Positions 1-64,000 of a DNA stretch of 64,000 nucleotides are shown piece by piece. The stretch is from Amphiscolops sp. MND2022. Lineage: Eukaryota. Numbering within the stretch: the stretch's first letter is position 1; each line of letters begins with the position of its first letter. The translations under genes and the position numbers were made by a program. The notes under the pieces were generated by a model, which saw only the letters and a program-made list of their open reading frames with translations, did not search any database and was not told where the DNA came from. The DNA is taken from positions 63,676,001-63,740,000 of the forward strand of contig OZ076409.1 in the NCBI GenBank assembly GCA_964187785.1, in the 5' to 3' direction.

Positions 1-726
1 CTAGCAAATTCGAGGTGGGGAGCTAACCCTCACGTAATGAGAACCACTGCATTGGCAATGTGTTACTCAGTGGCTGAATACGCATGCCCGGTCTGGCTCG
101 ACAGCACCCACTCGAAGCTCATCGATGTCGCCCTCAATGAAACCTGCCGAAAAATAACAGGATGCATGAAAAGTAGCTCCATCAATCAACTGTACAACCT
201 CAGCGGGATAGCCCCGCCCTTGATACGGAGGAAATGCCATCTGATGACCGAGAAACAGAAACAGGAGACTGACCCACGACATCCACTGTATGGTGCGCTT
301 CCATCGGATCGAAGACTCAAGTCAAGATACAGCTTTCTGAACAAAGAGTTCGCTCTCCAATTGCCACCTGAGAAATACAAAGAACGTTTCTGGCGTCTCG
401 AAAACAAAAATAACTTCTACCCTACCAACTATCGCGAGGCCCTACCACCCGGAGGTTCCCTGAAATGGTGCACATGGAAAACACTGAACAGGCTTAGATG
501 TCTGAAAGGAAGAAGCAAGGACACGCTAAAAAAGTGGGGCGTAATCACAGACAACAAATGTGCTTGTGGTGAGGTGCAAACAATGGAGCACATTGTCCGA
601 AGCAGCGGACTCACCATGGACCAGTTGTTCGAAGCTACTCCAGAAGCCGTTCAACTAGCTGAGAAGTGGCAAGCAACTCTTTGATTTAGACTTGTGGCAT
701 TGGGATGGACACGACGATGATGATGA
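1..726 (+). mobile_element. 3' end of a non-LTR retrotransposon (LINE, RTE-X/I-like), cut by the window start
   Basis: Reading frame open from base 1 to the stop at 684 (LANSRWGANPHVMRTTALAMCYSVAEYACPVW...W.TLNRLR...KWG...CACGEVQTMEHI), typical of the post-RT C-terminal region of LINE ORF2. Followed by a short 3' UTR ending in a GAC/GAT triplet tail (711-726). Clade is tentative. Confidence 0.8.
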
Positions 727-1099
727 ACAGTGCCTCACATGTGTAACAATAGAAATAAAAATTTCAAAATTCCTTGTTAAGCTGCAGGAACATAAACTCT
801 ATTCAACCGTAAATATTCAGTAAATTGTTACATTCTGTAGAAATTTTTGACTCGCCCAATTGAAACCGAAAGATCACGCCAAGGCAGGAAAAAATCGTTT
901 CAATTTTCCTTCTTACTGTTACATTTCATGTATGTGCTTCAACAAAGTAAGCATCAATTATGTTATTAAAGTCACGCAGTGGAAATTGGTTTCATTATCT
1001 CATAGCATAAAAACTTTGTAAATATCTTAGATATTCAAAAATCAAGATCAATGAGTTATTCAATCTACACTTAGTAAGGGTGAAAATTTTGGATTCATG

Positions 1100-1625
1100 A
1101 ATAGATGGATATTCGTGTCGCAAAAAAGCATGGGTCAGTCACGACCGTTTCTCGAATTCTAAAGCTGAATCTGTTACCACGAGGTAGAGCAGGTCGATTG
1201 CCAAAGTTATCCGAACAAGACACGCGAAGTTACACGAGACATCTCTTCTAGAAAAACAGAAATAGCATTTCTACTTGCACGTGACATATCAGTTAAGACA
1301 GTGCAAACTGCATACTGAAAATCTGCAGAGGTTTGCTTAGGATGGCTGGCTTGTAATCGAAAACGAGAAAAAAACGTTTCTGCATAACAGAAAACGAAGA
1401 CTTGATTTCGCCTAAAATTATGCTAGTTGGGTAGACTTAGGAGTGTTATAAGATCTGACGCGACAAAATATAAACCGAACGGGTACAAATGCGATGAAGT
1501 GGACGTTTTGGAGCTGAATTGTGCACCACAATATCAAGGTACGTGTATACATGGCGGGGAAAGCTTAATGATCTGGGGTTGCATGTCATGGAATGGTGTT
1601 AGGCATGCATGCAAGATCGATGGTT
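1100..1625 (+). pseudogene. Degenerate Tc1/mariner transposase fragment
   Basis: Fragments RAGRLPKLS (GRPR-like linker), SDATKY (SDE-like first Asp region) and HGGESLMIWGCMSWNGV..CKIDG (Tc1 HGGGS.MVWG motif), broken by stops and frameshifts. Boundaries approximate. Confidence 0.7.
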
Positions 1626-3120
1626 TCAATTTCCTAATCAGTTCTTTGTTCTTTTTCCTCTAATTTATAGTCACCAAAATGTAATATTTAAATTTTTGCA
1701 AAAACTTGTTTCATATACATATAGTCCTGAACTGACAGTTTCCACTTTAAATAGTAGAAACCCTTTAATTGAGTATAAAAAGGATAATTGGGGTCCGTGC
1801 TTAATGTTTTTTTTTCAGGAAATACCTAAAACAATTTTTTCTCAATTTTGAGAAAATCCTTTGGTGCTTCGCCAAAATTTCCTTGTCGCTTCTCAAGATT
1901 TTTTTATAGCTGACGTTTCTTCTAATTCCAATTTTTTTTCCAACCGGAAAAAAGGCGAGTAGTTTTGAAAAAAGTAATTGAAAATAACGAAGAGTGAGCT
2001 GAGATATCACTATAACACACAAAACGACATGTTTTTTCGAAGACGCAGTTTTGACACTGTATATGTACGTCTGATAGTTATTAACTCTATTGAATTCTCT
2101 TGGGACCTTAGGAAGTCACTTTTGTTGAAGTAAGTGAACAATTCTTGTGCTGGAAACAAACGTGCATGCAGAAAATCAATTTATTGGTGTGTCAAGCAAA
2201 GTGATTTTCAGCGAAGTAAATGAGGGAATTTCAAATGAATCCAAGAAAAAGAAATAGAAAAATTCAAGTGGCTTTGAACCACAGCAGTGGTATTGGAATG
2301 AATTTTATGGGATTAACAGTTTCAATTATCTCACAAAACCCATCAAATTTCATGAAACGGTAAAAGTAAATTGTTCTCGGACTTTCATGTTTACACGTAT
2401 TTGAACGTTTTGAGGCTAAAATCATGAAAGTTAGATATAGACTTCCACTAGATAGATTGGTGAACACTAGAATGAATTTTTCACTCTACAGCCTTTTTTG
2501 TTGTGCAGCCATCAGAGCCAATCAATTGTTCGCTGAGAAGTTAACTTGCATTCAATTAAGAACGTGAAAGGTCTTAAAAGTCTGCAAGAATTCAATTTAG
2601 AAAAAAGTCCAAACTTCGGATAACTTCTTTCGAAATTACTGAGATGACCTTTCTGCAATGACCAAAAATTGAAACGGTTAGGAAATAGATCTTTTGCTTC
2701 CAGAAGTTTTGTTTTGACCGAACTGTTTAAAATTGATTGGAGAATTTTTTAGTTGACGAATTTTGACTGAAATCCAAACAAGAAGACTCATTCAATATAC
2801 TCAACGAGATGGCTTCTTGACTTCGACATTTACTTTCAGTCTCTTCATGAATAGTTACTTGCAAAAGTTAGGGGAAAATTAAATACTGGCGGAAAGTTTC
2901 TAGTTTCACAAAAAAGTGAATGATTTCGTTACCTTTCCAAAACGTTTCGCAAAAGTTTTTGAAATTGATAAAAGTTTTCCTACCACCATGCAAAAATATT
3001 TGATTGAGAGAGTCCATTTTTAAAATGAACTCAGTGACAGACATACTTTATTTCACATACACTCAGTTTTACATAAACGAGCATACACAATTAGCGCTTA
3101 CAAAGGACTTCATTCATATT

Positions 3121-3300
3121 TGAAGAGTAAGAAGATCTTAGAGGACAAACTATTATGAGACTTTGTTTTATTTATGTAATTAGTCTCAAGTACCTGCTAA
3201 CACTATTATAGTATGACCTCATTCTAACTCAGTACGATATGCTTGAAGATAAAATACAGTTTTGTTTCAAACTAAATTCTTCTAGTTAGACATCACAACA
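3121..3300 (+). repeat. 5' LTR of element C (180 bp)
   Basis: TGAAGAG...CACAACA; matches 8854-9034 with 2 substitutions and 2 small indels seen. Confidence 0.95.
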
Positions 3301-3310
3301 TGGCGCAGTC
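3301..3310 (+). promoter_or_regulatory. Primer-binding site, tRNA-Ser type
   Basis: TGGCGCAGTC directly after the 5' LTR, complementary to a tRNA-Ser 3' end (...GACTGCG-CCA). Confidence 0.75.
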
Positions 3311-3353
3311 AGTATCAGTTTAACTGATAATAACAAATTAAATCAGCTTACAA

Positions 3354-6300
3354 ATGGATAACTCCAACAACAACCCCCCATTAACGGGAAGACAACAAAA
3401 TCGGACAACCGATCAGTCAACAAGCAGCCGTTCGCTACCCAATGATTCGAGATTGAGGACGGAAGACCGGACATGTACCCAGAAGAATTCCATCCCAAGC
3501 CTGGAGACACAAGACAGTTCCAGTGCAAATCTCTGGTGGCGGAAATTCGTACAATATATAAAAATGATCAAAGACATTGATTTGTCAACCATGACAAACT
3601 CAAAAGAAATACTGCCACAGTTCCAAGATCAGCTGGAACTCGAGGTAAAAGACACCTTCCTATGGGCGATTGGACAAAGTTCATTGACAGAAATGACTAA
3701 AACGGTGAGAGAACGAGAACCCAGGGTCCTACCGTTATATAAATTATACACCTTATTCCGTATACACTGTACCCCAAAGAGGAATCTACAAAATAGTCGA
3801 GCCGATTTTTTCGACCTAAAGAGAGAAACAAACGAAACAGCTGCGGACGTATGGAAGAAGATCTTAGATGATGAAAAGAACTGCGAATTTGAGACAATAA
3901 CAGCAGCCGAACTATAGCCTCGAAATTCTTTTCCTTGATAGGAAAGTCTACAGGGGACTATGAACTAAAAAAGAAGATCCGAAAGACCGACATGTCCATA
4001 AAAGCAATCACAGACGCGATACATGAGTATATGTACGAAAAAATGAATGAATCTCTCGAAACTGAAGGGGAAAAGAAAATCCGACATGTGGAAAAAAGGA
4101 AATTAGTAAAAAACAAAGAGCAAACCGAACGTTACCCGAAGACAAGACGACTGGACTGCAACAAATGCGGAGCACCCAACTGGTCCAAATATTATGAATG
4201 TCCTGCAAGAGGAAAGAAATGCATTAAATGCGGTAAACTGGGACAATACGCAAAATGCTGCAGATCAACAAGGAAAATAAACCACATCGCAGATGAAGAA
4301 GCAGATAGTGCAGACGAAGACGACTGGAGACCTGATAAAATCCACTCAATATAAAAAAAAGAAAAATCCAATGGGAGCGAAAAGCAAGAACGGAATTTCG
4401 TTCTACACAAGAACACTATTGATCAATAACCGACCAATAAAATTCATCATCGACACAGGTTCACCGGTAACACTAATACCAAAGACAAAATTCAATAGAA
4501 TAACTACAATCAGACCGGTATCGGAAGACTACCGGGACGTAAATGACAACAAGATAAAGTTTGAAGGTAAAACCTTGGAAAACATTGAAATTGACGGTAA
4601 ATCAAAACAACTGGAATTACTGATAACCACGAAACAAACACACCCGTTGCTCAATCTCAACTGGATGAAGGAACTGGGGATAACGCTGAAAACGGAAACA
4701 CCACGCCAGTCAATAAACAACATTAACCAACAGGACCAATCCAACAAGGATTCAGACGCGGACATAGAAACACTCAAAAGTAAGTTTCACAAACTTTTCA
4801 CAGAAAATCATAGAGCAAATAATATAGAAGTAGACATCCAACTAAAAGAGGGATCAAAACTGATACAACAAAAGGGGAGACATATCCCCATCCACTTAAA
4901 ACCCGCGGAAGAAAAAGAAATTGAAAAATTGAAAAAACAAGGCCATATCGAAAGAGTTAAAAACATCGACGAAAACTGCTTTGAAAGTCCCGCCGTGATT
5001 ACAATCAAAAATTACAAATCAGTAGACATAGGGTTGGACTCAAGGAAACCGAATGAAATCACCAATAAAAGAAAGGCACAAGTGCCAATCATGAAAGAAT
5101 TTATATCGAGATTTCCTAGAAAAATAGCGGACGGACCAGCCGACGAAATTTGGATCTCAAAATGTGACCTTGACTACGCGTACGGTCAATTAAAACTCTC
5201 AAGGAGAGCAATGGACCTATGCATCTTTGCAGTTACCGGCGGTAATTTCACCGGATATTATCAGTTTTTAAAAGGTTTTTACGGGCTAGCAGACATTTTG
5301 ACAATATTTCAAGAACAAATTGACCAAACACTGGAAAATAACTATCCAGCTTGGCTAGAGGATATAATCGTAGTAAAAAAAGGCTCAAGGCAAAAACACA
5401 TGAACGAGCTAATAGACGTACTATCAAAGCTGGAAAACGCTTGAGCGAAAGCCAATCCGAACTTTTCAAAACAGAAATAGAGTGGATCGGTCATAAAATA
5501 GACCAAAACGGAATCCGACCGTTACAGGACAAACTGCTGGCAATAAAAGAACTGAAAGAACCAAAAAATGAAAAAGAACTGAAGTCTTTTCTGGAGCAGT
5601 TCAGAATTTGTCTAAGTACGTCGAAAATTTTTCGGCACAAACGGACATCCTAAGGCAACTGCTCAAAAAAGACACGGAATGGAAATGAACCGCGGAACAC
5701 ACAAAAGCGTTCAAAATTTAAAACAAGTAATCACGAAAATACCGTGCTTGACACACTATAACTCAGATTACCCGAATGTAATCACCACGAACGAAAGCAC
5801 AAATGGTCTCGGGGCCACGCTCAGGCAAGAACAACCAGACGGAAACCTAAAATTGATCGGTTTTGCCAGTCGATCAACGTAAGCCATATAGCCGTAAACA
5901 TTTAGCACTCACGGATTATCTCAGCAGAAATCCGTCCGCACTACCGCAAACGGATGACGCATACGACGAAAAATACGTAATCCGATGTTTACGGCTATAT
6001 GGCTTACGTTGATCGACTGGCAAAACCGATCAATTTTAGGTTTCCGTCTGGTTGTTCTTGCCTGAGCGTGGCCCCGAGACCATTTGTGCTTTCGTTCGTG
6101 GTGATTACATTCGGGTAATCTGAGTCAACAGCATCGTACCACACTACAAACTTATGAACAAATACGGTTGCCTTAGCAACCACCTCGACCAATCACAGCG
6201 CCCGATCTTACATAACACACCGAAACAATTCAAAGCGCGTGAACAAACTGCCATTGCTTGCCTTATTCAACCGACAAAAAGCTGCGCAAATTTTTCACTC

Positions 6301-8582
6301 GACAAAGTTAATCCAATTATGGACGCGCGCACCATTGACAATTTAGAACTAGCAGATCCTTCCTAGGAAACCAGAAACTGGATAGCACGCTGGCGAGATA
6401 TAATGAAACCGGGAGTTTACAGAATGTCCGGTGGCCGATGAAAAAAGTTCCATGAGCCAAGATTCCTACAAAACGAGAGGAGCGTCATGGAGGAACAACT
6501 CCAAATTGCAATTAGAAATACACAAAACAATCAACCAAACCAACCCGGAGGCTTTCAACCACAGGAGAGACGAAATGAGCAGTGGACATTAGATCCATTC
6601 TGGGAGACAGACCGCCAACAATGCCCACAGCCACAACCCGAATACGACACCACACCATCACCAAGACAACAACAACCCATAGCGATGGAGGAAGGCAAAT
6701 TCGGCTACGAAACGGACCAGGACCTATCGGTATTGGAGGTCCCAGCAATCAACCGGGCCAAATACGTGGGCGTCAAAATCGTCCAATATATTAAAATGGG
6801 CCACGCACCGAAAGTGGACGCCGAGGAGCTAAACAACTGGGACCTGGGGAACGCCGTCTGAGAAACGGAGAAACAATTCGCGACCGATTTACAATTGCTC
6901 ATGACGGAAACTACAAATGATCCGAGGCTCCTCAAAACACTCGTCTGTCTAGAAAGACAACAACACGACAATGTTTAAGAGAAGTATTCCCCGAACAAAA
7001 AGAAACTGTCTTCCAGATTTGGAGTGGTCTTCTATGAAGACAAAATAATAGTCCCGAAGAATCTGAGGACGACGGTCATCAACCTCCTACACAAGGGACA
7101 CCCAGCAATTAATAAAATGTCAGTGGCAGCAAGACATTTTTGGTGGCCACGGATAACCGAAGCCATACAGAAGAAGTGCGACAGCTGCGTCCCCTGCAAA
7201 ATCTCCAGTAAGTGTATCAAGCCTAATATACCTAGTACGGAAAAAATCAGTTACCGCTATTGGGTAAACTAAACGAAGAGATACAATTGGATTTCAACGG
7301 TCCAATCACCGAGAAGAACCATAGAATGCACATTTTACTTTCTATGGACCGGTTTAGTAAATTGCCGGCAACTAGCTTCTGTAAATCAACAGAAAACCAG
7401 ACAGCGGTTAAATTCTTGAAACAATACATAAACTTGAACGGCATACCGAAAACGATTAGGACGGATAAAGCAACCGCTTTCACGAATCGGTTACTCAGAG
7501 AATTCTGTAAAAACCACCAAATACAATTAATATACAGCACACCGCATATACATAAATCTACAGGACTGGTCGAACGGGGCGTCAAAACGTTGAAAGAAAC
7601 TTTATTGACCAACATGAATGCGGGTGAAAAATTTGGAAAAGCATTAGATATTGCCCTAGACGTAATGCAGAAAACACCCTATACACGATTAAACAAAGCC
7701 GCATTCGAACTACACTACGGCAACAAACCAAACACAAAAATTAGTAACCTACTAAATTTTGACGCGTTGAAAAAACTAATGAGAACGTGTATTTCAGCTA
7801 AACCAGACACCCTACAGGTGTATTCATTCAACGGAGCTGGCGGTGCCCCTGACCAGCTGCCGATGAAACGAAGAAAGGAGCCAAAGGAGTTAGTAGCTTA
7901 TCACGAAAAGAAATTAATAAAACCAAAGTTTGATAGCGCTTACTCCGACAAAATCCAAGTAGCTCTATCGGCTTCTAATCACACCGTTACAACGGCCGAT
8001 AACAGAATTTTACATAGAAAACACATAAGTAAACCAATTTCTGAAATTACACAGGAACCCAACAACAGAGGAACTGGACAACGTGGACCGGATGGCCGAT
8101 TCACAAAATCACCCCGGACGTTTACCATCCACGATTCGGACAGCGAATCCGAAAACACGGAACCGGAATCACCTGTAAAGGTCACCCCGAGGAAGAGCGG
8201 TACACTGGAAAGAGGACGCCCAAAATTGATCAGAAACCGCCAAAGATCGGACTCACCGGGGGGGGGGTCACCACAAACAGTCGAATCAAAAACAACCCTT
8301 GGACCAATGACAATAGTGGCGGAAAATATGACCAGCGAAGTCGTCGACCGCGCTATTGAAGACGCCAGAAAGGCCGATACGGAAATACACATTAAAGACA
8401 CTAACGGTAAGGTCTTTCAAAACACTTTAAAATTCCCTAAAAGACAAAAGGAAGAAGAAGAAGAAGAAGAACCAGGGAATATGGATGGAAACTCCGAATT
8501 AGAATTACTAAGTAACCTTAGTTCAAGCACCGAAATAAAACAAAAAACAAAAGAATATACCTTACGCAGATCAAAACGCTGA
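3354..8582 (+). pseudogene. gag-pol of element C, many stops and frameshifts
   Basis: Double Cys knuckle (CNKCG...CPARGKKCIKCGKLGQ), protease FIIDTGS, RT (DLDYAYGQ, WLEDII), partly deleted RNase H, integrase HHCC (LHKGHP...CDSC) and core (IQLDFNGP, IRTDKAT, GLVERGV). Confidence 0.9.
5761..6125. repeat. 141-bp inverted duplication inside the RNase H region of C
   Basis: 5761-5901 is the reverse complement of 5985-6125, with an 83-bp spacer; the same peptide appears on both strands in the ORF track. Confidence 0.95.
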
Positions 8583-8842
8583 TCAAAAACAAACCCAATT
8601 ATTAGACTAAATAATCCAGTAGCTTCTGATTACAGGAAATACTGTCAAAAGACTAAACCAAGAGGCGAACCGAAACAGCGACTGAATACAACCGCAGAAC
8701 AAGCTTGTCCAGGAGAGCCCTATGAAGACCGGACCATAACATCTGACGCAACCGGAGAAACCGTGACAAAACAATGCTTGGGCCGGGCCACCGCTCCCAA
8801 AAAAACTACTCACAATCAATTGGTTAACAGCTACCCAATCAT

Positions 8843-8853
8843 GGAAGGGGGAA
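8843..8853 (+). promoter_or_regulatory. Polypurine tract of element C
   Basis: GGAAGGGGGAA immediately before the 3' LTR. Confidence 0.9.
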
Positions 8854-9034
8854 TGAAGAGTAAGAAGATCTTAGAGGACAAACTATTATGAGACTTTGTT
8901 TTATTTATGTAATTAGTCTCAAGTACCTGCTAACACTCTATTATAGTATGACCTCATTCTAACTCAGTACGATATGCTTGAAGATAAATACAGTTTTGTT
9001 TCAAACTAAATTCTTCTAGGTAGACATTACAACA
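8854..9034 (+). repeat. 3' LTR of element C (181 bp)
   Basis: Direct repeat of 3121-3300, followed by TSD ATATT. Confidence 0.95.
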
Positions 9035-9928
9035 ATATTGGAAAAACATCCCTAAACATTTGATGCTTTCAATGGTTTTCGATACTGACACCCGGTAATT
9101 TTTGAAAGTATTGATGACTAACTTTAACCACTTTCGACTTTTCTGTAGTCAAAGTTTGAAATCACAAGTATGAATTCAGTTGAGTGTTTCATAAGATTTG
9201 ACTGACCACAAAATAGGAACGTAAGATGAAATCGTGGAAACTTTTTTTCATGAAATTCTAGTTCAAAAACACCCAGCAGCATCAATGAATGCAATATTGT
9301 ATGACTGGGGAAAACTAACATTTCTCAAAAACGCCATATCTGACTGTGAAACAATTTGATTGCAAACCTTTTGCAGTTGCAGGAAAATTATTGAGCCCTG
9401 GATGGGCCAAAATTGGTATAAACAAGCCTGGAACGGCGTAGGTTGACGCCCCGTTTCAGGCTCAAAATAAGCAAAATGACTCCAAAGCGTCAAGCATTCT
9501 CTTCCACAGTACCCGCAAAACCTAAAGGGACCCTTTGAGCCCAAACTTTAATATGAAATTTACTTCAAACATAGTGTCAAAAATTAGTTAAAACGTTTAA
9601 ATAGCTATTTTTGGAACTTCCGCTTCCTCTTTAAGAGAACGCTGCTGGACTGGGAGCCAGCTAGCGCGGGTCCCTGGCGCGCTGCGTTTTTCGCGCGAAG
9701 TCCCCCACTTCATCCCAATCATAATTAAAACAACAAACGCGAAGAAAAACCACTATAATAATAGCATTTTTTGTATCACCAATACAACGAAAAATAAAAA
9801 ATATTTGTAATGTGATGTGTTCAATTGAATTCAGCCCTTGATACTAATTCGTTTTTTGCTCGACGGATAAAAAAACTGTTACTATAAAAAACTGTTTGAT
9901 TAATATGATAAACTGTTTTTTTGCCCAC

Positions 9929-11841
9929 TGTCGCAGACTGCCGCCTGTGACGGGAATAATTACACTACGACGGCGTCCGAACAGGACATAACACCGGGAA
10001 CGCTACCAATATAGTGAAATACAAACTGCAAACTTTAGAAACTTGTCCTTGTTCCAATTTAGTACCTATTTTACTCATCCATGCACTGATTGTATATTTA
10101 GATAAAATCAATATTAGTCTGTTAAAGTTGTACAATTTGGAAATATCCAAATCAGGCTATTATGCAATGAGTGCAGTTGAAATGCAAAGTTGTCGGATTG
10201 AAAACAGCGTAAACAGGAGCAACTGTAAAGCAGTATAGGAAACGTGTTCGAGTGACGTACAGTGCTATTCCAAAAGCGTCACTTGAGCTCGTTGTCCTGA
10301 CCAATCACATCGCTTCAATTTTGCAAGATTAATACAACTCTAGTATAGTAATGGCCGAATAAGGCCAATTGACTTAGTATGCATGCTTCAAATCACACTT
10401 TAGTCAAACGGCCGGTTCCGGCCGCCTTGATGAAATATGATGATGCTGAACTATTTGTACTTATGATTATTCAAATTAGTCAGGAATTACACTAAACGTG
10501 TTCTTAGTGCTAAATTATACCCCTGTACCGCTCAATGGACTAAATAAGCCCAGTGTTGCCTTGAAGACCGAATAAGGCCTTTTACCACCTTTCCTTTAGT
10601 GCTGAACTAAAAAACCGGATTTGGCCAAATTCGGCCATATTAGAAAAACCTTGTTTTAATAGTGTAGTGATATTTCAAGCAGATCAAGCATGTATTATTT
10701 TATTTTGTTCTTCTCAGCGTTGATTAATAGCCGCGTGGCGGCATGGCGGCACGTGCCATCATAACATACCAATGATGCGAGTTTTGCATTCCGTCAATAG
10801 ACGATAATATTTGTTGACAATAAGTTGATGATATTTTCCATGAATATGCTGTTTGAAGTTGCGACATGTATACCTGTCAAATATTTTTTGTTTGATGTTG
10901 CGTTTCCGAGAATCATGTAAATGTAAGGAATTCTCCCAATTGGGATTTTGTTAAAATATGTACTTTGAGGTTGTTGACTGATATGTGAAGAATGTAACCA
11001 AAGGTATTTGCTGACTTAAATACCTTTCAAAATGTTGTTTCATGTGTATTACATACCTTATGATATTAATCTTGACTAGAAAAATGTGGAAAATGTGAGT
11101 GTCATCCACTCGGGAGTATTAATACTGGTGTTTAGCCTGAGTGGGACACAAATCGTATTCAACGTACCTAGTAAAGATTGTTCTACAAACGGTTCCACTG
11201 TTATTTTCCGAGTTGAGTAATTCATTGTTTAATTCGGACTTTTCTCAATGCCTACTACAAGAAAGCAAAAGAAAGCAAGGAAATCAAGAGGCTTAGAAAT
11301 CCTCTCAGATTTTGAGAACCTTGACATCATGTTAGGTGAGAATCACTTCAATGAGACTGAAAGGGACGAGAGCTTAGATAGTGCTTCCGTCAGAAGACAT
11401 GATAGTGTTATGAGTAATAATCTAGAAAATGAAGGTGGAAGTTCATACTCTAATCATATGAATTCTGACACCGGGACAAATGCCGTTAACGGCCAAAATT
11501 CAGCAGACGTGAGTTCTCAAGCTGAGATCAAAAAATTGTCAAGTGAGCTAAACTCTAGAATATCTAGAGAAATGGATGAGATGATGAACTCAATCAGTAT
11601 TTAGATTCAGAGAGCTATAAATGATGCTATAAGCAATCAGGTATTGCTCCAGATCAGCAAATCCAAAATGTCATTTTGGCCGGATCAGGACGTGCGACTA
11701 GAAAAGGATGGGACGTTTCTGCTGAGAGACCGGAAATTAATCCCGAAGTACAGCGTAACCTAAACGCCAGAAACAACCTGAGAAATGAACAAGACGAAAG
11801 CCACCAAAGTGGTGATTTTCCTAGTTATAATGTTCATGACA
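9929..11841 (+). mobile_element. Solo LTR (1913 bp) of a third giant-Gypsy subfamily related to B
   Basis: Starts TGTCGCAGACTGCCGCCTGTGACGG like the A and B LTRs, ends ...CATGACA, TSD CCCAC (9924-9928 and 11842-11846). Contains the accessory-ORF tail (SQTAACDG...PGTLPI*, to 10014) and the gag N-terminus. Confidence 0.93.
11248..11841 (+). pseudogene. gag: LTR-embedded gag N-terminal segment (stop at 11602-11604 plus a frameshift)
   Basis: MPTTRKQKKARKSRGLEILSDFENLDIMLGENHF...LSSELNSRISREMDEMMNS, closely similar to the element B Gag N-terminus. Confidence 0.85.
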
Positions 11842-12040
11842 CCCACCCTGTTTACTACAAGCCAATACTCGTGTTTATCTTGAGCAGTCTTTTATGATCA
11901 TCTTGACCCGCAAGTCGGTGTTCCATTGCATAAAGTAGTCCTCTACTTGCTGTAATTTATTCCAATTTATTTTTATGAAACCGTTAATTACACTGCAAGA
12001 AGGCTCTACACCTTGCAGTGTGATGAAACCACACCAACAT

Positions 12041-13892
12041 TTTTAGTCGGCGCTTTTCATTTGAGGGAAAAATGCCCGACTATAGCAGTGACTGTTTTTA
12101 GTCGGCGCCTTTTCCCTTAAGGAAAAAAGCCCGACTATTGAAGTAGGTAGTTTTTTTAGTCGGCGCCTTTTCCCTTAAGGAAAAAAAACCCGACTACTAC
12201 AGTCGGTAGTTTTTTTTTCTTTTTCAGCTTACAATCTCACTCTGAATGGTCCACTTTTTACAATTTGTTCATCTGTTCTGTTGTTCATCTTCGACTAAAT
12301 TTCTGAAGCCGGAGAGCGGGGTTTCGATTCTCGCACTAAACAATAATATTTTTATGCTTCCAAAAGTACAGCAGTCCCCCCTTTGGGTTTTTTTCGGCAC
12401 TCTGCGACATTTTTCGAAAATTTTCGAATATCATCAAAGGGTACCCCTTGCATTTTTTTTGAAGTTTTCGGTTCGTAAAAAACGTTTAATGGGGCCTAAA
12501 TGACCTCTTTATGGGTTTTTCGGCACTGTGCGACTTTAACCGAATACTTTTAAAAAATATATATTTTTTTTCAAATGCTTCCAATAGTTGTTTTCGGCTT
12601 AGTGAGACTTTTTTTCGCAAACTTTTCAAGGGTCTCCAAAGGGTCCCTTCTTCATTTTTTCCTATTTTTCCAAAAAATGGATGTTCAAAAAATCCCAAAT
12701 GCCCTCTTTTACATTTGTCATCACTATGTGACTTACCGGGGACCAAAAAAATTTCAAAAAAAAAATTAATTTTTTTTCTATTTTTTCCTCACGTGGGTTT
12801 TATAGAAGAGAATACCTGACACATTGAAGTCCTTTTGCTATTTTTGAGCCTTAGATATGGCGCCGACCTTGGGCCGTTCCCGGCTTGTTCTTTTTTCAGT
12901 TGAGAATCTCACTCTGAATGGTCCACTTTTCTTACAATCTTTGTTCATTTGTTCAACTAATTTTCTGAATGCAGGAGATCGTGGGTTCGACTCTCGCACT
13001 TTCCTTTTTTTTGTTTGGTTTTTTTTCGGCACTATGCGACTTTTTTTCGAAAATTTTCGGATTCTATTAAAGGGTTTTTTATTATGCAAATTCTATGCAA
13101 ATTCTACCCCTTGCATATTTTGAAGTTTCGGTTTGTAAAAACGTTTAATGAGCCTGAATGGCCTCTTTTTGAGTTTTTCGGCATTGCGCGACTTAAAAAT
13201 TAATTTTTTCGAAAAAAAATTCAAAAATTATTTTTTTGAAAAAAAAATATTTTTTTGCAAATGTTTCCAATAGTTGTTCTTTGAATATTTTTGAGCCTTA
13301 GATATGGCGCCGACTTGAGACGATCCCGTCTTGTTTTTTCTTCAGACTACAATCCTCACACTGATCGGTCTACTTTTTAGAAACAATCCTGAAACCACCT
13401 GAGCACCTGAGGCCAAGTCCGGCCTAGGGAGACTTAGTCCGAAGGGTCCCCCTTTCATTTTTCACTTTTTTAATTAAACATACACATCCGGACGTGCCTA
13501 AAAGGTCCCCCTTTTGGATTTTTTTCGGCACTGTGCGACTTTTTTTCCGAATTTTTTTTGTCTCCAAAGGGTCCCCCTTTCATTTTTTACTTTTTTTAAC
13601 GTACCCTACAATACCGGACGTGCCTCAAGGGTCCCCTCTTTGAATTTTTTTGGGCACTGTGCGACTTGTTTTCAAAAAATTTTTAATTTCCCCAGAGGAT
13701 CCCCCATTTCGAGTTTTTTGATATTTTGCAACGGAATGTGTGTTAATAAATCCAGATGGGTCCCCCCTTTTACATTTTTTGGCACTATGCGACTTTTTTA
13801 TGAAAGAAAAAAACTTTCATTTTTTTCCCAAAAAATGTTTTGCGTTTTTTGACCCTGAGATATGGCGCCGACTTTAGACGTTCTCGTCTTAT
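12041..13892 (+). mobile_element. Cluster of nested or tandem DINE-1/HINE-like (Helentron-associated) non-autonomous repeats
   Basis: Three tandem 5' modules TTTTAGTCGGCGC...CCCGACTA (12041-12200); internal AAGGGTCCCCC and TTTTCGGCACT(G/A)TGCGAC repeats; three 3' modules TAGATATGGCGCCGAC + short hairpin + TGTT/TATT (about 12851, 13299, 13857). The repeat is seen directly; the class is inferred from architecture. Confidence 0.6.
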
Positions 13893-15262
13893 TATTTCTG
13901 CGATAGCAGGAATATTATTGAAACCTCAAGATTTCACTTTTCACTAAAGTTTTTGTCTTGTCGTGATACTGAAACAATTCAGATATTTTGTTCGGCAGTG
14001 AGTATAAGCGTGAGATTTAAATTTCTCAAGCTGCCGACTATTCGTTTCTCGAGCGATGGAACGAGCGAGTCGTATTTATGCTTTCGTACGCCGAGTTATT
14101 GAGATGAAGCAAACGAGTATTAATTATTCGTACGCCGAGAACTTTGCCTGCATTCAAATGCGAATGTGAAACTTCGTCTACGCTTAGTAGATATAGTTGC
14201 TTTAGTCCGAGGTATGTGCGCTATATAAATGATTACGATATGCTTCTATTATTGAAGATGAAAGCCAAAATGCAGAAATGATAGTGTTCCTCGCAGGGGC
14301 CCATTTTGTAAGAAAGCGCCAACTAAAACCTCAGACAGAAAAAGCAACACTGCTTGTGTTTGAATTGCCTATGCTGAGCTAGCTTTTTTCATGTTTGAAA
14401 AAATGAACGAAATCAAAAGGTTCCCGTTTTGTGTCTTTTGGCACATTTCAATTTCTTTGGAAATCATCTGCCTAATGTTTGAACAACGTTAAGGTGTGAG
14501 GCAGCAAAAGTGTTAGAGGAGAAACAACTTGATTTTATACACCAGCACATGAAAGTACGAACAGAACTGAAGTAATATGAATGGGAGAACAAAGTCTACA
14601 AAGCAGCTTGGAAACTTTTGGTTACAGTTTTAAGGCTTTGTTCAGCGGACCTTCGTACATTTGAATAAAGACGTCTAAAGAAGTTTTGGAACCCAATTGA
14701 GGCAGTTTTTTTGTCACAACTGATTTTTTTAGTTCATCCTTGTTTTTCGCGGACCAATCATCTGCGTAAACTTTCATTCTAAGAACTTCCCAAATTTTAT
14801 TGATTGACAGTACTTGGGAACAGATCGGCGGGTTCCCAAACTTTGAAATGTAAGAGATATTTTCTAGCTAGTCTCTGACTGATCTTGCACAGACTGCTGT
14901 CGCTTTATTGGGCCAAAAGACTACGTTTCGAAGTGACGCGTGAATTTTGATAATTAATGATTTGAGATTTCTCATATAAATACGTTAGTTTGAAATACAA
15001 GCCTTGATTGACCATAACTTGATGAACAACAACAACAACAACATTTTTGCCTATGCAATGCCTATGCGGCCCTTATCAACGACATTTGTCGGAATTTTCG
15101 TATTCCAGCGTACTTTACGATTGATGGGGTCACTGTTTTGTCGCTAGAATAGTAACCGAGGTTTCCAGCGCATCTCGTGCACGATAAAGTGAACTAAGAC
15201 TCGTCATCCATGACCTTATCTTTGCTCCTCAACCATTTTCTCCAAAGCTCGTTCAGGCTATT

Positions 15263-15642
15263 TTTTAGTCGGCGCTTCATGAAGTGAAACGCGACTATTA
15301 TAATGACTCTTTTTTTAATCCACTCGAACTGATCTAAATAGTTCTACAAAAGTCCCAAATTGAAAAATTAAATCATTTGACCTAACGAACTGAACCAAAA
15401 AGGTTTTTGCCTCTTTTTCCGCGTAACATGCATTACCGGGCGAGACTAAAGGGTTCACCATTCAGTTTTTTCGGCATTGAGAGACTTTTTTTCAAAAAAA
15501 ATCGCCTTCAATATTTTGATGATTTCCGACAGAATGGATTAAAAAAATTTCAAAACGCCCCCTGACGCGCCAATTCAGCCCAGTTTTTGGGTTTTTCGGG
15601 CACTGTAAAAAAAACTTGACACTTTGAAGTATTTTTGCTATA
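15263..15642 (+). mobile_element. Left part of a HINE-like repeat interrupted by element A (continues at 31799-31852)
   Basis: TGACACTTTGAAGTATTTTTGCTATA joined to TGTTTGACCGTTAGATATGGCGCCGAC...TGTT reconstitutes the uninterrupted copy at 12817-12889. Confidence 0.75.
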
Positions 15643-17145
15643 TGTCGCAGGCGGCCGCCTGTGACGGAATATTATACCAAGTTGGACCCGAAGACGATGA
15701 CACTAATCCCGGACCGGGCGTTTTGCCTATTTGAGAGAAAAACTCCGCAATACGTTAATTATTTAGTTAACAATCTTCTCATGCACTTTAGTTCATTCAT
15801 TTATTCTTATTCATCTTTACATGTAAATATGAAGTCTTATTAATGTGACTCAAGGTCATTTTGACGGCATGAATAATTATATTTTGATTCAATCTTATGT
15901 AAATTAGTTGTTACACCACATTAATAATAATAATGTGAACTAGTACCAAAAGGTGCAAAACGCTGTACAAGCAGTTAATTTGATTGACGTTAATAATAAC
16001 AATAGAAAGCAAGATGACTACTCAAGTGAAAGGAAACGCGTTCAACTGGTACGCTGCTGCCGTCTAGTTGACGCGTAGTCACTTCGCTTCTAACCAATCA
16101 CGGCGCTACATTTAGTTATAGTTCAATGCCGTCATGTGGACGTTAGGTCCAATTAGTTAACGCATGTAGTATTAAATCTGTAGTTGCATGAAAATCACCG
16201 CTAACATGTACCTGTTATTAACCAGTATGTTGCTTCTATTTATAGGACCTATGACGTGTAGTCATATGTCACCTCCGTTGCTATATTTAGAATTGTGATG
16301 TAATAGTTATTTTTAATAATGATGTCATTACTATTTTTACCCAATGACACCCTAAATATTGAGTGTCATACTGTAGTTGCTATATATATGCAAATTTCCA
16401 GTAAGGGATTGATTCATTGTGATAACCTCAATACAAACCGTTCTGATATACACTTTTGATTCGACAATCTATTATTGAACAATACCTTCTTTTGATATGC
16501 CTTCAACTAGAAGACAAAAGGCGAAAGAGAAACGTTCAAGACAGTCTGACATAATGTCTGATATTGAAAATCTAGATGTGATGCTCGGAAATTACTCAAA
16601 CAGTGAAATTAGGGACCAAAACACGGTAGACCAAATAGAAATTGACCCTGAGTCAAGTAGACGGCAACAAGGTTTCAGTCATGAAGAAGGTAACTATAGA
16701 TCTCTTTTGAACACAAATTTGAGTGAGAATAGTGAAATTACAGTAGAAACTAGCAGAGCAATTAGTTCGGAAATTTCTTCGCAGATGTCAAGGAAATTGG
16801 AAGAAATGAAATCTGACTTAAATTCCCATATTATGGAGGTAATAAACTCTGCTATTGATGAAAAAATACTACCGAGCATCGAAAATGTCATAGTAAATCA
16901 CAGGGAGTGTAAAAACGCGAAATTGGACATTCGGTCAGATGGACGGCATCCGAGTAGAAACGTCCCTATGGACCATACTTTGGACCTTGGGTCATATGGA
17001 CGGCATAAAATTAAATTTGGCCAGCAGGTCCAGGACTCAAGAGAGAATTTTCCTAGACTAAGTAAGACAACAAATAACCTTTCAAATCATCAAATGGAAT
17101 GTTCGGGAGATTCTGAACAGAGTGAAAATGATGAAGGTTATGACA
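15643..17145 (+). repeat. 5' LTR of A
   Basis: Direct repeat of 30296-31798; CCAAT near 16094 and TATA-like sequence near 16381 upstream of the gag ATG at 16497. Confidence 0.97.
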
Positions 17146-18293
17146 TGGTGACAGGAGCCAACCCTACTCCACATGTAGTCCCTGAATTTCTGACCGGACG
17201 TCCCACGCAGTCCAGAAACAACATTCCCCATCAACAATGCGTCAACGATGACACATTAGATACCACCCTCCCGGCACAAATTCCCTCAAACCCTATCAAT
17301 GACCGGGAAATGCAGCCCCAAACACCTTTAGACCCCATAAACAGACTTGCCGATGTCATTATGGGAATGAACAACAAATCATCAGCACAAACACTGATGG
17401 TACGACCAGTCAATACTGCCACACTCACATTTGACGGCAAATCTGAAAAATTTGAACTGTTTGAAGACCTTTTTCACACGGTGATAAAGATGCAACCCGA
17501 GATGACGGAAGCTATGAAAATTAATCACTTTCATTCACTGTTGCGCAAAAATGCCCTGCAAACCTTCCGCAACATCAGTTCAGCAAATAGACAAACCTTA
17601 GAAGACGTACTAGCTGTGTTTCGTAGGAAATATGTCAAACCTGAATCCCAGGCAACTGCCAAACATAAATGGCACAAATTGGTATTTGACCCAAACACAA
17701 TGAAATTGCCCGATTTTCTCGAGGAACTCAATCAGGGCGCCGAAAAAGCCTTTGGCGAGCACGCACAAGCCATGATTGACAGTCTACTATACGCAAAACT
17801 TCCACCGAAACTCAAACGTTCAGTCAACATGGCGCGATTAGAGAATGCCACCTACGAAGAAATTGTCACTCATCTCGAACGAGAACTGGAGCTGAATGGA
17901 CTTGAGGAAGGCGACGACATTCCCGTTCCCACAATGTCAACAGCCCCGACAGCCACACGACCGGGTCAAGGACTCCTTTCATCAGGCATTGACCCAGGAA
18001 TAACTTGCAACTACTGCAAAAAACCTGGACATGTCAAAGACGATTGCCGAAAACTAAAACGAAAGGAGGAGCAAAAACGCAATGAAGGCTCGAGTACCAA
18101 AAAAGAGTACCCAAAGTGCCCGACTTGTGACAAAACCAATCACCCGGCGGAGAGATGTTGGAAAGGCGCTGGAGCCCACCTCAAGCCCAAAAACCTCAAA
18201 TTGGATAGTCCAAAGGATGACGACACGACCAGTAGTCGTGATGACCCCACCAATAAACCCACAACTTCTATCCTTAAAAACTCAAAAAACTAG
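16497..18293 (+). CDS. gag: Gag of A (598 aa; first 216 codons inside the LTR)
   Basis: Intact ORF; capsid-like region (FDGKSEKFELFEDLF...), CCHC knuckles CNYCKKPGHVKDDC and CPTCDKTNHPAERC. Confidence 0.95.
   Translation: MPSTRRQKAKEKRSRQSDIMSDIENLDVMLGNYSNSEIRDQNTVDQIEIDPESSRRQQGFSHEEGNYRSLLNTNLSENSEITVETSRAISSEISSQMSRKLEEMKSDLNSHIMEVINSAIDEKILPSIENVIVNHRECKNAKLDIRSDGRHPSRNVPMDHTLDLGSYGRHKIKFGQQVQDSRENFPRLSKTTNNLSNHQMECSGDSEQSENDEGYDMVTGANPTPHVVPEFLTGRPTQSRNNIPHQQCVNDDTLDTTLPAQIPSNPINDREMQPQTPLDPINRLADVIMGMNNKSSAQTLMVRPVNTATLTFDGKSEKFELFEDLFHTVIKMQPEMTEAMKINHFHSLLRKNALQTFRNISSANRQTLEDVLAVFRRKYVKPESQATAKHKWHKLVFDPNTMKLPDFLEELNQGAEKAFGEHAQAMIDSLLYAKLPPKLKRSVNMARLENATYEEIVTHLERELELNGLEEGDDIPVPTMSTAPTATRPGQGLLSSGIDPGITCNYCKKPGHVKDDCRKLKRKEEQKRNEGSSTKKEYPKCPTCDKTNHPAERCWKGAGAHLKPKNLKLDSPKDDDTTSSRDDPTNKPTTSILKNSKN
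17146..17157 (+). promoter_or_regulatory. Primer-binding site TGGTGACAGGAG, inside gag coding sequence
   Basis: Directly follows the LTR end; the identical 12-mer follows the 5' LTR of B (58556-58567, minus strand). tRNA identity uncertain (Leu-like acceptor stem). Confidence 0.85.
18284..18290 (+). promoter_or_regulatory. -1 ribosomal frameshift heptamer A AAA AAC (gag to pol)
   Basis: TCA AAA AAC TAG ends gag; pol is in the -1 frame; same sequence in B (57444-57450, minus strand). Confidence 0.85.
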
Positions 18294-21200
18294 ATTTGCC
18301 ACGACTCCATATTAATGAAAAATTACGCATCAGACAATATATAATATCTGATCCTCCTACTATATACTATACTGAATATTACTCCTCCATTAAAGAAAAT
18401 TCATCAGCTGACTGGCAGCAGCAGGTGAAGCATTTGCCTACTCACTTACACAACCCGGACCTTCAGTCTGACAGACAGCACTCTAATACTACGACCATTC
18501 GCCCCCTTCCCCTAATCGATAACTATAACCCATATTATCCTGACCCGGACTTTGGATTCGACCCCTATTGGGACATTCAAATCTACAACCAACATCAGCT
18601 ACACTTCTACAACAACTTTACCAAAAACATTGCAGATATCGAACCTGATCAACCCCACATTGATCAGATGTTGAACACAAAACTATCCACGGCCTCTGTT
18701 GACCCCTGGCAAAATGTGTGGATTAACACCAATTCACCAATCCAGGAGGCAATATCCGAACAACTTCCACACAATGGACCTTTGGTCACATTGACGGCAA
18801 CAGTGGAAGAGCGCTTTGTGAACACGCTAGTCTCACGAAATGGTGAACCTGACTACGTCCCGTTGACGACCAATTTGGGACTCAAATACAAACGACGGAT
18901 GCTCTACTTCCCCATGGATTTTGGCGAACTAACTTTAGATGGCCTTGTAGACACGGGAGCCCTATCTAGCGCTATCCCAGAAGCTGATCTACGTAAAATC
19001 CGATTACTAGCCCCTCAGTCAATAATTAAAGAGGGCCCAGCACCCAACTTCCAGATTATGGTAGCCAACGGACAGCTGGAGACTCCAAAGAGCACAGTTG
19101 AACTCAAATTCGAGGTCGGCGACATCGATTTCCACGAGATCTTCATTGTTATGGAAAAACTCACAAGTCCGTTAATTGGTCTCTCGTTCCTGCAACGGAA
19201 CAATACCATACTGGACATGCGTCAAGGAGTTTTAAACTTCCCTTTCTTCTCCATGCAATTGAAAACAGCTGACCACAAGTACACTAACGTCATGGAACCT
19301 ATCTGTGCACGGGAGGATATAACTATTCCCCCCAACGACAGACATATGGTTTCCATGTTCTCACAACTATATGACGACACAAACGTCACTGGAATTCTTC
19401 AACCGAGCAACGACCTTGCAGAAGATGGTGATATAACCTTCTGCGCCGCTCTAGTCACACTGACCCAAGGTCAGGTATCAATCCATGTCAACAACTTTAC
19501 TGACCAACCGTACACCCTCAAAAGAGGTGCGCACATTGCCAATTTCTCTATCCTCACACCAGAGCAGATGAAATACGTCAAACCCATTGATCCTGTGACC
19601 ACTTGGCATCTTTTGAAGGATAACCCGGAAAATGCTGCCTATTATGCCAGTAGCCTGATCAAATCTCCGAAAACTAGCGATGATAGTGAGAACTATTGGT
19701 TCCCTACTCCAGAAGAACCAGGAGATCCTCAAACTCACACACCAATACAACAAAGAATCTTTAGGGAACTACGAAATCTCCAAGATCTAGAGAAACTCAA
19801 CCCTCAGGATGACCCTGAATCGCGGAAACAATTTCTTGCTAACTTCGACTGGACAGACTCTACGCTAAATCCAGCCGAAATTGCCCAAATTGAAGAATTA
19901 CTTGTTGAATTTCACGATATTTTTGCACGACACCGCTTTGATATAGGTATGAACGAGGACTTCAAGGTCACTTTGACCCCTAAAGATGACTCTCCTGCCT
20001 ATAGTCAAAGCTTACCTACTCCTATCAACCTCAAAGAAGATATCCTTGTAGAACTAGCCCTACTACACCGATATGGGATTATCACAACTCTCCCATTTTC
20101 CAAATATGCAAGTCCCATTTTCGCCCAGAAAAAACCTAACGGCAAACTTCGACTCCTGGTCGACCTCCGAAAGATCAACAACCTGATTTCCGACGATTAT
20201 ATTAACAACAACCATCCTGTCAGCACACTAACAGATGCTGCGCAGCACATGGCAGGCAAACGATTATTTTGCAAACTTGATTGTTCTCAAGCATACCACT
20301 GCCTTCAGATGGCTGACCAGAGGTCAATCGAGATGCTAGCATTCAATTTTGCCAGCAGAACCTTTGCCTATCGTCGACTTGCCCAAGGTCTCAGCAGAGC
20401 GTTGTCCGCATTCTCGAGCTTTATGCGCGAATACCTGGATAAAGTGATAAAAGCTGACCAATGCGCTCAGTACGTAGATGATATTGGGATAGCTGCAAAC
20501 GACGCTACCCAGCTCATCAACAACCTTCGAGCAACGTTCCAGTGCATCAGGACCGCTGGTCTCAAACTAACGATGCACAAGTGCCATTTCGGAGCCAAGG
20601 AAATAGACTTCCTGGGACGCACCATCACTCCTGAAGGGGTGCGGCCACAACGACCCAGGGTCCAGAATTTCTTGGAAAAGACCAAATTCCCTAAATCCAA
20701 GAAAGCACTTCAAAGATACTTGGGATTCTTGAACTACTACCGTAACTACATCCCAAGGCTCTCAGAAAAACTCACACCGTTTTTCAAGTTATTGAAAAGT
20801 GATGCCAAAGTCATGGTGACACCCGATCTGTTAGAAAAATTCACCGAGATCAACAAAGCTCTTGACCGATGTTGTGAACTGGCACTCAAACAACCTCTAC
20901 CCGATAAACAGATAGCCCTGATGACAGACGCTAGTTTTTCGGCAGCAGGTTATGCAGTTCTCATCGAGGACGATCCGATGGAAAAATATACTTCGACGCG
21001 AAAAGCCTTCGCACCTGTAGCATATGGATCCAAGACCTTTAGTCCAGCCCAACTGAAGATGTCCATTTATGCGAAAGAATTCCTAGCAATATTCTTTGCA
21101 TTCAAAGAGTTTGGCCATATCTTCTGGGGGACCCCGAAACCGGTGATAATACTAACAGACAACAAGTCAGTCACTCGCTTTTTTCAAACAAAAATCATTC

Positions 21201-23473
21201 CACCCACATTGTGGAACGCGTGTGACTACGTTATGCAATTCAGTTTCACAATAGCCCATATACCTGGCAAAAACAATACTGCCGCTGACTACTTGTCACG
21301 TCTAGAAATCTGTCCCAAAGAAAAACTCATACTCCGGATACGAGAAGATATTTCCACCACACCCATTGAACTCAACGTCCAATCAGCGGGAGTTACTGAA
21401 GAAGAACAGATCTTCTATACGGACGAGGATGAAGAAACAGAAGAACAAATCTGGAAACGCAAACAAGACGCCAGGTCAAACCCAATGAATCAACCTCCTG
21501 ATATTTTGTTAGATCATCTTAGCACTCATGATAATACACAATTCCAAACTCAAAATATACAAAAACTGGCAAAACCAACCACCATGGCTATAGAACAACA
21601 GAACGACCTTATCTTGCATCAATTACGACTCAAACTGCAAAAAGAAGAATACTCTGAAACCATCTTACAGCAAGATTCGCGCTACCGACATTACTGCCGC
21701 CAAATTGACCGTCTGTCCGTACATGATGACATCATTCTCAGAGACTACTACGATGAAACAGGCAGTGTCCAATTCCGCCAAGCATTATTACCGAAACACC
21801 TAGTCACAGAATTACTCCAATCACTACATGGTTCCGCGAACAAACACCCGGGAATCTCAAAAATGCTGCACGAAATTCGACGAAAATATTACTATCCTGG
21901 AATCGCAAAAATTGTCAAAAAGTGAGTCCAAGGGTGTGAAATTTGTATAAAAGACAAAAGAATCAACAATGCATCCATAACACCTGAATTACTCATTTTA
22001 CCTGAATGGGATCTTGGCCGGGAAGATGCCTTACAAATTGACATTCTGCCCAACTTACCCCCAAGTGGAGGTTACGAAAATGTCATAACGGCTCTGGACG
22101 TGTTTTCGAGATATCTTTTTGCCTACCCAGTAACGGACGCTTCGGCCATCAATACGGCAAAGGTCATTATTGATATCATGACAAAACATTCCTACTTGCC
22201 GACTACACTCATCACCGACAAAGGCACTGCCTTTACGTCCAAACTACTAGAAGAAATTACCAAAATTTTAGGGATTCACCTTCGGTGCGCGACCACAAAG
22301 CATCCTCAGACGATAGGCAAACTAGAACGCACTCATGCCAGCCTTAAGGGCAACCTTAAAATGGCATCAGGCGAATACAGGCGTCAATGGCACAAATATC
22401 TCCCATTGGCCGTCCTTAATTATAACACGACCTATCATTCAAGTCTTGGATGCGAACCCACCCGAATTTTTCACGGAAGAGTACCCTATAATATCTTAGA
22501 CCATCGGTTAGGATTAAACCCTAACCCAAAGGTCACTCCAACGACTGATTTTGCTGAAGAATTTCAAAGACGCACGCAAATATTAATTGATCAAACAAAG
22601 AAAAACATTATGCAATCATATTTAAAGTACAAGGAATATTATGACCGAAAGGCTAAAGCAGCTCCTCTACAACAAGGAGATTTTTGCTTCATTTTACAAC
22701 CTCTAGCTGACCATCAAGGCTCTAAAATTCCTTTTCGTGAATTTCGTTGGATCGGACCGTACGTCATAGAAAAAGTTTTACCTAACGACAACTATATTGT
22801 TCGCAAACTTAGTACTAACAAAACGCAGATATTACACCGAATACGCCTTAGAAAATACACTCCAAATACTACCCCACAAGACATTCGTCCCGAAGGAAAT
22901 TTACAAGCAGACGATGAAATTATTATTCCACAAGATGATCTGTACATCATTTCATGGGAAACCAATTTTGACGATTTCTCTCCTAACTCTGAAAATCGGA
23001 CTGTTACTAATGAACTCCCTACCAATTCCGATGAACAAGACGCTATAATCACAGATTTGGACCTACGGTCCACGCGACGGCAAACAAATACTGACGCCGC
23101 TCGCGCTGATGATACTGATAGTGACTCACGTTCAAACGAAATAAACGAAGCGGACCTTCGGTCCGCGCGACGGCAATCAAATACTGAGGCTGATAATACA
23201 GAGCAATACTCAAGAAATGCACACAATGAAGACCGTCAGTCCGCTAGACGGCAACAAAGTACCGAATCTGAAAACGATGAATTGACCAATCAGGACCTTC
23301 CTAGAGATGAAAATTCAGAATTTTCAACTTCTGGGGGGAACGATACAACCGTGCCCGATGTATTAATTGAAGAAACTGATGATTGTGTTGTAGAAAATGA
23401 AAGTCCTAGGGGAGGGAGATATAACCTACGTCCCAATCCTACCCCCAACTTTACTGACGAATACAGATACTAG
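18290..23473 (+). pseudogene. pol: Pol of A (PR, dUTPase-like, RT, RNase H, IN) with one in-frame TGA at 21923-21925
   Basis: LVDTGA protease, YVDD RT, TDAS...TDNK RNase H, integrase HHCC/DDE and GPY motif. ORFs 18296-21925 and 22100-23473 share a frame and are separated only by a TGA where B has Trp (KTWVEGC). Confidence 0.93.
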
Positions 23474-23700
23474 TTAGAACATGTAAATTCACTGGCCCGA
23501 CTCAACACCTTTTGACTCTACAATTATCTTTTTATGGGCCTCGACTGACTTGTAGTCCACAATAACAGATCAAACACAAGCATCATAATGACACAACTGT
23601 ACAAACAGACTTCAAATAACGATAAAATAAAAAACTCAAGACTGACAGACAAACGAAAGATACATAAATACAACTAAAAACAAATGTACATATAGTACAA

Positions 23701-26700
23701 TTAAGTGTCTTTAGTAAATGAAGGGGATGGCAATTCACTATCAGATTGCCGCTTAACTGGCGAATTGTTCAAACTGGAGGCAGGAAGACTCTTGGTAACG
23801 CTCCTACCTTTTGGATTCTTGAATTGTATCCTTCGAGAATCAGTCTTCTGAGGGACAGCCTTCGGTTTCAAGACAGAGAGAATGTGGGAACGGTCAAAAT
23901 AATCCAAGCCGTCCCATGGACTGTATGTGTCGGAGAATGCGGAACTTCCAAACGTAGGCTCAAAAGCCAGGAACTCAGAGATCGAAGAAGACGTAGTCAA
24001 GGCGTCGATACTGCGGCCCACATTTATGAAAAAGGATTGCACTGGAAGGATGGTGTCAATCAATTTACTTTTCGGATCATCAGTCCGGACTGGTCCAAAC
24101 TTCACTGAGGGCATAATTGTGTAATCTTCGTCGAGGCACAAACAGCTCAATTTGAAAATACGCGCAAGATGAGGTCGGGACTTTAAGGCATCATGACGCA
24201 ATATGAAGGTAACAGCATCAATGATTATAACCCTGGGCTGGTCCAACTCGGGCATCTCCTTCCTCAATTCGTCCAAGAAGGATAGGTATTCTTCAGTGCA
24301 GACGGATTCATCGGCAGGCTGGAAATACCCACGAAGTTGGAAGCTGCGAAAAAGCAGCTTGAAACAGTAGAGTGCCTGACTGAGTGGCGAACGAAACATG
24401 ATGTCCAGGTCGAAAGATCCGAGTCCTCTGACTATGTCGGACGTAAGTTGCAAATTACTTTGAGCAGCGTGGAACAGATAAGCGACATATGCGCGAGCAA
24501 GACGTCCAAACTCTTCCTTTCCTTCCTTCACAAGTTTGGGCAAATTGGCACGGTTCCCCTTCCTGTCACTCAGTTCTTTCTCTGCCTTGATCTTACAAGC
24601 GACGTTCAGTCGTTGCTCCAGTTTGGATCGCGCAATAAAGTCAGTCACTGTAAGGGCTCTAGCATCAGAAACAACTATGTTCAAAATTCCGGACAAATCA
24701 CTTTCTGGTGGAAGGCTTTTGGGTTTGATGCATCGTCTGCCGAGCTTGAGAAGGAATTGACACAACTGTCGGTAAATATGAAATCCGTGATCACGTCGTT
24801 CGACCAAGTGTGGCACGAAACTAGTAGTGTCTAAATAAAGTATAATATTAAAATTACGCAACCTAACTCAGCGCTATAAACAATGAATAGGAACCACTCA
24901 CAATCCCTGACAAGGCGATAGAAGAGCTCAAGCCGGCAGAGGAACAATTCATCACTGAGCATCGCTCTCTCAAGATTCTGCGGCTGAAAAACAAGATAAT
25001 AACATGAGAAATTTATTTTGGACTTGAGGTCGCAATGACGGCAGAAGCTTACTTGTTTCCTCACCCCCATCATTTCATGGGGCGGAGCGTGAGTATTGAG
25101 ATAAGTAGTAATGCTGGCCCAATTGGCGAGAAGCTCCTGACACAGGGTAGGTAATGTCTCCAGCTCGATTTGACAAGTCCGTACTGCCTAAAATTACTGG
25201 ACTTAAGAACTCAGTTAAGACATAACAAATCAATACAGACTGGGGAAATGACAAACCTTCGCAAGGACGGGGGTTAGGAGAGTCCAATCACAGTCGAGGC
25301 ATCCTCCAAGAAAGACAATGAGATATTTCAGCACAGAATGAAAATCTATCCGTCCGAAAACACTATAGCTTTCTTTGTGCATCAATCTGGCTAAGGAGAA
25401 TTCAGCAAATTGGAGTGGTCGCTGTAGCCCATGTTTACTGAATGGCGAATTGTCTAGAATCTGAATCGTTTCTAGGGTACCACCAGAACAGCTGACGATA
25501 TTGGGAGTAGTTGAGAAGACGGCCATGAGGTCACTGATCAAACTAAGTTCGGCTGAGCTTTGTCCGAGAACTCGTCCGGTACGTTTCAGGAAGACCCGGC
25601 ATAACTCGTCTTTTCGCCAGAACCGGATGAAAACAAGCAGAAAGACTCCCTGCTTCACGAATTCCAGGGAATATTCTCCTGACTCGACCACGTGTGTGCC
25701 AATATCACGAATAGTCTGCAAGAACAAGTGATGGAACAGGACCTGAAAGAACAACAACTAACTTTTAGACATTGTTAACCAAAGGTCAGAAACGGACAAC
25801 AAGTCAGCGTGACGGCAATAAGATACTTACGGACAAGCGTTCTTTACTCCAATCGAAGTCTGTAAATAAGGACTGGTGGTTGACTACAACTCCAATATCC
25901 CGCCACAGGTTCCTCAAAGCACTGATGTCTCCAAAAGAGCGCAAATAATGACCGAGGACTGAAACCTGCACTTTCACCCTGTTCTCCGAAGAGGATGCCA
26001 TGTAATCCGTTCCTCTCAGATAATCGTCATAAAATGGCAGTTTCTCACCAATGTCGACGAGTTCAACTCCAATGAATTTTGGCAGTTCAAGTTGTAGCTC
26101 GTACGGTGTCAGTAGCCTTCCGTCCCCACCGCGGACATGGTGCTTCACCATCTTGGTTACTGGATCTTCAGTCGCAAGATGATGATATCGCCACTTTTGG
26201 TCCCTTCTCAGGTGCTTTTCGGTGCCATGGTGGCGGAGGATTTCTCGTGCTCCCTGACCATAAATTGATACATTGCCCTTGCAAATTTGACAGTATATCT
26301 TGTATGGATTCCATCGAGGATCCATGGGCCCAGACACGAAAGTTTTAGTCCACTCCATGCCTTTAAAATACGCTTCCTTCATGATTTTGCAGGCACGGGG
26401 CACTCGATGTCGATTTCCACTCCTGTTGAGAGATGGTTTCTTGCGAGGTTTTTTCCGAGGAGTAGGCTTAGACTTTTCAGCAATAGCTTCCGCTTTTAAC
26501 ATGGCAAGAGTTTGGGTCCCCGGACTTTCAACTCGGGGTTCACCTTCTATTGACATTGGGACAGTCTGACTGCACCCTGGGGGGCCGACAGGCGGCGGAG
26601 CGAAAGGCTGACTCTCCCCGGACTTTCAACTCGGGGTTCACCTTCTATTGACATTGGGACAGTCTGACTGCACCCTGGGGGGCCGACAGGCGGCGGAGCG

Positions 26701-28232
26701 AAAGGCTGACTCTCAAGGTCAGAATGTTCATAAGCATACCCTATGCTGGCAAACTCATCATCGCTCCTTAAGGCTCCACTGGTATCGCTAGCCTCTCCAG
26801 ATAACAAATCGGATTGCACCCCAGGACTTTGAGTCCGGTAACTAGATCTCTTGGGGGTGACTCTGCCTGATGGAGGAAATTGTGGTGTTCCAAGACTCAA
26901 TCGGCACGTCTGATGAACCAGGTTCTCCATTGCCTTCAGAGAAGACCTAACTGCTTCGTCAGCGACGACCCTCAGAATGTTGCTGACTTGACTCTCATTA
27001 AGGGCTAAAGTTGTATGGCCCGGCGGTAGCATTACTGGAGTCACGGCCTCAAAGCATTCTTTTATCATAACGCGGCTGCTTGCTGAAAGTTGGGGACTTC
27101 GCGTCGCCTCCTCTGGAAAATCCACGGATGTAACACTACCTGCGTCACTGACTCTCAATCGACTCTTGTCCAAAGGAGCATACAGAGCATCCGCTACGGT
27201 TGAGCCAGCAGGACCAGCTGACTCATGCCCGGTATCACTGGCAAATCTATCGGAAGGCACACGTGGACTAGCGACAATTGGGTCGTTTGATCCAAATTCA
27301 TCCGTCGAACTAAGACAACCCTCAGAGTGTGATGAACCTTCTGTCTCAGCATTAGATATGGAAAGCTCTTTTCTAGTCTCACCGATTTTGACGCAGAGTT
27401 TTTGAATCTTCGCCTCAGGTGGCTTATACATCGATTTGAGGTTGCTCTTGATAGGGGCGACAGGGGAATCCAAGAAAGCGACCCTTGATACAGAGTCCGA
27501 ATCGGTTTCAGTGTGGTCTGGTGCATCTCGCTGTGGCATCAACTCTAATGTGATGCTCTCACTGCACTTGCCCAAGTTGCCGTCACTTGGACCTTGGGTA
27601 CGATCTTCGAGAGAATCGCCTAACTGTTGCCATTTTCGAGCTATGTATGCCCCTCAACTCTCGTCAGTGCTGCTGCTTTCCACACCGACAGTTGGTACAA
27701 CGGTCTGTGGAGTTGTTGGCGGTTCAGATTGATTGCATAGCTGAGGATGTTTGCGGCATTACAGTTAGATCCTTTTCCTGCACTTGTTCGGATTCTTTTG
27801 CCTGAGAGCCCTCGGGAATGATTGTAAAATCCATCTCCGTAACAGTCTCGGATCTGGCCGGGGTATCCGTTTGAAGAGTAGCTTCCTTTTGATTGCAGTT
27901 TTGATCACTCAACAAAGTGGGGCTTTCAGCGTGGGGGGATGCAGTCACAAAGGACTCGCTGGTCTCCATTCTTTCTTCCTCCGCATTCAATTGGAGAGGT
28001 TGGTCGTTGAACTCATTATCTAAACGAAATGAGATAAATAAGCGCGGCTCACTTCCTGAATATGAATCCATCTTAGCGCTTTGAACAAAATACTTCCGGA
28101 AGTTCCTTTGACATAATGTTCATACTGTATGTGAACATTTCACGATGGAGGAAGTGACTTTGTTAAAATTAAGAGCCCTGATCAAGCCTAATTTTAACAC
28201 ATTTAAAAGAACCAACCTGACGCTGAATCCAT
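23701..28232 (-). pseudogene. Antisense spliced accessory gene of A (BED-type Zn finger, hAT-transposase-like), disrupted. Predicted exons 28232-28217, 28019-25831, 25742-25257, 25187-25053, 24983-24902, 24830-23701
   Basis: GT-AG introns at the same positions and phases as in B; internal exons 486, 135 and 82 bp in both; CQIC...RHHGTEKH finger. Lesions: frameshift near 27740, TGA at 27654-27656, 98-bp tandem duplication at 26517-26714. First mini-exon less certain (alternative ATG at 28071). Confidence 0.8.
26517..26714. repeat. 98-bp tandem duplication frameshifting the antisense gene
   Basis: Two adjacent copies with period 98; removing one puts ORFs 27575-26547 and 26556-25804 in one frame. 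Confidence 0.92.
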
Positions 28233-28847
28233 GAAGGGTTGGCGGAATTGATGAGATCCTTTTGACACTTGCACTATAAGGAAATTGGATGTTTCTGCAG
28301 CAATGTCCAAATGGTGATTGCTTCAATACCCACTCAAGAGGAAGATGTAACTGTTGCTGGGTACTCAAGGCCAGTGGAGTAAAATTAGTTTTGCTGCCCA
28401 CGAAGAGGGTTGATAGTGTCCAAAATAGAAATCGACAATACAAAATTATGTGATTGGAAGTATAGCTTAAGTTATGGAATGTAGCGGAATCACTAGAATT
28501 AGATTACAGAAAATCAGTGTGCGACTCAAGGTCAGAGAGACTATATAGATTACAAGGTAATGCTGTATAGCTCAAGTGATGCTGCTTGAGAAGACAATAA
28601 TAAACTGAAAGCCAAGTTAGTGCTGAATACTGTCTGGAATGGGACTTAACGTCAACTTGACGGCAGTGTATTACTAGTTCACAATCAAGTATTATTTAAC
28701 AAGTACTTACGAATTGGACGATGAGTCATCATGACGGCACAACGTTACTTGTTACCAAATGTGCTTTATTTCACTTCCTCTACTCAACAACTACTCTTTT
28801 GACTAATTATTACCTCCTACCACTAATTTAGAGTCCCGGACTTCTTA

Positions 28848-28951
<104 letters not shown>

Positions 28952-29583
28952 GTTACTTGGATGTCGTGGCTACATGTAAGACTTTCTTTTATGTTTCCAT
29001 CTTCTCCTTTCCTTTAGTCATGCTCTTCATTCACAGTACATGGTATGGAACCTGCCAGTGAAATATTCATGCACTCCTAACTGTTTCATTTTAATTCTTT
29101 TCTTTCCCCTAAAAAGGCATCGATTTCTTTATTTCATTTCATATTCAAAAAGTTATTAGTCGTATTTTACCAATCAATCCAGCGTCATATGATTGGTTAT
29201 CATCGTTGCTGCCGTCGAAAGGACCGCCGGTCTTTCAAGTTGATTGTTGACAGAAAATTAAGAAGAACAACACTTGAATTAGCAGGCAACTCCTTTGAAG
29301 GAGTAAGCAAACCCTCTATAAGTGGCAATTAAAATTTTGTTATAATAACAACAAAACAGGCTTTGGCGGTCTCAATGAAAGCAAGAAACCTAAATAAGGA
29401 GAGTTTGGGAGAATCTAGCGGGAATGGTACCTTACAATTACCCCCGCCAAATACGAAGGCTGACCTAAGGTCAACTGGACGGCATAACTTCATTCATCGC
29501 CCTAACAATTTCAAAACCAGTAGACTGCTTCTGAACTGCTCAAAATTGCACGAAAACTGTTTCTATCACGTTATTCACGAGAA

Positions 29584-30387
29584 ATGTCTTTGCAGTTTAA
29601 CACTGAGGGTATAAATGGACCATTAGTGAGTCTTTCCTATCGATCCTCTGATGAAGAAATGGAAGTAGATTCCATCTACTCAGTACACGATAGCGACGAT
29701 GACGACATTCAAGTCATAGCCTGCTACTACGAAAATCAGGAATTTCCACCACAGCTGACGGCAGGTAGAGCTATGACTACGGACTTGTCTGACTGCCTCG
29801 GTTACTTAAGCTTACCGGAAACCACTTCGGAAAGCTACTTTACCGAGCCGACGGAAGAGCTTATCGATTGGTTCGTCGGAAGTCCACCGTCAACCTACTC
29901 CGGGGTACAGCCACAACAACATCCTATAGCTCAATGTAGTCAAATTGACCCATTGCCTTACTCGCCATTATCGCCGCCACTGATCGATCAATTCCCCAAC
30001 TACGCACCAAGGGTCAACGATCATGAGGTCCAAGAAGAGCCGCAATGGGCTAGGAACCAACACATCACTGGCCTGGGCATCAGCGCAAGCGGACTATGCG
30101 GACAGCCCAATGACGTGCTCTACGGTGGTTGTGTTGTCTGCGGGAAATCGTTCCAGGCAATAAAGGAAGAGGTGACACTCGGCTTTCTAGAAAGTACTCA
30201 TGTTCCTGGAGAGACGTACGAACAACGACAAGCGAGACGGCGAGCCTTCGAAGCTGGAATGAAAGCCGGATCTTTCATTGTCATCCCCCGGGGAGTGTCG
30301 CAGGCGGCCGCCTGTGACGGAATATTATACCAAGTTGGACCCGAAGACGATGACACTAATCCCGGACCGGGCGTTTTGCCTATTTGA
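29584..30387 (+). CDS. Sense accessory ORF of A (267 aa), ends 92 bp inside the 3' LTR; function unknown
   Basis: Intact ORF homologous to 46785-46000 (SPxSPP, GCxVCGxS, AxExGxxAG, VSQAAACDG, PGxLPI). Exact start uncertain. Confidence 0.85.
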   Translation: MSLQFNTEGINGPLVSLSYRSSDEEMEVDSIYSVHDSDDDDIQVIACYYENQEFPPQLTAGRAMTTDLSDCLGYLSLPETTSESYFTEPTEELIDWFVGSPPSTYSGVQPQQHPIAQCSQIDPLPYSPLSPPLIDQFPNYAPRVNDHEVQEEPQWARNQHITGLGISASGLCGQPNDVLYGGCVVCGKSFQAIKEEVTLGFLESTHVPGETYEQRQARRRAFEAGMKAGSFIVIPRGVSQAAACDGILYQVGPEDDDTNPGPGVLPI

Positions 30388-31798
30388 GAGAAAAACTCCG
30401 CAATACGTTAATTATTTAGTTAACAATCTTCTCATGCACTTTAGTTCATTCATTTATTCTTATTCATCTTTACATGTAAATATGAAGTCTTAATAATGTG
30501 ACTCAAGGTCATTTTGACGGCATGAATAATTATATTTTGATTCAATCTTATGTAAATTAGTTGTTACACCACATTAATAATAATAATGTGAACTAGTACC
30601 AAAAGGTGCAAAACGCTGTACAAGCAGTTAATTTGATTGACGTTAATAATAACAATAGAAAGCAAGATGACTACTCAAGTGAAAGGAAACGCGTTCAACT
30701 GGTACGCTGCTGCCGTCTAGTTGACGCGTAGTCACTTCGCTTCTAACCAATCACGGCGCTACATTTAGTTATAGTTCAATGCCGTCATGTGGACGTTAGG
30801 TCCAATTAGTTAACGCATGTAGTATTAAATCTGTAGTTGCATGAAAATCACCGCTAACATGTACCTGTTATTAACCAGTATGTTGCTTCTATTTATAGGA
30901 CCTATGACGTGTAGTCATATGTCACCTCCGTTGCTATATTTAGAATTGTGATGTAATAGTTATTTTTAATAATGATGTCATTACTATTTTTACCCAATGA
31001 CACCCTAAATATTGAGTGTCATACTGTAGTTGCTATATATATGCAAATTTCCAGTAAGGGATTGATTCATTGTGATAACCTCAATACAAACCGTTCTGAT
31101 ATACACTTTTGATTCGACAATCTATTATTGAACAATACCTTCTTTTGATATGCCTTCAACTAGAAGACAAAAGGCGAAAGAGAAACGTTCAAGACAGTCT
31201 GACATAATGTCTGATATTGAAAATCTAGATGTGATGCTCGGAAATTACTCAAACAGTGAAATTAGGGACCAAAACACGGTAGACCAAATAGAAATTGACC
31301 CTGAGTCAAGTAGACGGCAACAAGGTTTCAGTCATGAAGAAGGTAACTATAGATCTCTTTTGAACACAAATTTGAGTGAGAATAGTGAAATTACAGTAGA
31401 AACTAGCAGAGCAATTAGTTCGGAAATTTCGTCGCAGATGTCAAGGAAATTGGAAGAAATGAAATCTGACTTAAATTCCCATATTATGGAGGTAATAAAC
31501 TCTGCTATTGATGAAAAAATACTACCGAGCATCGAAAATGTCATAGTAAATCACAGGGAGTGTAAAAACGCGAAATTGGACCTTCGGTCAGATGGACGGC
31601 ATCCGAGTAGAAACGTCCCTATGGACCATACTTTGGACCTTGGGTCATATGGACGGCATAAAATTAAATTTGGCCAGCAGGTCCAGGACTCAAGAGAGAA
31701 TTTTCCTAGACTAAGTAAGACAACAAATAACCTTTCAAATCATCAAATGGAATGTTCGGGAGATTCTGAACAGAGTGAAAATGATGAAGGTTATGACA
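30296..31798 (+). repeat. 3' LTR of A (second copy of the gag 5' end from 31150, reading into flank to 31854)
   Basis: Direct repeat of 15643-17145 followed by TSD CTATA. Confidence 0.97.
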
Positions 31799-34700
31799 CT
31801 ATATGTTTGACCGTTAGATATGGCGCCGACCTATGCCGTTCCCGGTTTGTTTGAGCTTTCCATTGCTTCGGTGTTGACTGGAAACCTTTTCACGCTGGTA
31901 AAAGCTTATTCGATATTTTGCGACTTGTTTCCGGTTTCCTAAAAATTTTCCGCTGTATTGTGATCAAAATGAAATCGAATTAGCACCTCCCTCAGGTGAT
32001 TACCTATTTTGCGGTTTAAATCCTCCTGATACCGGTTTTCGAGCGTTTCACTGCAATCGATAAATCAATAAACAGTCCGCTCCGGAACATTATAATCTTT
32101 GACCTGAGAAACGACGAATTTGTTGCCTTGTTGCTGGTAATTTCCGCACAAAATGCCAAAGGTGTACCCAACCTGTCGAGAGAAATCTTGTTTTTTGGTG
32201 AATAATTGTTAATTTATCCAAAAGTAGAAGCAGTTTTCACTGATGTTTTGAATGAAGAAAAAATTTCATGTAGAACTAACCGGAAGTGTTTTTTGTTCAA
32301 CGCCATGGAGTTCAAAACATTCAGGTACCTTTGCTGTCTCAGACATTAATTAGCTTATGCTCCAAATGTCTAAATGCCTTCTCGACAGTGCCAGTTTGAT
32401 TTTTTCAAATACTTTGCTAATTCTCAAAGAGTGAATGAGACCAAGTGCCTCTTGCAATTTTTTGTAGATTACAATTCTGTTTCTAGATGACACATTTGAT
32501 TTGATTATTTCACTTTTTAGCCTAAAAATTCCTTTCATTCGAACATTTCTGTTCCTGTACTTTTTTGGCATCCTTTATTTATCTAAATAGTCCACCAAGC
32601 GCCGGACTTGGCAGTGAATGTGCGTTGAACTCGATTGAACTTGAACTCGATTCCTTAAATGATGATGGGTCCTCAAATGAACCATTAAACTAAAATAATG
32701 GTCCTTGAATAAAACTATTTGAATATGACATCTATGAAAGTTGTTTTACATACAAAACCTACTATATTTGGGATATATTTATTGTATCGGGAAACGGAGT
32801 TATGATTTTTCTGTTTCTTGAAAAAAAACCGGGTTTACAGGCCCAGTGACGGGGTTGGTAAAGCAGGAGTATATGTGTTCGCGTCCGGTATCAGACCAAA
32901 ATGTGTTTTATGCTTGCAAACGTAGAAGGAAGACCAAAAATATTTCCGGCACTGTGTATGGTTTTTCGAAATTATTTCAAACCTTTCAAAGGGATCCCGC
33001 CTTGTTTTTCAGCCAGGAAAAAGTTTGTGAGCAAAGACGGACAATACTCCCTTAGACATTTACAATAATGTGCGATTCACCAAAAAATTCCTAATCAAAA
33101 GCTTTCTGATTTTCGTTGAAGAACACGGTTTTTTGAGTTTGAGGTCAAGTTTTAATCAATTTTTTCTTTTATCTGATGTTCGCAGCTTCGGTGTTCTGAT
33201 GTTTCCATTGGAAGATATCGTTTTCCGAGTCTGAAGTGTCATTTTTTGGGTAGTTTCTGCAGTGTTAGCAGTGTATTTTCTGCAGCAAAGAAAACTGACA
33301 TGATCACAAATTATGGTTTTAAAAAATTTACAGTCAAGAAAAAGTTTTGTTTCCCACCATTGGCCACCATTGATGTTTTGATGTTTTGTCTTTACGTGAC
33401 TTCTTCAAAAATGGTTTCAACCAGATAGTTCCCCACGCATGTGAGTTCACACCAAACCCGTGTCGAGCTTGTGTAATTTTTCAAATTGAACTGTGCAGGT
33501 ACGATTTTTCGTATTGTTACAAGACGCCTTTAGGATAAAAATCAAACACTGCTTAGATTATACACAAACAACAAAAGTCTGACACTGATTAGTTTCGGTC
33601 CTCCACTTTCTCCATGGCTAGACGTCATTACGATACATATTCCGCAACGAACTAGCAAAATCTTGCTAGTTCGATTACCTGCTTATAAGAAGGCGTTATT
33701 ATTTTAAATACCAGTTACGTGTAACACGGTAATAAAAATAGGGTCAAACGTTCATAGTTTGGATATTTGGTTGACTAGTAGAGTTTTTAAATCATAAAAT
33801 ATCCGGCGGCCGTCCGCTATCCCGTTGGGAAAAAGTGGCCGGATATTTTACTTGAAAAGTTGATATATTTTTCTTCAAAAATGGTTAATCAACGTCATCT
33901 TTTACTGCGTTACGTTTTATGATCGTCTACAGCGGTAAAAAAATCCAAATTTTGTTAGTACGTCTATTCGTTGATCTGGAAAACTCAATTGTGAAAAATA
34001 TATATTTATATTTCAAGAACTAAAATGTACATGAAAACGAAAAATAAAGATCGAAAAACGATTAAACTATGCGGTATTCTATTAATTTCCGTTAGAAAAG
34101 TCTTTGAAATGTCTGGTATCCGGTAAACTCGTATCCGGTTACAATCGTAGTGACAATCGTAGTGGCACAAGCTACTAGACAATTGTCTGAAACATGCTTC
34201 CTAACTTTCCAATCAAAAGCTTCATTGTCAATCGGTAGTGTTACAAATGACCACGGGTGAACTAACTGATGTAATAATGTCGTGATAGAGAAGTTTTCAA
34301 TATTACAGTTTGGTTGAACTAAACTATTTGCAAATACCAACTATGGAATACCGATCTCGACTTTCTTCATTCTCGCTTGTAGTTATCATACGACTACAAT
34401 TGTAACAAATAATGTTTAAAATTAGAGTATAGACAAAAGCAATCAAGTAACTGAAGTATTGTGTCATACTTCGAGATCAGTCAATTCTTGGTGGTTTTCG
34501 TTTAGTTTGTCAGTTTATTTTAACCTATTTTTATAGTTTCCTCGTTTCGTTTGTTAATTTTCTGCGAGAAAGCATAGTCTTATTCGCAGAGGTGATATCC
34601 ATGAGAAATTATATCCTTCAAATTTTCTTACAGATCGCTCGCGATCGAAAAAAGATCATTCGTAAATTTTTTTGTAATGATTCATGTAATTTGGTATTCA

Positions 34701-35343
34701 TCCCATGATTATGATGAGATGACCGCATGTTTTTACAAGGTTTCCATGATAAAATTAATGAAATGGTAATGATGATTCAAATTCAATTCATTTCATGAAA
34801 TAAAAGCTATGGCTACAACTTTTCAGTTAGCTTTGCTTTTTCGAATTAGCGGTATTCTTTTCTATTTAACTGCTTTATCATCATTATTCGTACAATTACT
34901 TTCGTTCAAATTTCTGTCACGATGTGGTCAACCAACGCATAATGTCATGCTCATGAAAACATGATGTAAAGATCTCAATTTTTATGCAGTGACAAATGTT
35001 CTCCAAATGCCTCGAAGATGGGGCTCTCACAAGAAGACAAACAACAATCGAAAAAGTGTGTGAACTCACGATATCGTGGATTCTGTTGAATCATGAAATT
35101 CAAACATTGAAAGTTTTCGGACATGCAAAAATGGACACCTCAGAATTGTTCAAAATAACTTCAGTTGAGAAACTAATTTTCGATAAAACATTTCGAAGAA
35201 GAAAACTTTGCAACTAATTATTTTTCAAAACCACATAATTGAAACGGATATCAGTGGAAGTGTAGAGTTTGACGTCATCAGAATCATGAAAGCGACCCTA
35301 ATTCTGAAGAGCAGTTCTTCGAGTATCATCTTCTTCTCTGCAG

Positions 35344-35525
35344 ACAAAGCTTTCCTGGATCACACCAAGAAGAAGGCGGTAGAGGAAAAGATGGTGGAGA
35401 ATGACGTATTCCAGATAGAACAGATAGTGGTACTGTTGTATGGACTGCCCACAATATTTATCAACATGAACTCTTGTCACTCACAGATCAAGGGACTGCA
35501 GACATCCGACAACCTTAATATACAG
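35344..35525 (+). CDS. Candidate isolated host exon (182 bp), product unknown
   Basis: Pyrimidine-rich acceptor TCTTCTTCTCTGCAG, donor CAG/GTAACA, open frame KAFLDHTKKKAVEEKMVENDVFQIEQIVVLLYGLPTIF..., GC above the flanks. No partner exons identified. Confidence 0.35.
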
Positions 35526-36563
35526 GTAACATATACTAACATACACACATTAACGTTTTTTCCGTCTGCATTTCATTTTAATCTCATAATTAAGAAAAAT
35601 TAATCCCTGGTCTCCGTTTTTCTTTGGAAACAAATTTGGTCAATCTCTAATTTCATACTCAGAAGATGAAGCGCCTGCCCGAGAATTTAACGGCCAAAAA
35701 TGTAGGTTGGTATCGTTACATTTATGGAGTTATCAACTGTATTTATGGAGAAAGGTGTCTGAAATTAAGTCTTTATTGAATTTTAGTTTACTTTTTGAAG
35801 TTCTTGTTCAAGTGTCGTAGAATTTTTAAATCTTCTGAATAAACGAACGGGGAGTTCTGTTCTCTTTATATAGTTTAGAGAACGGCAGCAAGATACCCGA
35901 GGCAATAAAAAACCGCTGAAAAGTTCTTCCGACCCAAAGTTCCTTCCAACTTTTCGCCTTCATGCAACCTTGAAGTTTGTTGAGAGCGTTTCTCGAAGTT
36001 TGATGGAAGCCCAATAATATATAATTACTGACAAATATTCTATCTCGACTTCATAACTTTTCACTTGGAAATTGGTTTATATATACAGTGCCTCCATATC
36101 GAAAGAGTTCCCAAAATGTTTTGAAACTTCTTTCACTAAAAAGCGAATGATCCTTTGTTTTTGTGACAATTCTTGCCCATGAATGACGTTTCACAAAACC
36201 TTGTTTTTTAAAGGTTCATTGAAATGGTGAAAGAGACTTTTTCAACCTTTCTTGATGATTGCCATCAAGATCAAGATTGTTGATAAGAGCTGAAAAAAGC
36301 TCAAGTTTCTATTTCATTGAAACGTTGCACAAAAAATTGCACAGGTAGTTCACGATTTCATTTGCGACGCTCAAAAATTCTCAAAAAGTCTTCACTCATG
36401 TCGTTTTTCCAGCTGGGCTTTATTCAAGACAAAACTTGATTCCGTAAGTATGTATAGATCTCGACAGAAGGAGTCTCTTCTCTTTATATCATTTGGACAA
36501 CGGCAGTAAGCTCCGTGAACACCTATGCACAAGGATTATCAGCTCTTACACCGAGCACATCTC

Positions 36564-36992
36564 TTTAGTCGGCGCATTTTAACAAAATAAGCCCGACTAT
36601 TACAGTGGCAAGTTTTTTGTTCTTTTTTTTCGTCAGATAACAGAATGTATGCGTAGTGGACACTTTTTCTACAGAACTACTAAACTACTGATCCGGCAAG
36701 CGGAAACGCATCTAACTTAGTGTAAAGGGCCCCCTTTCGTGTACTCAATTTTTAACGTAAGATACAAAACCGGACGGGACTACAGCGTCCCCCCTTTGAA
36801 TTTTTTCCGGCACTGAGTGACTTTTTTTCGAATTTTTTCTGTCGCCAAAGGGTCCCCCTTTCATGTTTTTAGATATTTTGCAGCAAACTGGATTTTCAAA
36901 AAGTCGAAAGGGTCCCCCCTTCTACAATTTTAAAAACTTTGCGCTTTTTGAGCCTTAGATATAGCGCCGACTTTAGACGTTCCCGTCTTGTT
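36564..36992 (+). mobile_element. Compact DINE-1/HINE-like element
   Basis: Subterminal inverted repeat AGTCGGCGC (36567-36575) / GCGCCGACT (36964-36972), nearby partial inverted copy GCCCGACTA, internal AAGGGTCCCCC repeats, 3' hairpin AGACG-TTCC-CGTCT, then TGTT. Confidence 0.65.
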
Positions 36993-39470
36993 AACATTAT
37001 CCAACCTACTGACAGCCCAAACGTAGTGTCGTGGAAGAGTTTTTGATTACAAAAAAGTTGTTAGAAAAACGAAACGTCAAAGGTAGGAATTACTAAAACT
37101 GGAAGTGAGTTTTTGTCAAATCAAAATTCTATTGAACTGCTGTTCGGTTTACAAACATTTTGACTTGATCTCCTAATTCACAGTTCAGATCTCTCATCCT
37201 GTGGTAAATCTCCGACAGTGTGAACTTGTAGGGCATCGTTTTCCGGATATGCTCGTATTGGTACATATATTCCGTCTTTCTCACTCGCGTAATCACTGTC
37301 GGTTTTTCGAGGTGATGTCTCCACCCACAACTTGCTCCCTCTTTTCGGTTTTTCTGGTCCATCTGAAATAATGATCTCTAAATTATTTCCAGTGCAATAT
37401 TTTATCCGTATGCATTTTTACTGATTTCGGATCCGTATACTACAGTTTGTATGTTTTTCTACCCTTCCGAACTTCCGAAATATTTCGTTGAATTCCATTC
37501 CTAGAACGCTGTCCAGTTTTTTTCGGTGACTGAATTTTTCCGGAAATTATTTTTTCGGTTCTAGTTCTCGCCATTATTATGTGATTGGCGGTTTTGCCCA
37601 ATGTGTACCACCTGACATATATCGGTCATTTAGGTTGTGTGGTGCTCAAATGGACAACTCTGACAATCGGATAAAGGTGATTTTCCAACTTTCATGATTT
37701 TCCCTAATTCTGTTCTTGAATTGTCATCGTGAGGTATTTCAAACGGTGTCTGCTTTAGTTCAGTATGTAATGTAAACTGCAAAACTGGTAATGCTTGATT
37801 TGATTTTAGTAGTAGGCCTCCCGTAGTCCAGATTTATTTTTTCTTCGAATTTTTCAAGGTTTGATAAGCTCTGGTCCGTTTTCTGTATGCCGTTGCGTTG
37901 GACAGTAATTTGATTCCGAAATTAGTTTCGATTAGATACAAAAATTTCATCTCCGTTTTTTCTACCCGGTGATTCTCATAAAATAAAGTTACTCGTTGAG
38001 ATATAAATAACTGCTTTGGTGGGTGATGTTTTACAAAATCTTGCTGTCAGCAATTTACTGATCTGGTCAGTCGTAATATCTGAACTTCGTTGTTTATTTT
38101 CTCAAGGATATGATTTCCGGTAAAGACTGTTTGCATTTGCTAAACTAGTTCGGTTCGGTTTTTTAGTTTTGCGTACCTATTTTACAGTTTTTGGTATTTG
38201 ATGTTCTCATCTGATCTTATTTTGGCTTTAGCTGGAATCTTCTTTGTTCCCTCGTGGACAAAAAGTAGTATGACCAGCAGTCATTTCCGAAAGTCGAACC
38301 GAGCAATGATCTGATGGCACATGAATAGTAGACCAGACATTATTAACAGTTTATCGAATACCAGCTTAACTCCCTTTGGTGACATATCATTGAGGTCTTG
38401 CTCACTCTGACTGCCCCTATGTCGGTTTCAGTTGCAGTTTAAGAGATCAGGGTTTTTGGACCAGTCATCAAATTGAACCTGCTATTTGAGATTGCCTTCT
38501 GTGTTTGTGTTTTGTGATAGTTTTTTTTTACTTCATTTGGTTCACTTGTTTCTAGTGAGCATGCTTTCCTTCCGTGCTATATCGTCTCATATCGACGATA
38601 CGCAAGTTGTCTCTCCTGATGATGACGCTGCCCTCGTTTTCCGTATCTCACAATTCGGGGTCAATTTCCCCTTATTCAGGATTTCCGGTATCGTACTCTT
38701 TTAGTCGGTTCTCCCAGTCTGCGTGATCGTTGTAGCTTCAGTCACTGATATTTTATCTGTTCATTTCGTGACCTCGAGTAAAATGTCCTCTGAATTTGTG
38801 ATCACACTGCCTTCTGATGGTTCTGGGTAGTGAGTGCTGTTCCTCTGTTCGACCAGGACCCGGGTTTCCCCGCTTTTGTTCCGGTTTCGAATATTCGATT
38901 TTACTTCTCGGATCGCTGTTCAGTGGTAATAAAATTCGTGGTCCATGTTCTGGGAAACAGTGCTGATCAGATCAGAATTTAAAAGCTTGCCGGCTTTTGC
39001 GCAGCTAGTTTTAGAGCTCCCGATTGAGGTGTTTTCACTAATTTGGTTTTTGTTCGTCGTTTTTGTCCTGAAATGCTTTGTTCGGTGGTTAGTTTTCTGT
39101 TTTGGTTTTATGTTCTCTAAAAAGTAGGCGTATAATTGGGTGTATTGTAATGTCAATTCTGTTCGTTCGGTTATTCTGTCATACACATTTCTCCTTACTG
39201 ATTATTCACCTACCGGAATACGACATAGAATGTATCGTGAAAGCAAAATGTCCTAATCGATCTAATCACCTCGCTCGTCGAGCACTGTGTTGCTTGTTCC
39301 ATCCTTTTCTTCCATCTCACGGCTTTAAGGTTTTATGAACCCTTTAAGAATACAATTTTTTATTTTCCGCCCATATTTGATATGGGAAAGGAAAATATTT
39401 AAATCAAACGGGTTTTTTTACAAAATTTGCACAGCACGAAATTTATATTCACCTTAAAGGGTGTAGAATT

Positions 39471-41050
39471 CATAGAAATCAAATCACGTAAATTTTTCTT
39501 CCACGTAAATCACGTAAACCCATAGAATTCAAATCACGTAAATTTTTCTTCGAGCGATATGTATTTGTAGAGATTTTTGGAATTTTTTGGGAATGACGAA
39601 AATGACCCCAAAATGACCACGGAAATGACAAAAACTCAACAATTTCCCAATTTTCAACGTTTTTATGCAATTTTTGTCATTTTTTCGGTCGCAATCGTGG
39701 ATAAGTATGTTGAAAACGTTCAACAAGGCACGAATCCGTTGTCCAATAGTCTTCTTTGAAGAGATGAATCCGGTTTTTTAAAGGAAAAATTACACCAAAA
39801 ATAACAAAAATTCCAAAATTTTCGATTTTTAACGTTTTTATCCAACTTCGTAGATTAAAATGTTGACAAGAGTGAACAAGGAACGAGTTCGTTGTCCAGT
39901 AGTCTTTTATGAAGAGATAATTGCGGTTTTCAAGTTGAAAAGTATCTCAAAGTGGCACCGAAATAGACAAAAACAAAAAAGCTCAAACTTTCAAAGTTTC
40001 TATGCGTTTTTGTCAAATTTATGACAGACTTCGTGGATTTGAATGTTAAAAAGTGGCAACGAGGAAAGCGTTTGTTGTCTAGTAGTCTTTTATAAAGAGA
40101 TTGTTGCAGTTTTCTTAGTGGAAATTTTCTCAAATTGACACCCAAAATGAGGAAAAACCCCAAAATTTTCAAATTTTCAATGTTTTCATGCAGTTTTTGT
40201 CAAATTGTCGATAGACCTCGTGGACTAGAATGTTAAAACCCCTACACAATGGAAACACTTTTCGTTTCAGTGAGCTTTTGTTGAGAGATAAAAACAGTTT
40301 TTAATAGAAAATGCCTCAACTTGACTCAGAAAATGTCGATAAATTAAGTTTTTGTTGTTTCGATGCAATTTCTGTACAATTTTCGAGCGCTTTCGTTATA
40401 AGTTCTAACACAGTCAAAACGAAAAAAACGAAAACTATGCAATACAGTATTTGAAGAATACGTTGCAGGGTTTTGCTTCAAACACACTCCAGAATGATTC
40501 CAAATCTGTCGAGAATTCGAGAAAGTTCAACGTCTTCTCGTTTTTTTGCAACTTATATGTACTTTTCGAATCGTTTTGGAGTCAGAATGTTAGCAAACGT
40601 TCAACAATGATTGAACTCATAATCCAGTAGGCACTTGAGGAAGAATTTGCAGACATCGGTTGGAAAATGGTCAGAATTGACCGCAAAAAGTCGAAATTTT
40701 GCCCATTTCTGACATTTCCAGTGAGTTTTTATTTGAGACTAGAAAACTTTGACATAACATAGGAAAAAAGCTTCCAAAAACTTAATATGGTAAAAGTAGG
40801 TCCGCAGCACGTTTTTGGAAGAGAAATTTGCATGTTTTATGGCAGAAAGTTTCCTCAGAATGACCCGGATAATTCAAAAACTGAGAATTTGTATTTTTTG
40901 AAACATTTCATGCCCTTTTTATACAACTTTCAAGCTACTTCCTTGCAAAAAGAGGTTTTAGAAACTCAGTAAAGACTAATCCCGGTATCCAGTAGGCGTT
41001 TTTGAAGATATAACTGTTATTTTTCTGGAATTGGCCTCAAAACCACCCCA
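39471..41050. repeat. Diverged ~150-190-bp tandem repeat array, preceded by a 30-bp direct repeat (39471-39500 / 39521-39550)
   Basis: Recurring GTTGTCCA(A/G)TAGTCTT...GAAGAGAT-like unit near 39738, 39891, 40074, 40265, 40622 and 40987. Confidence 0.6.
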
Positions 41051-41803
41051 AAATCCAACAAACGACAAAAAAGCACGTTTTTTGACGGATCAATCCAAAT
41101 TTTTGTTCAAACCACGAAAATTTTGTGGAATAAAATTTCCATACACCTGAACTTTGAAACAAAAAGGTATTCAAAACGCAATTTGGGAAAGAAATTACGA
41201 TGAAGTTCTTCGAGTTTACAACAAAGGTGTAAGAATTCCCGAACTTTCTAAATTTTCGACAACCAAGTAAAAATTTTGGAACCTTTCCGAAAAATTACTT
41301 CAATCAGAAAACCCATGGGCTCAAGATTGAAACGTGTAGCTGCCGGCAGTGTTTCGGAAAGATATCAGACTAGGTTTTGTTCACAATTTTCAAAAAATTT
41401 TATTGAAAACGTAAAATTTTTTTCGACCTTGTTTGTGAAATATTTAATATTCAAAATGCTTCAAGCAAAATCACTAGAAGTGGAGTGAACTTTCAAAAGG
41501 AAAAAGTTTTTGCAGTTTCCCACGCAGGAAGAAAACCTGAGAATGACACAATAACAAAAATGAAAAGAGGCATTTCCCATAATCATCAAAAAAACTCCTC
41601 AGTTCCAAAGTATCAAAAGTAACAAAGAGGTCACCCCAAGACTCGGGAAACTGATCTCCTTTACAGAAAACCTCAAACACTAAAACTTGTGAAAATTGTT
41701 TTTCGAAAATTGTCTTCCAAAAGGTTCTCTTCACGCGGTAAGTCGAATAGTGCCGAATATACAAAAAGTGGGCAGCTACTGCAGAAATAATAAATTAGGT
41801 ATA

Positions 41804-42234
41804 CAGCCTTGTGCATATTAGTTCCATCACTCTGTCAAATTAGCTCTTGGCTTCAATAAAAACGGATTGTTTTGGGCGTCCTCCCTGGTCTCCGCGAAGG
41901 CGACAGCGTACCCACCTTCCGATAATGCGAAATAATATTGGAAATGGTTCTTTGTGGTACTAATACCATTTTCGAAACTTGCCATTGGCTATATTTTTCC
42001 CGCGTTTTTTGAAGGATCAATTTTCTGACACATTCAGACACTGTTTTGCCTGGCATGTTTGCTTTACTAACCGCACAGAAATTCAAACTGACAACTTGGT
42101 GGAAAGCAACAGTGTATGTGTTGTTGAAATACAAGGAATTTAAATGTTCGGCGTGAAATCAAAACGTGAAAAAATTAAATTAAATATAGTGTGTGAAAGT
42201 AGACAAATGATCGAACAAATATGCACAAGGGCTG
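41804..42234 (-). mobile_element. Internally deleted Tc1-like DNA transposon (431 bp)
   Basis: TA on both sides; imperfect ~33-bp TIRs CAGCC(C)TTGTGCATATT...; retains the transposase N-terminal HTH (MPGKTVSECVRKLI...SRRPGRTPKT). Confidence 0.85.
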
Positions 42235-44218
42235 TAGCCTTTAAAGCAGGACTAAGATGAATCAAAGTTTTTTTCTTCGAACTTTTTTTCACAGTGCTTT
42301 GGCTATTCTTGAGCCGCAAATTTATATAGTTGTAGAACAATTTGGGGCGGAAAATATCTCGCTGCTCAGTGGGCGTCTTGTTTCGTTTATATTGAGCCGA
42401 ATGTTCTCAGGTTTGCAGCCTGTCAAAAAGAAGTCAAGATCTTCGACTGAGTAATTCTTCCCGGAGTCGTTTATATTTCAATTTCCGTATTTCAATTCCC
42501 GTATGTATTTTTTTTGGAAATGTGGACGTGTTTTTGCCAGTGTAAAGCCGCGTCCGGGGGGTTACTAGCATCTGTAGTAAGCATGGTTACTGTCTGCTGC
42601 ATAGTGTCATAAACAAAAATGTTCTCAGTACGTTGTTCAGTCGGCCTGTTTTTTCGAAAGTTCCGTAAGAGCTTTGCCATGTACTGTATGCCTTCGAGGA
42701 ATGGTTTACATTCCTGTGTATTTTCCTGCGGGTGTGGGACAATATTGTTCCGGTGTTGTGACTCTCAATGAAATTCATTCAATCAAAATGTTGAGTCACA
42801 AGATCCTGTTATGTCGTCGTTTGGTACTTCCTTTTCAATAATTTCATGTCACAGCCACTTTGTTTGGTTCATAGAAAATTCTCGAATTCTTTGGTTTGAC
42901 CTGTTTTAATATAGGGTTTTAATTTTTGAAGGATTTTGGTTGTTTCTTTTGGGGTGTTTGCTGGTGCGTGTTTCCACAGATACGCCAACTGATCATGCGG
43001 GTTTACAACACTTGAAAGCTCGGTCGATATGTTTTTGACTAGTCAACCAGTCCACAGAACCCTTTTGAGAATCTTTAATATTTTGTTTTTTTTTCGGCTA
43101 AGGCAAAAACACGTTGTCGGCTGCTTTTTTTGGGTAATTTCATTTAACCGTAGACGTAATTCAAATCATGTTTTGATATTAGACACCGTTCGGTATCTAG
43201 TGATTTTTACCGGAATTCGGTTTTAAAATTATGCAAATTCGAATCTGTGGTCTAATCTTCCTACAAGTGTCATATAGATTTCGTCAGTCAAGTTATTTCG
43301 TTAATGATATGGCGTTGTTTACGGTTTTCACTATCGGAGATACGGAACGGTTGAACTTCCTAAATAATGTTGGAGTAGTAGCAAGAATACCTTCGGAGAA
43401 AGGTGATGTCGAGTCTGTTCCCAAAGTAGATCTGTTTATATATTAGATTTTTATTGTTTCTCAAATTTTCTCGGGCGATATCCCATCTACGATACTATTC
43501 TTAGTTTTCTCGTTCTTTATACCCTGAAATGCCTATTAAAAATCAAAAATGGTCACTATTGCAACGCATATAGAAAGATAACATCTATATTTTACACCTG
43601 TATTCAGTTTCCGCAATTTTGACATGCTTAATTTAGTCCGACATTGAGTTCGACTTAAAGCCACTAAGCAAAGAATTCCTATTAAGGTTTCCTTTCCACC
43701 TTAGACAAAATTTTTCAAGGAAAATTCCCAGGGCAACAAAGTGCATCACCTTTTGTCAGTTTTTGAATGCAATTTTCTCAAGTAGCAGTTTGCCTAATAC
43801 CAAATTTTTTCTGCACGAAAATGACATGAAAATAAACGCTAATTTTCTGCAATGGATTAGCTTATCAATAAGAGTCAGTGAGAAACTTTTTGCATAATGA
43901 TGCTAAATTCTTACAGCAGTAATTTGGCTGCTGCAGAAAACACTGGCATGGAAAAATGCGAATTTTCATGAAGTCATGCACTTCCATTGAAAAATTCGAA
44001 ATCTTTATTCAAGTAATGAAACGCAATTTTCGAAATGTGGATGCTTTTAAAATTTATCATTTCAGATTGTATTAATTCAATCTGAAATGATGAATTTTAA
44101 AAACATCCGAATTTTGAACACATGACAAAAAATTTTAAAATCAAGGCTTTCTTAATTGAGGAAATGATGGTATTTTGGAAAGTTTTTCGGAAAGTTTTTG
44201 CTGTTGCACAAATATTAC

Positions 44219-46088
44219 TGTCGTAAGCACGAGAGTTTGTGCTTGTGAGTCCGTCTTTGGAACGGTCATTGGTTTGTTTGTTCTTAGAATTGTTCCTAGG
44301 TTCTAAGTTTTGCAGTACTTCAGAATATCCTTCCGGTCTCTCATCCGGAACGTTCCATCTCTCTCTGGTCAATTGTCCCGATCCGACCAAAACTGCATTT
44401 AGGATTTGAGGCAAAATTTGACTACTAATTGCCTCATTTATGGCCCTTTGAATCTGAACACTGACGCTACTCATCATTTCATCCATCTCTCGAGATATAC
44501 GTGAATTTAAGTCACTCGACAATCTATTGATCTCAACGCTTGAACACTCCCTGATCGAATTATGGCCTAATTCGGTATTTGGACTTGGTCCGTTATTTCT
44601 TGGATTCGGGAACCCATTTTCATTTTCATCTCCAAATTCATCTCCAAACAAGCTTTCTGGCCTACCGGCTTGATTACTATTCACACTTTCATTTCTCTCA
44701 TTTCTTTCAAAATGGTTTTCACCTAACATAATGTCCAGGTTTTCAATATCTGATAACATGTCAAGTCCTCTAGACTTTCTTGCTTTCTTTTGCTTTCTAG
44801 TGGTAGGCATCAAGACAGAACCGGGTTGAATAATTCAATTATTAAAACCGGAAAACTGACAAAAGTCGTTGTATTATTTCGATCTTTATCAAAGTGAGGG
44901 TATGAGATTAATGATCTTTTTACAAGAATATGGCTATATATACTCGTAAAAGGATGACACTCACATTCCATAAATTCTTTGATCAAGAAAAACATCACAT
45001 GACTATGGCTTCAACAGGTCATTTGACAAATGCTATTTCCACGTTAGGTAAGTTATTCAGCACTTCAAAGCGGATACTTTAGGGTGATGTCCCGATTAGG
45101 GAAATTCCTAGTTTCGGGGTAGCCCTTAGGAATTCAACATCAAAGGAATGCTATTTAAAAGTATACACAAGCAGCACCTTCAAGTGTCGTGTTTACAAAC
45201 ATCATCAACATCATCCTGTCAACAAATACCAATGTCTATTGAAGGAATGCAAAAGGCATCTCTTTGGAACGTACTTGTGACACGCGCTACCACGCGCCTA
45301 TTATTTAACGTAAGTGGGGACTAGATTAAATACTACATGATCAGTTCTGCTTAAAATACTACAGCACTATTAAAATAACACACTTTCTGGCAATGCCGAA
45401 AATGGACAAAATCCGGTTTACTAATACAGCACTATAATAAAAGAGGGCAAAAGCCTTATTCGGCTTTTGAGTGATCACTAAGTTTATTAGGCTCATTGCA
45501 CGGTGTTGGTACTTTCATTCGTTATTAAGGGTACATTTGCAGTAATACACGATTAGTACACTCAATTAACACACATATAAGCTATTCCAATGGAGTGGCC
45601 GGAACCGGCCGTTTGACTAAAAGGCACAATTATTGAGTCAATTGGCCATACTCGGCCACTACATAATCGGAGTGGTATTACTTATAGAAAAGGAGCATTG
45701 TGATTGGTTAAGGAGTTGAGCTCAAGTGACGTCTCCGGAATAGGAGTTTCGTTCACTTGAACTCGTTTCCTTTCTACTGCACAGCTACATTGTCACGTAT
45801 TACGTTTACAATAGCAACGCATCTTTCAATCTTCTGAAGTTACAAATACACTATTTGAATCTTCAAATGTAACTTTTAACAGACTAATTTTACATGTGCA
45901 AGTATATATATATATATCGGAGCTAACAACATCAACAAATATATTACGTATTGAATAACAAAACAGTATGAAAGTTCTAAGTTTGTAGGTTATTCCAATT
46001 CAATAAATGGGTAATGTTCCTGGTACAAATTCTTGTCCGGTTGCCGAGGTCGTCACACTTGTACCGTCACAGGCGGCAGCCTGCGACA
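44219..46088 (-). repeat. 3' LTR of B (1870 bp); gag 5' copy from 44810 reads into flank to 44097
   Basis: Minus strand TGTCGCAGGCTGCC...TTACGACA; about 15 substitutions and a 4-bp TA indel versus 58568-60433. Confidence 0.95.
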
Positions 46089-46785
46089 CTGCGGGAGCAA
46101 TAAAAAGAAAACAGCCAGCATTGAGTCCGTTCTCGTACGCTTCCTTCCTAAGCCTGGTGATGTACTCGGGCTCATCTCTGGGTGTGGATCGCTGCATGTA
46201 CCATTCCACCTTCTCGTTCTTGATCGAGTCTACTGAACGGCCGCAAACCATGCATCCCGTATAAGGCACCACGCTAACATTTTGATAAGGCACTGTGTTT
46301 TGCACATGGTAGGACGCGTAAAACCCGCTCATTGGTGGTTGGACTAAAGGGGTATCCTGACTTGGTCCTCTTTCGTGGTCCGGCGGCGACATCGGGGACT
46401 CTAGAATTGGTAAGATTGTATTGCACAGTTCGATGCGTGACTTTTCCATCCTTTTAGGAGGGGCATAGCACCTTTCTAAGTCGAAGTACTTGTGATCCAT
46501 TTTTGGCGTCTTCTCAGCACTTACACCTGATGTGCTTGGTCCAGTCACTGACGCATCTTCTTCAGGTATCTCCGATGCCATTATCCTTCCCCCAATGAGC
46601 ATAGGGCTAGATGTTACTTCTCTTTCTATCTGCGCTATCAGTTGTTCTGTATCGGTGGAACAATCCGTCTCCCAGTCTGACTCTTCGCTCTCACTACTCG
46701 ATATGTAGATTACCGATTTCTCAGAGCCGTCTGAGTCGAATTCTTCTAAGTCGAATAACTTCCTTGCGAGGTTGTATTTACTCAT
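46000..46785 (-). CDS. Sense accessory ORF of B (261 aa), ends 89 bp inside the 3' LTR
   Basis: Intact; homologous to 29584-30387. Confidence 0.88.
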   Translation of the reverse strand: MSKYNLARKLFDLEEFDSDGSEKSVIYISSSESEESDWETDCSTDTEQLIAQIEREVTSSPMLIGGRIMASEIPEEDASVTGPSTSGVSAEKTPKMDHKYFDLERCYAPPKRMEKSRIELCNTILPILESPMSPPDHERGPSQDTPLVQPPMSGFYASYHVQNTVPYQNVSVVPYTGCMVCGRSVDSIKNEKVEWYMQRSTPRDEPEYITRLRKEAYENGLNAGCFLFIAPAVSQAAACDGTSVTTSATGQEFVPGTLPIY

Positions 46786-47703
46786 GATGACTTTCTTCGC
46801 TATTTTGAAGCTTGTGGATGCAACTGTATCGTGATGAAGTTTTAGGATAGAATGAATTTGTCAAATCCAAAATTTAGTCGAGTAAGGTGTTTTCCCGAAG
46901 TTTCCAATTTGGCGGTTAGACCTTCGGTTAATCGTCCTGATCTGTCATAAACTTTCCAGAATGGAATTCCTCAGCTTGTCGGCTCCCTTTGATAACATGA
47001 TGTTTACCCCTCATCAGTGTCATCACTAGAAGAGGTGTGAATGACTCTCAGCTTATGAATATCAACTACACCCGTCTCAAGTGGGTAATTAACGGGTCGC
47101 TTGCAAGCAATTAACGGCGCTTGTCGGATAAAACTCACTGAAATGGCTTCAGCCAATCAAATTTGAGCTTCGATAAAATTGGAAAATTGAATAATAAAGA
47201 TGGCGTAAAATAATAATTTTGAATAACTAAAATGACGAAAATAATAAATCTAAATAATCCAAGATGGCGAAAATTCTAACTAAGGGAAACTAGGGTATCT
47301 GGACGTAATGGCAAAACGAAGTAGGGCAAGCGGCCGTAACCGGCCTCTAACTGAATAAGCTGTAACAACTAACGCTCTTTGTACATTTCGCTGGCAGACT
47401 CCATGTACATTTTAAATATGTAAATAATCAAACAATATTAGTCTGGTAAATCTCTTCAGCCACGAACTCCAACTTTCCAATTCTTTTATTCATTTTTAAT
47501 TCCATTCCAATTCTATTTATATATCAATTGTACCCCTTACTGGGATCCTCCCGACTGGTATTCATCTTCCCTTTGTCTCTAACTCTGCTGTCGATCCCCT
47601 CTGTGCAGCACTAGGGCCCTTAACTTCAGTCCATCCACGGCCATTTCCTTCAGCTTCTTTCGCCCTACGAGAGCATTTATTGCACGAATATCATCACGAC
47701 AAC

Positions 47704-50700
47704 ATGTCTTCCAATCCAGGTTGGTTTGATTTTCTCTTTCTTTCAAACAAGCTTAGCTTGATCAAGGCTAAACATTGTTCACATGACGCTTCCTGTTTCC
47801 ATCAACTAGACGCGTGAAAGCACGCTTCATTCAATTTTCAAGACACTTCCGGAAGATTTCCAACGCGGTAAAATGGACACTTTTCAAGGAAGCATACCGC
47901 TAAACTTTATCTCTTTTCGTTTAGATAATCAGACTTCTGAGATTGAAAACGTACCCAACCCTTCTGGACTGCCGCAAACAATTTCCAATGAAGGTACAGT
48001 TCCGAGTGTGGCGGATATCGCCAAGTCTGCGATTTCTCCCCAAAGTGTCGAAAGTGAGGTGGACGTGAATGCCTATGCAGAAGCTAAAGTACAAGAGATG
48101 GAGGTCGAGCAGAGTCAAATGCAACAACGATCACCTTCCAGTGATCTCAATTTGATGACGACCAACCCCGAGGCTTCCACTAGCACCTATGTTCCCCAGA
48201 GTTTAGTCCCAGTTCGGTCCAGTACCCCAATACCGGTAGAGACTGCTGGAATATCCCAAGCCAGCTTGCACACATTAGAAGCAGGTCTAACAGTTGTAAA
48301 CAACCCTGGGTCCCAATTACCTGAGCTTCTTCCTGCCACTGAAGTGGGGACCGTTGTTCCGCCAGTTAGGAAGACCTTGGACGATGAGGATGGAGAATCT
48401 TCTGTCTATGAAGTTCCTATGTTGCCCACCCAGGAACACAAAGTCCGGTTCTTGACCGACTTGAGTGAGGCTGAGAAAACAACCGGAGAGGCGAGCAGCA
48501 CTGAATGTCCTTCACTCTATGGGGATATTCCCGGGATGTCCGAATCTGGAGGAGAGACCAGTGAATGCCCTGACACTACCGTCCTTAGACAGCACCAGAC
48601 CGACCCACAGGCGTCCACTTCTCAAGGCTTTGACATCCAACATCCTGAACTCTCTGGAAGGGCGCGAGCCATACTGAAGACTTATTTCGATGAGACGCAT
48701 GCTTTTCGGTTCCCGCCAGGACAAACAGCAGTTGCCTTCACAGAGTCTCAGGTATATCACTTGTTACGCGTCTTAACTGACGAAACGCTTCGGATGTCAT
48801 ATTCTACCATGGAAAGAATGATTCTGGATGCAGTCCGGGGTAGTCCTACAGTCGCCCCATCACGCACTGACCATTTCAAATCAAGGACCAGAGCGCAGAC
48901 CCCTTACAGGGAACCTGATAGCGACTCCAGCGACGCCGAGACCGGAGACTTGCCGACTACGGATTCTGAGGGACATGACACCATAGACCGGGGTACACTT
49001 GGCGACTCTTCCTCATTTGGAGAAAGCGACAGTGCTGGCGAAATGGCCTTGATTTCGGCTTCTTTTAAAACTTCAGCCATAATTACAGACGTCCCAATTG
49101 TGTCACCTACAGAGCAGCTAGGAGTCATACAGACTGGTAGTCAAGAAACTGACCGAAGCAGTCAGGATATCACTTTATCTGAGGTGAGAGAACAGTCACT
49201 CCGATCTAGGCCCAAGTCAATGAGTAAGAAGGCCCCGAAGACTAAGAGACCACCTCAACGTGGAGTTCCAATGCGCGAGGAGTTCTTCGCAAAAATTGGT
49301 TGGACCCGGTCGTTCATCTCCGGGCCAGCGGACCCGATCCACAACCCCTTCATGGTCTGGTGCCACATTTGCAAAAAGAACTTCTCCATTAGAAGTAAGG
49401 GGACAATGGAGATACTCAGGCACCACAGGACCGAGAAGCACCTTAGACGGGACCAGAGATGGAGGTACGAGCATCTGAAAAGTACCGATCCAGTTACACT
49501 CAAGACCCAACACTGAGTCCGAGGCAGAAATGGGAAAATCTTGAGCAAGATAGAACTGGCCAAGGAGCTCCCCAAGTTTATCCATGTGGATTTAGTGGAT
49601 ATCGGAGAACGTTTTCCTTTCTACGAGGACTTCATTCGAGGTAGGACTACTCCCTTGGTTACTCCCGAGTCCCGAGCAAGAACTCAGCTAAGCATGGTAG
49701 CTGATTTCATCCAGAGCTATGGCGACATCACCGTCCTCCGGAGCATGTGGGCCAAGGTCAGTTCCGTTACCGACCATCAGGCTTCCCTTTGCGACTTCGA
49801 TTGGGGAGAAGAGAGGATGACTGTAAGTATTATTTGCTTTCCCTTCTCACAGGACCTTCCCCTTTCTAGGTTGTTATCTTTTGGCTTGTGTCCCTTTTAG
49901 GCAATATTCCAACATTTCTTCAACTGTGCCATGAGTGACGTTGCTGACCAGATTTCCACCCTGCAATGCTTTGCCTTGGAATTTGAAGACCAGGGACCCA
50001 ACCGATTCATGTCCGTGAGGTTCTGGAAGGGTCAATATCTTTGCAAAGTCATTGCTTGTCGCAGCAGGCTACCTACCACTGACCTCACCGGAGAGCTAGG
50101 TTCCATGGCGCGACTCTTGTCTGCAATCTCGACAAAGGCGGACATAGTGGCCTGTTCTGGGTGTCCGGCCGATCTAATCCGGACCATAGACGAGCTCCCA
50201 ACTTCGGCGCGGGCTGTACAGAGCTGCTTCAGGTTCAACCAGCTCAACCTGTCCAAGTTGATGCACAAGAAGAACTACAGTGTCTTCGGCCACATAGACT
50301 TCTTCTCAGTGCTACGCGGCTTAGTCATTTCCCTGGGTGGGTTGACCGATGAGGACTGGATACTACGTAGTCCCGAACTGGCCAAAGTAAGTGGGTGCTC
50401 GTTTCATTTTGTAGCGCTAACTCGTACTCTTAAGGGTTTCTAGACGGGTTATTACAGTGGCTCCGCTTTTCCTTTAGGCTATTTCCAAGAGCGATCTAGA
50501 CATGTCTACACTGCCTGCTCTGTGCCAAGAACTCATGGACGAGTGGAAATCCGTGGTCTCTTTCCTCACCGAGCACTCTCCCAAACAACTAGGCCAGGGA
50601 GTTAAAACTAGAGTAAGTGTCTCAACTCAAGTTTCGTCTTTTCCCATTAGACGCGGAGATCTTGTAGTTACACCGTAAACCTTTTGTTGCAGGTTCAGAG

Positions 50701-51998
50701 CTTTGAATGGTCGCTCATTTGTGATGAGTTCTTTCCAGTGAAGTTGGAATTCTTCTATCACCTTATTAGTGATTGTTAGTTTGTTTTGATAGCCTGGGGT
50801 TCTTCTTTTGGACCATTACACCTAAGTATCTTGTGTTTTAGACAACTCTAGCTTCTCTTCCAACTTACACAAGAGACGTGATTCTTGCTTCTATCTTTGT
50901 GGGGAAGTTGCCCGTTACGTCTACAGGCTGTGCTTCCGGTGTTATGCTCCTGATACCATCCCTCTCGAAAATTCATGGTTCTTGCTTCTAAACTTCCAAA
51001 CCAGTGAGGGGGCATTTCTCCCAGTTGATGAGTTCCTCACTCGGCTGAACATGAAGAACAAAGTTGCCAAGGCCAGTAGGCAAAAATCGGAAGGCATCCA
51101 TTCTGGAAAGAAATCTGACAGGGCCGCAGTGCAGAAGACCGCAGAAACCATCAAGAATGATTTCGTCCGAGATTGCCAAAATTTCATCCAGTTCCTGATA
51201 GGGGGTGTTCTCCACCAGGCCGGACTCTGCTCTAATCTTGTTCGTGGCCTTGCTGCTTTTGACCCTTATATAATGGTAAAAAGGCCCACTGAAGTAGCGC
51301 TACGTCACTTCGACTTATTATATCGGACCTTTCAGCTCAGGTCTTGGGTCAGTCTAGCAAATGAGTCTGCCTGTCGGGACGAGTACGTGGAGTTATTGGA
51401 CCACCTCAAGGCTTCTTCTCTTCCTTCATTCGATGTTAGCCAGGGATCACCGGATCTTATAGATTTTCTTGTCAATCTTGACTTTATGCAGGAGCATAGT
51501 CGTCTGTTATATCTATTCAAGTTGAGTTGTTTATGCATTACGTCTGAAAGTCCTCAATACCCAACAGTACGTATTGGAACTGCCAACACTACAAGTCATC
51601 AGAACAGACTCACAGACGTGGTTTTACCCGTCCAGAGCTATCTGTCAGGGGTTCCGGACTCCACTGCCTTCTGTACCAGTGATTCTAGTTTGGCTAAGTT
51701 TTCTTTGCTTTCTGCCTCCTTCAGTCAAACTGTTTCATCCGCCTCATACGACCCCTGGACTTCCGTTGACGAGTTTGGTAGGAATCGAATTTACAAGTCC
51801 CTTCTTACGTCATATCGTTCTGCCCTTTCTGGATTAGGTGGAGTGGGCCTCGATGAGACAACGTCTTCCAGTGTTGGTGATATGCCTGCAGTAGTCCCGC
51901 CCGGTGACCGTAAACGGAAGCGCATGGAGAGGAGCAGATCCCGCTCGAGAGCCTCATCCGTCGCCAAAGAGTCTCCTGCCGGTTGTTCTAATTACTAA
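47704..51998 (+). pseudogene. Antisense spliced accessory gene of B (about 1257 aa, one in-frame TGA at 49514-49516). Predicted exons 47704-47719, 47925-49822, 49901-50386, 50478-50612, 50693-50774, 50842-51998
   Basis: All junctions GT-AG and in frame; peptides align with A across junctions (ERMT/AIF vs ERLS/VLF; TLPALCQEL vs TLPTLCQEL; D-Y-NSSF vs D-Y-TTSF); finger WCHICKKNFSIRSKGTMEILRHHRTEKH. First mini-exon less certain (alternative ATG at 47873). Confidence 0.82.
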
Positions 51999-52236
51999 TT
52001 GTACATATGTATTTATGTACACTATGAACTTGTAAACTTTGTTGATTTTCTGTTTCATTGCCATATTTATATTTCCATTCTGTTTCCTCATTGTTTGTAT
52101 CTTTCACCCCCGTATTTATTTTGAAAGGGGTCCTTCATTCGTCCCATTATTTATCCAAAAAATGCCAAAGGGACTGAAAAAAAAACGGAAAAGAGATAGT
52201 AAGAAAGAACTCCCATTTTCGGGAAGAATTCAATCT

Positions 52237-55200
52237 TTAGTATCTGAAGTCTTCTGAGTAGTTTGGATTAGGGTTAGGCCTGAGATTATATTTCCCTCCT
52301 CTAGAGCTCAGACTTTCATTTCTAGCGTCGCTTTCAGATATTTCGGGCACGATAATATCATCCCCCCTTTTTGGAGAGGTTTGTGCATCGTTTTCATCCA
52401 TCGAATTTCTTTCTGAAAAAATTTCGTCATTTTCCGGCCCAGCTGCCGTATTCGGCAAAGAATTTTCTTGGTTTTTTGGGAAAACGGCCGGATTCGGCCA
52501 ATCAGATTTGGTATTTTCTGTCACTGCGGTAGCTTTATTTCTTTTAGTGACGTCATCATTCAATCGTTCATCTCGGCTGTGCGACGCACGATCGGTAAGA
52601 TTTGATTCGTCACTCGTGATTACATAATCCACTTCATTCTCGCTTGCGTCACTTGCATTCGCTTCTGCCGTACTCGGCTGTTCGTCATTCGTCAAGCTGG
52701 CCGGAATAGGCTCGCTGCCTCGTGTATCTAGCTGTTCGCCAAAGTTTGTTTCCCACGTTATTACATACAAGTCGTCTTGCGGAATGATTATTTCGTTATC
52801 CGGCTGTAGACGCTGTTCTCGGAAATTGTCTTCAAGTGGCTGATTTGGAACAAACTTTTTGAGACGAATTCGATGCAAGATCTGCGTTTTATTTGTATTA
52901 AGCCTGCGGACAATGTAATTCTCATTAGGTAAGGTCTTCTGGACTATAAATGGTCCAACCCAGCGATAATCCCTGAATGGAATTTTTGATCCTTGATGAT
53001 CCGCCTTCGGTTGTAATACAAAACAGTAATCGCCCTCTTTGAGTGGGGCGGCTTTTGCTTTTCGGTCGTAATACTCCTTATATTTGATATATGACTGCAT
53101 GATGTTCTGCTTTGTTTTGTCAATAAGGAGTTTGGTCCGGTTCTGGATTTCTTCTGCGAATTCAGTAGTCGGATGGATTGGTTCATTTGGATTCATTCCA
53201 AGTTTGTGATCCAAGATGTTGTATGGGATTCTCCCATGGAACACTCTTGTGGGTTCGCATCCGATACTGGTATGATAACTAGTGTTATGATTGAGAACTG
53301 CTAAAGGCAAATATTTATGCCATTGTCGGCGATATTCCCCACATGCCATTTTCAGGTTCGTTTTCAATGAGGCATGTGTTCGCTCTAATTTTCCGATAGT
53401 TTGCGGGTGTTTCGTCGTTGCACATTTTAGGGTAATGCCTAAAATCTGTGTAATTTCCGCAATGATCGTGGAAGTAAAGGCAGTTCCTTTGTCCGTAATT
53501 AGCGTCGTCGGTAGGTAAGAATGTTTGGTCATAATATCTATGATTGCTTTAGCTACATTGATCGCTGATGCGTCCGTAAGAGGATAAGCAAACAAGTATC
53601 GAGAGAAGACATCAATTGCGGTTAAAATATTTTCGTATCCTCCACTTGGGGGAAGATTCGGCAATAAGTCGATTTGCATGGCGTCTTCGGGTCCAAGGTC
53701 CCATTCCGGCAAGTTAAGTAGTTCAGGCGTGATTGTTGCGTTTGGGACTCGTTTGTATTTTGCACATTGTTCACACCCTTCTACCCACGTTTTGACATAT
53801 TTTGCCATGTTAGGGTAATAATACCTTTGTCTGGTTTCCTGCAACATTTTTGAAATTCCGGGATGTCTATGCGCTGTCCCGTGAAGGGAGTGGAGCAATT
53901 CCCGAAGTAGGTGTTGCGGGAGCAAAATTTGATGGTATTTAACATTCCCTGTTTCATCAAAATATTGCCTTGTCAGGATTTCGTCCTTTAGTACAATTCG
54001 TTCCAGATTATTTGCATAATGTCTATATCGGGCATCCTGTTGCAGTATGTTTTCTGAATAGTCTTCATGAAGGAGCTTTGCCTTCAATTGTTGCAATACT
54101 GCATCTTTGGACTGCTCGATGATTATCTGGTTTGTTTTCTTTAATCGGACTTGAATGTCTGGTTGTTGTTTGACCAGGTTGGTTGACAGAGTTTCTATGG
54201 TAACAGTGGGTTCATCAATCATTGGATTTTTCCTGATTGCTTCTTTTCTTGCCCAATACTGTTCCTCTGTCTCGTCGTCATCATTCGTATAGAATATTTG
54301 TTCTTCCTGTGATACCCCTGCAGATTGAACATTGATTTCAATTGGTAGAGTTTGTACGTCCTCACGGATCTTCATGACTAATTTGTCCTTTGGATCTGCC
54401 TCTAATCGGGACAAATAGTCAGCTGCTGTGTTCTGTGCCCCCGGGATATGCGCTATGACAAAATTGAACTGAATCACATAATCGCATGCATTCCACAGGG
54501 CTGGGGGTATTATTTTCGTTTGAAAGAATCTTGTTACTGCTTTGTTATCGGTTAGGATTATGACCGGTTTGGGCGCTCCCCAGAAAATATGCCCAAATTC
54601 TTTGAATGCGAAATAAATCGCAAGAAATTCTTTTGCATAAATTGACATCTTTATCTGGGCTGGGGTGAAGGTTTTTGAACCATAAGCGACCGGTGCGTAT
54701 GATTTGCGGATTGACGTGAATTTCTGACTCGGGTCATCTTCAATGAGTATTGCGTATCCTGCAGCTCCGAAACTTGCATCTGTCATGAGTGCAATCTGCT
54801 TGTTAGGAATGGGTTGTTGTAAGGCTAAGTCGCAACATTTGTCCAGAGCTCGGTTGATTTCCTCAAATTGCTGTACTAATTCTCTTGACACTAGGACTTT
54901 TTCGTCACTTTTCAGCATCTTGTAGAATGGAGCAAGGCGTTCGGATAGTCTTGGGACATAATTCCTGTAGTAGTTCAAGAACCCCAAGTAGCGCTGCAAA
55001 GCCTTTTTCGACTTTGGGAATTTGGTCTTTTCCAGGAAGTTTTGCACGTTCTGCTTCTGGGGTTTGACGCCTTGCGGGGTAATAGTCCGTCCGAGGAAAT
55101 CAATTTCTTTTGCACCAAAGTGGCATTTGTGCATTGTCAACTTAAGGCCTGCTTCCTGAATGCATTTGAAGGTTGCTTTCAGGTTCATTATGAGGTGGTT

Positions 55201-57444
55201 AACATCATTGGCTGCGATGCCGATATCGTCCTCATACTGGGCGCACTGATCCGCTTTAATGACCTTGTCGAGGTATTCCCTCATGAAACTCGAGAATGCG
55301 GATAGTGACCGACTGAGGCTTTGTGCCAAACGTCTGTAGGCAAATGTGCGACTGGCAAAATTGAAAGCTAACATTTCGATTGAGCGTTGGTCAGCCATTG
55401 GTAGGCAGTGGTATGCCTGCGAACAGTCTAATTTACAGAACAGTTTTTTGCCTGCCAAGTGTTGGGCGGCATCAACTAGGGTGCTAACAGGGTGATTATT
55501 GTTTATATAATCATCCGAGATGAGGTTGTTGATTTTTCGCAAGTCAACCAAGAGTCGTAGCTTCCCATTTGGTTTCTTTTGGGCGAATATTGGGCTTGCA
55601 TACTTTGAGAACGGTAGGGTGGTAATGATGCCATATTTGTGTAACATGGCTAATTCGACTAAGATGTCTTCCTTCAAGTTGATAGGAGCCGGAAGACTTT
55701 GACTATAGGCTGGGGAATCGTCTTTTGGTGTCAGTTTCACCTTGAAGTCCTCGTTCATGCCAATATCAAATCGGTGTCGTGCAAAGATGTCATGGAATTC
55801 CACTAACAATTCCTCTATTTTCTCCTTCTCTTCAGGAGTAAGGGTGGAATCTTTCCAGTCAAAGTTTTCTAAGAATTTTGCACGTGATTCTGCGTCTGTG
55901 GTGGGGTCGAGTGTCTCCAGGTCCTGTAAGGCCTGTAACTCACGTAGGATCCGTTTTTGTATGGGTGTGTGTTCCTCAGGATTTCCAGGGTTTTCTGGAG
56001 TTGGGAACCAGTAATTTTCGGAGTTTTGTGGATTTCTATTGGTTTTGATGAGACTGCTGACATAATGGGCCGCTTGCTCCTGGTCATTCTGCAAAAGGTG
56101 CCAGGTTGATGCCGGGTCTACCGGTTTGACATACTTCATTTGTTCTGGCGTCATGACAGAGAAATTGGCAATATGTAGTCCCTTTTTGAGTTTATAAGGG
56201 TGGTCTGTGAAATTGTTCACTGGAATCAATATATTGCCGTCATTCAGAGTGACCGAGGCTGGGCAAAATGTAATGTCGCCTTCTTCATGTAGAAGGTCGC
56301 TCGGTTGCAAAATTCCAGTGACAGTATTCTCAGGGTACAGTAGGGAATTGGTCCTGATTAGGACTCTATCGTTTGGCGGAATGGTTATCTCAATGGGATT
56401 GAGAATTGGTTCTAAGACATTTGAGTATTTTTGGTCGGCTGTTTTTAGTTGCATTGAAAAGAACGGGAAGTTCAGGATTCCTTGTCTCATGTCCAGAACT
56501 GTATGGTTTCTCTGCAGGAACATCAGTCCAATGATCGGTCCTGTCAAATGTTCCATGACTATGAAAATCTCATGAAACTCAATATCACCAACTTCAAATT
56601 TGAGTTCTATGGTACTTTTAGGGGTTTCCAGTTGACCATTAGCGACCATTATTTGGAAATTCGGAGGTGCACCTTCTCGGATAACAGATTGTGGAGATAA
56701 AAGGCGGATTTTCCGGAGGTCCATTTCGGGTATTGCACTGGACAGCGCTCCAGTGTCTATTAGTCCATCAATGGTCAATTCCCCAAAGTCCATTGGGAAA
56801 TAAAGCATGCGTTTTTTGCATTTGAGGTTGATGTTGGTTGACAGGGGTATACAGTCTGGTTCACCATCTCTGGTGATGAGTACATTTTGGAATTGTTTTT
56901 CATCTAGTAATGATTGTGGCATGATTTCACCACTATTTTCAGTATTCTCGGTCCCCAGGGGGTTTGGGAACACCGGATGGCTTGTGCCATCATTCATTTG
57001 CCAGGTTTCAATCAATGCTCTAGTTTTCTTGTTGTGGGTGATTGGAGGATTTTCATGGGCTGATTTATTGTAGAGTTCGATATCATCAATGACGTATTGG
57101 AATTGTAGCAGATCTTGGTTGTAGAGTTCCGTGCCCCAATAGGGATCTCGTCCATAATCGGGGTCTATGTAGGTAGGGTTGTAATCGTCTACCAAGGGAA
57201 TGGGCCTGAATCGGCTATTGAAAGCAGATGTGTAATCAGGATCCCATACAGGAATTGGTTTTTGGAACAGATGGGTATTATTGTAAGTAATAATGGTAGC
57301 TTTTTCCATCTGCTGCTGCCAGACAACAGAAGGATAGCCCATCAATTGTTGGTTGTATTGGTGGAAAGTTTGCGTTGGAGGGTCCGATCTGATGTATTGT
57401 CGGACAGAGACTAGTTGGTCATAGTGGAGTCGTGGCGAAGCTAG
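52237..57444 (-). CDS. pol: Pol of B (PR, dUTPase-like, RT, RNase H, IN), expressed by -1 frameshift; RT motif reads YEDD
   Basis: Frame open from the slippery site to the stop at 52237; LIDTGA, TDAS, HHCC/DDE and GPF motifs; strongly similar to A Pol. Confidence 0.93.
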   Translation of the reverse strand, partial: LASPRLHYDQLVSVRQYIRSDPPTQTFHQYNQQLMGYPSVVWQQQMEKATIITYNNTHLFQKPIPVWDPDYTSAFNSRFRPIPLVDDYNPTYIDPDYGRDPYWGTELYNQDLLQFQYVIDDIELYNKSAHENPPITHNKKTRALIETWQMNDGTSHPVFPNPLGTENTENSGEIMPQSLLDEKQFQNVLITRDGEPDCIPLSTNINLKCKKRMLYFPMDFGELTIDGLIDTGALSSAIPEMDLRKIRLLSPQSVIREGAPPNFQIMVANGQLETPKSTIELKFEVGDIEFHEIFIVMEHLTGPIIGLMFLQRNHTVLDMRQGILNFPFFSMQLKTADQKYSNVLEPILNPIEITIPPNDRVLIRTNSLLYPENTVTGILQPSDLLHEEGDITFCPASVTLNDGNILIPVNNFTDHPYKLKKGLHIANFSVMTPEQMKYVKPVDPASTWHLLQNDQEQAAHYVSSLIKTNRNPQNSENYWFPTPENPGNPEEHTPIQKRILRELQALQDLETLDPTTDAESRAKFLENFDWKDSTLTPEEKEKIEELLVEFHDIFARHRFDIGMNEDFKVKLTPKDDSPAYSQSLPAPINLKEDILVELAMLHKYGIITTLPFSKYASPIFAQKKPNGKLRLLVDLRKINNLISDDYINNNHPVSTLVDAAQHLAGKKLFCKLDCSQAYHCLPMADQRSIEMLAFNFASRTFAYRRLAQSLSRSLSAFSSFMREYLDKVIKADQCAQYEDDIGIAANDVNHLIMNLKATFKCIQEAGLKLTMHKCHFGAKEIDFLGRTITPQGVKPQKQNVQNFLEKTKFPKSKKALQRYLGFLNYYRNYVPRLSERLAPFYKMLKSDEKVLVSRELVQQFEEINRALDKCCDLALQQPIPNKQIALMTDASFGAAGYAILIEDDPSQKFTSIRKSYAPVAYGSKTFTPAQIKMSIYAKEFLAIYFAFKEFGHIFWGAPKPVIILTDNKAVTRFFQTKIIPPALWNACDYVIQFNFVIAHIPGAQNTAADYLSRLEADPKDKLVMKIREDVQTLPIEINVQSAGVSQEEQIFYTNDDDETEEQYWARKEAIRKNPMIDEPTVTIETLSTNLVKQQPDIQVRLKKTNQIIIEQSKDAVLQQLKAKLLHEDYSENILQQDARYRHYANNLERIVLKDEILTRQYFDETGNVKYHQILLPQHLLRELLHSLHGTAHRHPGISKMLQETRQRYYYPNMAKYVKTWVEGCEQCAKYKRVPNATITPELLNLPEWDLGPEDAMQIDLLPNLPPSGGYENILTAIDVFSRYLFAYPLTDASAINVAKAIIDIMTKHSYLPTTLITDKGTAFTSTIIAEITQILGITLKCATTKHPQTIGKLERTHASLKTNLKMACGEYRRQWHKYLPLAVLNHNTSYHTSIGCEPTRVFHGRIPYNILDHKLGMNPNEPIHPTTEFAEEIQNRTKLLIDKTKQNIMQSYIKYKEYYDRKAKAAPLKEGDYCFVLQPKADHQGSKIPFRDYRWVGPFIVQKTLPNENYIVRRLNTNKTQILHRIRLKKFVPNQPLEDNFREQRLQPDNEIIIPQDDLYVITWETNFGEQLDTRGSEPIPASLTNDEQPSTAEANASDASENEVDYVITSDESNLTDRASHSRDERLNDDVTKRNKATAVTENTKSDWPNPAVFPKNQENSLPNTAAGPENDEIFSERNSMDENDAQTSPKRGDDIIVPEISESDARNESLSSRGGKYNLRPNPNPNYSEDFRY

Positions 57445-59159
57445 TTTTTTGACTCATCATTGGAAGATGAGGCATGTGAGTTGGAAGATGTTGATTTGTT
57501 TTGTGGTTTCTGCGCCTTTGAGTTGGGTTTGTCGTCATTAGCGTCATCTGGTCTGGTGCGTTTGGGTTTGAGATGCGCACCAGCACCTTGCCAGCATCTT
57601 TCTTCCGGATGGTTCTTTTTACCACAAGTGCCACACTCCGGATACGTCTTTTTCTGAGTTTGTTTGCCTTGTTGGGCATCTTTTTCCTTTTTCTTCTTCA
57701 ATTTTTCACAGTCTTTGACCATATGGCCCTTCTCCTTGCAATAGTTGCAGGTGATGTCCGACATTTGCCCAGTAGTTAGAGGAGTCTTGGATTTTGTTGT
57801 CGGGGAGGTCATTGTGGCCATTGGTAGGTCGTCTGATTCTTCAAGGGCATTTAATTCTAACTCTCTCTCTAAATGAGCAACTATTTCGTCATAAGAGCCG
57901 TTTTCGAGTCTGGCCATGTTTACGGACCGCTTCAGTTTTGGTGGCAGTTTTGCGTAGAGCAAACTGTCAATCATTTTCTGTGCGTGATCTCCGAATGCTT
58001 TTTCTGCCCCTTGATTTAATTCTTCAAGGAAATCTGGCAGTTTCATCGTGTTGGGATCGAAGACTAGACGGTGCCATTTATGTTTGGCAGTTGCCTGTGA
58101 TTCAGGTTTGACGTATTTCCGTCTGAATATTACCAATACGTCTTCTAAAGTCTGTCTATTGCTCGAGCTGATGTTCCGGAAGGTTTGAAGAGCATTCTTC
58201 CTCAGCAGTGAGTGGAAGTGATTGATTTTCATCTGTTCCGTCATTTCCGGTTGCATCTTGATCATCGTGTGGAACAGGTCCTCGAACAGCTCGAATTTTT
58301 CACTCTTGCCATCAAAAGTCATTGTATTTGAATTGACTGGGCGTATAGTGAGTTGTTGGGCTGTCGGCCTATTCTGCATCGTTGTCAAGACATCTGCTAG
58401 TCGAGTAATAGGGTCAGTTTGAGTAGCCGGAGCATTTCTCTCTTGCGCTGGGATCGTCGTGTCAAGGTTAATATCCTCATAGGACCTGTCGAGATGGTTT
58501 CTGGATGAGATTCGTCCCGTGAGAAACTCAGGAACTTCGATTGGAGATTCGTTTTCTCCTGTCACCATGTCGTAAGCACGAGAGTTTGTGCTTGTGAGTC
58601 CGTCTTTGGAACGGTCATTGGTTTGTTTGTTCTTAGAATTGTTCCTAGGTTCTAAGTTTTGCAGTACTTCAGAATATCCTTCCGGTCTATCAGCCGGAAC
58701 GTTCCATCTCTCTCTGGTCAATTGTCCCGATCCAACCAAAACTGCATTTTGGATTTGAGGCAAAATTTGACTACTAATTGCCTCATTTATGGCCCTTTGA
58801 ATCTGAACACTGACGCTATTCATCATTTCATCCATCTCTCGAGATATACGTGAATTTAACTCACTCGACAATCTATTGATCTCAACGCTTGAACACTCCC
58901 TGATCGAATTATGGCCTAATTCGGTATTTGGACTTGGTCCGTTATTTCTTGGATTCGGGAACCCATTTTCATTTTCATCTCCAAATTCATCTCCAAACAA
59001 GCTTTCTGGCCTACCGGCTTGATTACTATTCACACTTTCGTTTCTCTCATTTCTTTCAAAATGGTTTTCACCTAACATAATGTCCAGGTTTTCAATATCT
59101 GATAACATGTCAAGTCCTCTAGACTTTCTTCCTTTCTTTTGATTTCTAGTGGTAGGCAT
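57441..59159 (-). CDS. gag: Gag of B (first 197 codons inside the LTR)
   Basis: Intact ORF from the ATG at 59159; capsid region nearly identical to A; knuckles CNYCKEKGHMVKDC and CGTCGKKNHPEERC. Confidence 0.95.
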   Translation of the reverse strand: MPTTRNQKKGRKSRGLDMLSDIENLDIMLGENHFERNERNESVNSNQAGRPESLFGDEFGDENENGFPNPRNNGPSPNTELGHNSIRECSSVEINRLSSELNSRISREMDEMMNSVSVQIQRAINEAISSQILPQIQNAVLVGSGQLTRERWNVPADRPEGYSEVLQNLEPRNNSKNKQTNDRSKDGLTSTNSRAYDMVTGENESPIEVPEFLTGRISSRNHLDRSYEDINLDTTIPAQERNAPATQTDPITRLADVLTTMQNRPTAQQLTIRPVNSNTMTFDGKSEKFELFEDLFHTMIKMQPEMTEQMKINHFHSLLRKNALQTFRNISSSNRQTLEDVLVIFRRKYVKPESQATAKHKWHRLVFDPNTMKLPDFLEELNQGAEKAFGDHAQKMIDSLLYAKLPPKLKRSVNMARLENGSYDEIVAHLERELELNALEESDDLPMATMTSPTTKSKTPLTTGQMSDITCNYCKEKGHMVKDCEKLKKKKEKDAQQGKQTQKKTYPECGTCGKKNHPEERCWQGAGAHLKPKRTRPDDANDDKPNSKAQKPQNKSTSSNSHASSSNDESKN

Positions 59160-60433
59160 CAAGACAGAACCGGGTTGAATAATTCAATTATTAAAACCGG
59201 AAAACTGACAAAAGTCGTTGTATTAATTCGATCTTTATCAAAGTGAGGGTATGAGATTAATGATCTTTCTACAAGAATATGGCTATATATACTCGTAAAA
59301 GGATGACACTCACATTCCATAAATTCTTTGATCAAGAAAAACATCACATGACTATGGCTTTAACAGGTCATTTGACAAATGCTATTTCCACGTTAGGTAA
59401 GTTATTCAGCACTTCAAAGCGGATACTTTAGGGTGATGTCCCGATTAGGGAAATTCCTAGTTTCGGGGTAGCCCTTAGGAATTCAACATCAAAGGAATGC
59501 TATTTAAAAGTATACACAAGCAGCACCTTCAAGTGTCGTGTTTACAAACATCATCAACATCATCCTGTCAACAAATACCAATGTCTATTGAAGGAATGCA
59601 AAAGGCATCTCTTTGGAACGTACTTGTGACACGCGCTACCACGCGCCTATTATTTAACGTAAGTGGGGACTAGATTAAATACTACATGATCAGTTCTGCT
59701 TAAAATACTACAGCACTATTAAAATAACACACTTTCTGGCAATGCCGAAAATGGACAAAATCCGGTTTACTAATACAGCACTATAATAAAAGAGGGCAAA
59801 AGCCTTATTCGGCTTTTGAGTGATCACTAAGTTTATTAGGCTCATTGCACGGTGTTGGTACTTTCATTCGTTATTAAGGGTACATTTGCAGTAATACACG
59901 ATTAGTACACTCAATTAACACACATATAAGCTATTCCAATGGAGTGGCCGGAACCGGCCGTTTGACTAAAAGGCACAATTATTGAGTCAATTGGCCATAC
60001 TCGGCCACTACATAATCGGAGTGGTATTACTTATAGAAAAGGAGCAACGTGATTGGTTAAGGAGTTGAGCTCAAGTGACGTCTCCGGAATAGGAGTTTCG
60101 TTCACTTGAACTCGTTTCCTTTCTACTGCACAGCTACATTGTCACGTATTACGTTTACAATAGCAACGCATCTTTCAATCTTCTGAAGTTACAAATACAC
60201 TATTTGAATCTTCAAATGTAACTTTTAACAGACTAATTTTACATGTGCAAGTATATATATATCGGAGCTAACAACATCAACAAATATAATACGTATTGAA
60301 TAACAAAACAGTATGAAAGTTCTAAGTTTGTAGGTTATTCCAATTCAATAAATGGGTAATGTTCCTGGTACAAATTCTTGTCCGGTTGCCGAGGTCGTCA
60401 CACTTGTACCGTCACAGGCGGCAGCCTGCGACA
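58568..60433 (-). repeat. 5' LTR of B (1866 bp), also serving as 3' LTR of the adjacent partial copy
   Basis: Followed on the minus strand by PBS TGGTGACAGGAG (58567-58556) and preceded by the accessory ORF of the next copy. Confidence 0.95.
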
Positions 60434-61130
60434 CTGCGGGAGCAATAAAAAGAAAACAGCCAGCATTGAGTCCGTTCTCGTACGCTTCCTTCCTAAGCCT
60501 GGTGATGTACTCGGGCTCATCTCTGGGTGTGGATCGCTGCATGTACCATTCCACCTTCTCGTTCTTGATCGAGTCTACTGAACGGCCGCAAACCATGCAT
60601 CCCGTATAAGGCACCACGCTAACATTTTGATAAGGCACTGTGTTTTGCACATGGTAGGACGCGTAAAACCCGCTCATTGGTGGTTGGACTAAAGGGGTAT
60701 CCTGACTTGGTCCTCTTTCGTGGTCCGGCGGCGACATCGGGGACTCTAGAATTGGTAAGATTGTATTGCAAAGTTCGATGCGTGACTTTTCCATCCTTTT
60801 AGGAGGGGCATAGCACCTTTCTAAGTCGAAGTACTTGTGATCCATTTTTGGCGTCTTCTCAGCACTTACACCTGATGTGCTTGGTCCAGTCACTGACGCA
60901 TCTTCTTCAGGTATCTCCGATGTCATTATCCTTCCCCCAATGAGCATAGGGCTAGATGTTACTTCTCTTTCTATCTGCGCTATCAGTTGTTCTGTATCGG
61001 TGGAACAATCCGTCTCCCAGTCTGACTCTTCGCTCTCACTACTCGATATGTAGATTACCGATTTCTCAGAGCCGTCTGAGTCAAATTCTTCTAAGTCGAA
61101 TAACTTCCTTGCGAGGTTGTATTTACTCAT
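60345..61130 (-). CDS. Second copy of the B sense accessory ORF (261 aa)
   Basis: One amino-acid difference (A/T) from 46000-46785. Confidence 0.88.
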   Translation of the reverse strand: MSKYNLARKLFDLEEFDSDGSEKSVIYISSSESEESDWETDCSTDTEQLIAQIEREVTSSPMLIGGRIMTSEIPEEDASVTGPSTSGVSAEKTPKMDHKYFDLERCYAPPKRMEKSRIELCNTILPILESPMSPPDHERGPSQDTPLVQPPMSGFYASYHVQNTVPYQNVSVVPYTGCMVCGRSVDSIKNEKVEWYMQRSTPRDEPEYITRLRKEAYENGLNAGCFLFIAPAVSQAAACDGTSVTTSATGQEFVPGTLPIY

Positions 61131-62953
61131 GATGACTTTCTTCGCTATTTTGAAGCTTGTGGATGCAACTGTATCGTGATGAAGTTTTAGGATAGAATGA
61201 ATTTGTCAAATCCAAAATTTAGTCGAGTAAGGTGTTTTCCCGAAGTTTCCAATTTGGCGGTTAGACCTTCGCTTAATCGTCCTGATCTGTCATAAACTTT
61301 TCAGAATGGAATTCCTCAGCTTGTCGGCTCCCTTTGATAACATGATGTTTACCCCTCATCAGTGTCATCACTAGAAGAGGTGTGAATGACTCTCAGCTTA
61401 TGAATATCAACTACACCCGTCTCAAGTGGGTAATTAACGGGTCGCTTGCAAGCAATTAACGGCGCTTGTCGGATAAAACTCACTGAAATGGCTTCAGCCA
61501 ATCAAATTTGAGCTTCGATGAATTTGGAAAATTGAATAATAAAGATGGCGTAAAATAATAATTTTGAATAACTAAAATGGCGAAAATAATAAATCTAAAT
61601 AATCCAAGATGGCGAAAATTCTAACTAAGGGAAACTAGGGTATCTGGACGTAATGGCAAAACGAAGTAGGGCAAACGGCCGTAACCGGCCTCTAACTGAA
61701 TAAGCTGTAACAACTAACGCTCTTTGTACATTTCGCTGGCAGACTCCATGTACATTTTAAATATGTAAATAATCAAACAATATTAGTCTGGTAAATCTCT
61801 TCAGCCACGAACTCCAACTTTCCAATTCTTTTATTCATTTTTAATTCCATTCGAATTCTATTTATATATCAATTGTACCCCTTACTGGGATCCTCCCGAC
61901 TGGTATTCATCTTCCCTTTGTCTCTAACTCTGCTGTCGATCCCCTCTCTGCAGCACTAGGGCCCTTAACTTCAGTCCATCCACGGCCATTTCCTTCAGCT
62001 TCTTTCGCCCTATGAGAGCATTTATTGCACGAATATCATCACGACAACATGTCTTCCAATCCAGGTTGGTTTGATTTTCTCTTTCTTTCAAACAAGCTTA
62101 GCTTGATCAAGGCTAAACATTGTTCACATGACGCTTCCTGTTTCCATCAACTAGACGCGTGAAAGCACGCTTCATTCAATTTTCAAGACACTTCCGGAAG
62201 ATTTCCAACGCGGTAAAATGGACACTTTTCAAGGAAGCATACCGCTAAACTTTATCTCTTTTCGTTTAGATAATCAGACTTCTGAGATTGAAAACGTACC
62301 CAACCCTTCTGGACTGCCGCAAACAATTTCCAATGAAGGTACAGTTCCGAGTGTGGCGGATATCGCCAAGTCTGCGATTTCTCCCCAAAGTGTCGAAAGT
62401 GAGGTGGACGTGAATGCCTATGCAGAAGCTAAAGTACAAGAGATGGAGGTCGAGCAGAGTCAAATGCAACAACGATCACCTTCCAGTGATATCAATTTGA
62501 TGACGACCAACCCCGAGGCTTCCACTAGCACCTATGTTCCCCAGAGTTTAGTCCCAGTTCGGTCCAGTACCCCAATACCGGTAGAGACTGCTGGAATATC
62601 CCAAGCCAGCTTGCACACATTAGAAGCAGGTCTAACAGTTGTAAACAACCCTGGGTCCCAATTACCTGAGCTTCTTCCTGCCACTGAAGTGGGGACCGTT
62701 GTTCCGCCAGTTAGGAAGACCTTGGACGATGAGGATGGAGAATCTTCTGTCTATGAAGTTCCTATGTTGCCCACCCAGGAACACAAAGTCCGGTTCTTGA
62801 CCGACTTGAGTGAGGCTGAGAAAACAACCGGAGAGGCGAGCAGCGCTGAATGTCCTTCACTCTATGGGGATATTCCCGGGATGTCCGAATCTGGAGGAGA
62901 GACCAGTGAATGCCCTGACACTACCGTCCTTAGACAGCACCAGACCGACCCAC
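60434..62953 (-). mobile_element. Truncated tandem copy of the B internal 3' region
   Basis: Near-identical to 46089-48608 (offset 14345); breaks off within the antisense gene. Confidence 0.95.
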
Positions 62954-62956
62954 CCC

Positions 62957-64000
62957 AAACTTAATATGGTAAAAGTAGGTCCGCAGCACGTTTTTGGAAG
63001 AGAAATTTGCATGTTTTATGGCAGAAAGTTTCCTCAGAATGACCCGGATAATTCAAAAACTGAGAATTTGTATTTTTTGAAACATTTCATGCCCTTTTTA
63101 TACAACTTTCAAGCTACTTCCTTGCAAAAAGAGGTTTTAGAAACTCAGTAAAGACTAATCCCGGTATCCAGTAGGCGTTTTTGAAGATATAACTGTTATT
63201 TTTCTGGAATTGGCCTCAAAACCACCCCAAAATCCAACAAACGACAAAAAAGCACGTTTTTTGACGGATCAATCCAAATTTTTGTTCAAACCACGAAAAT
63301 TTTGTGGAATAAAATTTCCATACACCTGAACTTTGAAACAAAAAGGTATTCAAAACGCAATTTGGGAAAGAAATTACGATGAAGTTCTTCGAGTTTACAA
63401 CAAAGGTGTAAGAATTCCCGAACTTTCTAAATTTTCGACAACCAAGTAAAAATTTTGGAACCTTTCCGAAAAATTACTTCAATCAGAAAACCCATGGGCT
63501 CAGGTTTGAAACGTGTAGCTGCCGGCAGTGTTTCGGAAAGATATCAGACTAGGTTTTGTTCACAATTTTCAAAAAATTTTATTGAAAACGTAAAATTTTT
63601 TTCGACCTTGTTTGTGAAATATTTAATATTCAAAATGCTTCAAGCAAAATCACTAGAAGTGGAGTGAACTTTCAAAAGGAAAAAGTTTTTGCAGTTTCCC
63701 ACGCAGGAAGAAAACCTGAGAATGACACAATAACAAAAATGAAAAGAGGCATTTCCCATAATCATCAAAAAAACTCCTCAGTTCCAAAGTATCAAAAGTA
63801 ACAAAGAGGTCACCCCAAGACTCGGGAAACTGATCTCCTTTACAGAAAACCTCAAACACTAAAACTTGTGAAAATTGTTTTTCGAAAATTGTCTTCCAAA
63901 AGGTTCTCTTCACGCGGTAAGTCGAATAGTGCCGAATATACAAAAAGTGGGCAGCTACTGCAGAAATAATAAATTAGGTATACAGCCTTGTGCATATTAG
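62957..64000 (+). repeat. Duplicate of flank 40778-41821 (offset 22179), running off the window end
   Basis: Near-identical sequence (2 substitutions seen near 63503); includes the start of the Tc1 TIR at 63983. Confidence 0.95.

Follow-up and report, generated by a model that had tools for sequence, protein, structure and literature searches.

Long terminal repeats (LTRs) are usually treated as non-coding control regions, and annotation splits the LTR of a retrotransposon from its internal part. The window considered here, a stretch of 64,000 nucleotides of repeat-rich eukaryotic DNA with a GC content of about 40%, holds elements in which a reading frame joined to gag begins several hundred nucleotides before the LTR ends. 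The question raised by this locus is whether that frame belongs to Gag, how widely the arrangement occurs, and which copy of the LTR is translated.

Self-comparison of the window, combined with its lists of open reading frames (ORFs), revealed two large related LTR retrotransposons, designated A and B. Element A (15643-31798, + strand) is recognized by its LTR pair and ORFs; its 5′ LTR (15643..17145, +) and 3′ LTR (30296..31798, +) are each 1503 bp long, the former with TG..CA ends, and the pair is flanked by the target-site duplication (TSD) CTATA (15638..15642, with the right copy at 31799-31803). Element B lies on the opposite strand, with a 5′ (shared) LTR of 1866 bp (58568..60433, −) and a 3′ LTR of 1870 bp (44219..46088, −), and its TSD is obscured by a flanking duplication; the surroundings of B are themselves duplicated, with a 4390-bp repeat and a jump at 62953. 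A solo LTR of a third family, C (9929..11841, +), is flanked by the duplication CCCAC, and an ordinary short-LTR gypsy element, D (3121-9034), served as a control; the LTR of D is 180 bp long and its first Gag-like ORF begins 54 nt past the LTR. The boundaries of the elements can be regarded as fixed because the LTRs of A are nearly identical (3 differences in 1503 bp) and because clean TG..CA ends and 5-bp target duplications are found, both in A and in solo LTR C. No tRNA genes and no Rfam families were detected in the 64-kb window.

The pol domains of A and B follow the order PR-RT-RH-IN (Pfam), as in Ty3/gypsy. Among solved structures, pol matches Ty3 Gag-Pol best (9e-45), with foamy virus next (3e-29). 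A BEL-specific pol domain was not found in A or B with Pfam, and A and C both display the LTR characteristics of Ty3/gypsy, namely TG..CA ends and a TSD of 4-6 bp. Judged by these sequence characters, A and B are Ty3/gypsy (Metaviridae) elements of large size (about 16 kb), with LTRs of 1.5-1.9 kb. Membership of Ty1/copia was rejected, as the pol order is not PR-IN-RT-RH, and so was Troyka, for which the available text of PMC12440569 gives CG..CG termini and a 3-bp TSD, against TG..CA and 5 bp here. An env-bearing gypsy element or errantivirus was likewise rejected for lack of an env-like or transmembrane ORF: Pfam returned no env match in A and B, and the highest 19-residue hydropathy among nine ORFs was 1.47.

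The pol ORF of A (18668..23473, +) and that of B (1701 aa; 52237..57342, −) both encode PR-dUTPase-RT-RH-IN according to Pfam, and the former carries an in-frame stop (21923-21925) in integrase. The heptamer A AAA AAC precedes the gag stop of A (18284..18290, +), with pol open in the −1 frame, and the same holds in B. We take this heptamer to belong to the slippery class, and Gag-Pol is probably made by a −1 frameshift at this position; no strong structure was found downstream of the heptamer. Both elements also contain an antisense accessory ORF region, which is split into several pieces in A (23701..27653, −) and includes a BED-finger-like segment in B (47873..51998, +).

The gag ORF of A (598 aa; 16497..18293, +) encodes a capsid-like region, whose Pfam match to DUF1759 is near the cut-off, and two Cys/His knuckles. 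Its first 216 codons plus 1 nt (16497..17145, +) lie within the 5′ LTR, as do 197 codons of the gag of B (572 aa; 57441..59159, −). The gag ATG stands 649 nt before the LTR end in A (ATG at 16497), 592 nt in B (ATG at 59159) and 594 nt in C (ATG at 11248), distances that a sequence-only reading of this DNA had proposed and that the LTR boundaries and TSDs bear out. The gag portion takes up 32-43% of the LTR, and the accessory gene adds about 5%. The junction in A and B reads TAT/TAC GAC A|TG GTG ACA GGA, that is, D-M-V-T-G across the LTR end and the primer-binding site (PBS). The putative PBS, TGGTGACAGGAG (17146..17157, +; 58567-58556 in B), is a TGG-initial 12-mer that adjoins the 5′ LTR, is identical in A and B, and is read as (M)-V-T-G.

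A neutral frame of the same composition would stay open over 216 codons (A) or 197 codons (B) with probabilities of 6e-8 and 5e-7, respectively. Over the LTR-coded stretch A and B have no blastn match, yet each keeps an open frame in a phase common to the two, and the encoded proteins are 38% identical. The frame of solo LTR C, by comparison, is broken twice, by an 8-nt insertion at 11647-11654 and by a stop at 11602-11604, which is codon 119. The LTR-coded head of Gag has a basic stretch of 16 residues at its start and is about two-thirds polar or charged overall, with conserved blocks at about residues 1-33 and 68-130 and with variable linkers; the capsid-like region begins about 85 residues past the junction Met. 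Searches with the head returned nothing useful in Pfam, no PDB sequence at E<=1 when used as a profile, and only Atlas matches of 0.75-0.76, below the usable range. As far as sequence can tell, the LTR-internal frame encodes a conserved Gag N-terminus and runs on unbroken across the right att site and the PBS.

Constraint at the protein level is seen most directly between B and C, for which 118 gap-free codons have identities of 0.69, 0.78 and 0.48 at the three codon positions (Fisher p=6e-6); pN is 0.27 against a pS of 0.69 in the LTR-coded part, and the other two frames of the region hold 6-20 stops. Because every-third-base identity in the non-coding U3 blocks of B and C is also uneven, by chance, the codon-position test counts as a result on this one pair. 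The corresponding identities between A and B are 0.52, 0.55 and 0.33, values biased by the protein-guided alignment. Blockwise conservation exceeded every one of 60 neutral simulations in all seven pairs tested. Judged by BLOSUM62, by contrast, the substitutions are not clearly more conservative than simulated neutral ones: the fraction of positive scores equalled that of the neutral simulation in 7/7 pairs, and in six of the seven the mean score differed from it by no more than about 1.4 SD. Weak constraint outside the blocks is expected from the polar or charged composition of the head and its basic start. The LTR-coded part shows conservation of the coding type, in which third positions have changed most, but the BLOSUM62 result was null.

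The occurrence of the arrangement beyond the window was examined at the protein level. Residues 1-300 of Gag, used as a query (ENA), matched 560 protein clusters, of which 120 were listed, and the junction motif, as a loose pattern, is present in 119 of these 120 listed homologues, mostly at residue 211-218; the earlier proposal that the att site and the PBS are read as codons in a conserved phase is supported. The 3′-LTR ORF as query matched 536 clusters, with 120 listed, 110 of them new. Among these 110, 66 diverge from Gag after the Asp of the junction, 27 end earlier and 12 run into gag; the remaining five fall outside this pattern, four of them also diverging at Asp and one continuing. 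As the LTR ends GAC-A, the next codon must start with A, and the residue after Asp is I, M, T, N, K, S or R, the set with A-initial codons, in 66 of the 66 diverging ORFs, which are separate 90%-identity clusters. The chance of this residue set is 0.43 for each, which by arithmetic gives about 4e-25 for all 66, and A-initial continuations also occur in one further cluster, in all 11 of the members that were informative (14 were listed). The 66 continuations thus map the LTR end to the same base without recourse to DNA.

A search for distant relatives gave 2237 matches, 150 of which were listed, and from these 146 new 50%-identity representatives were obtained. Among these listed representatives, 134 match the capsid and 24 have at least 85 residues upstream of it; M[VA]TG is kept in 20 of these 24, down to 45% capsid identity, and in those that look complete it is located at residue 115-224. 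D, H, N or Y precedes 166 of the 168 M-V-T-G-type motifs in all Gag-search proteins collected, which fits the LTR end because the codons of these residues are xAC or xAT and are compatible with ..AC-A; in the distant families, the position of the LTR end is inferred from this protein pattern alone. A metagenome scan gave only 8 weak zinc-knuckle matches. The 16-nt junction has 15 exact matches in viral contigs, which were taken as chance. By the protein patterns described above, the LTR-coded Gag head is a family-wide and sharply mapped feature.

These data also bear on a trivial explanation of the layout, in which mis-assembly or a local duplication added copied gag sequence to the LTR, or the frame is open by chance. 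The duplicated surroundings of B give some reason to consider it, and it is countered by the clean TG..CA ends and 5-bp TSDs of A and solo LTR C, by the 66 separate 90%-identity clusters that break at the same codon and base, and by a probability of an open frame below 1e-6, so that an artefact of this kind appears exceedingly improbable.

The opposite end of the LTR is also coding. The sense accessory ORF X is 267 aa long in A (29584..30387, +), with its last 30 codons inside the 3′ LTR, and 261 aa long in B (46000..46785, −), where its tail is likewise inside the 3′ LTR and where a second copy lies at 61130-60345; neither has a Pfam hit. This overlap with the LTR is a second one, absent from the sequence-only reading. 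ORF X crosses the plus-strand priming site and the left att site and ends ~90 nt inside the 3′ LTR, and its tail is conserved in A, in B and at the start of C. The tail motif was located at the LTR start in 64 of 108 homologues (69 pattern matches less 5 spurious ones), and in 47 the tail measures 29 residues. The purine tract that precedes the 3′ LTR of A is a run of 6 nt only (9/20 purines) and there is none before that of B (5/20), compared with 14/20 in control D; relatives encode R/G-G at the plus-strand priming site. Reading frames therefore run through the plus-strand site and the PBS as well as through both att sites.

How such an element might be transcribed is suggested by the region upstream of the gag ATG. 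Near the ATG, the non-coding feature best conserved among all three LTRs is a 9-nt motif, GAGTGTCAT, followed by a TATA-like box (16361..16388, +). The motif is aligned in A, B and C at 136-152 nt above the ATG (130-150 nt for motif and box in round figures), and the pair is a predicted core promoter. Downstream of it, A contains a candidate variant poly(A) hexamer, AATACA (16430..16435, +), with the counterparts GATAAA in B and AGTAAA in C; their offsets from the motif are +69 (A), +72 (B) and +73 (C), with T-rich sequence after them, and AATAAA is absent at the proposed R/U5 border. A short R with TATA near the poly(A) signal has been described in other LTRs (PMC3601003, available text), and the variant hexamers, picked out post hoc, are a weak sign of a short R that may end near the ATG. 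If transcription started 30 nt below the TATA-like box, R+U5 would measure 735 nt in A, 694 nt in B and 696 nt in C. The earlier proposal that R/U5 and minus-strand strong-stop DNA exceed 600 nt gains from the motif and the TATA-like box, which give 690-735 nt, insofar as the RNA does begin above the ATG, a start site that we infer.

According to the model proposed here, genomic RNA would begin about 85-100 nt above the ATG, a point ~30 nt below the TATA-like box; R would be short and mostly above the ATG, U5 would consist almost wholly of gag, and the minus-strand strong-stop DNA, primed by a tRNA, would reach about 700 nt. In LTR replication, progeny U5 is copied from the parent 5′ LTR, through the 5′ end of the RNA, and U3 is copied from the 3′ LTR, through the 3′ end of the RNA. 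Each coding piece would therefore pass to progeny from the LTR copy whose frame joins it to its gene: the Gag head would come from the 5′ LTR, in frame with gag, and the tail of ORF X from the 3′ LTR, in frame with ORF X, so that selection can keep both. Gag-Pol produced by the −1 frameshift would bear the same LTR-coded head, and the copies of the head in 3′ and solo LTRs would be by-products with random tails. This account of a clade with both LTR ends coding, an RNA start above the ATG and a U5 that is mostly gag appears highly plausible.

The start codon itself has to be weighed against a second candidate. In terms of context, an ATG with G at −3 and +4 is better and one with T at −3 is poorer, and a second form of Gag has a precedent in glyco-Gag. 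The LTR ATG has T at −3 in B and C, whereas the junction ATG has G at both −3 and +4 and thus the better context, and the distance of about 85 residues from the junction Met to the capsid-like region would suit a shorter protein; internal entry, splicing or a second start site might then let capsid-forming Gag begin at the junction Met, while the LTR frame would specify either a minor isoform of greater length or a regulatory protein made from a spliced RNA. A comparable case can be found in the available text on Cer1, in which GAG and the spliced regulator CERV share N-terminal exons (PMC10309623). Leaky scanning to the junction is, however, blocked by 18 ATGs in A and 16 in B, counted from the LTR ATG inclusive; the junction ATG is forced by CA|TGG, and the same ATG in D is followed by a stop after 7 codons; and genomic RNA must begin inside the LTR anyway. 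Production of two Gag forms is thus considered unlikely, and translation would probably start at the LTR ATG.

The two ends of an element then differ in what the frame can yield. The 3′ LTR of A contains an ORF (31150-31854, +) of 216 Gag codons and 18 host codons, and that of B contains one (44810-44097, −) of 197 Gag codons and 40 host codons. The sequence-only reading had assigned a promoter and an ORF reading into host DNA to every 3′ or solo LTR; the ORFs of A and B are indeed there, but the frame of solo LTR C is broken, and decayed solo LTRs lose the Gag frame. In 11 members the median length of the host-coded tails is 12 codons, compared with 12.0 expected from random sequence; among cluster representatives, which may favour long members, it is 17. 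The idea that read-through into host DNA is something special is not sustained by these values; tails as selected products were rejected on length, and because the tails have chance length, read-through is a by-product on present evidence. A more elaborate possibility is that the 3′ and solo LTRs act as mini-genes made of a promoter and a Gag head, with all cis signals in protein code, whose capsid-less products would act in trans as a dominant-negative brake on copy number or would be a source of LTR-host fusions; this seems doubtful.

The random tails also speak to which LTR copy is used. MMTV sag and HIV nef are U3-type genes expressed from the 3′ LTR, and the LTR frame could, in principle, be a gene of this type, carried on a subgenomic RNA with transcription starting below the frame, given that coding constraint alone is silent on which copy is translated. 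The frame has no stop codon of its own, however, and so only the 5′ copy yields a defined protein, while the 3′ and solo copies run out into random tails no longer than chance gives. Moreover, all families keep one phase between the frame and gag, and no promoter-like motif is conserved in A, B and C other than the one above the ATG. The two LTR copies of B differ over the Gag-head stretch by 7 nonsynonymous and 2 synonymous changes, small numbers that are as expected for an unselected copy. A U3-type gene is accordingly very unlikely, and the 5′ LTR copy, read into gag, is preferred.

The closest known parallel in layout is Ty1. The Ty1 LTR codes for about a dozen codons, and about 15-fold more are coded here; we know of no Ty1 ORF that runs into U3. 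In Ty1 of Saccharomyces cerevisiae the PBS lies inside the GAG ORF, at RNA nt 94-104, according to the available text of PMC4974528, which upholds the likeness to Ty1 drawn in the sequence-only reading. A and B resemble Ty1 in that gag starts in the LTR and the PBS falls within the ORF, and differ from it in superfamily and in extent: R-U5 is about 90 nt in Ty1, as far as that source goes, and here there are ~200 codons and a predicted length of ~700 nt.

Within their own superfamily, A and B have the PR-RT-RH-IN order, TG..CA ends, a 5-bp TSD, a putative TGG-type PBS and Cys/His knuckles in common with Ty3/gypsy. Gag of Ty3/gypsy elements normally starts after the PBS, and A and B depart from the usual form in their long LTR-coded head, in a dUTPase between PR and RT, and in a purine tract that is minimal or absent. 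Like ORF X, the accessory ORFs of HIV (nef) and MMTV (sag) enter the 3′ LTR across the PPT. Both viruses, however, are env-bearing retroviruses in which gag starts well after the PBS, unlike A and B, in which no env-like or transmembrane ORF was seen. The plant gypsy elements Grande, RIRE2 and Retand carry extra conserved sense or antisense ORFs located after pol and ahead of the 3′ LTR (PMC7264820), and A and B can be likened to them, by description only, as large elements with accessory ORFs 3′ of pol; gag within the LTR is not described for the three in the available text of this review, where the word "overlap" does not appear. Cer1 of C. elegans is a gypsy element with a long non-matrix Gag N-terminal domain before CA and an accessory ORF 3′ of pol; its LTR is 492 bp long and positions 957 and 1175 are 5′ UTR (PMC10309623), so that its gag, on the available text, starts outside the LTR, unlike that of A and B. 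In a fish V-clade element it is pol that overlaps the LTR (PMC11117352, available text), and the available parts of PMC3587641 and PMC9911081 contain nothing on an LTR-coded gag layout. No description of a long gag stretch inside the LTR was found in the full-text literature covered; a precedent may exist in subscription papers, most of which lie outside this coverage, or in Repbase or GyDB. The principle of the layout is known from Ty1, of which the gypsy clade described here has an extreme, two-ended form.

The consequences concern both annotation and the evolution of these elements. The customary split between LTR and internal part would cut about a third off these Gags and start them at the wrong Met. 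The layout shows that dual coding is tolerated, throughout a deep clade, by att, by the PBS and by the plus-strand primer site, and the evolution of such LTRs can be followed with codon models. The proposed model predicts that selection on the Gag head is confined to 5′ LTRs and that on the tail of ORF X to 3′ LTRs. As the family is abundant, with 560 and 536 protein clusters matched by the two queries, many solo LTRs could express the Gag head.

The junction unit, the D-M-V-T-G stretch in which the gag frame of elements A and B crosses the LTR end and the PBS, recurs within single proteins recovered by the homologue searches. Several in-frame variant copies of an H/D-M-V-T-G unit are found in proteins P0291, P0309, and P0375, and multiple copies were likewise recognized by eye in P0314, P0300, and P0320. 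The presence of multiple in-frame variants suggests that the LTR-end/PBS unit has been duplicated in these proteins with its reading frame preserved. Element D, a decayed ordinary gypsy element (3121–9034) with 180-bp LTRs and the TSD ATATT, served as the control element, and its PBS differs from that of A and B.

Immediately before the 5′ LTR of B, the 3′ internal region of B occurs a second time (60434–62953; 14 differences in 2520 nt), and beyond it the sequence jumps to a copy of 40778–41821 (62957–64000). Judging from this arrangement, the 5′ surroundings of B would represent tandem elements with a common LTR, together with a segmental duplication or an assembly artefact. Divergence between the two LTRs of B is higher in the gag-coding part (58568–59159 versus 44219–44810; 9 differences in 592 nt) than elsewhere, where about 1274 nt contain 6 substitutions and a single indel. 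Recombination among subfamily copies may account for this contrast. The plus-strand priming site of A (30276–30295) contains a purine run of only 6 nt, and that of B (46108–46089) is rich in pyrimidines.

The window also contains the C-terminal part of an ORF (1–684) that, by resemblance, is a candidate for the terminal portion of an RT from a non-LTR retrotransposon, as well as a 365-bp palindrome within D (5761–6125), a 90-bp palindrome (44029–44118), and dispersed or tandem AT-rich repeat clusters (12040–13900 and 39695–40238).

In the pol of A, a dUTPase domain (residues 212–292; 19300–19545) lies between the protease and RT and scores above the Pfam cut-off; Pfam did not report this domain in the pol of B. 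Between pol and ORF X, the sense accessory ORF running into the 3′ LTR, an antisense accessory ORF region is conserved by tblastx in A (23701–27653, minus strand) and B (47873–51998, plus strand). In A, this region carries an exact tandem duplication of 98–100 bp (26517–26714), which shifts the frame. One segment of the antisense region resembles a BED-type zinc finger in the Atlas (scores of 0.90–0.92; zf-BED in 41% of one cluster), and Pfam gave no match for it; this segment could derive from a captured DNA-transposase fragment.

Follow-up and report, generated by a model that had tools for sequence, protein, structure and literature searches.

How retrotransposons persist against silencing by their hosts is an open question, and plant DNA transposons are known to encode sequence-specific counter-measures of their own (VANC, TnpA); anti-silencing is likewise named for DNA transposons in the available part of 10.1101/2024.04.02.587720. 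In the VANDAL elements of Arabidopsis, which are plant MuDR DNA transposons, an element-encoded protein is paired with short family-specific motifs, of which many copies lie in intronic, intergenic and terminal DNA; these motifs are contiguous, 8-9 nt long, built from tandem repeats and non-coding, and protein and motif diverge together (PMC5735166, available part). Regulators of the Spm TnpA type are of transposase origin, have lost catalytic residues, stay within their own DNA-transposon superfamily and have motif clusters that are family-specific and follow the phylogeny of the elements (10.64898/2026.08.24.746577, in whose main text, as available, neither 'retrotransposon' nor 'LTR' occurs). 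The BED fingers of the Hermes transposase bind a quasi-palindrome cooperatively, a finger pair occupying the quasi-palindrome and a third finger a third repeat in strict phasing, at sites that lie at the element ends and serve cut-and-paste; the fingers read bases via S66, N67 and R70 ahead of the zinc ligand H71 (PMC10368747, available part). The plant gypsy elements Retand/Tat have a long region between pol and the 3' LTR, an antisense gene with a proposed role in DNA binding, and family-specific repeats, which the available part of PMC11963269 describes as tandem arrays without a demonstrated target motif. Our literature search, over titles and the starts of abstracts, found no such self-recognition in a retrotransposon, prior annotation in supplements or repeat databases being possible; PMC9911081, in its available text, concerns LTR content only.

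We analysed a window of 64,000 nucleotides from Amphiscolops sp. MND2022 (contig OZ076409.1), whose features are collected in Table 1. Element A (15643-31798) is a Ty3/gypsy LTR retrotransposon with the Pfam order RVT_1, RT_RNaseH and rve in pol and a 5-bp target-site duplication (CTATA); pol of this copy has an in-frame stop at 21923-21925. Like VANDAL elements, it carries a family-specific motif in many copies, and its sister element B differs in both protein and motif. Unlike them, A is an LTR retrotransposon with dispersed, spaced palindromes, many of them coding, and an unrelated protein; VANC-like tandem arrays of non-coding motifs were rejected as a description, since no array overlies the motif and 7 of the 16 full copies are coding. 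Whereas TnpA-type regulators keep to their own superfamily, A apparently holds a class II protein in a class I element, and its sites are internal and element-wide rather than terminal as in Hermes. Unlike the TRP28 ORFs of Retand/Tat, the antisense gene of A is predicted to be spliced and BED/hAT-like, and no TRP28 Pfam domain was found, at E values up to 1, in the antisense ORF of either element A or element B. On our best reading, the A/B system would work like plant VANC/TnpA without being a member of it.

Table 1. Features of the window (positions count from its first letter)
Feature	Position	Strand	Remarks
Solo LTR C	9929..11841	+	target duplication CCCAC; four GCC-N6-GGC sites
5' LTR of element A	15643..17145	+	1503 nt, TGT...ACA; holds first ~215 codons of gag
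Three full copies in U3	15847+, 16058-, 16127- (15847..16149)		repeated in 3' LTR at 30500, 30711, 30780
gag with zinc knuckles	16497..18293	+	
Three full copies, gag N-terminus	16644, 16926, 16983 (16644..17005)	+	repeated in 3' LTR at 31297, 31579, 31636
Primer-binding-like TGGTGACAGGAG	17146		
pol	18278..23473	+	PR, dUTPase-like, RT, RNase H, integrase
Full copy in pol N-terminal extension before protease	18777..18799	+	other frame, G-P-L-V-T-L-T-A
Ten GAC-N5-GTC palindromes in RT/RNase H/connection/integrase	20151..22765		starts 20151, 20315, 20551, 20652, 21034, 21158, 21287, 21467, 21707, 22755
Three full copies, integrase tail	23060, 23153, 23231 (23060..23253)	+	
Antisense gene of A, five predicted exons	23701..28072	-	exon match and GT..AG borders common to element B
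Predicted introns of antisense gene	25743-25830, 25188-25256, 24984-25052, 24831-24901	-	
Two full copies in antisense gene introns 3 and 1	25021, 25795 (25021..25817)	+	
BED-like zinc finger	26212..26292	-	C-x2-C...H-x5-H; candidate motif reader
Four full copies between divergent starts of antisense gene and ORF-X	28643+, 28717+, 29210-, 29462+ (28643..29484)		
ORF-X, second accessory gene	29524..30387	+	terminates within LTR; acidic N-terminus, C-x2-C
3' LTR of element A	30296..31798	+	3 differences from 5' LTR
Sister element B	44219..60433	-	own palindrome GCC-N6-GGC, 11 sites in 44219-58567
Antisense gene of B, homologous to that of A	47870-51998	+	in-frame stop at 49514-49516

The original prediction listed 21 starts of GAC-N5-GTC-N5-GACGGCA in element A, and every one proved exact and on the strand given; 27578- is indeed a one-mismatch copy. 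The list lacked an exact copy at 18777+ and one-mismatch copies at 18458+ and 21695-. In all, element A holds 22 exact copies (16 counting one LTR) and the other 47.8 kb of the window none, and the motif is absent from 200 dinucleotide shuffles of 15643-30295 (0 versus 16 real). The core unit is the palindrome GAC-N5-GTC, which occurs 37 times in these 14.7 kb compared to 2.6 expected from the shuffles, a density of 2.5 per kb across the element, RT and integrase coding DNA included. Its spacing is strict: among GAC-n-GTC-m-GAC arrangements with spacers of 2 to 9, there are 20 at 5/5 and 0-1 at each of the 63 other spacings. The claim that the motif spares the PR/RT/RH/IN core stood for the full motif, but the core is rich in the two-half-site palindrome, with 7 in a 1.3-kb RT-RNase H stretch and 3 in the connection/integrase region. 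Full copies occur both in non-coding (9/16) and in coding DNA (7/16), three are reversed, and 10 of the 16 lie in U3, 5' gag or the divergent intergenic region. Two of those in U3 (16058- and 16127-) flank a CCAAT box, those in the gag N-terminus translate as D-x-x-S-x-[RG]-R-[QH], and the two intronic copies lie 9 nt and 13 nt from the donors of introns 3 and 1. The full copies are not duplications of one another, because their spacers and 30-nt flanks are on average only 33% and 30% identical. CpG observed/expected is 0.85 in A, 0.79 in B and 1.07-1.10 elsewhere, values that are uninformative as to silencing.

We compared motif counts in coding DNA with those obtained when the proteins were held fixed and the codons redrawn 1000 times. 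The coding DNA of A has 25 GAC-N5-GTC palindromes compared to 5.15 expected (maximum 13), and PR-RT-RH of A has 12 compared to 2.04; selection therefore acts at the nucleotide level. No motif excess was seen in this test in the antisense exons and ORF-X of A, and B has no excess of the A palindrome (2 versus 2.08). Indeed, B has its own: GCC-N6-GGC occurs 7 times in B with proteins fixed, versus 1.17 expected (maximum 6), and twice in A versus 0.96. Thus, the A motif is absent from element B, as had been claimed, but B nevertheless bears a palindrome, which emerged from a two-block scan after an earlier 3x3-mer scan of B had shown little. In the U3 alignment, with the CCAAT box on one side and a shared CAATT on the other, GGAC-N5-GTCC of A lies opposite GGCC-N6-GGCC of B and solo LTR C; the two palindromes differ by one base and by one spacer base. 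The flanks have 4 GCC-N6-GGC in 19.3 kb compared to 0.7 expected (maximum 4).

A codon shadow of the motif is kept by relatives in three frames. Among 22 gag N-termini less than 75% identical, we found 45 strict footprints versus 0.145 in shuffles, three representatives having none. In 53 loose gag footprints, residue 3 is never F/Y/C/H/I/N/D (0/53, background 27%), residue 6 is G/R in 45 and residue 7 is L/P/H/R in 51, as the fixed bases of the motif require. Subfamilies differ in their footprints, with R, L or P at residue 7 and E at residue 6 in 6/53, and the finger is nearly identical across subfamilies despite these differences in the last bases. Footprints in the other frames are conserved in pol of relatives P0117 and P0123 and in antisense exon 1 of P0001, P0005, P0012 and P0014. 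In an integrase tree using 101 of 122 rows, the A footprint is found in the tails of 17/18 A-clade members compared to 1/83 others and the B footprint in 11/23 of the B clade (12/23 are without it) compared to 2/78 others. None of these footprint counts is a tally of independent events, since they come from related sequences at a small number of homologous positions. Windows of protein sequence that permit GAC-N5-GTC in the 700 core residues number 5-8 in the A clade and 1-6 in others, only a mild clade separation. Scanning viral, metagenome and genome contigs at the protein level for the DNA of full relatives yielded nothing; a search with the LTR-start pattern gave no viral and two short metagenome loci, of which L001 is an LTR edge only and L002 (ORF-X with ~500 nt upstream) has no GAC-N5-GTC in a stretch too short to call the motif.

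Several leads point to a hAT origin of the antisense gene. Both antisense genes of the window are broken; in A, exon 1 has a frame break near 27654-28000 as well as a duplication of 98 bp (26517-26714). Residues C54, C57, H74 and H80 of the finger are invariant in 34 aligned rows, and a Foldseek search listed the ZBED1 BED finger at rank 4 (E 1.6, rmsd 2.6 over 38 columns). The last-exon structure has its longest match with the Hermes transposase among the 50 matches listed, albeit at rank 41, with 165 residues aligned between Hermes 364-609 and model residues 1-276 (Z 4.6, rmsd 5.0). An atlas search with P0080 returned hAT/ZBED-type clusters in all 10 listed (scores 0.86-0.89), these neighbours carrying ZBED RNase-like, DUF659 and DUF4371 domains, and zf-BED clusters all scored below 0.9. 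These three leads are concordant, each weak singly and none significant. Pfam searches of 12 proteins from the window, of aligned sets of 34 and 60 members and of P0080 gave no BED or hAT family; PDB sequence searches were blank; the exon-1 model gave only small helical matches to structure representatives; Foldseek of the last exon gave nothing below E 1.3, and the atlas search with it no usable match. A homodimer prediction for exon 1 residues 22-207, in which the alignment was not used, was uninformative (score 0.00). By eye, V/E/A and S occupy the positions in exon 2 at which what we take to be the hAT motif would have two Asp, and the presumed C..H.LNL is changed. From these leads, the antisense gene is likely to derive from a hAT transposase and to carry a BED-like finger, and common ancestry with Hermes transposase is likely.

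hAT DNA transposons have terminal inverted repeats and an 8-bp target duplication. Element A was rejected as such a transposon, as its ends are LTRs, the duplications of A and C are 5 bp, and no inverted-repeat pair of at least 40 nt was found around the antisense gene. Because of the 5-bp target duplications and TG..CA ends, it is the integrase, and not the antisense protein, that moves the element.

We modestly favor the following reading: the motif, a spaced palindromic signal specific to the family and maintained by selection over the whole element, is likely bound by the element's own non-cutting, hAT-derived antisense protein, which would keep the family transcribed. The strict spacing, both orientations, several frames, synonymous excess and conservation in relatives are best read as the predicted DNA-level site for a multimeric sequence-specific protein, and the antisense product is its likely binder. 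By analogy to Hermes, one BED-like finger would read one GAC half-site, two fingers the palindrome GAC-N5-GTC, and an oligomer would add a third finger on the GACGGCA half-site. This would give strong three-half-site sites in introns, in disordered parts of the coding DNA and at both the LTR promoter and the internal divergent promoters; stretches with constrained protein sequence would have the weaker form of two half-sites. The antisense protein, predicted to have lost cutting activity, would then coat copies of its own family, which may stay transcribed through anti-silencing or activation; this last step is the least supported. The finger residue equivalent to Hermes S66, counted from the first His and scored in 80 of 95 rows, is R/K in 72/72 rows outside the clade of B and L/M/V/Y in 8/8 inside, and thus the residue that probably reads bases differs between the clades. 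Counting against our reading, A and B are the only two cases in which motif and finger can be tied to one element (n=2), the relatives being unlinked proteins. The near-constancy of the finger across subfamilies with different footprints, the gag representatives and B-clade tails without a footprint, the GCC-N6-GGC sites in the flanks, the lack of excess in the antisense exons and ORF-X of A, and the broken state of both antisense genes also tell against it.

Other readers of the motif can be imagined. The sites could recruit a dimeric transcription factor of the host, or a different paralogue for each of the two families, and so activate the element in germ or stem cells; LTRs often gather host sites, three full copies lie by a CCAAT box, and half-sites of some copies resemble RGGTCA-like words. 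However, a nuclear receptor would be hard to reconcile with RGKTCA half-sites at 5 of 48 positions and the IR3 core GGTCA-N3-TGACC in 0/16 copies, and the sites extend through pol and introns. The change of one base and one spacer base at the same place in sister families fits a co-evolving element protein better than a host factor, which we regard as unlikely. ORF-X as the element-encoded reader is favored by its C-x2-C and basic helix, conserved in A, B (which also has ORF-X) and L002, and by the four full copies upstream of it; ORF-X is without a known DNA-binding fold, its Pfam search gave no family, and its acidic N-terminus, which we take to be SIM-like, would suit a co-factor; we hold this reading to be very improbable. 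It is also improbable, to a lesser degree, that the antisense protein binds its sites for another end, such as escort or protection of the cDNA or pre-integration complex, insulation, or limiting its own family. The spread of sites over the whole element, and the ability of hAT proteins to oligomerise and bridge DNA (PMC10368747, available part), are compatible with such uses, but the three-half-site form is concentrated at promoters and 5' regions (10/16), and the precedents for transposase-derived binders in the available part of 10.64898/2026.08.24.746577 are regulatory.

The pattern might instead need no protein reader. As a small hairpin in RNA or single-stranded cDNA, with a GAC/GTC stem and a 5-nt loop, it could serve packaging or family-specific dimerisation; the palindrome can pair on either strand, the sites in pol would be accounted for, and pairing probability exceeds 0.6 in 7/16 copies. 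It is, however, at most 0.13 in 8/16, complementarity between the spacers is slight, at 5-7 of 16 per position, the asymmetric GACGGCA end is present on either strand (3/16 reversed) and also within antisense-gene introns, and Rfam gave no match apart from one chance row, so that we give the hairpin little credence. A repeated peptide (D-x-x-S-x-R-R-Q) or local duplication would be in line with the single frame shared by 6 of the 7 full coding copies and with the integrase-tail flanks, the most alike of all at up to 50%. This reading, which the original prediction had also discarded, is largely refuted by the fivefold excess with the protein fixed; moreover, 9/16 copies are non-coding, three frames are in use, flanks are dissimilar on average, and no tandem array overlaps a motif copy.

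If recognition by the element's own antisense protein is correct, an LTR retrotransposon would have a self-encoded counter-measure whose protein came from the other class of transposons. A bolder version, which we hold as tentative, is that a large clade of LTR retrotransposons took up a hAT transposase as a spliced, non-cutting, oligomeric DNA reader and rewrote its own genomes, synonymous RT codons included, into arrays of the reader's site; finger and site would then have diverged per family (GAC-N5-GTC versus GCC-N6-GGC) into a private code for self-recognition and anti-silencing, in what is likely an animal host. A single small domain and two oligonucleotides would suffice to test the idea directly, and the dozens of finger variants among natural relatives (93 clusters), with at least two motifs, offer a natural series for the recognition code of BED fingers.

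The spaced motif GAC-N5-GTC-N5-GACGGCA is a real feature of element A. A scan of both strands of the window finds 22 exact copies and three copies with one mismatch, all within element A, as the original prediction had it; the copies listed there were recovered, and one more had been overlooked. With a single LTR counted, element A holds 16 exact copies, and none arose in 200 dinucleotide shuffles. The 5/5 pair of spacings yields 20 matches, compared to 0-1 for each other pair of the 64. The copies are, on average, unrelated outside the fixed bases (mean identity 33% in spacers and 30% in flanks) and none is covered by a tandem array, so the earlier claim of differing spacers without simple tandem duplication holds. 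A decayed small gypsy element, used as the negative control, has neither this motif nor the GCC-N6-GGC palindrome of element B.

Features of the window and of two short metagenome loci (L001, L002)
Feature	Position	Strand	Remark
Decayed small gypsy element	3121-9034		180-bp LTRs
C	9929-11841	+	Solo LTR, B type
Peptide D-S-A-S-V-R-R-H	11248-11604		Gag start of C
AT-rich repeat family with GATATGGCGCCGAC	12040-13900, 31797-31852, 36715-36993		Dispersed; A inserted into it
Element A	15643-31798	+	Ty3/gypsy
Exact full-motif copies	15847-31658	both	Overlooked copy at 18777 (+)
Primer-binding-like TGGTGACAGGAG	17146; 58567	+; -	Inside gag frame, ~215 codons past start
dUTPase-like domain	~19300-19545	+	After protease, before RT; Pfam 25.2 bits (cut-off 22), E 1.5e-5
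(TTA)37 microsatellite	28845-28955		Intergenic region, among full-motif copies
ORF-X	29524-30387; 46000-46860; L002 98-790	+; -; -	Three families
Element B	44219-60433	-	Layout as in A
LTR first 25 nt	15643, 30296, 9929, 46088, 60433; L001 14-38, L002 98-122		Nearly invariant across families
Partial unit upstream of B	58568-62956		Tandem arrangement, LTR in common with B; interrupted at 62957 by sequence 99.8% identical to 40778-41821

The unit of the motif is the palindrome GAC-N5-GTC, which is selected at the nucleotide level. Element A contains 37 in 14.7 kb compared to 2.6 expected (maximum 8), seven of them in the RT-RNase H stretch, while GAC and GTC at other spacings occur 1-10 times; the half-sites show a weak preference for (G/T)GAC(C/T). 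When each protein was fixed and codons were redrawn 1000 times from the element's own usage, 5.15 palindromes were expected in A coding DNA (maximum 13) and 25 are found. The corresponding values are 12 versus 2.04 for PR-RT-RH of A and 2 versus 2.08 for B coding DNA; the antisense exons and ORF-X of A show no excess in this test. The peptides R-L-L-V-D and D-Q-R-S-I are the same in A and B, but only A codons spell the palindrome.

Relatives, obtained as proteins (333 listed across three homologue searches), preserve the motif. From the best 120 of 2699 gag matches, 93 with long N-termini were reduced to 22 representatives (<75% identity), which carry 45 strict footprints compared to 0.145 in shuffles; three of the 22 have none. 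Residue 6 is mostly G/R and residue 7 is R, L or P, choices that track the fixed bases and not chemistry; E stands at residue 6 in 6/53 loose footprints. Thus, the core GAC-N5-GTC-N5-GAC-NN-CA is clade-wide and the GG of A subfamily-level. Relatives of pol and of antisense exon 1 preserve the motif in two further frames. In the integrase tree (101 of 122 rows; 21 rows without the anchor were left out), the A footprint occurs in 17 of the 18 A-clade tails (seven being identical rows) versus 1 of 83 others, counts that reflect related sequences at few places and not independent events. The footprint is changed in one gag subgroup (P0233, P0283, P0300), and residues are changed in one finger subgroup (P0048-P0056, I-R-A-K-G-P-K-E); these subgroups may represent a third motif type.

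De novo scans of B and C returned GCCG-N4-CGGC. GCC-N6-GGC occurs 11 times in B (1.46 expected) and four times in C (0.06), compared to two in A (1.4) and four in 19.3 kb of flanks (0.7); in B coding DNA, with proteins fixed, there are 7 versus 1.17. The B-type peptide shadow is found in 11 of 23 B-clade integrase tails versus 2 of 78 others. As with the A motif, palindromes are located in U3, the internal intergenic region and the integrase tail, and C also has the palindrome in 5' gag. In the U3 alignment, past a common CCAAT box, GGAC-N5-GTCC of A lies opposite GGCC-N6-GGCC, which suggests a single ancestral site altered by one base and a spacer step. The AT-rich repeat family has GCC-N6-GGC in two copies. 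The D-S-A-S-V-R-R-H peptide of C is possibly a decayed A-type footprint; if so, the A type would be older.

Element A has 1503-nt LTRs differing at three positions, TG..CA ends and a flanking CTATA duplication; five-base duplications indicate insertion by integrase. It codes gag, then PR-dUTPase-like-RT-RNase H-integrase, followed before the 3' LTR by an antisense gene and the sense ORF-X. The antisense gene has five predicted exons with borders matching between A and B. Introns are of the GT-AG type, and the host, a eukaryote, is probably an animal. Exon 1, with relatives in 93 clusters, ends in a C-x2-C...H-x5-H finger (pLDDT ~90). Pfam reports no BED or hAT family for the antisense proteins and their relatives. 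Three weak leads agree in making hAT ancestry likely: ZBED1's BED finger matches the exon-1 finger in structure search (E 1.6, not significant alone), the last exon's longest match is Hermes residues 364-609 (165 aligned, Z 4.6, not significant alone), and 10/10 atlas rows for P0080, a natural read-through antisense protein, are hAT-type (0.86-0.89, not significant alone). By-eye comparison with the hAT pattern suggests changes at the catalytic acids.

The study of Hermes describes a cooperative finger pair on a quasi-palindrome and a third finger on a third repeat, in strict phasing; the base readers are S66, N67 and R70, which precede the zinc His (PMC10368747). The full A motif comprises three half-sites in 8-bp steps, and the antisense protein fits as its candidate reader. 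Counting from the first His, we infer that R70 and N67 correspond to R73 and E70, almost fixed in both clades; the S66 position is R/K in 72/72 rows outside the B clade and hydrophobic in 8/8 inside (80 of 95 rows), motif and finger being joined in one element for A and B only.

By analogy, we somewhat favor the antisense protein coating integrated copies of its own family and keeping them active. Predicted binding would be strongest at promoters, and 10 of the 16 full copies fall either in U3 or 5' gag or in the intergenic region between the diverging antisense gene and ORF-X; coated copies would stay active, as with plant VANC and TnpA. Binding by a host factor is unlikely, as the nuclear-receptor fit fails, and slightly less probable is that the antisense protein binds the motif in a role other than keeping copies active. 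ORF-X as reader seems quite improbable, as does, to the same degree, an RNA hairpin, in which pairing is inconsistent among copies. A peptide repeat as the source of the pattern is barely credible: the excess persists with proteins fixed, in agreement with the original prediction.

Published reports state that VANC and TnpA keep their own families active in plants (PMC5735166; 10.64898/2026.08.24.746577), and the proposed mode of action is alike. However, the element class and protein differ, and here the sites are dispersed, spaced and in coding DNA. Retand elements share the antisense layout, with no target motif described (PMC11963269). Outside subscription papers, supplements and repeat databases, we found no description of such a system.

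ORF-X contains C-x2-C and an acidic N-terminal patch, I-Y-[IL]-S-S-[SD]-E-S-E in B and L002 and looser in A, which resembles a SUMO-interacting motif; ORF-X may be an anti-silencing co-factor. The LTR is coding at both ends: its first 25 nt specify the ORF-X C-terminus (V-S-Q-A-A-A-C-D-G), and its opposite end falls within gag.

Follow-up and report, generated by a model that had tools for sequence, protein, structure and literature searches.

A conserved accessory ORF that reads into the 3' LTR of Ty3/gypsy-type retrotransposons, and its candidate role as a nuclear SUMO-binding factor

Results

LTR retrotransposons in the window

The window, the whole 64,000-nucleotide stretch of DNA that was analysed, holds the LTR retrotransposons A and B and a solo LTR of a third family.

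15643-31798, plus strand: LTR retrotransposon A, with TSD CTATA on both sides and TGTC...GACA ends
15643-17145, plus strand: 5' LTR of A, which contains the first 216 gag codons and adjoins the PBS-like TGGTGACAGGAG
16497-18293, plus strand: gag of A, with a DUF1759-like region and a CCHC knuckle
18278-23473, plus strand: pol of A, with PR, dUTPase-like, RT, RNase H and integrase regions
30296-31798, plus strand: 3' LTR of A, 1503 bp, with 3 differences from the 5' LTR
44219-46088, minus strand: 3' LTR of B, with a length of 1870 bp and 99.0% identity to 58568-60433
9929-11841, plus strand: solo LTR of the third family, TSD CCCAC

In both elements gag starts within the 5' LTR, at base 855 of 1503 in A (16497-17145) and base 1275 of 1866 in B (58568-59159), and crosses the LTR end into the PBS-like TGGTGACAGGAG, which adjoins the LTR in A and B alike and whose letters help to form a Met codon. 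This read-through is the mirror image of the arrangement of the accessory ORF at the 3' boundary. Scans of the window for tRNAs and for Rfam families returned 0 matches each.

The TG...CA ends (TGTC...GACA) and the duplications CTATA (A) and CCCAC (solo LTR) agree with the 4-6 bp TSD of Ty3/gypsy-type elements; the Pfam order in A and B is PR-RT-RH-IN, and the RNase H matched PF17917/PF17919, with no PF00075 match, as in retrotransposons. The whole pol of B scored best against Ty3 Gag-Pol (155.5 bits), and the PR-RT-RH piece of A reached 103.7 bits against foamy virus versus 92-93 bits against Ty3. By their ends, TSD and domain order we class A and B as Ty3/gypsy-type elements, of a clade that the pol scores do not settle; since a canonical polypurine tract (PPT), expected of Ty3/gypsy elements, is lacking in A, B and a further copy, L001 (both below), they are termed a gypsy-type variant rather than textbook members. 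Membership of Troyka was rejected, because the ends described for Troyka are CG with a 3-bp TSD (PMC12440569) and those found here are TG..CA with 5 bp.

Between protease and RT, A carries a dUTPase-like stretch (19301-19543; PF00692, E 1.5e-5), for which the homologous stretch of B gave no match; a dUTPase in such a position is described for Burro, fungal and rotifer elements (PMC6431247). The pol of A contains a stop at 21923-21925, although the LTRs of A differ at only 3 of 1503 bases. A scan of the ORFs of both elements revealed none that was env-like.

An unrelated, decayed gypsy-type element at 3121-9034, with 182-bp LTRs, a PBS-like site and a canonical PPT, served as a control. B is preceded by a partial second copy (40778-48608 versus 58568-64000), which at about 62955 passes abruptly into a repeat of the 40778 flank (offset 22179); the junction reflects either a tandem or segmental duplication or a misassembly. 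Other repeats in the window are an inverted one of 365 bp and several tandem or dispersed ones that are degenerate (5761-6125, 12040-13900, 36715-36992 and 39598-40238).

An accessory ORF at the 3' LTR boundary

Each element carries an additional ORF that runs into its 3' LTR.

29584-30387, plus strand: accessory ORF of A (P0001), intact, 267 aa plus TGA, with the final 30 codons within the 3' LTR
46000-46785, minus strand: accessory ORF of B (P0002), open, 261 aa; the LTR of B starts at 46088
60345-61130, minus strand: second, near-identical copy of the B accessory ORF (P0003), open, 261 aa, in the duplicated stretch

The ORF of A enters the 3' LTR (U3) for 92 bases including the stop, and the GTG codon at 30295-30297, the Val of VSQAAACDG, is the source of the first TG of the LTR, whose copies start at 15643 and 30296; in this the original prediction was correct. 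The A and B proteins are 28% identical over 236 columns (E 1e-16). The copy in the partial duplicate of B lies in a 4390-bp stretch 99.2% identical to B and differs from the B ORF at 3 coding bases (2 synonymous, 1 nonsynonymous), so that it is not independent and adds no evidence. In the solo LTR the accessory tail SQTAACDG...PGTLPI* is preserved in frame (9929-10014), and a scan of metagenome contigs yielded a further DNA copy, L001, whose ORF of 244 aa is intact (the one copy among 118 pattern matches). Translation thus confirmed what had been claimed of the ORF, namely that it is intact in A, B and the partial copy (the last not independent) with its tail in the solo LTR, and the motifs quoted for it, SP(L/M)SPP, GC(V/M)VCG(K/R)S, A(F/Y)ExG(M/L)xAG, VSQAAACDG, DDDDIQVI and SVIYISSSESEE, are all present in A/B.

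The accessory proteins form a large, recently active family. At E<=0.01, 108 of 503 and 202 of 631 candidates were homologous, and the rows listed were all from ENA and without Pfam assignment. A profile search of 1.84 billion entries gave 723, 378 and 77 representatives (50% identity) at E<=1e-3, 1e-10 and 1e-30, of which the best 150 were listed. Among 460 collected proteins, 162 were 240-300 aa long with both end motifs; these fall into 14 groups of less than 50% identity to one another, across which length is near-constant. No fused form was found among 7997 candidates of 493-2000 aa, which is weak evidence, and none of 18 pattern matches in viral contigs was a relative.

The accessory ORF is constrained as a protein

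Constraint was assessed by one-sided Fisher tests on the 56 codons, gap-free in A, B and L001, that begin with GCxxCG and reach the LTR start. Identities at codon positions 1/2/3 were 25/36/12 for A-B (p=3e-5), 32/35/23 for A-L001 (p=0.016) and 29/31/14 for B-L001 (p=3e-4), in comparisons that are saturated and pairwise and are not dN/dS. Within this block, 13 of the 18 residues identical between A and B are encoded by different codons. The same holds within U3 for the C-terminus:

30367-30387, plus strand: C-terminal PGVLPI* of the A accessory ORF

At each of the five conserved residues of the PGxLPI tail, the sequences of A, B and the solo LTR differ synonymously. The observed open frames of 244-267 codons in A, B and L001 compare with a longest forward open frame of 77-86 codons on average, and of 180-208 at most, in 1000 mononucleotide shuffles of each; the other five frames contain 9-17 stops.

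One explanation is that no functional protein is made and that the frame is open by chance or through LTR signals, a reading to which the conservation of VSQAAACDG at the DNA level lends itself. The codon-position bias lies upstream of the LTR, however, and was seen in all three lineage pairs, so that the lack of upstream coding constraint which would have undone the original prediction was not observed; together with the synonymous tail and the near-constant length across groups below 50% identity, this leaves that explanation only a slight chance. The ORF almost certainly encodes a functional protein, and the data support a real, protein-constrained gene that, judged by its sequence, is not env.

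The start of the LTR is conserved as DNA, and no canonical polypurine tract precedes it

30296-30319, plus strand: first 24 nt of the 3' LTR, with the integrase end TG and a predicted 10-bp stem with a 4-nt loop; encodes (V)SQAAACD

The codons of VSQAAACDG are identical at 25, 25 and 26 of 27 bases in the three pairs among A, B and L001, third positions included. VSQAAACDG, listed earlier as a shared protein feature, is therefore present as described, but its conservation is largely explained by constraint on the DNA. A 10-bp hairpin is predicted from the first base of the LTR at 30296-30319, 46065-46088 and 9929-9952, and A and B differ only in its loop. Its z-score was -3.9 on 27-nt pieces, which were chosen around the hairpin, and just -0.65 and -1.54 on 70-nt windows; that of the solo LTR was -1.6. 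The LTR-start motif occurs in 295 of the 460 collected proteins; all ten pairs are possible in 257 of the 295, and the variant of the clade P0415/P0425/P0428 implies one paired double change in the stem. The loop codon is also near-invariant, so that a protein constraint or a sequence-specific one may also act on VSQAAACDG.

A canonical PPT, usually 8-49 nt long (PMC7264820), was not found before the 3' LTR of A (30266-30295), B (46089-46118) or L001 (its positions 1159-1188). The purine runs there measure 6, 2 and 5 nt, respectively, against 11 nt (8843-8853) before the LTR at 8854 in the unrelated gypsy-type element, and purines make up 7, 5 and 6 of the last 15 nt against 12 of 15 in the control. 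The statement that the ORF overlaps U3 and the position of the PPT thus holds for the location and fails for a canonical PPT. In all three lineages AG precedes the TG of the LTR, and the pre-LTR stretch of B is pyrimidine-rich and splice-acceptor-like.

These features bear on a possible role in reverse transcription or integration, in which the protein would be packaged with Gag-Pol and would help plus-strand DNA to start at the hairpin instead of at a PPT, or would anchor the integration complex on SUMO-rich chromatin. Recent copying of these ends follows from the LTR identity of 99.0-99.8%, and three lineages lack a canonical PPT; a stem is predicted from the first LTR base, AG is shared before TG, and the gene never leaves the LTR-boundary site, as judged from the motif in the collected proteins. 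However, limited space can by itself account for the overlap with the priming site, a short or impure primer may be enough (the plus-strand primer of Ty1 is reportedly impure), at least one pair is impossible in 38 of the 295 motif variants, and the z-scores on the 70-nt windows are weak. We consider such a role improbable. Recently copied LTRs without an adjoining PPT would challenge the standard account of plus-strand priming, and elements of this kind would escape PPT-based annotation.

An acidic N-terminal half and a small Cys/helical domain

Upstream of the LTR the protein of A contains the following features.

29632-29658, plus strand: LSYRSSDEE, a degenerate remnant of the SIM-like motif kept by other lineages
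29695-29718, plus strand: DDDDIQVI, a second SIM-like motif, found only in the clade of A
29962-29979, plus strand: SPLSPP, a [ST]PxSP motif and predicted proline-directed phosphorylation site
30127-30294, plus strand: conserved domain, residues 182-237, with CxxCG followed by a predicted helix-loop-helix (190-204 and 212-228), without indel in A, B and L001

A SIM-like motif in the acidic N-terminus had been proposed as a feature shared by A and B. Both proteins have such a motif, but the two are not homologous: DDDDIQVI in A and VIYISSSESEE in B occupy different alignment positions, and the B motif aligns with LSYRSSDEE of A. With patterns that were written post hoc, after the sequences had been seen, a hydrophobic core with acidic or S/T residues beside it was found in all 14 groups; in ten it is a hydrophobic core followed by SS and acidic residues, in four an acidic stretch with IxV[IL], and no group has both forms. 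The same patterns occurred in shuffles at a mean of 0.42 and a maximum of 3 (500 shuffles), a control that overstates significance because of their post hoc origin. For two broader SIM patterns there was no enrichment (15 of 67 members versus 17.6 in shuffles, and 14 of 67 versus 12.1). In a tree of 34 of the 35 chosen rows (P0104, unmatched by the CxxC pattern, was left out), the second form marks one clade that includes A (support 95/92) and in which the first form has decayed; the switch between the forms is one evolutionary event. Neither form was seen in 3 of the 34 rows, one of which is N-terminally truncated. P0428, a member of 455 aa, has a long acidic N-terminal extension with a SIM-like motif of its own.

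The [ST]PxSP motif is present in 13 of the 14 groups. Across 67 members the mean net charge is -18, and the helical hairpin region is near neutral (mean +0.7). The classic NLS pattern, K[KR]x[KR], occurs in just 8 of the 67; the psi-K-x-E pattern occurs in 36 versus 8.25 in shuffles and lies within a predicted helix, in 4 of the 14 lineages. AlphaFold2 modelled the protein from 66 sequences with a mean pLDDT of 51 and a pTM of 0.30, confident solely over helices 190-204 and 212-228 and with the acidic N-half poorly structured; residues 150-267, modelled from 116 sequences, gave a mean pLDDT of 68 and a pTM of 0.52, the same hairpin scoring 86-97. The second helix of the hairpin carries conserved Arg218/Arg219.

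In alignment A2 (66 sequences), C183 and C186 are each conserved at 98%, C118 at 94% and H160 at 92%. Selection for A2 used ACD and the tail, and that for alignment A4 used CxxCG and CD, which builds in the invariance of these residues; the 66 sequences of A2 were not selected on C183/C186, and the invariance of C244/D245 is both built into the selection and fixed by the DNA. C118 is missing in L001 and P0377, and there is no universal fourth zinc ligand; the most divergent clade lacks an obvious equivalent of H160. Zinc binding is plausible from these residues. Zinc-finger Pfam scores of members of A2 and A4 were weak (E>=0.004), and a model of a homodimer with two Zn, made without use of the alignment, scored 0.00, which speaks neither for nor against such a dimer. 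Rad50-hook and C2H2 identities were rejected as weak CxxC matches, and kinship with Gag was rejected at an hhalign probability of 0.4%.

The profile and structure searches that had been proposed returned no Pfam, PDB or fold match. Pfam gave 0 families for P0001 and P0002 at E<=1, NCBIfam and PHROGs no usable match for six accessory proteins, and the ESM Atlas none for P0001; PDB searched by profile gave 0 matches in one search and 2 at E>1 in another. For both models, VIA-align reached a best Z of 4.4, with 0 of 48,161 chains at Z>=5, and Foldseek found 0 matches at E<=0.001 in BFVD and PDB. No DNA-binding fold or catalytic motif was recognised in the protein. The claim that it lacks a signal peptide or TM segment, and hence is not env, was upheld by the acidic N-terminus and a hydropathy scan in which 0 of 67 members reached 1.6 over 19 residues (maximum 1.54).

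A protein that is mostly unstructured and has several conserved short motifs, the C-terminal PGxLP[IL] among them, could be a host-cell effector like nef or sag that would take over the cell's kinases or ubiquitin/SUMO ligases to act on the cell cycle, the germ line or stress responses; planarian Burro elements are described with apoptosis- and ubiquitin-related domains (PMC6431247). Against this, the accessory protein has neither a membrane anchor nor a myristoylation-type N-terminus, and as no env was found in A/B, no extracellular phase is indicated. An effector role thus appears decidedly unlikely.

The antisense gene and expression of the accessory ORF

23701-28083, minus strand: antisense gene of A, which faces the accessory ORF head-to-head and is interrupted by a 98-bp tandem duplication (26517-26712)
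47861-52067, plus strand: antisense gene of B, interrupted
29524-29583, plus strand: open in-frame stretch upstream of the accessory ATG of A, reading KIARKLF

A and B share the antisense gene as a series of conserved blocks. Four gaps, at corresponding places in the two elements and with donor- and acceptor-like ends, lie between the blocks; several have GTAAGT donors and pyrimidine-AG acceptors, with predicted introns of about 80-90 nt. The gene product has a Cys/His finger-like motif, and the last block shows a weak likeness, at 0.90-0.91, to hAT dimerisation-domain clusters (recognition 2018, below 2300). These observations bear on a two-gene regulator, in which the antisense product would bind DNA and the accessory protein would supply an acidic activation or SUMO-binding function. 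The two genes are head-to-head and conserved in both elements, the last block points weakly to hAT, and an antisense partner would provide the targeting step that is otherwise missing; the evidence, though, consists of adjacency, and in the single inserted copies of A and B the antisense gene is interrupted and the accessory ORF intact. The suggested partnership of the two proteins thus found no support, and we regard a two-gene regulator as quite unlikely.

As the last gene of a 16-kb element, the accessory ORF would need a subgenomic RNA. This would come from splicing or from an internal promoter that also serves the head-to-head antisense gene. A common promoter or acceptor motif upstream of the ATG did not stand out from shuffles and is at most a lead (the best three-way 11-mer score, 9, was reached by 10 of 100 shuffles). 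The candidate AGs for a homologous cis-splice acceptor lie in different phases in A and B, and such an acceptor was rejected for that reason. The spacer between the divergent genes of A contains a (TTA)n microsatellite (28850-28945). Upstream of the ATG and in the same frame, KIAKK is found in B (46786-46860) and in a third lineage (P0267/P0268), giving KIA[RK]K overall; the stretch is possibly a longer N-terminus of the protein or a DNA motif.

A described counterpart in an animal LTR retrotransposon suggests an RNA factor like CERV or Rev, nuclear and phospho-regulated, that would bind full-length element RNA, perhaps at the LTR-start hairpin, and aid its export or stability. CERV of Cer1 is described as a nuclear accessory protein that has a helix-hairpin-helix and a Cys loop and depends on a Ser-Pro phospho-site (PMC10309623), features to which the near-invariant [ST]PxSP, the CxxC and the predicted hairpin with Arg218/Arg219 could correspond, and the genomic RNA would be about 14-15 kb long with many donor-like sites. 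The likeness is one of described features, however. CERV has 517 aa and is spliced from gag exons, and in A and B no phase-consistent acceptor was found that links the ORF to an upstream exon. The accessory protein is moreover strongly acidic with a near-neutral hairpin region, and the SIM-like motif is left unexplained. An RNA factor of this kind is therefore rather unlikely.

Discussion

A candidate SUMO-binding counter-silencing factor

We infer that an acidic unstructured half with a SIM-like motif and Ser-Pro sites, together with a Cys/helical domain, makes up the architecture of a nuclear adaptor; the accessory protein is probably nuclear. Our preferred reading, to which we give a probability of roughly 0.4, is that it may be a nuclear SUMO-binding factor that counters silencing or activates transcription. 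It would bind SUMO-tagged chromatin factors and, by competing with or redirecting SUMO-dependent repressors at the LTR, keep the promoters of the element active despite host silencing. The acidic N-half would carry the SIM with a phosphorylated SS-acidic flank, CK2 having a preference for serines in acidic context; [ST]PxSP would act as a proline-directed phospho-switch, and CxxCG with the helical hairpin would form a small docking domain, possibly stabilised by Zn. Counter-silencing is preferred because piRNA-guided transposon silencing in Drosophila is described as requiring SUMO (10.1101/533091) and because transposons can encode anti-silencing proteins such as VANC (PMC13547354). Against it stand the rarity of the classic NLS (8 of 67) and the lack of enrichment of the broader SIM patterns, and, no DNA-binding fold or catalytic motif having been recognised, how such a factor would be targeted to its own element is unexplained.

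The gene itself would be pinned to the end of the LTR, since the same codons also form the integrase end and the predicted RNA hairpin. A more sweeping picture is that these animal LTR retrotransposons belong to a lineage not yet reported, with an organisation like that of complex retroviruses, in which genes are read through both LTR boundaries, an RNA hairpin at the start of U3 replaces the PPT, and a SUMO-binding counter-silencing accessory protein works with an intron-bearing, hAT-derived antisense gene, enabling very high copy number; as a whole we hold this to be unlikely.

Comparison with known systems

HIV nef and MMTV sag are 3'-end accessory ORFs that lie next to or extend into U3. 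The likeness to nef, bet and sag that had been drawn for the accessory ORF stands for its position; no sequence or fold match was listed, though a remote link may escape such lists, and pol has the domain order and RNase H of retrotransposons. As the host element is of Ty3/gypsy type, the likeness appears to be an analogy of position only. Foamy virus tas/bet likewise provides a 3' accessory ORF with an internal promoter (PMC10534306), which for the A ORF is one of the two proposed routes of expression. These viral genes differ in that no env was found in A and that the codons of its ORF themselves supply the integrase end.

LTR retrotransposons are already known to carry extra ORFs (PMC7264820). 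The sense ORFs described there between pol and the 3' LTR of Ty3/gypsy elements are alike in position and orientation, in being kept by most copies and in lacking database matches; most of them, however, resemble env and have TM segments, and their place is upstream of the PPT, whereas the protein predicted here is soluble and its ORF crosses into U3 without a canonical PPT. Plant Retand and Grande elements also have a long region between pol and the 3' LTR, with an antisense gene that has a transposase-related domain and its own promoter and, in Grande, a nuclear product (PMC11963269; PMC7264820). This resemblance concerns the antisense gene of A and not the accessory ORF, and in A that gene has predicted introns and is followed by a second sense gene.

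CERV of the C. elegans element Cer1 is alike as a non-env accessory protein of an animal LTR retrotransposon with a Cys motif, a Ser-Pro site and a helical hairpin, and it differs in its length and its splicing from gag exons, in its G-like and ring-forming domains and in a proven export function (PMC10309623); no SIM is mentioned for it, and a search of that article for SUMO gave 0 matches. VANC, encoded by VANDAL DNA transposons of plants, resembles the accessory protein in the counter-silencing proposed here, and differs in its MAIN-like fold and sequence specificity (PMC13547354), with no similarity between the two proteins.

By sequence comparison the accessory proteins belong to no known family, and neither the family nor its combination of features was found among the titles listed by searches of the open literature. 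To our knowledge, few non-env extra ORFs of animal LTR retrotransposons have a function, CERV being one. The family offers short motifs that can be tested, and, if the SIM is real, a direct handle on whether animal retrotransposons actively counter SUMO-dependent silencing, in parallel with the plant DNA transposons that counter methylation with VANC.

Follow-up and report, generated by a model that had tools for sequence, protein, structure and literature searches.

Introduction

The closest described system is that of the Arabidopsis VANDAL elements, Mutator-like DNA transposons that encode the accessory protein VANC, a relative of MAIN (PMC13547354, in the part cited). VANC has proven binding and demethylation activity, and its short family-specific motifs lie in terminal, intergenic and intronic regions; according to the cited part of the same account, these targets are 8-9-base words arranged in tandem arrays in non-coding DNA, and they differ between related families (PMC5735166). 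Among hAT transposons, the BED domains of Hermes are described, in the portion cited, as binding inverted subterminal repeats in cooperative pairs (PMC10368747). The plant gypsy elements Retand, Grande and RIRE2 conserve an antisense ORF between pol and the 3' LTR with a transposase-named domain, an internal promoter of its own (Grande), tandem repeats and a proposed regulatory role; the cited parts of these papers describe no family-specific target motif (PMC11963269; PMC7264820). Captured ORF3s of bdelloid rotifer LTR elements encode env-like, esterase and exonuclease proteins and are common to element classes, and the cited part of that account mentions no DNA-binding protein or self motif (PMC5408684). 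Reviews, including the cited part of PMC11963269, describe it as unknown what conserved antisense ORFs do in LTR retrotransposons, and our literature search found no comparable own-motif self-recognition system for any LTR element.

The locus described here lies in a window of 64,000 nucleotides, the whole stretch of Amphiscolops sp. DNA that was analysed. It shares with VANDAL an element-encoded accessory protein and short family-specific motifs that, as in the cited account of VANC, differ between related families and form tandem arrays in one lineage (F). It differs in its host, a Ty3/gypsy LTR retrotransposon, in its protein, probably of hAT/BED type, and in its motifs, which are spaced inverted half-sites, many of them within gag-pol. 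Binding and demethylation are proven for VANC and hypothetical in the present system, whose element proteins gave no Pfam match to a VANC/MAIN-related domain. As in the Retand-type elements, an antisense ORF is conserved between pol and the 3' LTR, but here the gene has predicted introns and a BED-type finger, and the TRP28 domain (PF04195) was absent by Pfam/HMM search. The bdelloid elements are likewise animal LTR retrotransposons with extra genes.

Results

Element B belongs to the Ty3/gypsy clade. Its pol has the order protease-RT-RNase H-integrase (Pfam matches RVT_1 3e-19, RT_RNaseH 4e-15 and rve 1.5e-10), and the elements here have TG...CA LTRs and a PBS (Table 1). The two LTRs of B are identical at 1851 of 1866 positions. 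Element A and the solo LTR have 5-bp target site duplications (TSDs), and that of B is masked by a local duplication. The gag frame of B starts within the LTR and reads through the PBS. Upstream of the 3' LTR of A and B we found no polypurine tract but instead the pyrimidine-rich coding sequence of ORF3, which is present in every mapped lineage (A, A2/A3, B, C, D1, D2, E, F and G) and had no match in a Pfam search. The five-exon model of the B antisense gene rests on GT-AG borders, frame consistency and homology with the A exons, with splicing predicted.

Table 1. Elements A and B and neighbouring features in the window (motif positions mark the first base of GCC-N6-GGC)
Feature	Position	Strand	Remarks
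Solo LTR, B-type family	9929..11841	+	TSD CCCAC; 67-68% identity to B LTR; motif sites 10354, 10411, 10624, 11482; near match 10567
Element A	15643..31798	+	LTRs 15643-17145 and 30296-31798; TSD CTATA
Antisense gene of element A	23701..28071	-	homologous to B antisense gene; exon 1 broken in window copy (stop and 98-bp tandem duplication)
Element B 3' LTR	44219..46088	-	TG...CA; U3 with three sites, 45453, 45598, 45645
ORF3 of B	46000..46785	-	sense to gag-pol; acidic, CxxC; extends into 3' LTR
B intergenic region, antisense gene and ORF3 divergent	46861..47872		candidate internal promoter; motif site 47333
B antisense gene	47873..51998	+	1,268 codons in five predicted exons (47873-49822, 49901-50386, 50478-50612, 50693-50768, 50842-51998); premature stop in exon 1 of window copy
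BED-type C2H2 zinc finger of B antisense protein	49361..49441	+	invariant C, C, H, H in 31/31 rows
B integrase tail, low-complexity	52240..52779	-	four motif sites: 52445, 52487, 52667, 52700
pol of B	52237..57453	-	protease-RT-RNase H-integrase; motif sites 53319, 57204
gag of B	57441..59159	-	CCHC knuckle; motif site 57666
Element B 5' LTR	58568..60433	-	followed by PBS starting TGGT; motif sites 59802, 59947, 59994, flanked by CCAAT-like box and TATA-like run
Partial second B unit	60434..62953	-	5' LTR common to both units; 99.2% repeat of 44219-48608; ORF3, intergenic motif site 61678, antisense gene start

A sequence-only reading of this DNA had listed GCC-N6-GGC at eight places in B and three in the solo LTR. 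All eleven are present, each one nucleotide after the coordinate given, which marked the base before the motif; the near match in the solo LTR (ACC-N6-GGC) and the two occurrences outside B (12873 and 13412) are also there. Eight further sites had escaped that list: three in B coding sequence, three in the 5' LTR, one in the second unit and one in the solo LTR (11482). The whole window holds 26 copies, and 12 other spacer lengths give 2-9. Compared with dinucleotide shuffles (200 each), the motif occurred 11 times in the B unit against 1.46 expected (shuffle maximum 6), three times in its LTR against 0.07 and four times in the solo LTR against 0.12; the A unit had two against 1.49, and the 26 kb beyond these elements showed a mild excess (5 against 1.16, maximum 4). 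Conversely, GAC-N5-GTC, the motif of A, numbered 37 against 2.7 in A and 3 against 2.8 in B. Enrichment by family also held, with 6-11 sites per ~9 kb in all 20 B-type elements. The claim that the two motifs occupy equivalent places stands for the same three compartments, but the A motif also fills the pol core (13 against 2.1). A third half-site, GACGG, extends 16 of the 37 A sites, with a strand bias of 13:3 in the window and 115:20 over 11 related loci; the third half-site of B lies on both strands (43:31).

The clade that includes B has thousands of candidate copies in the genome, each with an antisense gene of this kind, predicted to be spliced. Among 89 elements, 38 carried GAC-N5-GTC, 30 GCC-N6-GGC and 13 a third motif new to this analysis, TATGC-N17/18-GCATA, which belongs to lineage F and lies partly in tandem arrays. 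Motif class tracks lineage in 81 of the 89; the other eight, with none clear, are E elements, whose finger is intact and whose best candidate reached log10 p -2.9, short of significance. GTC-N5-GAC and TGTC-N8-GTC were considered for lineage E and rejected as a motif class, being weak (8 against about 2). Lineage D is mixed: D1 gag-pol carries both motifs (GAC 6 against 1.8 and 8 against 2.1; GCC 3 against 0.3-0.4), and D2 elements retain a median of four GCC sites. Subfamilies differ further in the third half-site; GACGG, for example, averages 12.4 per element in A and 0-1 in 11 other subgroups. Motif density peaks in the LTR U3 and the internal promoter regions. The motifs are concentrated in non-coding regions, with arrays in F and a dispersed, partly coding distribution in A and B. 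An unrelated old gypsy in the window, the sole control lacking the antisense gene, has no strong palindrome. For finger classes P0084, P0154, P0227, P0197, P0242 and P0172 the queries used found no close match in the genome, so their motifs were not readable. A metagenome scan returned a single 1.3-kb fragment.

Synonymous choices in gag-pol are shaped to retain the motif. Counts in coding sequence exceeded the expectation from synonymous codon shuffles in several lineages: A pol 13 against 2.1, C 15 against 3.5, A3 17 against 3.7, D2 11 against 2.6 and 6 against 2.7, and B 5 against 0.8. Within B, the integrase tail had 4 against 0.94 (p=0.001) and the pol core 2 against 0.16 (p=0.006). In the first U3 site of B both half-sites are identical in 14/14 LTRs, with flanks 48% conserved; its fourth base is G in all 14, and the would-be pairing partner is C in 4, T in 4 and A in 6. 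At the second U3 site, three half-site changes break pairing and one keeps it.

The finger middles had been quoted correctly (NVSIYGQGARE in A, NFSIRSKGTME in B), but the suggestion that they encode specificity is rejected, as each of three 11-residue middles is shared, unchanged, by elements of either motif: NVSIYSKGARE with GCC in six elements and GAC in three, NISIYSKGARE with GAC in three and GCC in one, and NVSIFSKGARE with GAC in six and GCC in one. B itself has nine distinct middles, all with GCC. The sequence-only interpretation finds partial support: the middle does not predict the motif, but a third finger lineage goes with a third motif, F combining the most divergent finger with the most divergent motif. 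In F the residue preceding the first His is S, against R in the others; by register this residue would correspond to a base-reading position in the part of the Hermes BED description cited (PMC10368747). A scan of ~190 columns yielded one further lead, resting on two changes: two positions beyond the first His, 29/29 GCC-dominant elements have K/R and 37/39 GAC-dominant ones do not (exceptions L028 and L036), and a new element, L130, fits. No tree of any protein component (the RT tree covering elements of this genome) joins B with D1 to the exclusion of A and D2, so that each tree requires two or more changes to explain the GAC/GCC split, and the co-variation rests on about three independent changes only.

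One natural recombinant, L028, combines D1 (GCC) finger exons with a D2 (GAC) LTR and a D2-type ORF3, and has no gag-pol. It is young, with identical LTRs of 1,547 bp and a finger exon that is still open. Its U3 contains two perfect GCCG-N4-CGGC, of which all five D2 U3s have none. The new GCC sites suggest that the motif follows the finger exons, as self-binding would predict; this is a single case that aligns poorly at the new sites (41-59%) and retains four GAC sites.

The antisense protein is probably a catalytically dead derivative of a hAT transposase, of ~1,270 residues in five predicted exons, a relation absent from the sequence-only reading. Signs of a hAT origin include the finger, which matched P0255 (phmmer E 2.5e-10, hhalign E 3e-4), a cluster including a 'BED-type domain-containing protein'; Pfam zf-BED was hit by one of 50 finger rows, at E 0.85. 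The finger model had a pLDDT of 86-98. As to an RNase H-like core and a C-terminal hAT dimerisation domain, all named neighbours in Atlas (0.90-0.95) were hAT-type families, with the recognition value of the last exon under the tool's bar, and the structural comparison with Hermes gave Z 5.5 over 148 residues (rmsd 10.1, rank 7). Searches for hAT homology by Pfam, PDB-sequence, Foldseek and hhalign gave no significant match. The last exon had no longer homologues besides one family member, and neither PF14291 (for which the control was blank too) nor a snail finger retrieved a donor hAT from the genome. With hAT transposases such as Hermes (PMC10368747, in the part cited), and with their domesticated BED factors such as ZBED2, the protein shares a BED-type N-terminal finger and, in its model, a candidate RNase H-like three-strand sheet and a helical C-terminal region, together with a putative paired binding to inverted short repeats. 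Catalysis would have been lost: by eye, and in an inferred register, we saw no DDE triad with CxxH and RW motifs when comparing the protein with seven hATs of the same genome and their SD/TDNA/CxxH/TRW/SER motifs. Unlike those hATs, in which these motifs are visible, the gene sits within an LTR element that lacks terminal inverted repeats, and has its putative targets spread across the retroelement. The protein is under purifying selection: five pairs that differ at 58-70% of fourfold sites retain 63-89% amino-acid identity. By NG86, dS reached saturation in 14 of 15 pairs; the remaining pair gave a dN/dS of 0.06.

Discussion

We propose that the antisense gene goes back to an intron-bearing transposase gene of hAT type, which an ancestor of this Ty3/gypsy clade took up in reverse orientation in the gap between pol and the 3' LTR. 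The captured protein would have lost its cutting residues and kept its BED-type finger and multimerisation regions. Made from the internal promoter, it would bind as a dimer or multimer to spaced inverted half-sites scattered through elements of the lineage that encodes it. These half-sites are GAC-N5-GTC, GCC-N6-GGC or TATGC-N17/18-GCATA, and in many cases a third one, specific to the subfamily, is added. The paired binding of Hermes to inverted repeats, as given in the cited part of that work (PMC10368747), has the same geometry as the motifs here, which we count as support. That the antisense protein binds the motifs of its own family appears to us fairly likely. Site density is highest in the LTR U3 and at the internal promoter, so the likeliest effect would be to hold copies of the element itself in a transcriptionally open state, by activation or anti-silencing; both expression of the protein and the sign of its effect are what we infer. 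By analogy with VANC in plants, the chances that such binding keeps the element expressed seem about even. Against this stands a CpG o/e of 0.79-1.07, which does not point to heavy CpG methylation that such a protein would counter. The mixed D lineage, the E elements with an intact finger and no significant motif, the strand bias of the three-part A motif, the lack of significant hAT homology by HMM and the small number of independent changes behind the co-variation also count against the proposal.

Noncatalytic transposase products are known as repressors, as in the P-element type. By that precedent, the same protein and sites could work with the opposite sign, the dead transposase acting as a self-repressor or copy-number brake on its own promoters and body. 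A further precedent is HBZ, an antisense retroviral regulator (PMC11963269, in the part cited), and the sites run through the entire pol of A-type elements, which an activator would not need. We regard a brake as unlikely, however, since the families with the antisense gene are large and young, with many identical copies per query, and L028 spread without gag-pol while retaining its finger exon. That recombinant also bears on the alternative that another element product (integrase, Gag or ORF3) reads the motif, or that the motif acts in RNA or cDNA form, serving packaging, reverse transcription or the avoidance of self-integration: in L028 the new GCC sites go with the finger exons, while the element has an ORF3 and an LTR of D2 type and no gag-pol. 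Such a reader would account for the strand bias of the third half-site in A and for sites along gag-pol; the missing polypurine tract hints at unusual replication, palindromes could form small hairpins, and ORF3 occurs as consistently as the antisense gene does. The substitutions in the U3 sites of B, though, mostly do not preserve pairing, and its third half-site lies on both strands, so we consider another reader rather unlikely.

LTRs commonly accumulate host factor sites, and the motifs might be such sites, with lineages specialised on different factors and the antisense protein otherwise employed. Part of the A motif resembles a nuclear-receptor inverted repeat, GGTCA-N3-TGAC, and GCC-N6-GGC is mildly enriched outside B. 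Yet the T on which nuclear receptors depend shows no conservation, we know of no animal factor for GCC-N6-GGC, and three unrelated cores with subfamily third half-sites would call for a new host factor in every case; we hold this to be quite improbable. Neutral repeats inherited through local duplication and shared ancestry, with no reader, would fit the tandem arrays of F and of some E and G sites, the non-independence of copies, and the strong spaced palindromes in two of six control stretches (log10 p -10.5 and -11). This view is largely refuted by the shuffle tests and footprint conservation, and we think it very improbable: sites of the A and B types are scattered among unrelated flanks, surpass those flanks in conservation, and are built from synonymous choices in conserved pol.

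The wider form of the self-recognition reading, in which a retrotransposon clade domesticated a DNA-transposon enzyme as a sequence-specific regulator of its own, and protein and multi-part target co-diversified into several mutually private address codes, we judge equally apt to be right or wrong. On that reading, the domestication would have given a VANC-like self-recognition of independent origin in an LTR element, probably in an animal. The antisense ORF described here comes with a predicted lineage-specific DNA target, and is directly testable by a binding experiment. If the proposal is true, sequence-specific self-licensing would not be confined to the plant VANDAL elements and could be built from a captured transposase; one genome would hold a natural series of DNA-binding specificities, and antisense ORFs would gain a testable role. 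The antisense system might then help to explain the success of the clade, which has >6,000 finger-like candidates for each query in a genome of 1.07 Gb.

Inverted motifs mark the element lineages

The GCC-N6-GGC sites that a sequence-only reading had reported in element B and the B-type solo LTR are all present, each one base to the right of the position first assigned. The window holds 26 of them, against 2-9 for each of 12 other spacer lengths. The supposed B-family enrichment was borne out, one B unit (44219-58567) having 11 sites versus 1.46 expected from 200 dinucleotide shuffles (maximum 6); the shuffles gave 0.12 for the solo LTR (4 observed) and 1.49 for element A (2 observed). GAC-N5-GTC occurs 37 times in A (2.7 expected) and 3 times in B (2.8 expected). 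The caveat that the GCC motif also lies outside B was fair: the 26 kb outside the elements contain 5 sites versus 1.16 expected, and those at 12873 and 13412 fall within dispersed repeats.

We extended the counts to 88 finger-centred genomic stretches of 8-10 kb, hand-picked for diversity and long frames and hence non-random. Each finger query gave 6,100-7,500 first-look candidates, of which 150 were scored, and neither figure is an estimate of copy number. The stretch left out of the table below, L130, is GAC-type (16 GAC, 0 GCC). Lineage F, with the most divergent finger, carries ATGC-N17/18-GCAT (median 14, range 3-25; 0-1 in other lineages) in U3, the intergenic region and tandem arrays between exon 2 and the last exon, and the eight lineage E elements showed no clear motif. 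Subfamilies extend the motif by a third half-site: elements of A have on average 12.4 copies of GAC-N5-GTC-N5-GACGG, those of 11 other subgroups 0-1, and GGC-N5-G[AC]C is common to B and D1. Since copies within a group are related, the independent evidence amounts to about three motif changes.

Median motif counts per stretch by lineage (87 stretches plus window elements A and B)
Lineage	GAC-N5-GTC	GCC-N6-GGC	n
A	23	1	12
A2-A3	21	0	8
C	23	1	5
D2	15	4	13
D1	4	11	10
B	2	10	20
E	1	0	8
F	2	1	13

Element structure

In both A and B, pol runs protease-RT-RNase H-integrase, and a divergent pair, the antisense gene and a small sense ORF3 whose coding sequence extends into the 3' LTR, occupies the interval between pol and that LTR. 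The antisense gene of B has five predicted exons with GT-AG borders and 1,268 codons in frame; exon 1 is broken in both window copies, but in many copies across the genome it is open over ~590-850 codons. In all lineages mapped gag starts within the LTR, in A and B ~200 codons inside it, the frame continuing over the LTR end and PBS, so that each LTR, solo LTR included, carries the gag N-terminus. LTR bases 1-25 form a conserved inverted repeat, and the sequence just before the 3' LTR, at window 30265-30295 (A) and 46089-46120 (B), contains no polypurine tract.

The second copy of the repeat flanking B runs on into an apparent empty insertion site, and the repeat reflects either local duplication or misassembly. 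Finger matches one element length apart suggest head-to-tail element arrays. Three E-type antisense genes (L039, L058, L059) share almost the same 9-kb surroundings, where neither ORF3 nor an LTR or integrase was detected, and are possibly carried by another element.

Coordinates of features in the window and in other genomic stretches
Feature	Position	Strand	Description
Element A	15643-31798	+	Ty3/gypsy, TG...CA LTRs, PBS
Element B	44219-60433	-	Ty3/gypsy, TG...CA LTRs, PBS
gag frame, A	16497-18293
gag frame, B	57441-59159
B-flanking repeat	40778-44218; 62957-64000 plus L077:1-2395		3.4 kb, 99-99.8% identity
Dispersed repeats	12040-14000; 36700-37000		Also beside hAT loci
Old gypsy element	3121-9034		Broken, unrelated, 180-bp LTRs
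Large inverted repeat	5761-6125		Within old gypsy stretch
L028 element	L028:775-8301		~7.5-kb non-autonomous recombinant, identical LTRs, gag-pol absent
Lineage G repeat	L130:7347-7630		~54-bp tandem repeat with GTC-N5-GAC-N5-GTC-N5-GAC, gag-coding part of LTR
E-type exon 1 region	L041, L060: ~4700-5300 (element orientation)		126-bp tandem repeat with TTGTC-N5-GAC
Finger matches	G000:C7:62496745-62526291; C13:16095972-16126500		One element length apart (~14.7, 15.2 kb)

Conservation of the sites

GAC-N5-GTC occurs 13 times in pol of A, where synonymous-codon shuffling, our expectation for coding sequence, gives 2.1; the same shuffling gives 3.5 for C (15 observed), 3.7 for A3 (17 observed) and 2.6 and 2.7 for two D2 elements (11 and 6 observed). 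The integrase tail of B has 4 GCC-N6-GGC sites versus 0.94 expected, and another B element has 5 versus 0.8. The F motif is absent from gag-pol of F elements. Across 14 aligned B-type U3s, whose columns have a mean conservation of 0.61, the half-sites of the first site are invariant and its flanks score 0.48; 10 of the U3s keep the second site intact and 5 the third. At the first site base four is G in every U3, opposite a partner that is C (4 times), T (4) or A (6), so base identity rather than pairing is conserved. The third half-site of A is strand-biased (13:3 in the window), which counts against the base-identity reading.

The antisense protein and its finger

The C2H2 finger, with C, C, S, G, E, H and H invariant in 31 aligned rows, is linked to a snail protein (E 2.5e-10) from a cluster in which a BED-type name occurs. 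The N-terminal half has DUF4371, ZBED5- and ZBED1-RNase-like clusters as its language-model neighbours (0.87-0.95); of 30 such neighbours of the last exon, 23 carry Dimer_Tnp_hAT. The taxa of the nearest named relatives suggest that the host is an invertebrate animal. A weak alignment of the last-exon model to Hermes spans 148 residues (Z 5.5, rmsd 10.1, rank 7). Pfam, PDB sequence and Foldseek searches gave no significant match, and profile comparison with seven hATs of this genome gave nothing significant. The protein is probably of hAT origin. Because the catalytic motifs of these seven hATs have no visible counterpart in it, we read it as catalytically dead. Five subfamily pairs share 63-89% amino-acid identity while 58-70% of fourfold sites differ, a sequence comparison that indicates purifying selection.

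The middle of the finger had been proposed as the motif code, a sensible choice since in Hermes all base contacts come from the loop and helix preceding the first His; there BED domains bind cooperatively, two to an inverted repeat (accessible text of PMC10368747). The motif observation itself proved real, replicated and broader than reported, but the specific code failed: in the 87 elements scored out of 90 (the pattern missed the other three fingers), the middle NVSIYSKGARE accompanies GCC in 6 and GAC in 3, and two further middles are also split between the motifs. D1 and D2 form a single clade by finger (98% support), yet their U3 motifs differ, with 3-5 GCC and no GAC in 8/8 D1 elements and 0-1 GCC and 4 GAC in the 5/5 D2 elements with an LTR start found. 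No component tree groups B with D1. Because D1 gag-pol contains both motifs and the D2 integrase tail retains GCC sites, D looks like a lineage in the midst of, or past, a motif switch. The two predicted base readers, E and R, do not vary across the GAC and GCC lineages, and R is replaced by S in F; this would fit a G-x-C half-site common to the GAC and GCC lineages, its spacing and middle base being determined elsewhere. Two positions beyond the first His lies a residue that is basic in 29/29 GCC elements and non-basic in 37/39 GAC elements; as a specificity determinant it is a lead only.

What reads the motifs?

The likeliest reading, at about even odds, is that the antisense protein would bind the inverted half-sites of its own lineage on DNA and, once bound, keep the element promoters active. 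CpG o/e values of 0.79-1.07 give no suggestion of heavy methylation, so anti-silencing in the sense of VANC (demethylation) is the weaker half of this claim. The recombinant L028 bears on the reader. Its finger exons are D1-type (75% to L029), and its intergenic region, ORF3 and LTR are D2-type (67-78% to D2 members). This element is young; its antisense gene consists of the first exons only, and its finger has 100% matches at 13 places. The U3 carries two perfect GCCG-N4-CGGC sites, a form absent from 5/5 D2 U3s, besides four GAC sites. Such GCC sites are a prediction of self-recognition by the N-terminal half, here in a single case and a poorly aligned region. That another element product reads the motif, or that it is read at the RNA or cDNA level, is unlikely; the D2-type ORF3 and lack of gag-pol in L028 point away from ORF3, Gag and integrase.

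Were the antisense protein the reader, it might instead repress its own element, which we consider distinctly unlikely. Reading by host factors is quite improbable, and neutral repeats, set beside the excess over synonymous shuffling, are a highly improbable source of the motifs.

Plant Retand elements have the same layout, but the TRP28 of their antisense ORFs, whose function is described as unknown, is absent here (accessible text of PMC11963269 and PMC7264820). No such system is described in the accessible parts of PMC13547354 and PMC5408684, and searches of article full text, with subscription journals sparsely covered, listed no description of an LTR element with an antisense gene of hAT derivation or a self motif. 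As far as DNA shows, the present system works like VANC; its element class and protein differ, so it is not a member (PMC5735166, accessible text). The idea that these elements may recognize themselves, though unproven, is strengthened.

Follow-up and report, generated by a model that had tools for sequence, protein, structure and literature searches.

The window analyzed here is a 64,000-nucleotide stretch from the 1.07-Gb genome of an animal, Amphiscolops sp. MND2022, in which Wnt genes are present. It contains two Ty3/gypsy LTR retrotransposons, A and B (Table 1). The LTRs end in TG...CA, and 5-bp target duplications were found in four of the six copies examined, the other two having an extended left end. 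The pol domain order (protease, RT, RNase H, integrase) is that of Ty3/gypsy elements, and the PDB sequences nearest to the RT are foamy (1e-27) and Ty3 (4e-25). A 4.39-kb repeat was considered as the LTR of element B and rejected, the real LTR being ~1.87 kb long. Behind pol, each element carries a six-exon gene on the strand opposite gag-pol and tail-to-tail with pol, which we call the antisense gene; 239 bp separate its end from the pol stop, and its first ATG lies 1.6 kb from the 3' LTR.

Table 1. Features of elements A and B, in positions of the window
Feature	Positions	Strand	Remarks
Element A	15643..31798	+	LTRs 1.5 kb, 99.8% identical; 5-bp target duplication; gag, pol, antisense gene, ORF3
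Element A antisense gene	23701..28232	-	exons 28232-28217, 28019-25831, 25742-25257, 25187-25053, 24983-24902, 24830-23701; second ATG 28071
Element A ORF3	29584-30387
Element B 3' LTR	44219..46088	-	TG...CA, ~1.87 kb; 99.0% identity to 5' LTR
Element B ORF3	46000..46785	-	sense accessory ORF, 261 aa, CxxC motif; extends into 3' LTR
Non-coding region between the divergent accessory genes	46800..47703	.	candidate internal two-way promoter
Exon 1	47704..47719	+	ATG, 16 nt; in-phase ATG in 31/32 copies: 28 at -16, 3 at -67 from donor
Intron 1	47720..47924	+	205 bp, phase 1; probably alternative; contains palindromic CTTCCGGAAG and second in-frame ATG at 47873
Exon 2	47925..49822	+	N-terminal part long and evolving rapidly; basic patch; C2H2 zinc finger at 49361-49441; helical, conserved part
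Intron 2	49823..49900	+	78 bp, phase 0
Exon 3	49901..50386	+	486 nt; predicted helix-three strands-helix-strand, putative RNase H-like start of hAT-type catalytic domain
Intron 3	50387..50477	+	91 bp, phase 0
Exon 4	50478..50612	+	135 nt
Intron 4	50613..50692	+	80 bp, phase 0; precisely missing in certain families
Exon 5	50693..50774	+	82 nt
Intron 5	50775..50841	+	67 bp, phase 1
Exon 6	50842..51998	+	predicted all-helical domain like the C-terminal region of a hAT transposase; basic tail; stop
Element B pol	52237..57453	-	protease, RT, RNase H, integrase; 1738-aa frame
Element B gag frame	57441..59183	-	zinc knuckle; start lies within LTR; primer-binding site inside frame at 58556-58567
Element B 5' LTR	58568..60433	-

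The first-pass annotation of this DNA had described five introns in each antisense gene, and every detail of that description held. Introns of differing length (197, 88, 69, 69, and 71 bp in A; for B see Table 1) interrupt both genes in phases 1, 0, 0, 0, and 1, and exons 1, 3, 4, and 5 (16, 486, 135, and 82 nt) are equal in length in A and B. The same annotation had also read the locus as a fully spliced gene of ~1250 aa. The exon structure is real, and the spliced model of element B spans 1257 codons, but both copies in the window are broken: in B, codon 536 (49514-49516) is an in-frame stop private to that copy (1 of 20 close copies), and A is disrupted by one stop and a 98-bp duplication, so neither encodes the full protein. 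The spliced frame is open in 12 of the 30 copies fetched.

The survey of further copies that the annotation had proposed recovered the antisense gene, in the same orientation and position behind pol, in all 67 copies examined (20 + 11 + 36). Twenty of the last 36 were chosen from the integrase side, and the integrase-selected copies carry the gene in 20 of 20 cases. GT and AG stand at the aligned positions of 95 of 100 introns in 20 B-clade copies, the five misses being confined to three copies with a broken frame, and of all 50 introns in 10 A-clade copies. The 36 further copies retain acceptor 2 (36/36), donor 3 (34/36), acceptor 3 (36/36), and donor 5 (36/36), with donor 4 and acceptor 4 each kept in 21 of 22. 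Given background dinucleotide rates of 5.7% for GT and 7.4% for AG, this conservation is far above chance, and diverged families keep the splice dinucleotides while intron lengths vary. The junctions are further confirmed by natural variants, since intron 4 is absent to the base (an exon 4-5 gap of 0) in 14 of 66 copies nested within the B clade and intron 2 is absent without a gap in five outside homologues. In addition, the alignments of three distant homologues end exactly at donor 3. Two other candidates for intron loss were rejected: the 847-aa open frame of a supposedly intronless family runs through an in-frame intron, and one apparent loss of intron 2 (L099) is an imprecise deletion. 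Nothing was found in scans of JGI metagenomes, nor did one homologue (P0336) yield any longer relatives when these were sought. Judged from these genomic patterns, the antisense gene is almost certainly coding and spliced.

Sense-strand introns tend to vanish via the RNA intermediate, whereas antisense introns stay unspliced in the genomic RNA. The genomic matches, 343 with intron 2 and none without, are consistent with the antisense orientation sheltering the introns. This shelter is not absolute; introns are occasionally lost, as the copies without intron 4 attest.

At its 3' end, intron 1 includes 52 nt that form an in-frame coding extension, which begins at a second ATG, found in 31 of 32 copies, and is free of stops. 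Its synonymous share is 0.46-0.58 in frame vs 0.00-0.34 in the five other frames. The palindromic CTTCCGGAAG (47846-47855), which we take to be an ETS-like motif, recurs in 17 of 22 copies. Upstream, the antisense gene shares its region with the divergent ORF3, and AAGATGGCG, presumably a YY1-like motif, occurs there at 47198-47205 and 47262-47269; such motifs are present in 11 of 11 B-clade copies and 1 of 11 A-clade copies. ORF3 has no Pfam match. Neither ORF3 (maximum 19-residue hydropathy 1.47 in B and 1.10 in A) nor the antisense protein (1.44) has a transmembrane-type stretch, and with no Pfam env match in the elements we do not class them as env-bearing.

The copies bear out the proposal of the first-pass annotation that the gene has been under long-term selection and is not a recent passenger. 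Between families dN/dS is 0.10 and 0.06, and for the pair with the least saturation the conserved part gives 0.02-0.07; between A and B the ratio is not well computable, because dS is saturated. Within one family, pN/pS is 0.08 for shared mutations vs 0.40 for private ones (p 3e-15), and all six stops are private. Third positions account for 289 of the 394 differences in one pair, and the core has no excess of amino-acid change. We conclude with high confidence that selection acts at the level of the element: copies decay once inserted, and spread is confined to lineages whose gene still works.

Sequence searches with the antisense protein returned no Pfam match, including hAT profiles such as PF05699, bZIP, and PF04195, no match among PDB sequences, and nothing significant in HMM and HHalign comparisons with the host genome's own hAT transposases. 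Predicted structures (pLDDT 66 and 52, the latter the mean of the middle model) resemble Hermes transposase weakly but colinearly. When the middle model was run in Foldseek, Hermes ranked first (E 4e-3, prob 0.72) and supplied 9 of the best 11 matches; no match of the exon-6 or middle model falls below E 0.001. Residues 216-310 of the middle model align to Hermes 142-264. The exon-6 model yielded nothing in Foldseek, Hermes not being among the matches listed, nor was Hermes among the 50 matches listed in a wide VIA search with the middle model. The exon-6 model can be aligned with Hermes 376-604 along 151 residues at Z 5.8 and rmsd 6.2, VIA Z values falling inside the range of common arrangements. 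The Atlas language-model search places hAT-dimerisation clusters at ranks 2-3 for exon 6 (0.91), with a feature overlap of 140-144 (below 170) and a recognition of 2029 (below 2300), and gave no usable match for the middle part. The predicted domain order is colinear with that of hAT transposases. By eye, on predicted strands whose residue register is itself an estimate, the first catalytic site is Glu or Val/Ile and the fourth strand lacks Asp in either register; CxxH and the conserved ERxFS were likewise not found by eye. From these models, the antisense protein probably descends from a hAT-type transposase that lost its catalytic acids. As to origin only, capture of a host zinc-finger gene, with a chance resemblance to the Hermes fold, would explain why every sequence-level hAT test is negative and the structural scores weak. 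We regard it as somewhat unlikely, given that both separately folded halves pick Hermes in the right order, that the language-model search points to hAT as well, and that 67 of 67 copies sit in a retroelement.

Could the gene instead be a DNA transposon that nested in the element and moves on its own, or cargo carried along neutrally? Elements of the hAT type are abundant in the host genome. Yet the position behind pol is constant (67/67), integrase and antisense-gene trees have the same deep A/B split, no Asp occupies the expected catalytic sites, and purifying selection is strong, so that we consider this very improbable. As to the terminal inverted repeats and 8-bp target duplication of a mobile hAT unit, among the 25 longest of 55 repeat pairs in B and 42 in A, none brackets the B gene and one 17-nt pair of 76% identity brackets that of A, although old repeats may have been lost.

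Copies are mosaics and the antisense gene, which diverges faster than pol, is not tied to one LTR or integrase; strict co-travel with the LTR was sought and not found. The mosaics argue against strict family-specific LTR recognition. Of the three tests for tree discordance, one gave no rejection (p 0.07), the groups having been picked after the trees were viewed. Integrases that are 94-99% identical at the DNA level are paired with antisense genes just 53-71% identical, which makes a tight integrase partnership unlikely. This pairing speaks against the protein being a cofactor of integration or nuclear import by which the cDNA-integrase complex is tethered to chromatin, a role that we judge improbable even though a transposase-derived DNA-binding fold, the basic patches, and the gene's presence in all integrase-selected copies would suit it. 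The faster divergence and cassette swapping also recall arms-race modules, and transcription convergent with pol might make duplex RNA; PMC7264820 discusses precedents. A counter-defence or RNA-level factor (a protein that counters the host's silencing by small RNAs or that exports genomic RNA, or a regulatory antisense RNA itself) nevertheless seems rather improbable: no excess of amino-acid change was seen in the core, and what is constrained is the amino-acid sequence of the antisense frame, so RNA alone is no sufficient explanation.

On balance, we lean toward the antisense protein being a transposase-derived, element-encoded nuclear DNA-binding regulator. We hypothesize that an ancestral Ty3/gypsy element captured a transposase-like gene, likely a hAT superfamily member, which was placed back-to-front behind pol, and that its reversed introns, beyond the reach of genomic-RNA splicing, would have been copied along. 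Transcription may start at an internal promoter region that also drives ORF3 in the opposite direction, and splicing may give two N-terminal protein forms. Having lost the catalytic acids but kept its basic patches, its zinc finger, and the fold of its core, the protein would not cut DNA. It would serve, and here we are only moderately inclined one way, as a putative nuclear DNA-binding accessory factor that sets how the element is transcribed or its state of chromatin, an activator or anti-silencing role being likelier than a repressor. More tentatively, and with rather less than even confidence, we posit that a class I lineage domesticated an intron-bearing class II (hAT) transposase as a catalytically dead regulator, with a two-way promoter shared with a second accessory gene, and that the retrovirus-like five-intron cassette is swapped between families and occasionally loses an intron via the element's own reverse transcriptase.

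These observations indicate that an RNA-copied element is able to keep a multi-intron gene over long periods, and ORF-based annotation of transposable elements would overlook such genes. If the hAT origin is true, one transposon class domesticated the enzyme of another. With many diverged families, a fold that can be recognised, and naturally occurring losses of introns, antisense ORF function becomes testable in an animal, and families without intron 4 offer a natural case of the intron loss mechanism. In the open-access texts covered by the literature search, we found no LTR retrotransposon described as carrying an antisense gene with multiple introns.

Among known systems, Hermes and other hAT transposases share with the antisense protein the predicted order of zinc finger, RNase H-like core, helical insertion, and C-terminal segment, and are its best structural match. 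Domesticated hAT derivatives include the ZBED and DREF types. The antisense protein differs in having no detectable sequence match and no Asp at the expected catalytic sites, and its domesticator would be a transposon, not a host. Extra genes behind pol are found in other animal LTR elements, such as CERV in Cer1 of C. elegans. The available parts of PMC4402516 and PMC5408684 describe an internal promoter for the env of Oikopleura Tor and lineage-specific capture of bdelloid ORF3s, the latter text not containing the word "intron." In what was found on these three systems there is no antisense multi-intron gene of the present kind, and ORF3 here has no transmembrane-type stretch. VANC of VANDAL DNA transposons, an element-encoded, sequence-specific anti-silencing factor according to the accessible portions of PMC13547354 and PMC12859917, is a functional analogy only, belonging to plant DNA transposons and having a MAIN-related fold.

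Two further parallels are antisense genes. Plant Ty3/gypsy elements of the Retand/Tat type carry lineage-wide antisense extra ORFs between pol and the 3' LTR (Grande gene 23, RIRE2, common-bean ORF2); that of Grande has its own upstream promoter, and Retand-type ORFs have predicted DNA binding and a TRP28 "transposase 28" domain (PMC11963269, PMC7264820, PMC6317226, PMC4093653, as available in part). A DNA-binding regulator role has been proposed for them (PMC11963269), and what such extra antisense ORFs do in LTR retrotransposons is called an open question (PMC7264820, PMC11963269). The word "intron" appears nowhere in the available text of PMC11963269, PMC7264820, and PMC4093653, and PMC7264820 calls for a search for antisense spliced transcripts. 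The gene described here is likewise antisense and behind pol in 67 of 67 copies, but unlike the plant-only Retand/Tat ORFs it resides in an animal, has five introns, encodes ~1250 aa, does not match PF04195, and is accompanied by a divergent sense ORF. HTLV-1 HBZ and APH-2/3/4, antisense gene products of deltaretroviruses, are nuclear regulators of their elements with spliced and unspliced forms that differ at the N-terminus, and for HBZ a DNA-binding regulator role has been demonstrated (PMC10186651, available in part). HBZ resembles our gene in orientation and in the putative alternative N-termini, and differs in being a retroviral 31-kDa bZIP protein expressed from a 3' LTR promoter, whereas here the start lies 1.6 kb inside the internal region, five introns are present, and the predicted fold is unrelated. 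By analogy with the Retand antisense ORFs and HBZ, our results suggest that these LTR elements acquired a nuclear regulator of their own.

The antisense gene carried by the Ty3/gypsy LTR retrotransposons A and B is real, lineage-wide and under selection. The first-pass annotation had described five introns with their lengths and phases and four exon lengths identical between the elements, and all were found in A and B. It had also claimed a spliced gene of ~1250 aa, which holds for the model (1257 codons in element B) but not for an intact frame in the window, where both copies are broken: B by a single internal stop (codon 536), seen in no other of the 20 close copies compared, and A by one stop and a 98-bp duplication. 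Thirty copies were sampled over the range of identities; 12 keep the spliced frame open to the homologous stop and 27 retain the exon lengths 486, 135, and 82. The host is an animal with a 1.07-Gb genome in which Wnt genes are present.

Elements A and B are related and lie in opposite orientations. Both encode gag and pol, the latter in the order protease, RT, RNase H, integrase, and the PDB sequences closest to the RT are those of foamy virus and Ty3. The LTRs end in TG...CA, with 5-bp target duplications in four of six copies examined; the two LTRs of element A are 99.8% identical. The antisense gene lies in the internal region that separates pol from the 3′ LTR and is encoded on the other strand, tail-to-tail with pol. 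A 3.44-kb direct duplication (99%) flanks the entire element B, whose right end is canonical; its ends and flanks resemble the product of a one-ended integration accompanied by a giant target duplication. The left end of a second B-family copy is likewise extended, without TG or target duplication, and weak plus-strand priming could explain such ends.

Features in and around elements A and B (window positions)
Feature	Position	Strand	Remarks
Element A	15643-31798	+	
Element B LTRs	58568-60433 and 44219-46088	-	99.0% identical to each other
Antisense gene	47704-51998 (B); 23701-28232 (A)	+ (B); - (A)	
ORF3	46000-46785 (B); 29584-30387 (A)		Divergent sense ORF, 260-275 aa
gag start	58556-59183 (B); 16479-17157 (A)		~600 nt within LTR; primer-binding site inside gag frame
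dUTPase-like domain, A	19301-19543		Between protease and RT (Pfam 1.5e-05); no Pfam match at this place in B
RT active-site motif, B	~55200-55250		YEDD in the window copy
Left repeat and flanking duplication, B	40778-44218, 60434-62956, 62957-64000 + sequence L047 1-2397		Left repeat extends 2.5 kb beyond LTR start; 3.44-kb direct duplication (99%) on both sides of the element
Purine-rich tract 5′ of 3′ LTR	46089-46110 (B); 30274-30295 (A)		Absent in B-clade copies; A-clade copies end in a G-run
Solo LTR	9929-11841		Related family; 5-bp target duplication
Decayed LTR element	3121-9034		Unrelated; LTRs 180 bp
AT-rich repeats	12040-13900, 36580-36990, 39670-40240		~55, 126, and 153-187 nt; dispersed and tandem, between elements

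The annotation's proposal of long-term selection rather than a recent passenger is borne out. The dN/dS values between families are low, 0.10 (dS 1.09) and 0.06 (dS ~2.4-2.5), although the suggested A–B comparison is itself uninformative, the two being 30–32% identical with dS saturated. Across 20 B-family copies, pN/pS is 0.08 for changes shared by at least two copies and 0.40 for private changes (p 3e-15), and all six stops are private; this is the pattern expected of selection on transposing lineages followed by decay once inserted. In the survey of further copies, all 67 of those examined have the antisense gene behind pol. Among them are the copies picked by integrase, which carry it in 20 of 20, these being 20 of 150 matches listed, all 98–100% identical to B, with distant pol lineages outside the sample. 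The element family is very large. A first look at the whole genome gave 6340 and 6494 candidates for exon 3 and 23463 for integrase, 150 being scored in each; many full-length pol frames occur there, and canonical hAT transposases are likewise common.

The case for the introns is comparative and was built from DNA copies. Aligned GT and AG dinucleotides bound 95 of 100 introns from 20 B-clade copies and 50/50 from 10 A-clade copies, and splice sites are kept at 184 of 188 in 36 further copies. Introns 2–5 vary freely in length, frequently by amounts not divisible by three, and their conservation is lower than that of the exons on either side. Intron 4 is missing with single-nucleotide precision from 14 of 66 copies, which join exon 4 to exon 5 in frame. 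The copies without it are nested within the B clade, whereas it is present in basal B copies and throughout A; its absence is therefore a loss, and the tree shows two such changes (single clade rejected, p 0.007). Five homologues align seamlessly from exon 2 to exon 3 across the predicted intron 2 junction, and in three of these the alignment ends exactly at the intron 3 donor. Such losses and gapless homologues act as natural experiments that fix the predicted junctions. Precise loss could have arisen by recombination with spliced mRNA or by deletion between short end repeats; under either route, it is the joined form whose protein is under selection. Antisense introns escape splicing from genomic RNA, and introns are as a rule retained: a genome scan with exact motifs found intron 2 present at 343 places and absent at none.

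Intron 1 differs. Setting aside one non-homologous copy, its conservation among diverged B-clade copies is 0.73–0.92 versus 0.48–0.72 at the start of exon 2. An ATG heads its last 52 nt in 31 of 32 copies; this stretch is stop-free and in frame with exon 2, and synonymous changes are favored only in that frame. The peptide from this second ATG also opens distant homologues. Exon 1 has support as well, supplying an in-phase ATG in 31/32 copies, which in three is part of a longer exon. The simplest reading is that the gene would have two N-terminal forms. A palindromic motif lies just 5′ of the second ATG in 17 of 22 copies.

ORF3, a sense accessory ORF that begins ~900 bp upstream of the antisense gene and points away from it, extends into the 3′ LTR. 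Both clades have conserved it (~27–30% identity), and it shows third-position bias and a CxxC motif; it has no transmembrane-type stretch and matched no known family. The arrangement of the two genes suggests one shared internal two-way promoter. The purine tract and the LTR start both fall inside ORF3 coding sequence.

The antisense protein combines a fast-evolving part of ~450 residues with a basic patch, a C2H2 finger, a conserved core, and a basic tail, and has no significant match in Pfam, PDB sequences, or hAT transposases of the same genome. Two parts were folded separately (mean pLDDT 52 for the middle, 66 for exon 6). With Foldseek, the middle model best matches the hAT transposase Hermes (E 4e-3; 9 of the best 11 listed), and it aligns with Hermes 142-264 (Z 3.0, rmsd 4.8, 90 residues); Hermes is not among the best 50 matches listed in a wide structure search. 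The exon-6 model aligns with Hermes 376-604 at rank 4 (Z 5.8, rmsd 6.2, 151 residues) and has no Foldseek match, and hAT-dimerisation clusters rank 2–3 in Atlas, with support below threshold. Based on the agreement and order of these individually weak signals, we consider the gene to be probably of hAT origin. With the register set by eye, the predicted strands corresponding to those that bear the catalytic acids in hAT enzymes show Glu or Val/Ile at the first site, Asp is missing from the second, and neither the CxxH nor the final Glu motif of hAT enzymes is present. Among the 25 longest of 55 (B) and 42 (A) repeat pairs, no convincing terminal inverted repeats surround the gene: none brackets it in B, and one 17-nt pair (76%) does so in A, although old repeats may have been lost. 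A profile search returned 1014 representatives at E 0.001. The distant homologues P0336, P0343, and P0243 (ENA proteins) lack intron 2, while their intron 3 is conserved in position; the best matches to P0336 in this genome share 28–37%, none of them close, and the gene family is therefore present in other hosts too.

The antisense cassette recombines: trees of the integrase and of the antisense gene agree on the A/B split and conflict within clades (AU p 0.07, 0.001, and 2e-5, for groups picked after the trees were seen), and in some families DNA identity falls abruptly where pol ends. Copies are mosaics (examined in L035, L038, and L028), with integrase DNA 94–99% identical to B and the adjoining antisense gene 53–71%; another family shares 90% of the LTR, its antisense gene being no closer.

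On comparative grounds, the architecture, coding constraint, predicted junctions, and element-level selection are demonstrated. We hypothesize that an LTR element captured a hAT-type gene whose catalysis was then lost, and that the protein would bind DNA in the nucleus and control the element's transcription or chromatin; we lean slightly toward this chain as a whole. A role as cofactor or as counter-defence factor is a less likely alternative, and the mosaic pairing with integrases and LTRs argues somewhat against any tight family-specific partner.

A search of chiefly open-access papers found no report of an LTR retrotransposon with a multi-intron antisense gene or a hAT-derived gene. Known systems offer partial parallels, taken here from the available portions of each source. 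Animal LTR elements carry extra genes in sense, some with internal promoters (PMC4402516, PMC5408684), and deltaretroviruses have antisense regulators, spliced and unspliced (PMC10186651). An analogy with VANC can be drawn (PMC13547354, PMC12859917), to which those portions of PMC12477816 and PMC5131818 add nothing. Plant Retand elements are defined by antisense ORFs behind pol (PMC11963269, PMC7264820, PMC6317226, PMC4093653). The gene described here lies outside the Retand TRP28 family and is not a member of the active hAT transposases; it may nevertheless work like TRP28-family genes, and what is surprising in it is its intron count, its size, its animal host, and its probable origin.
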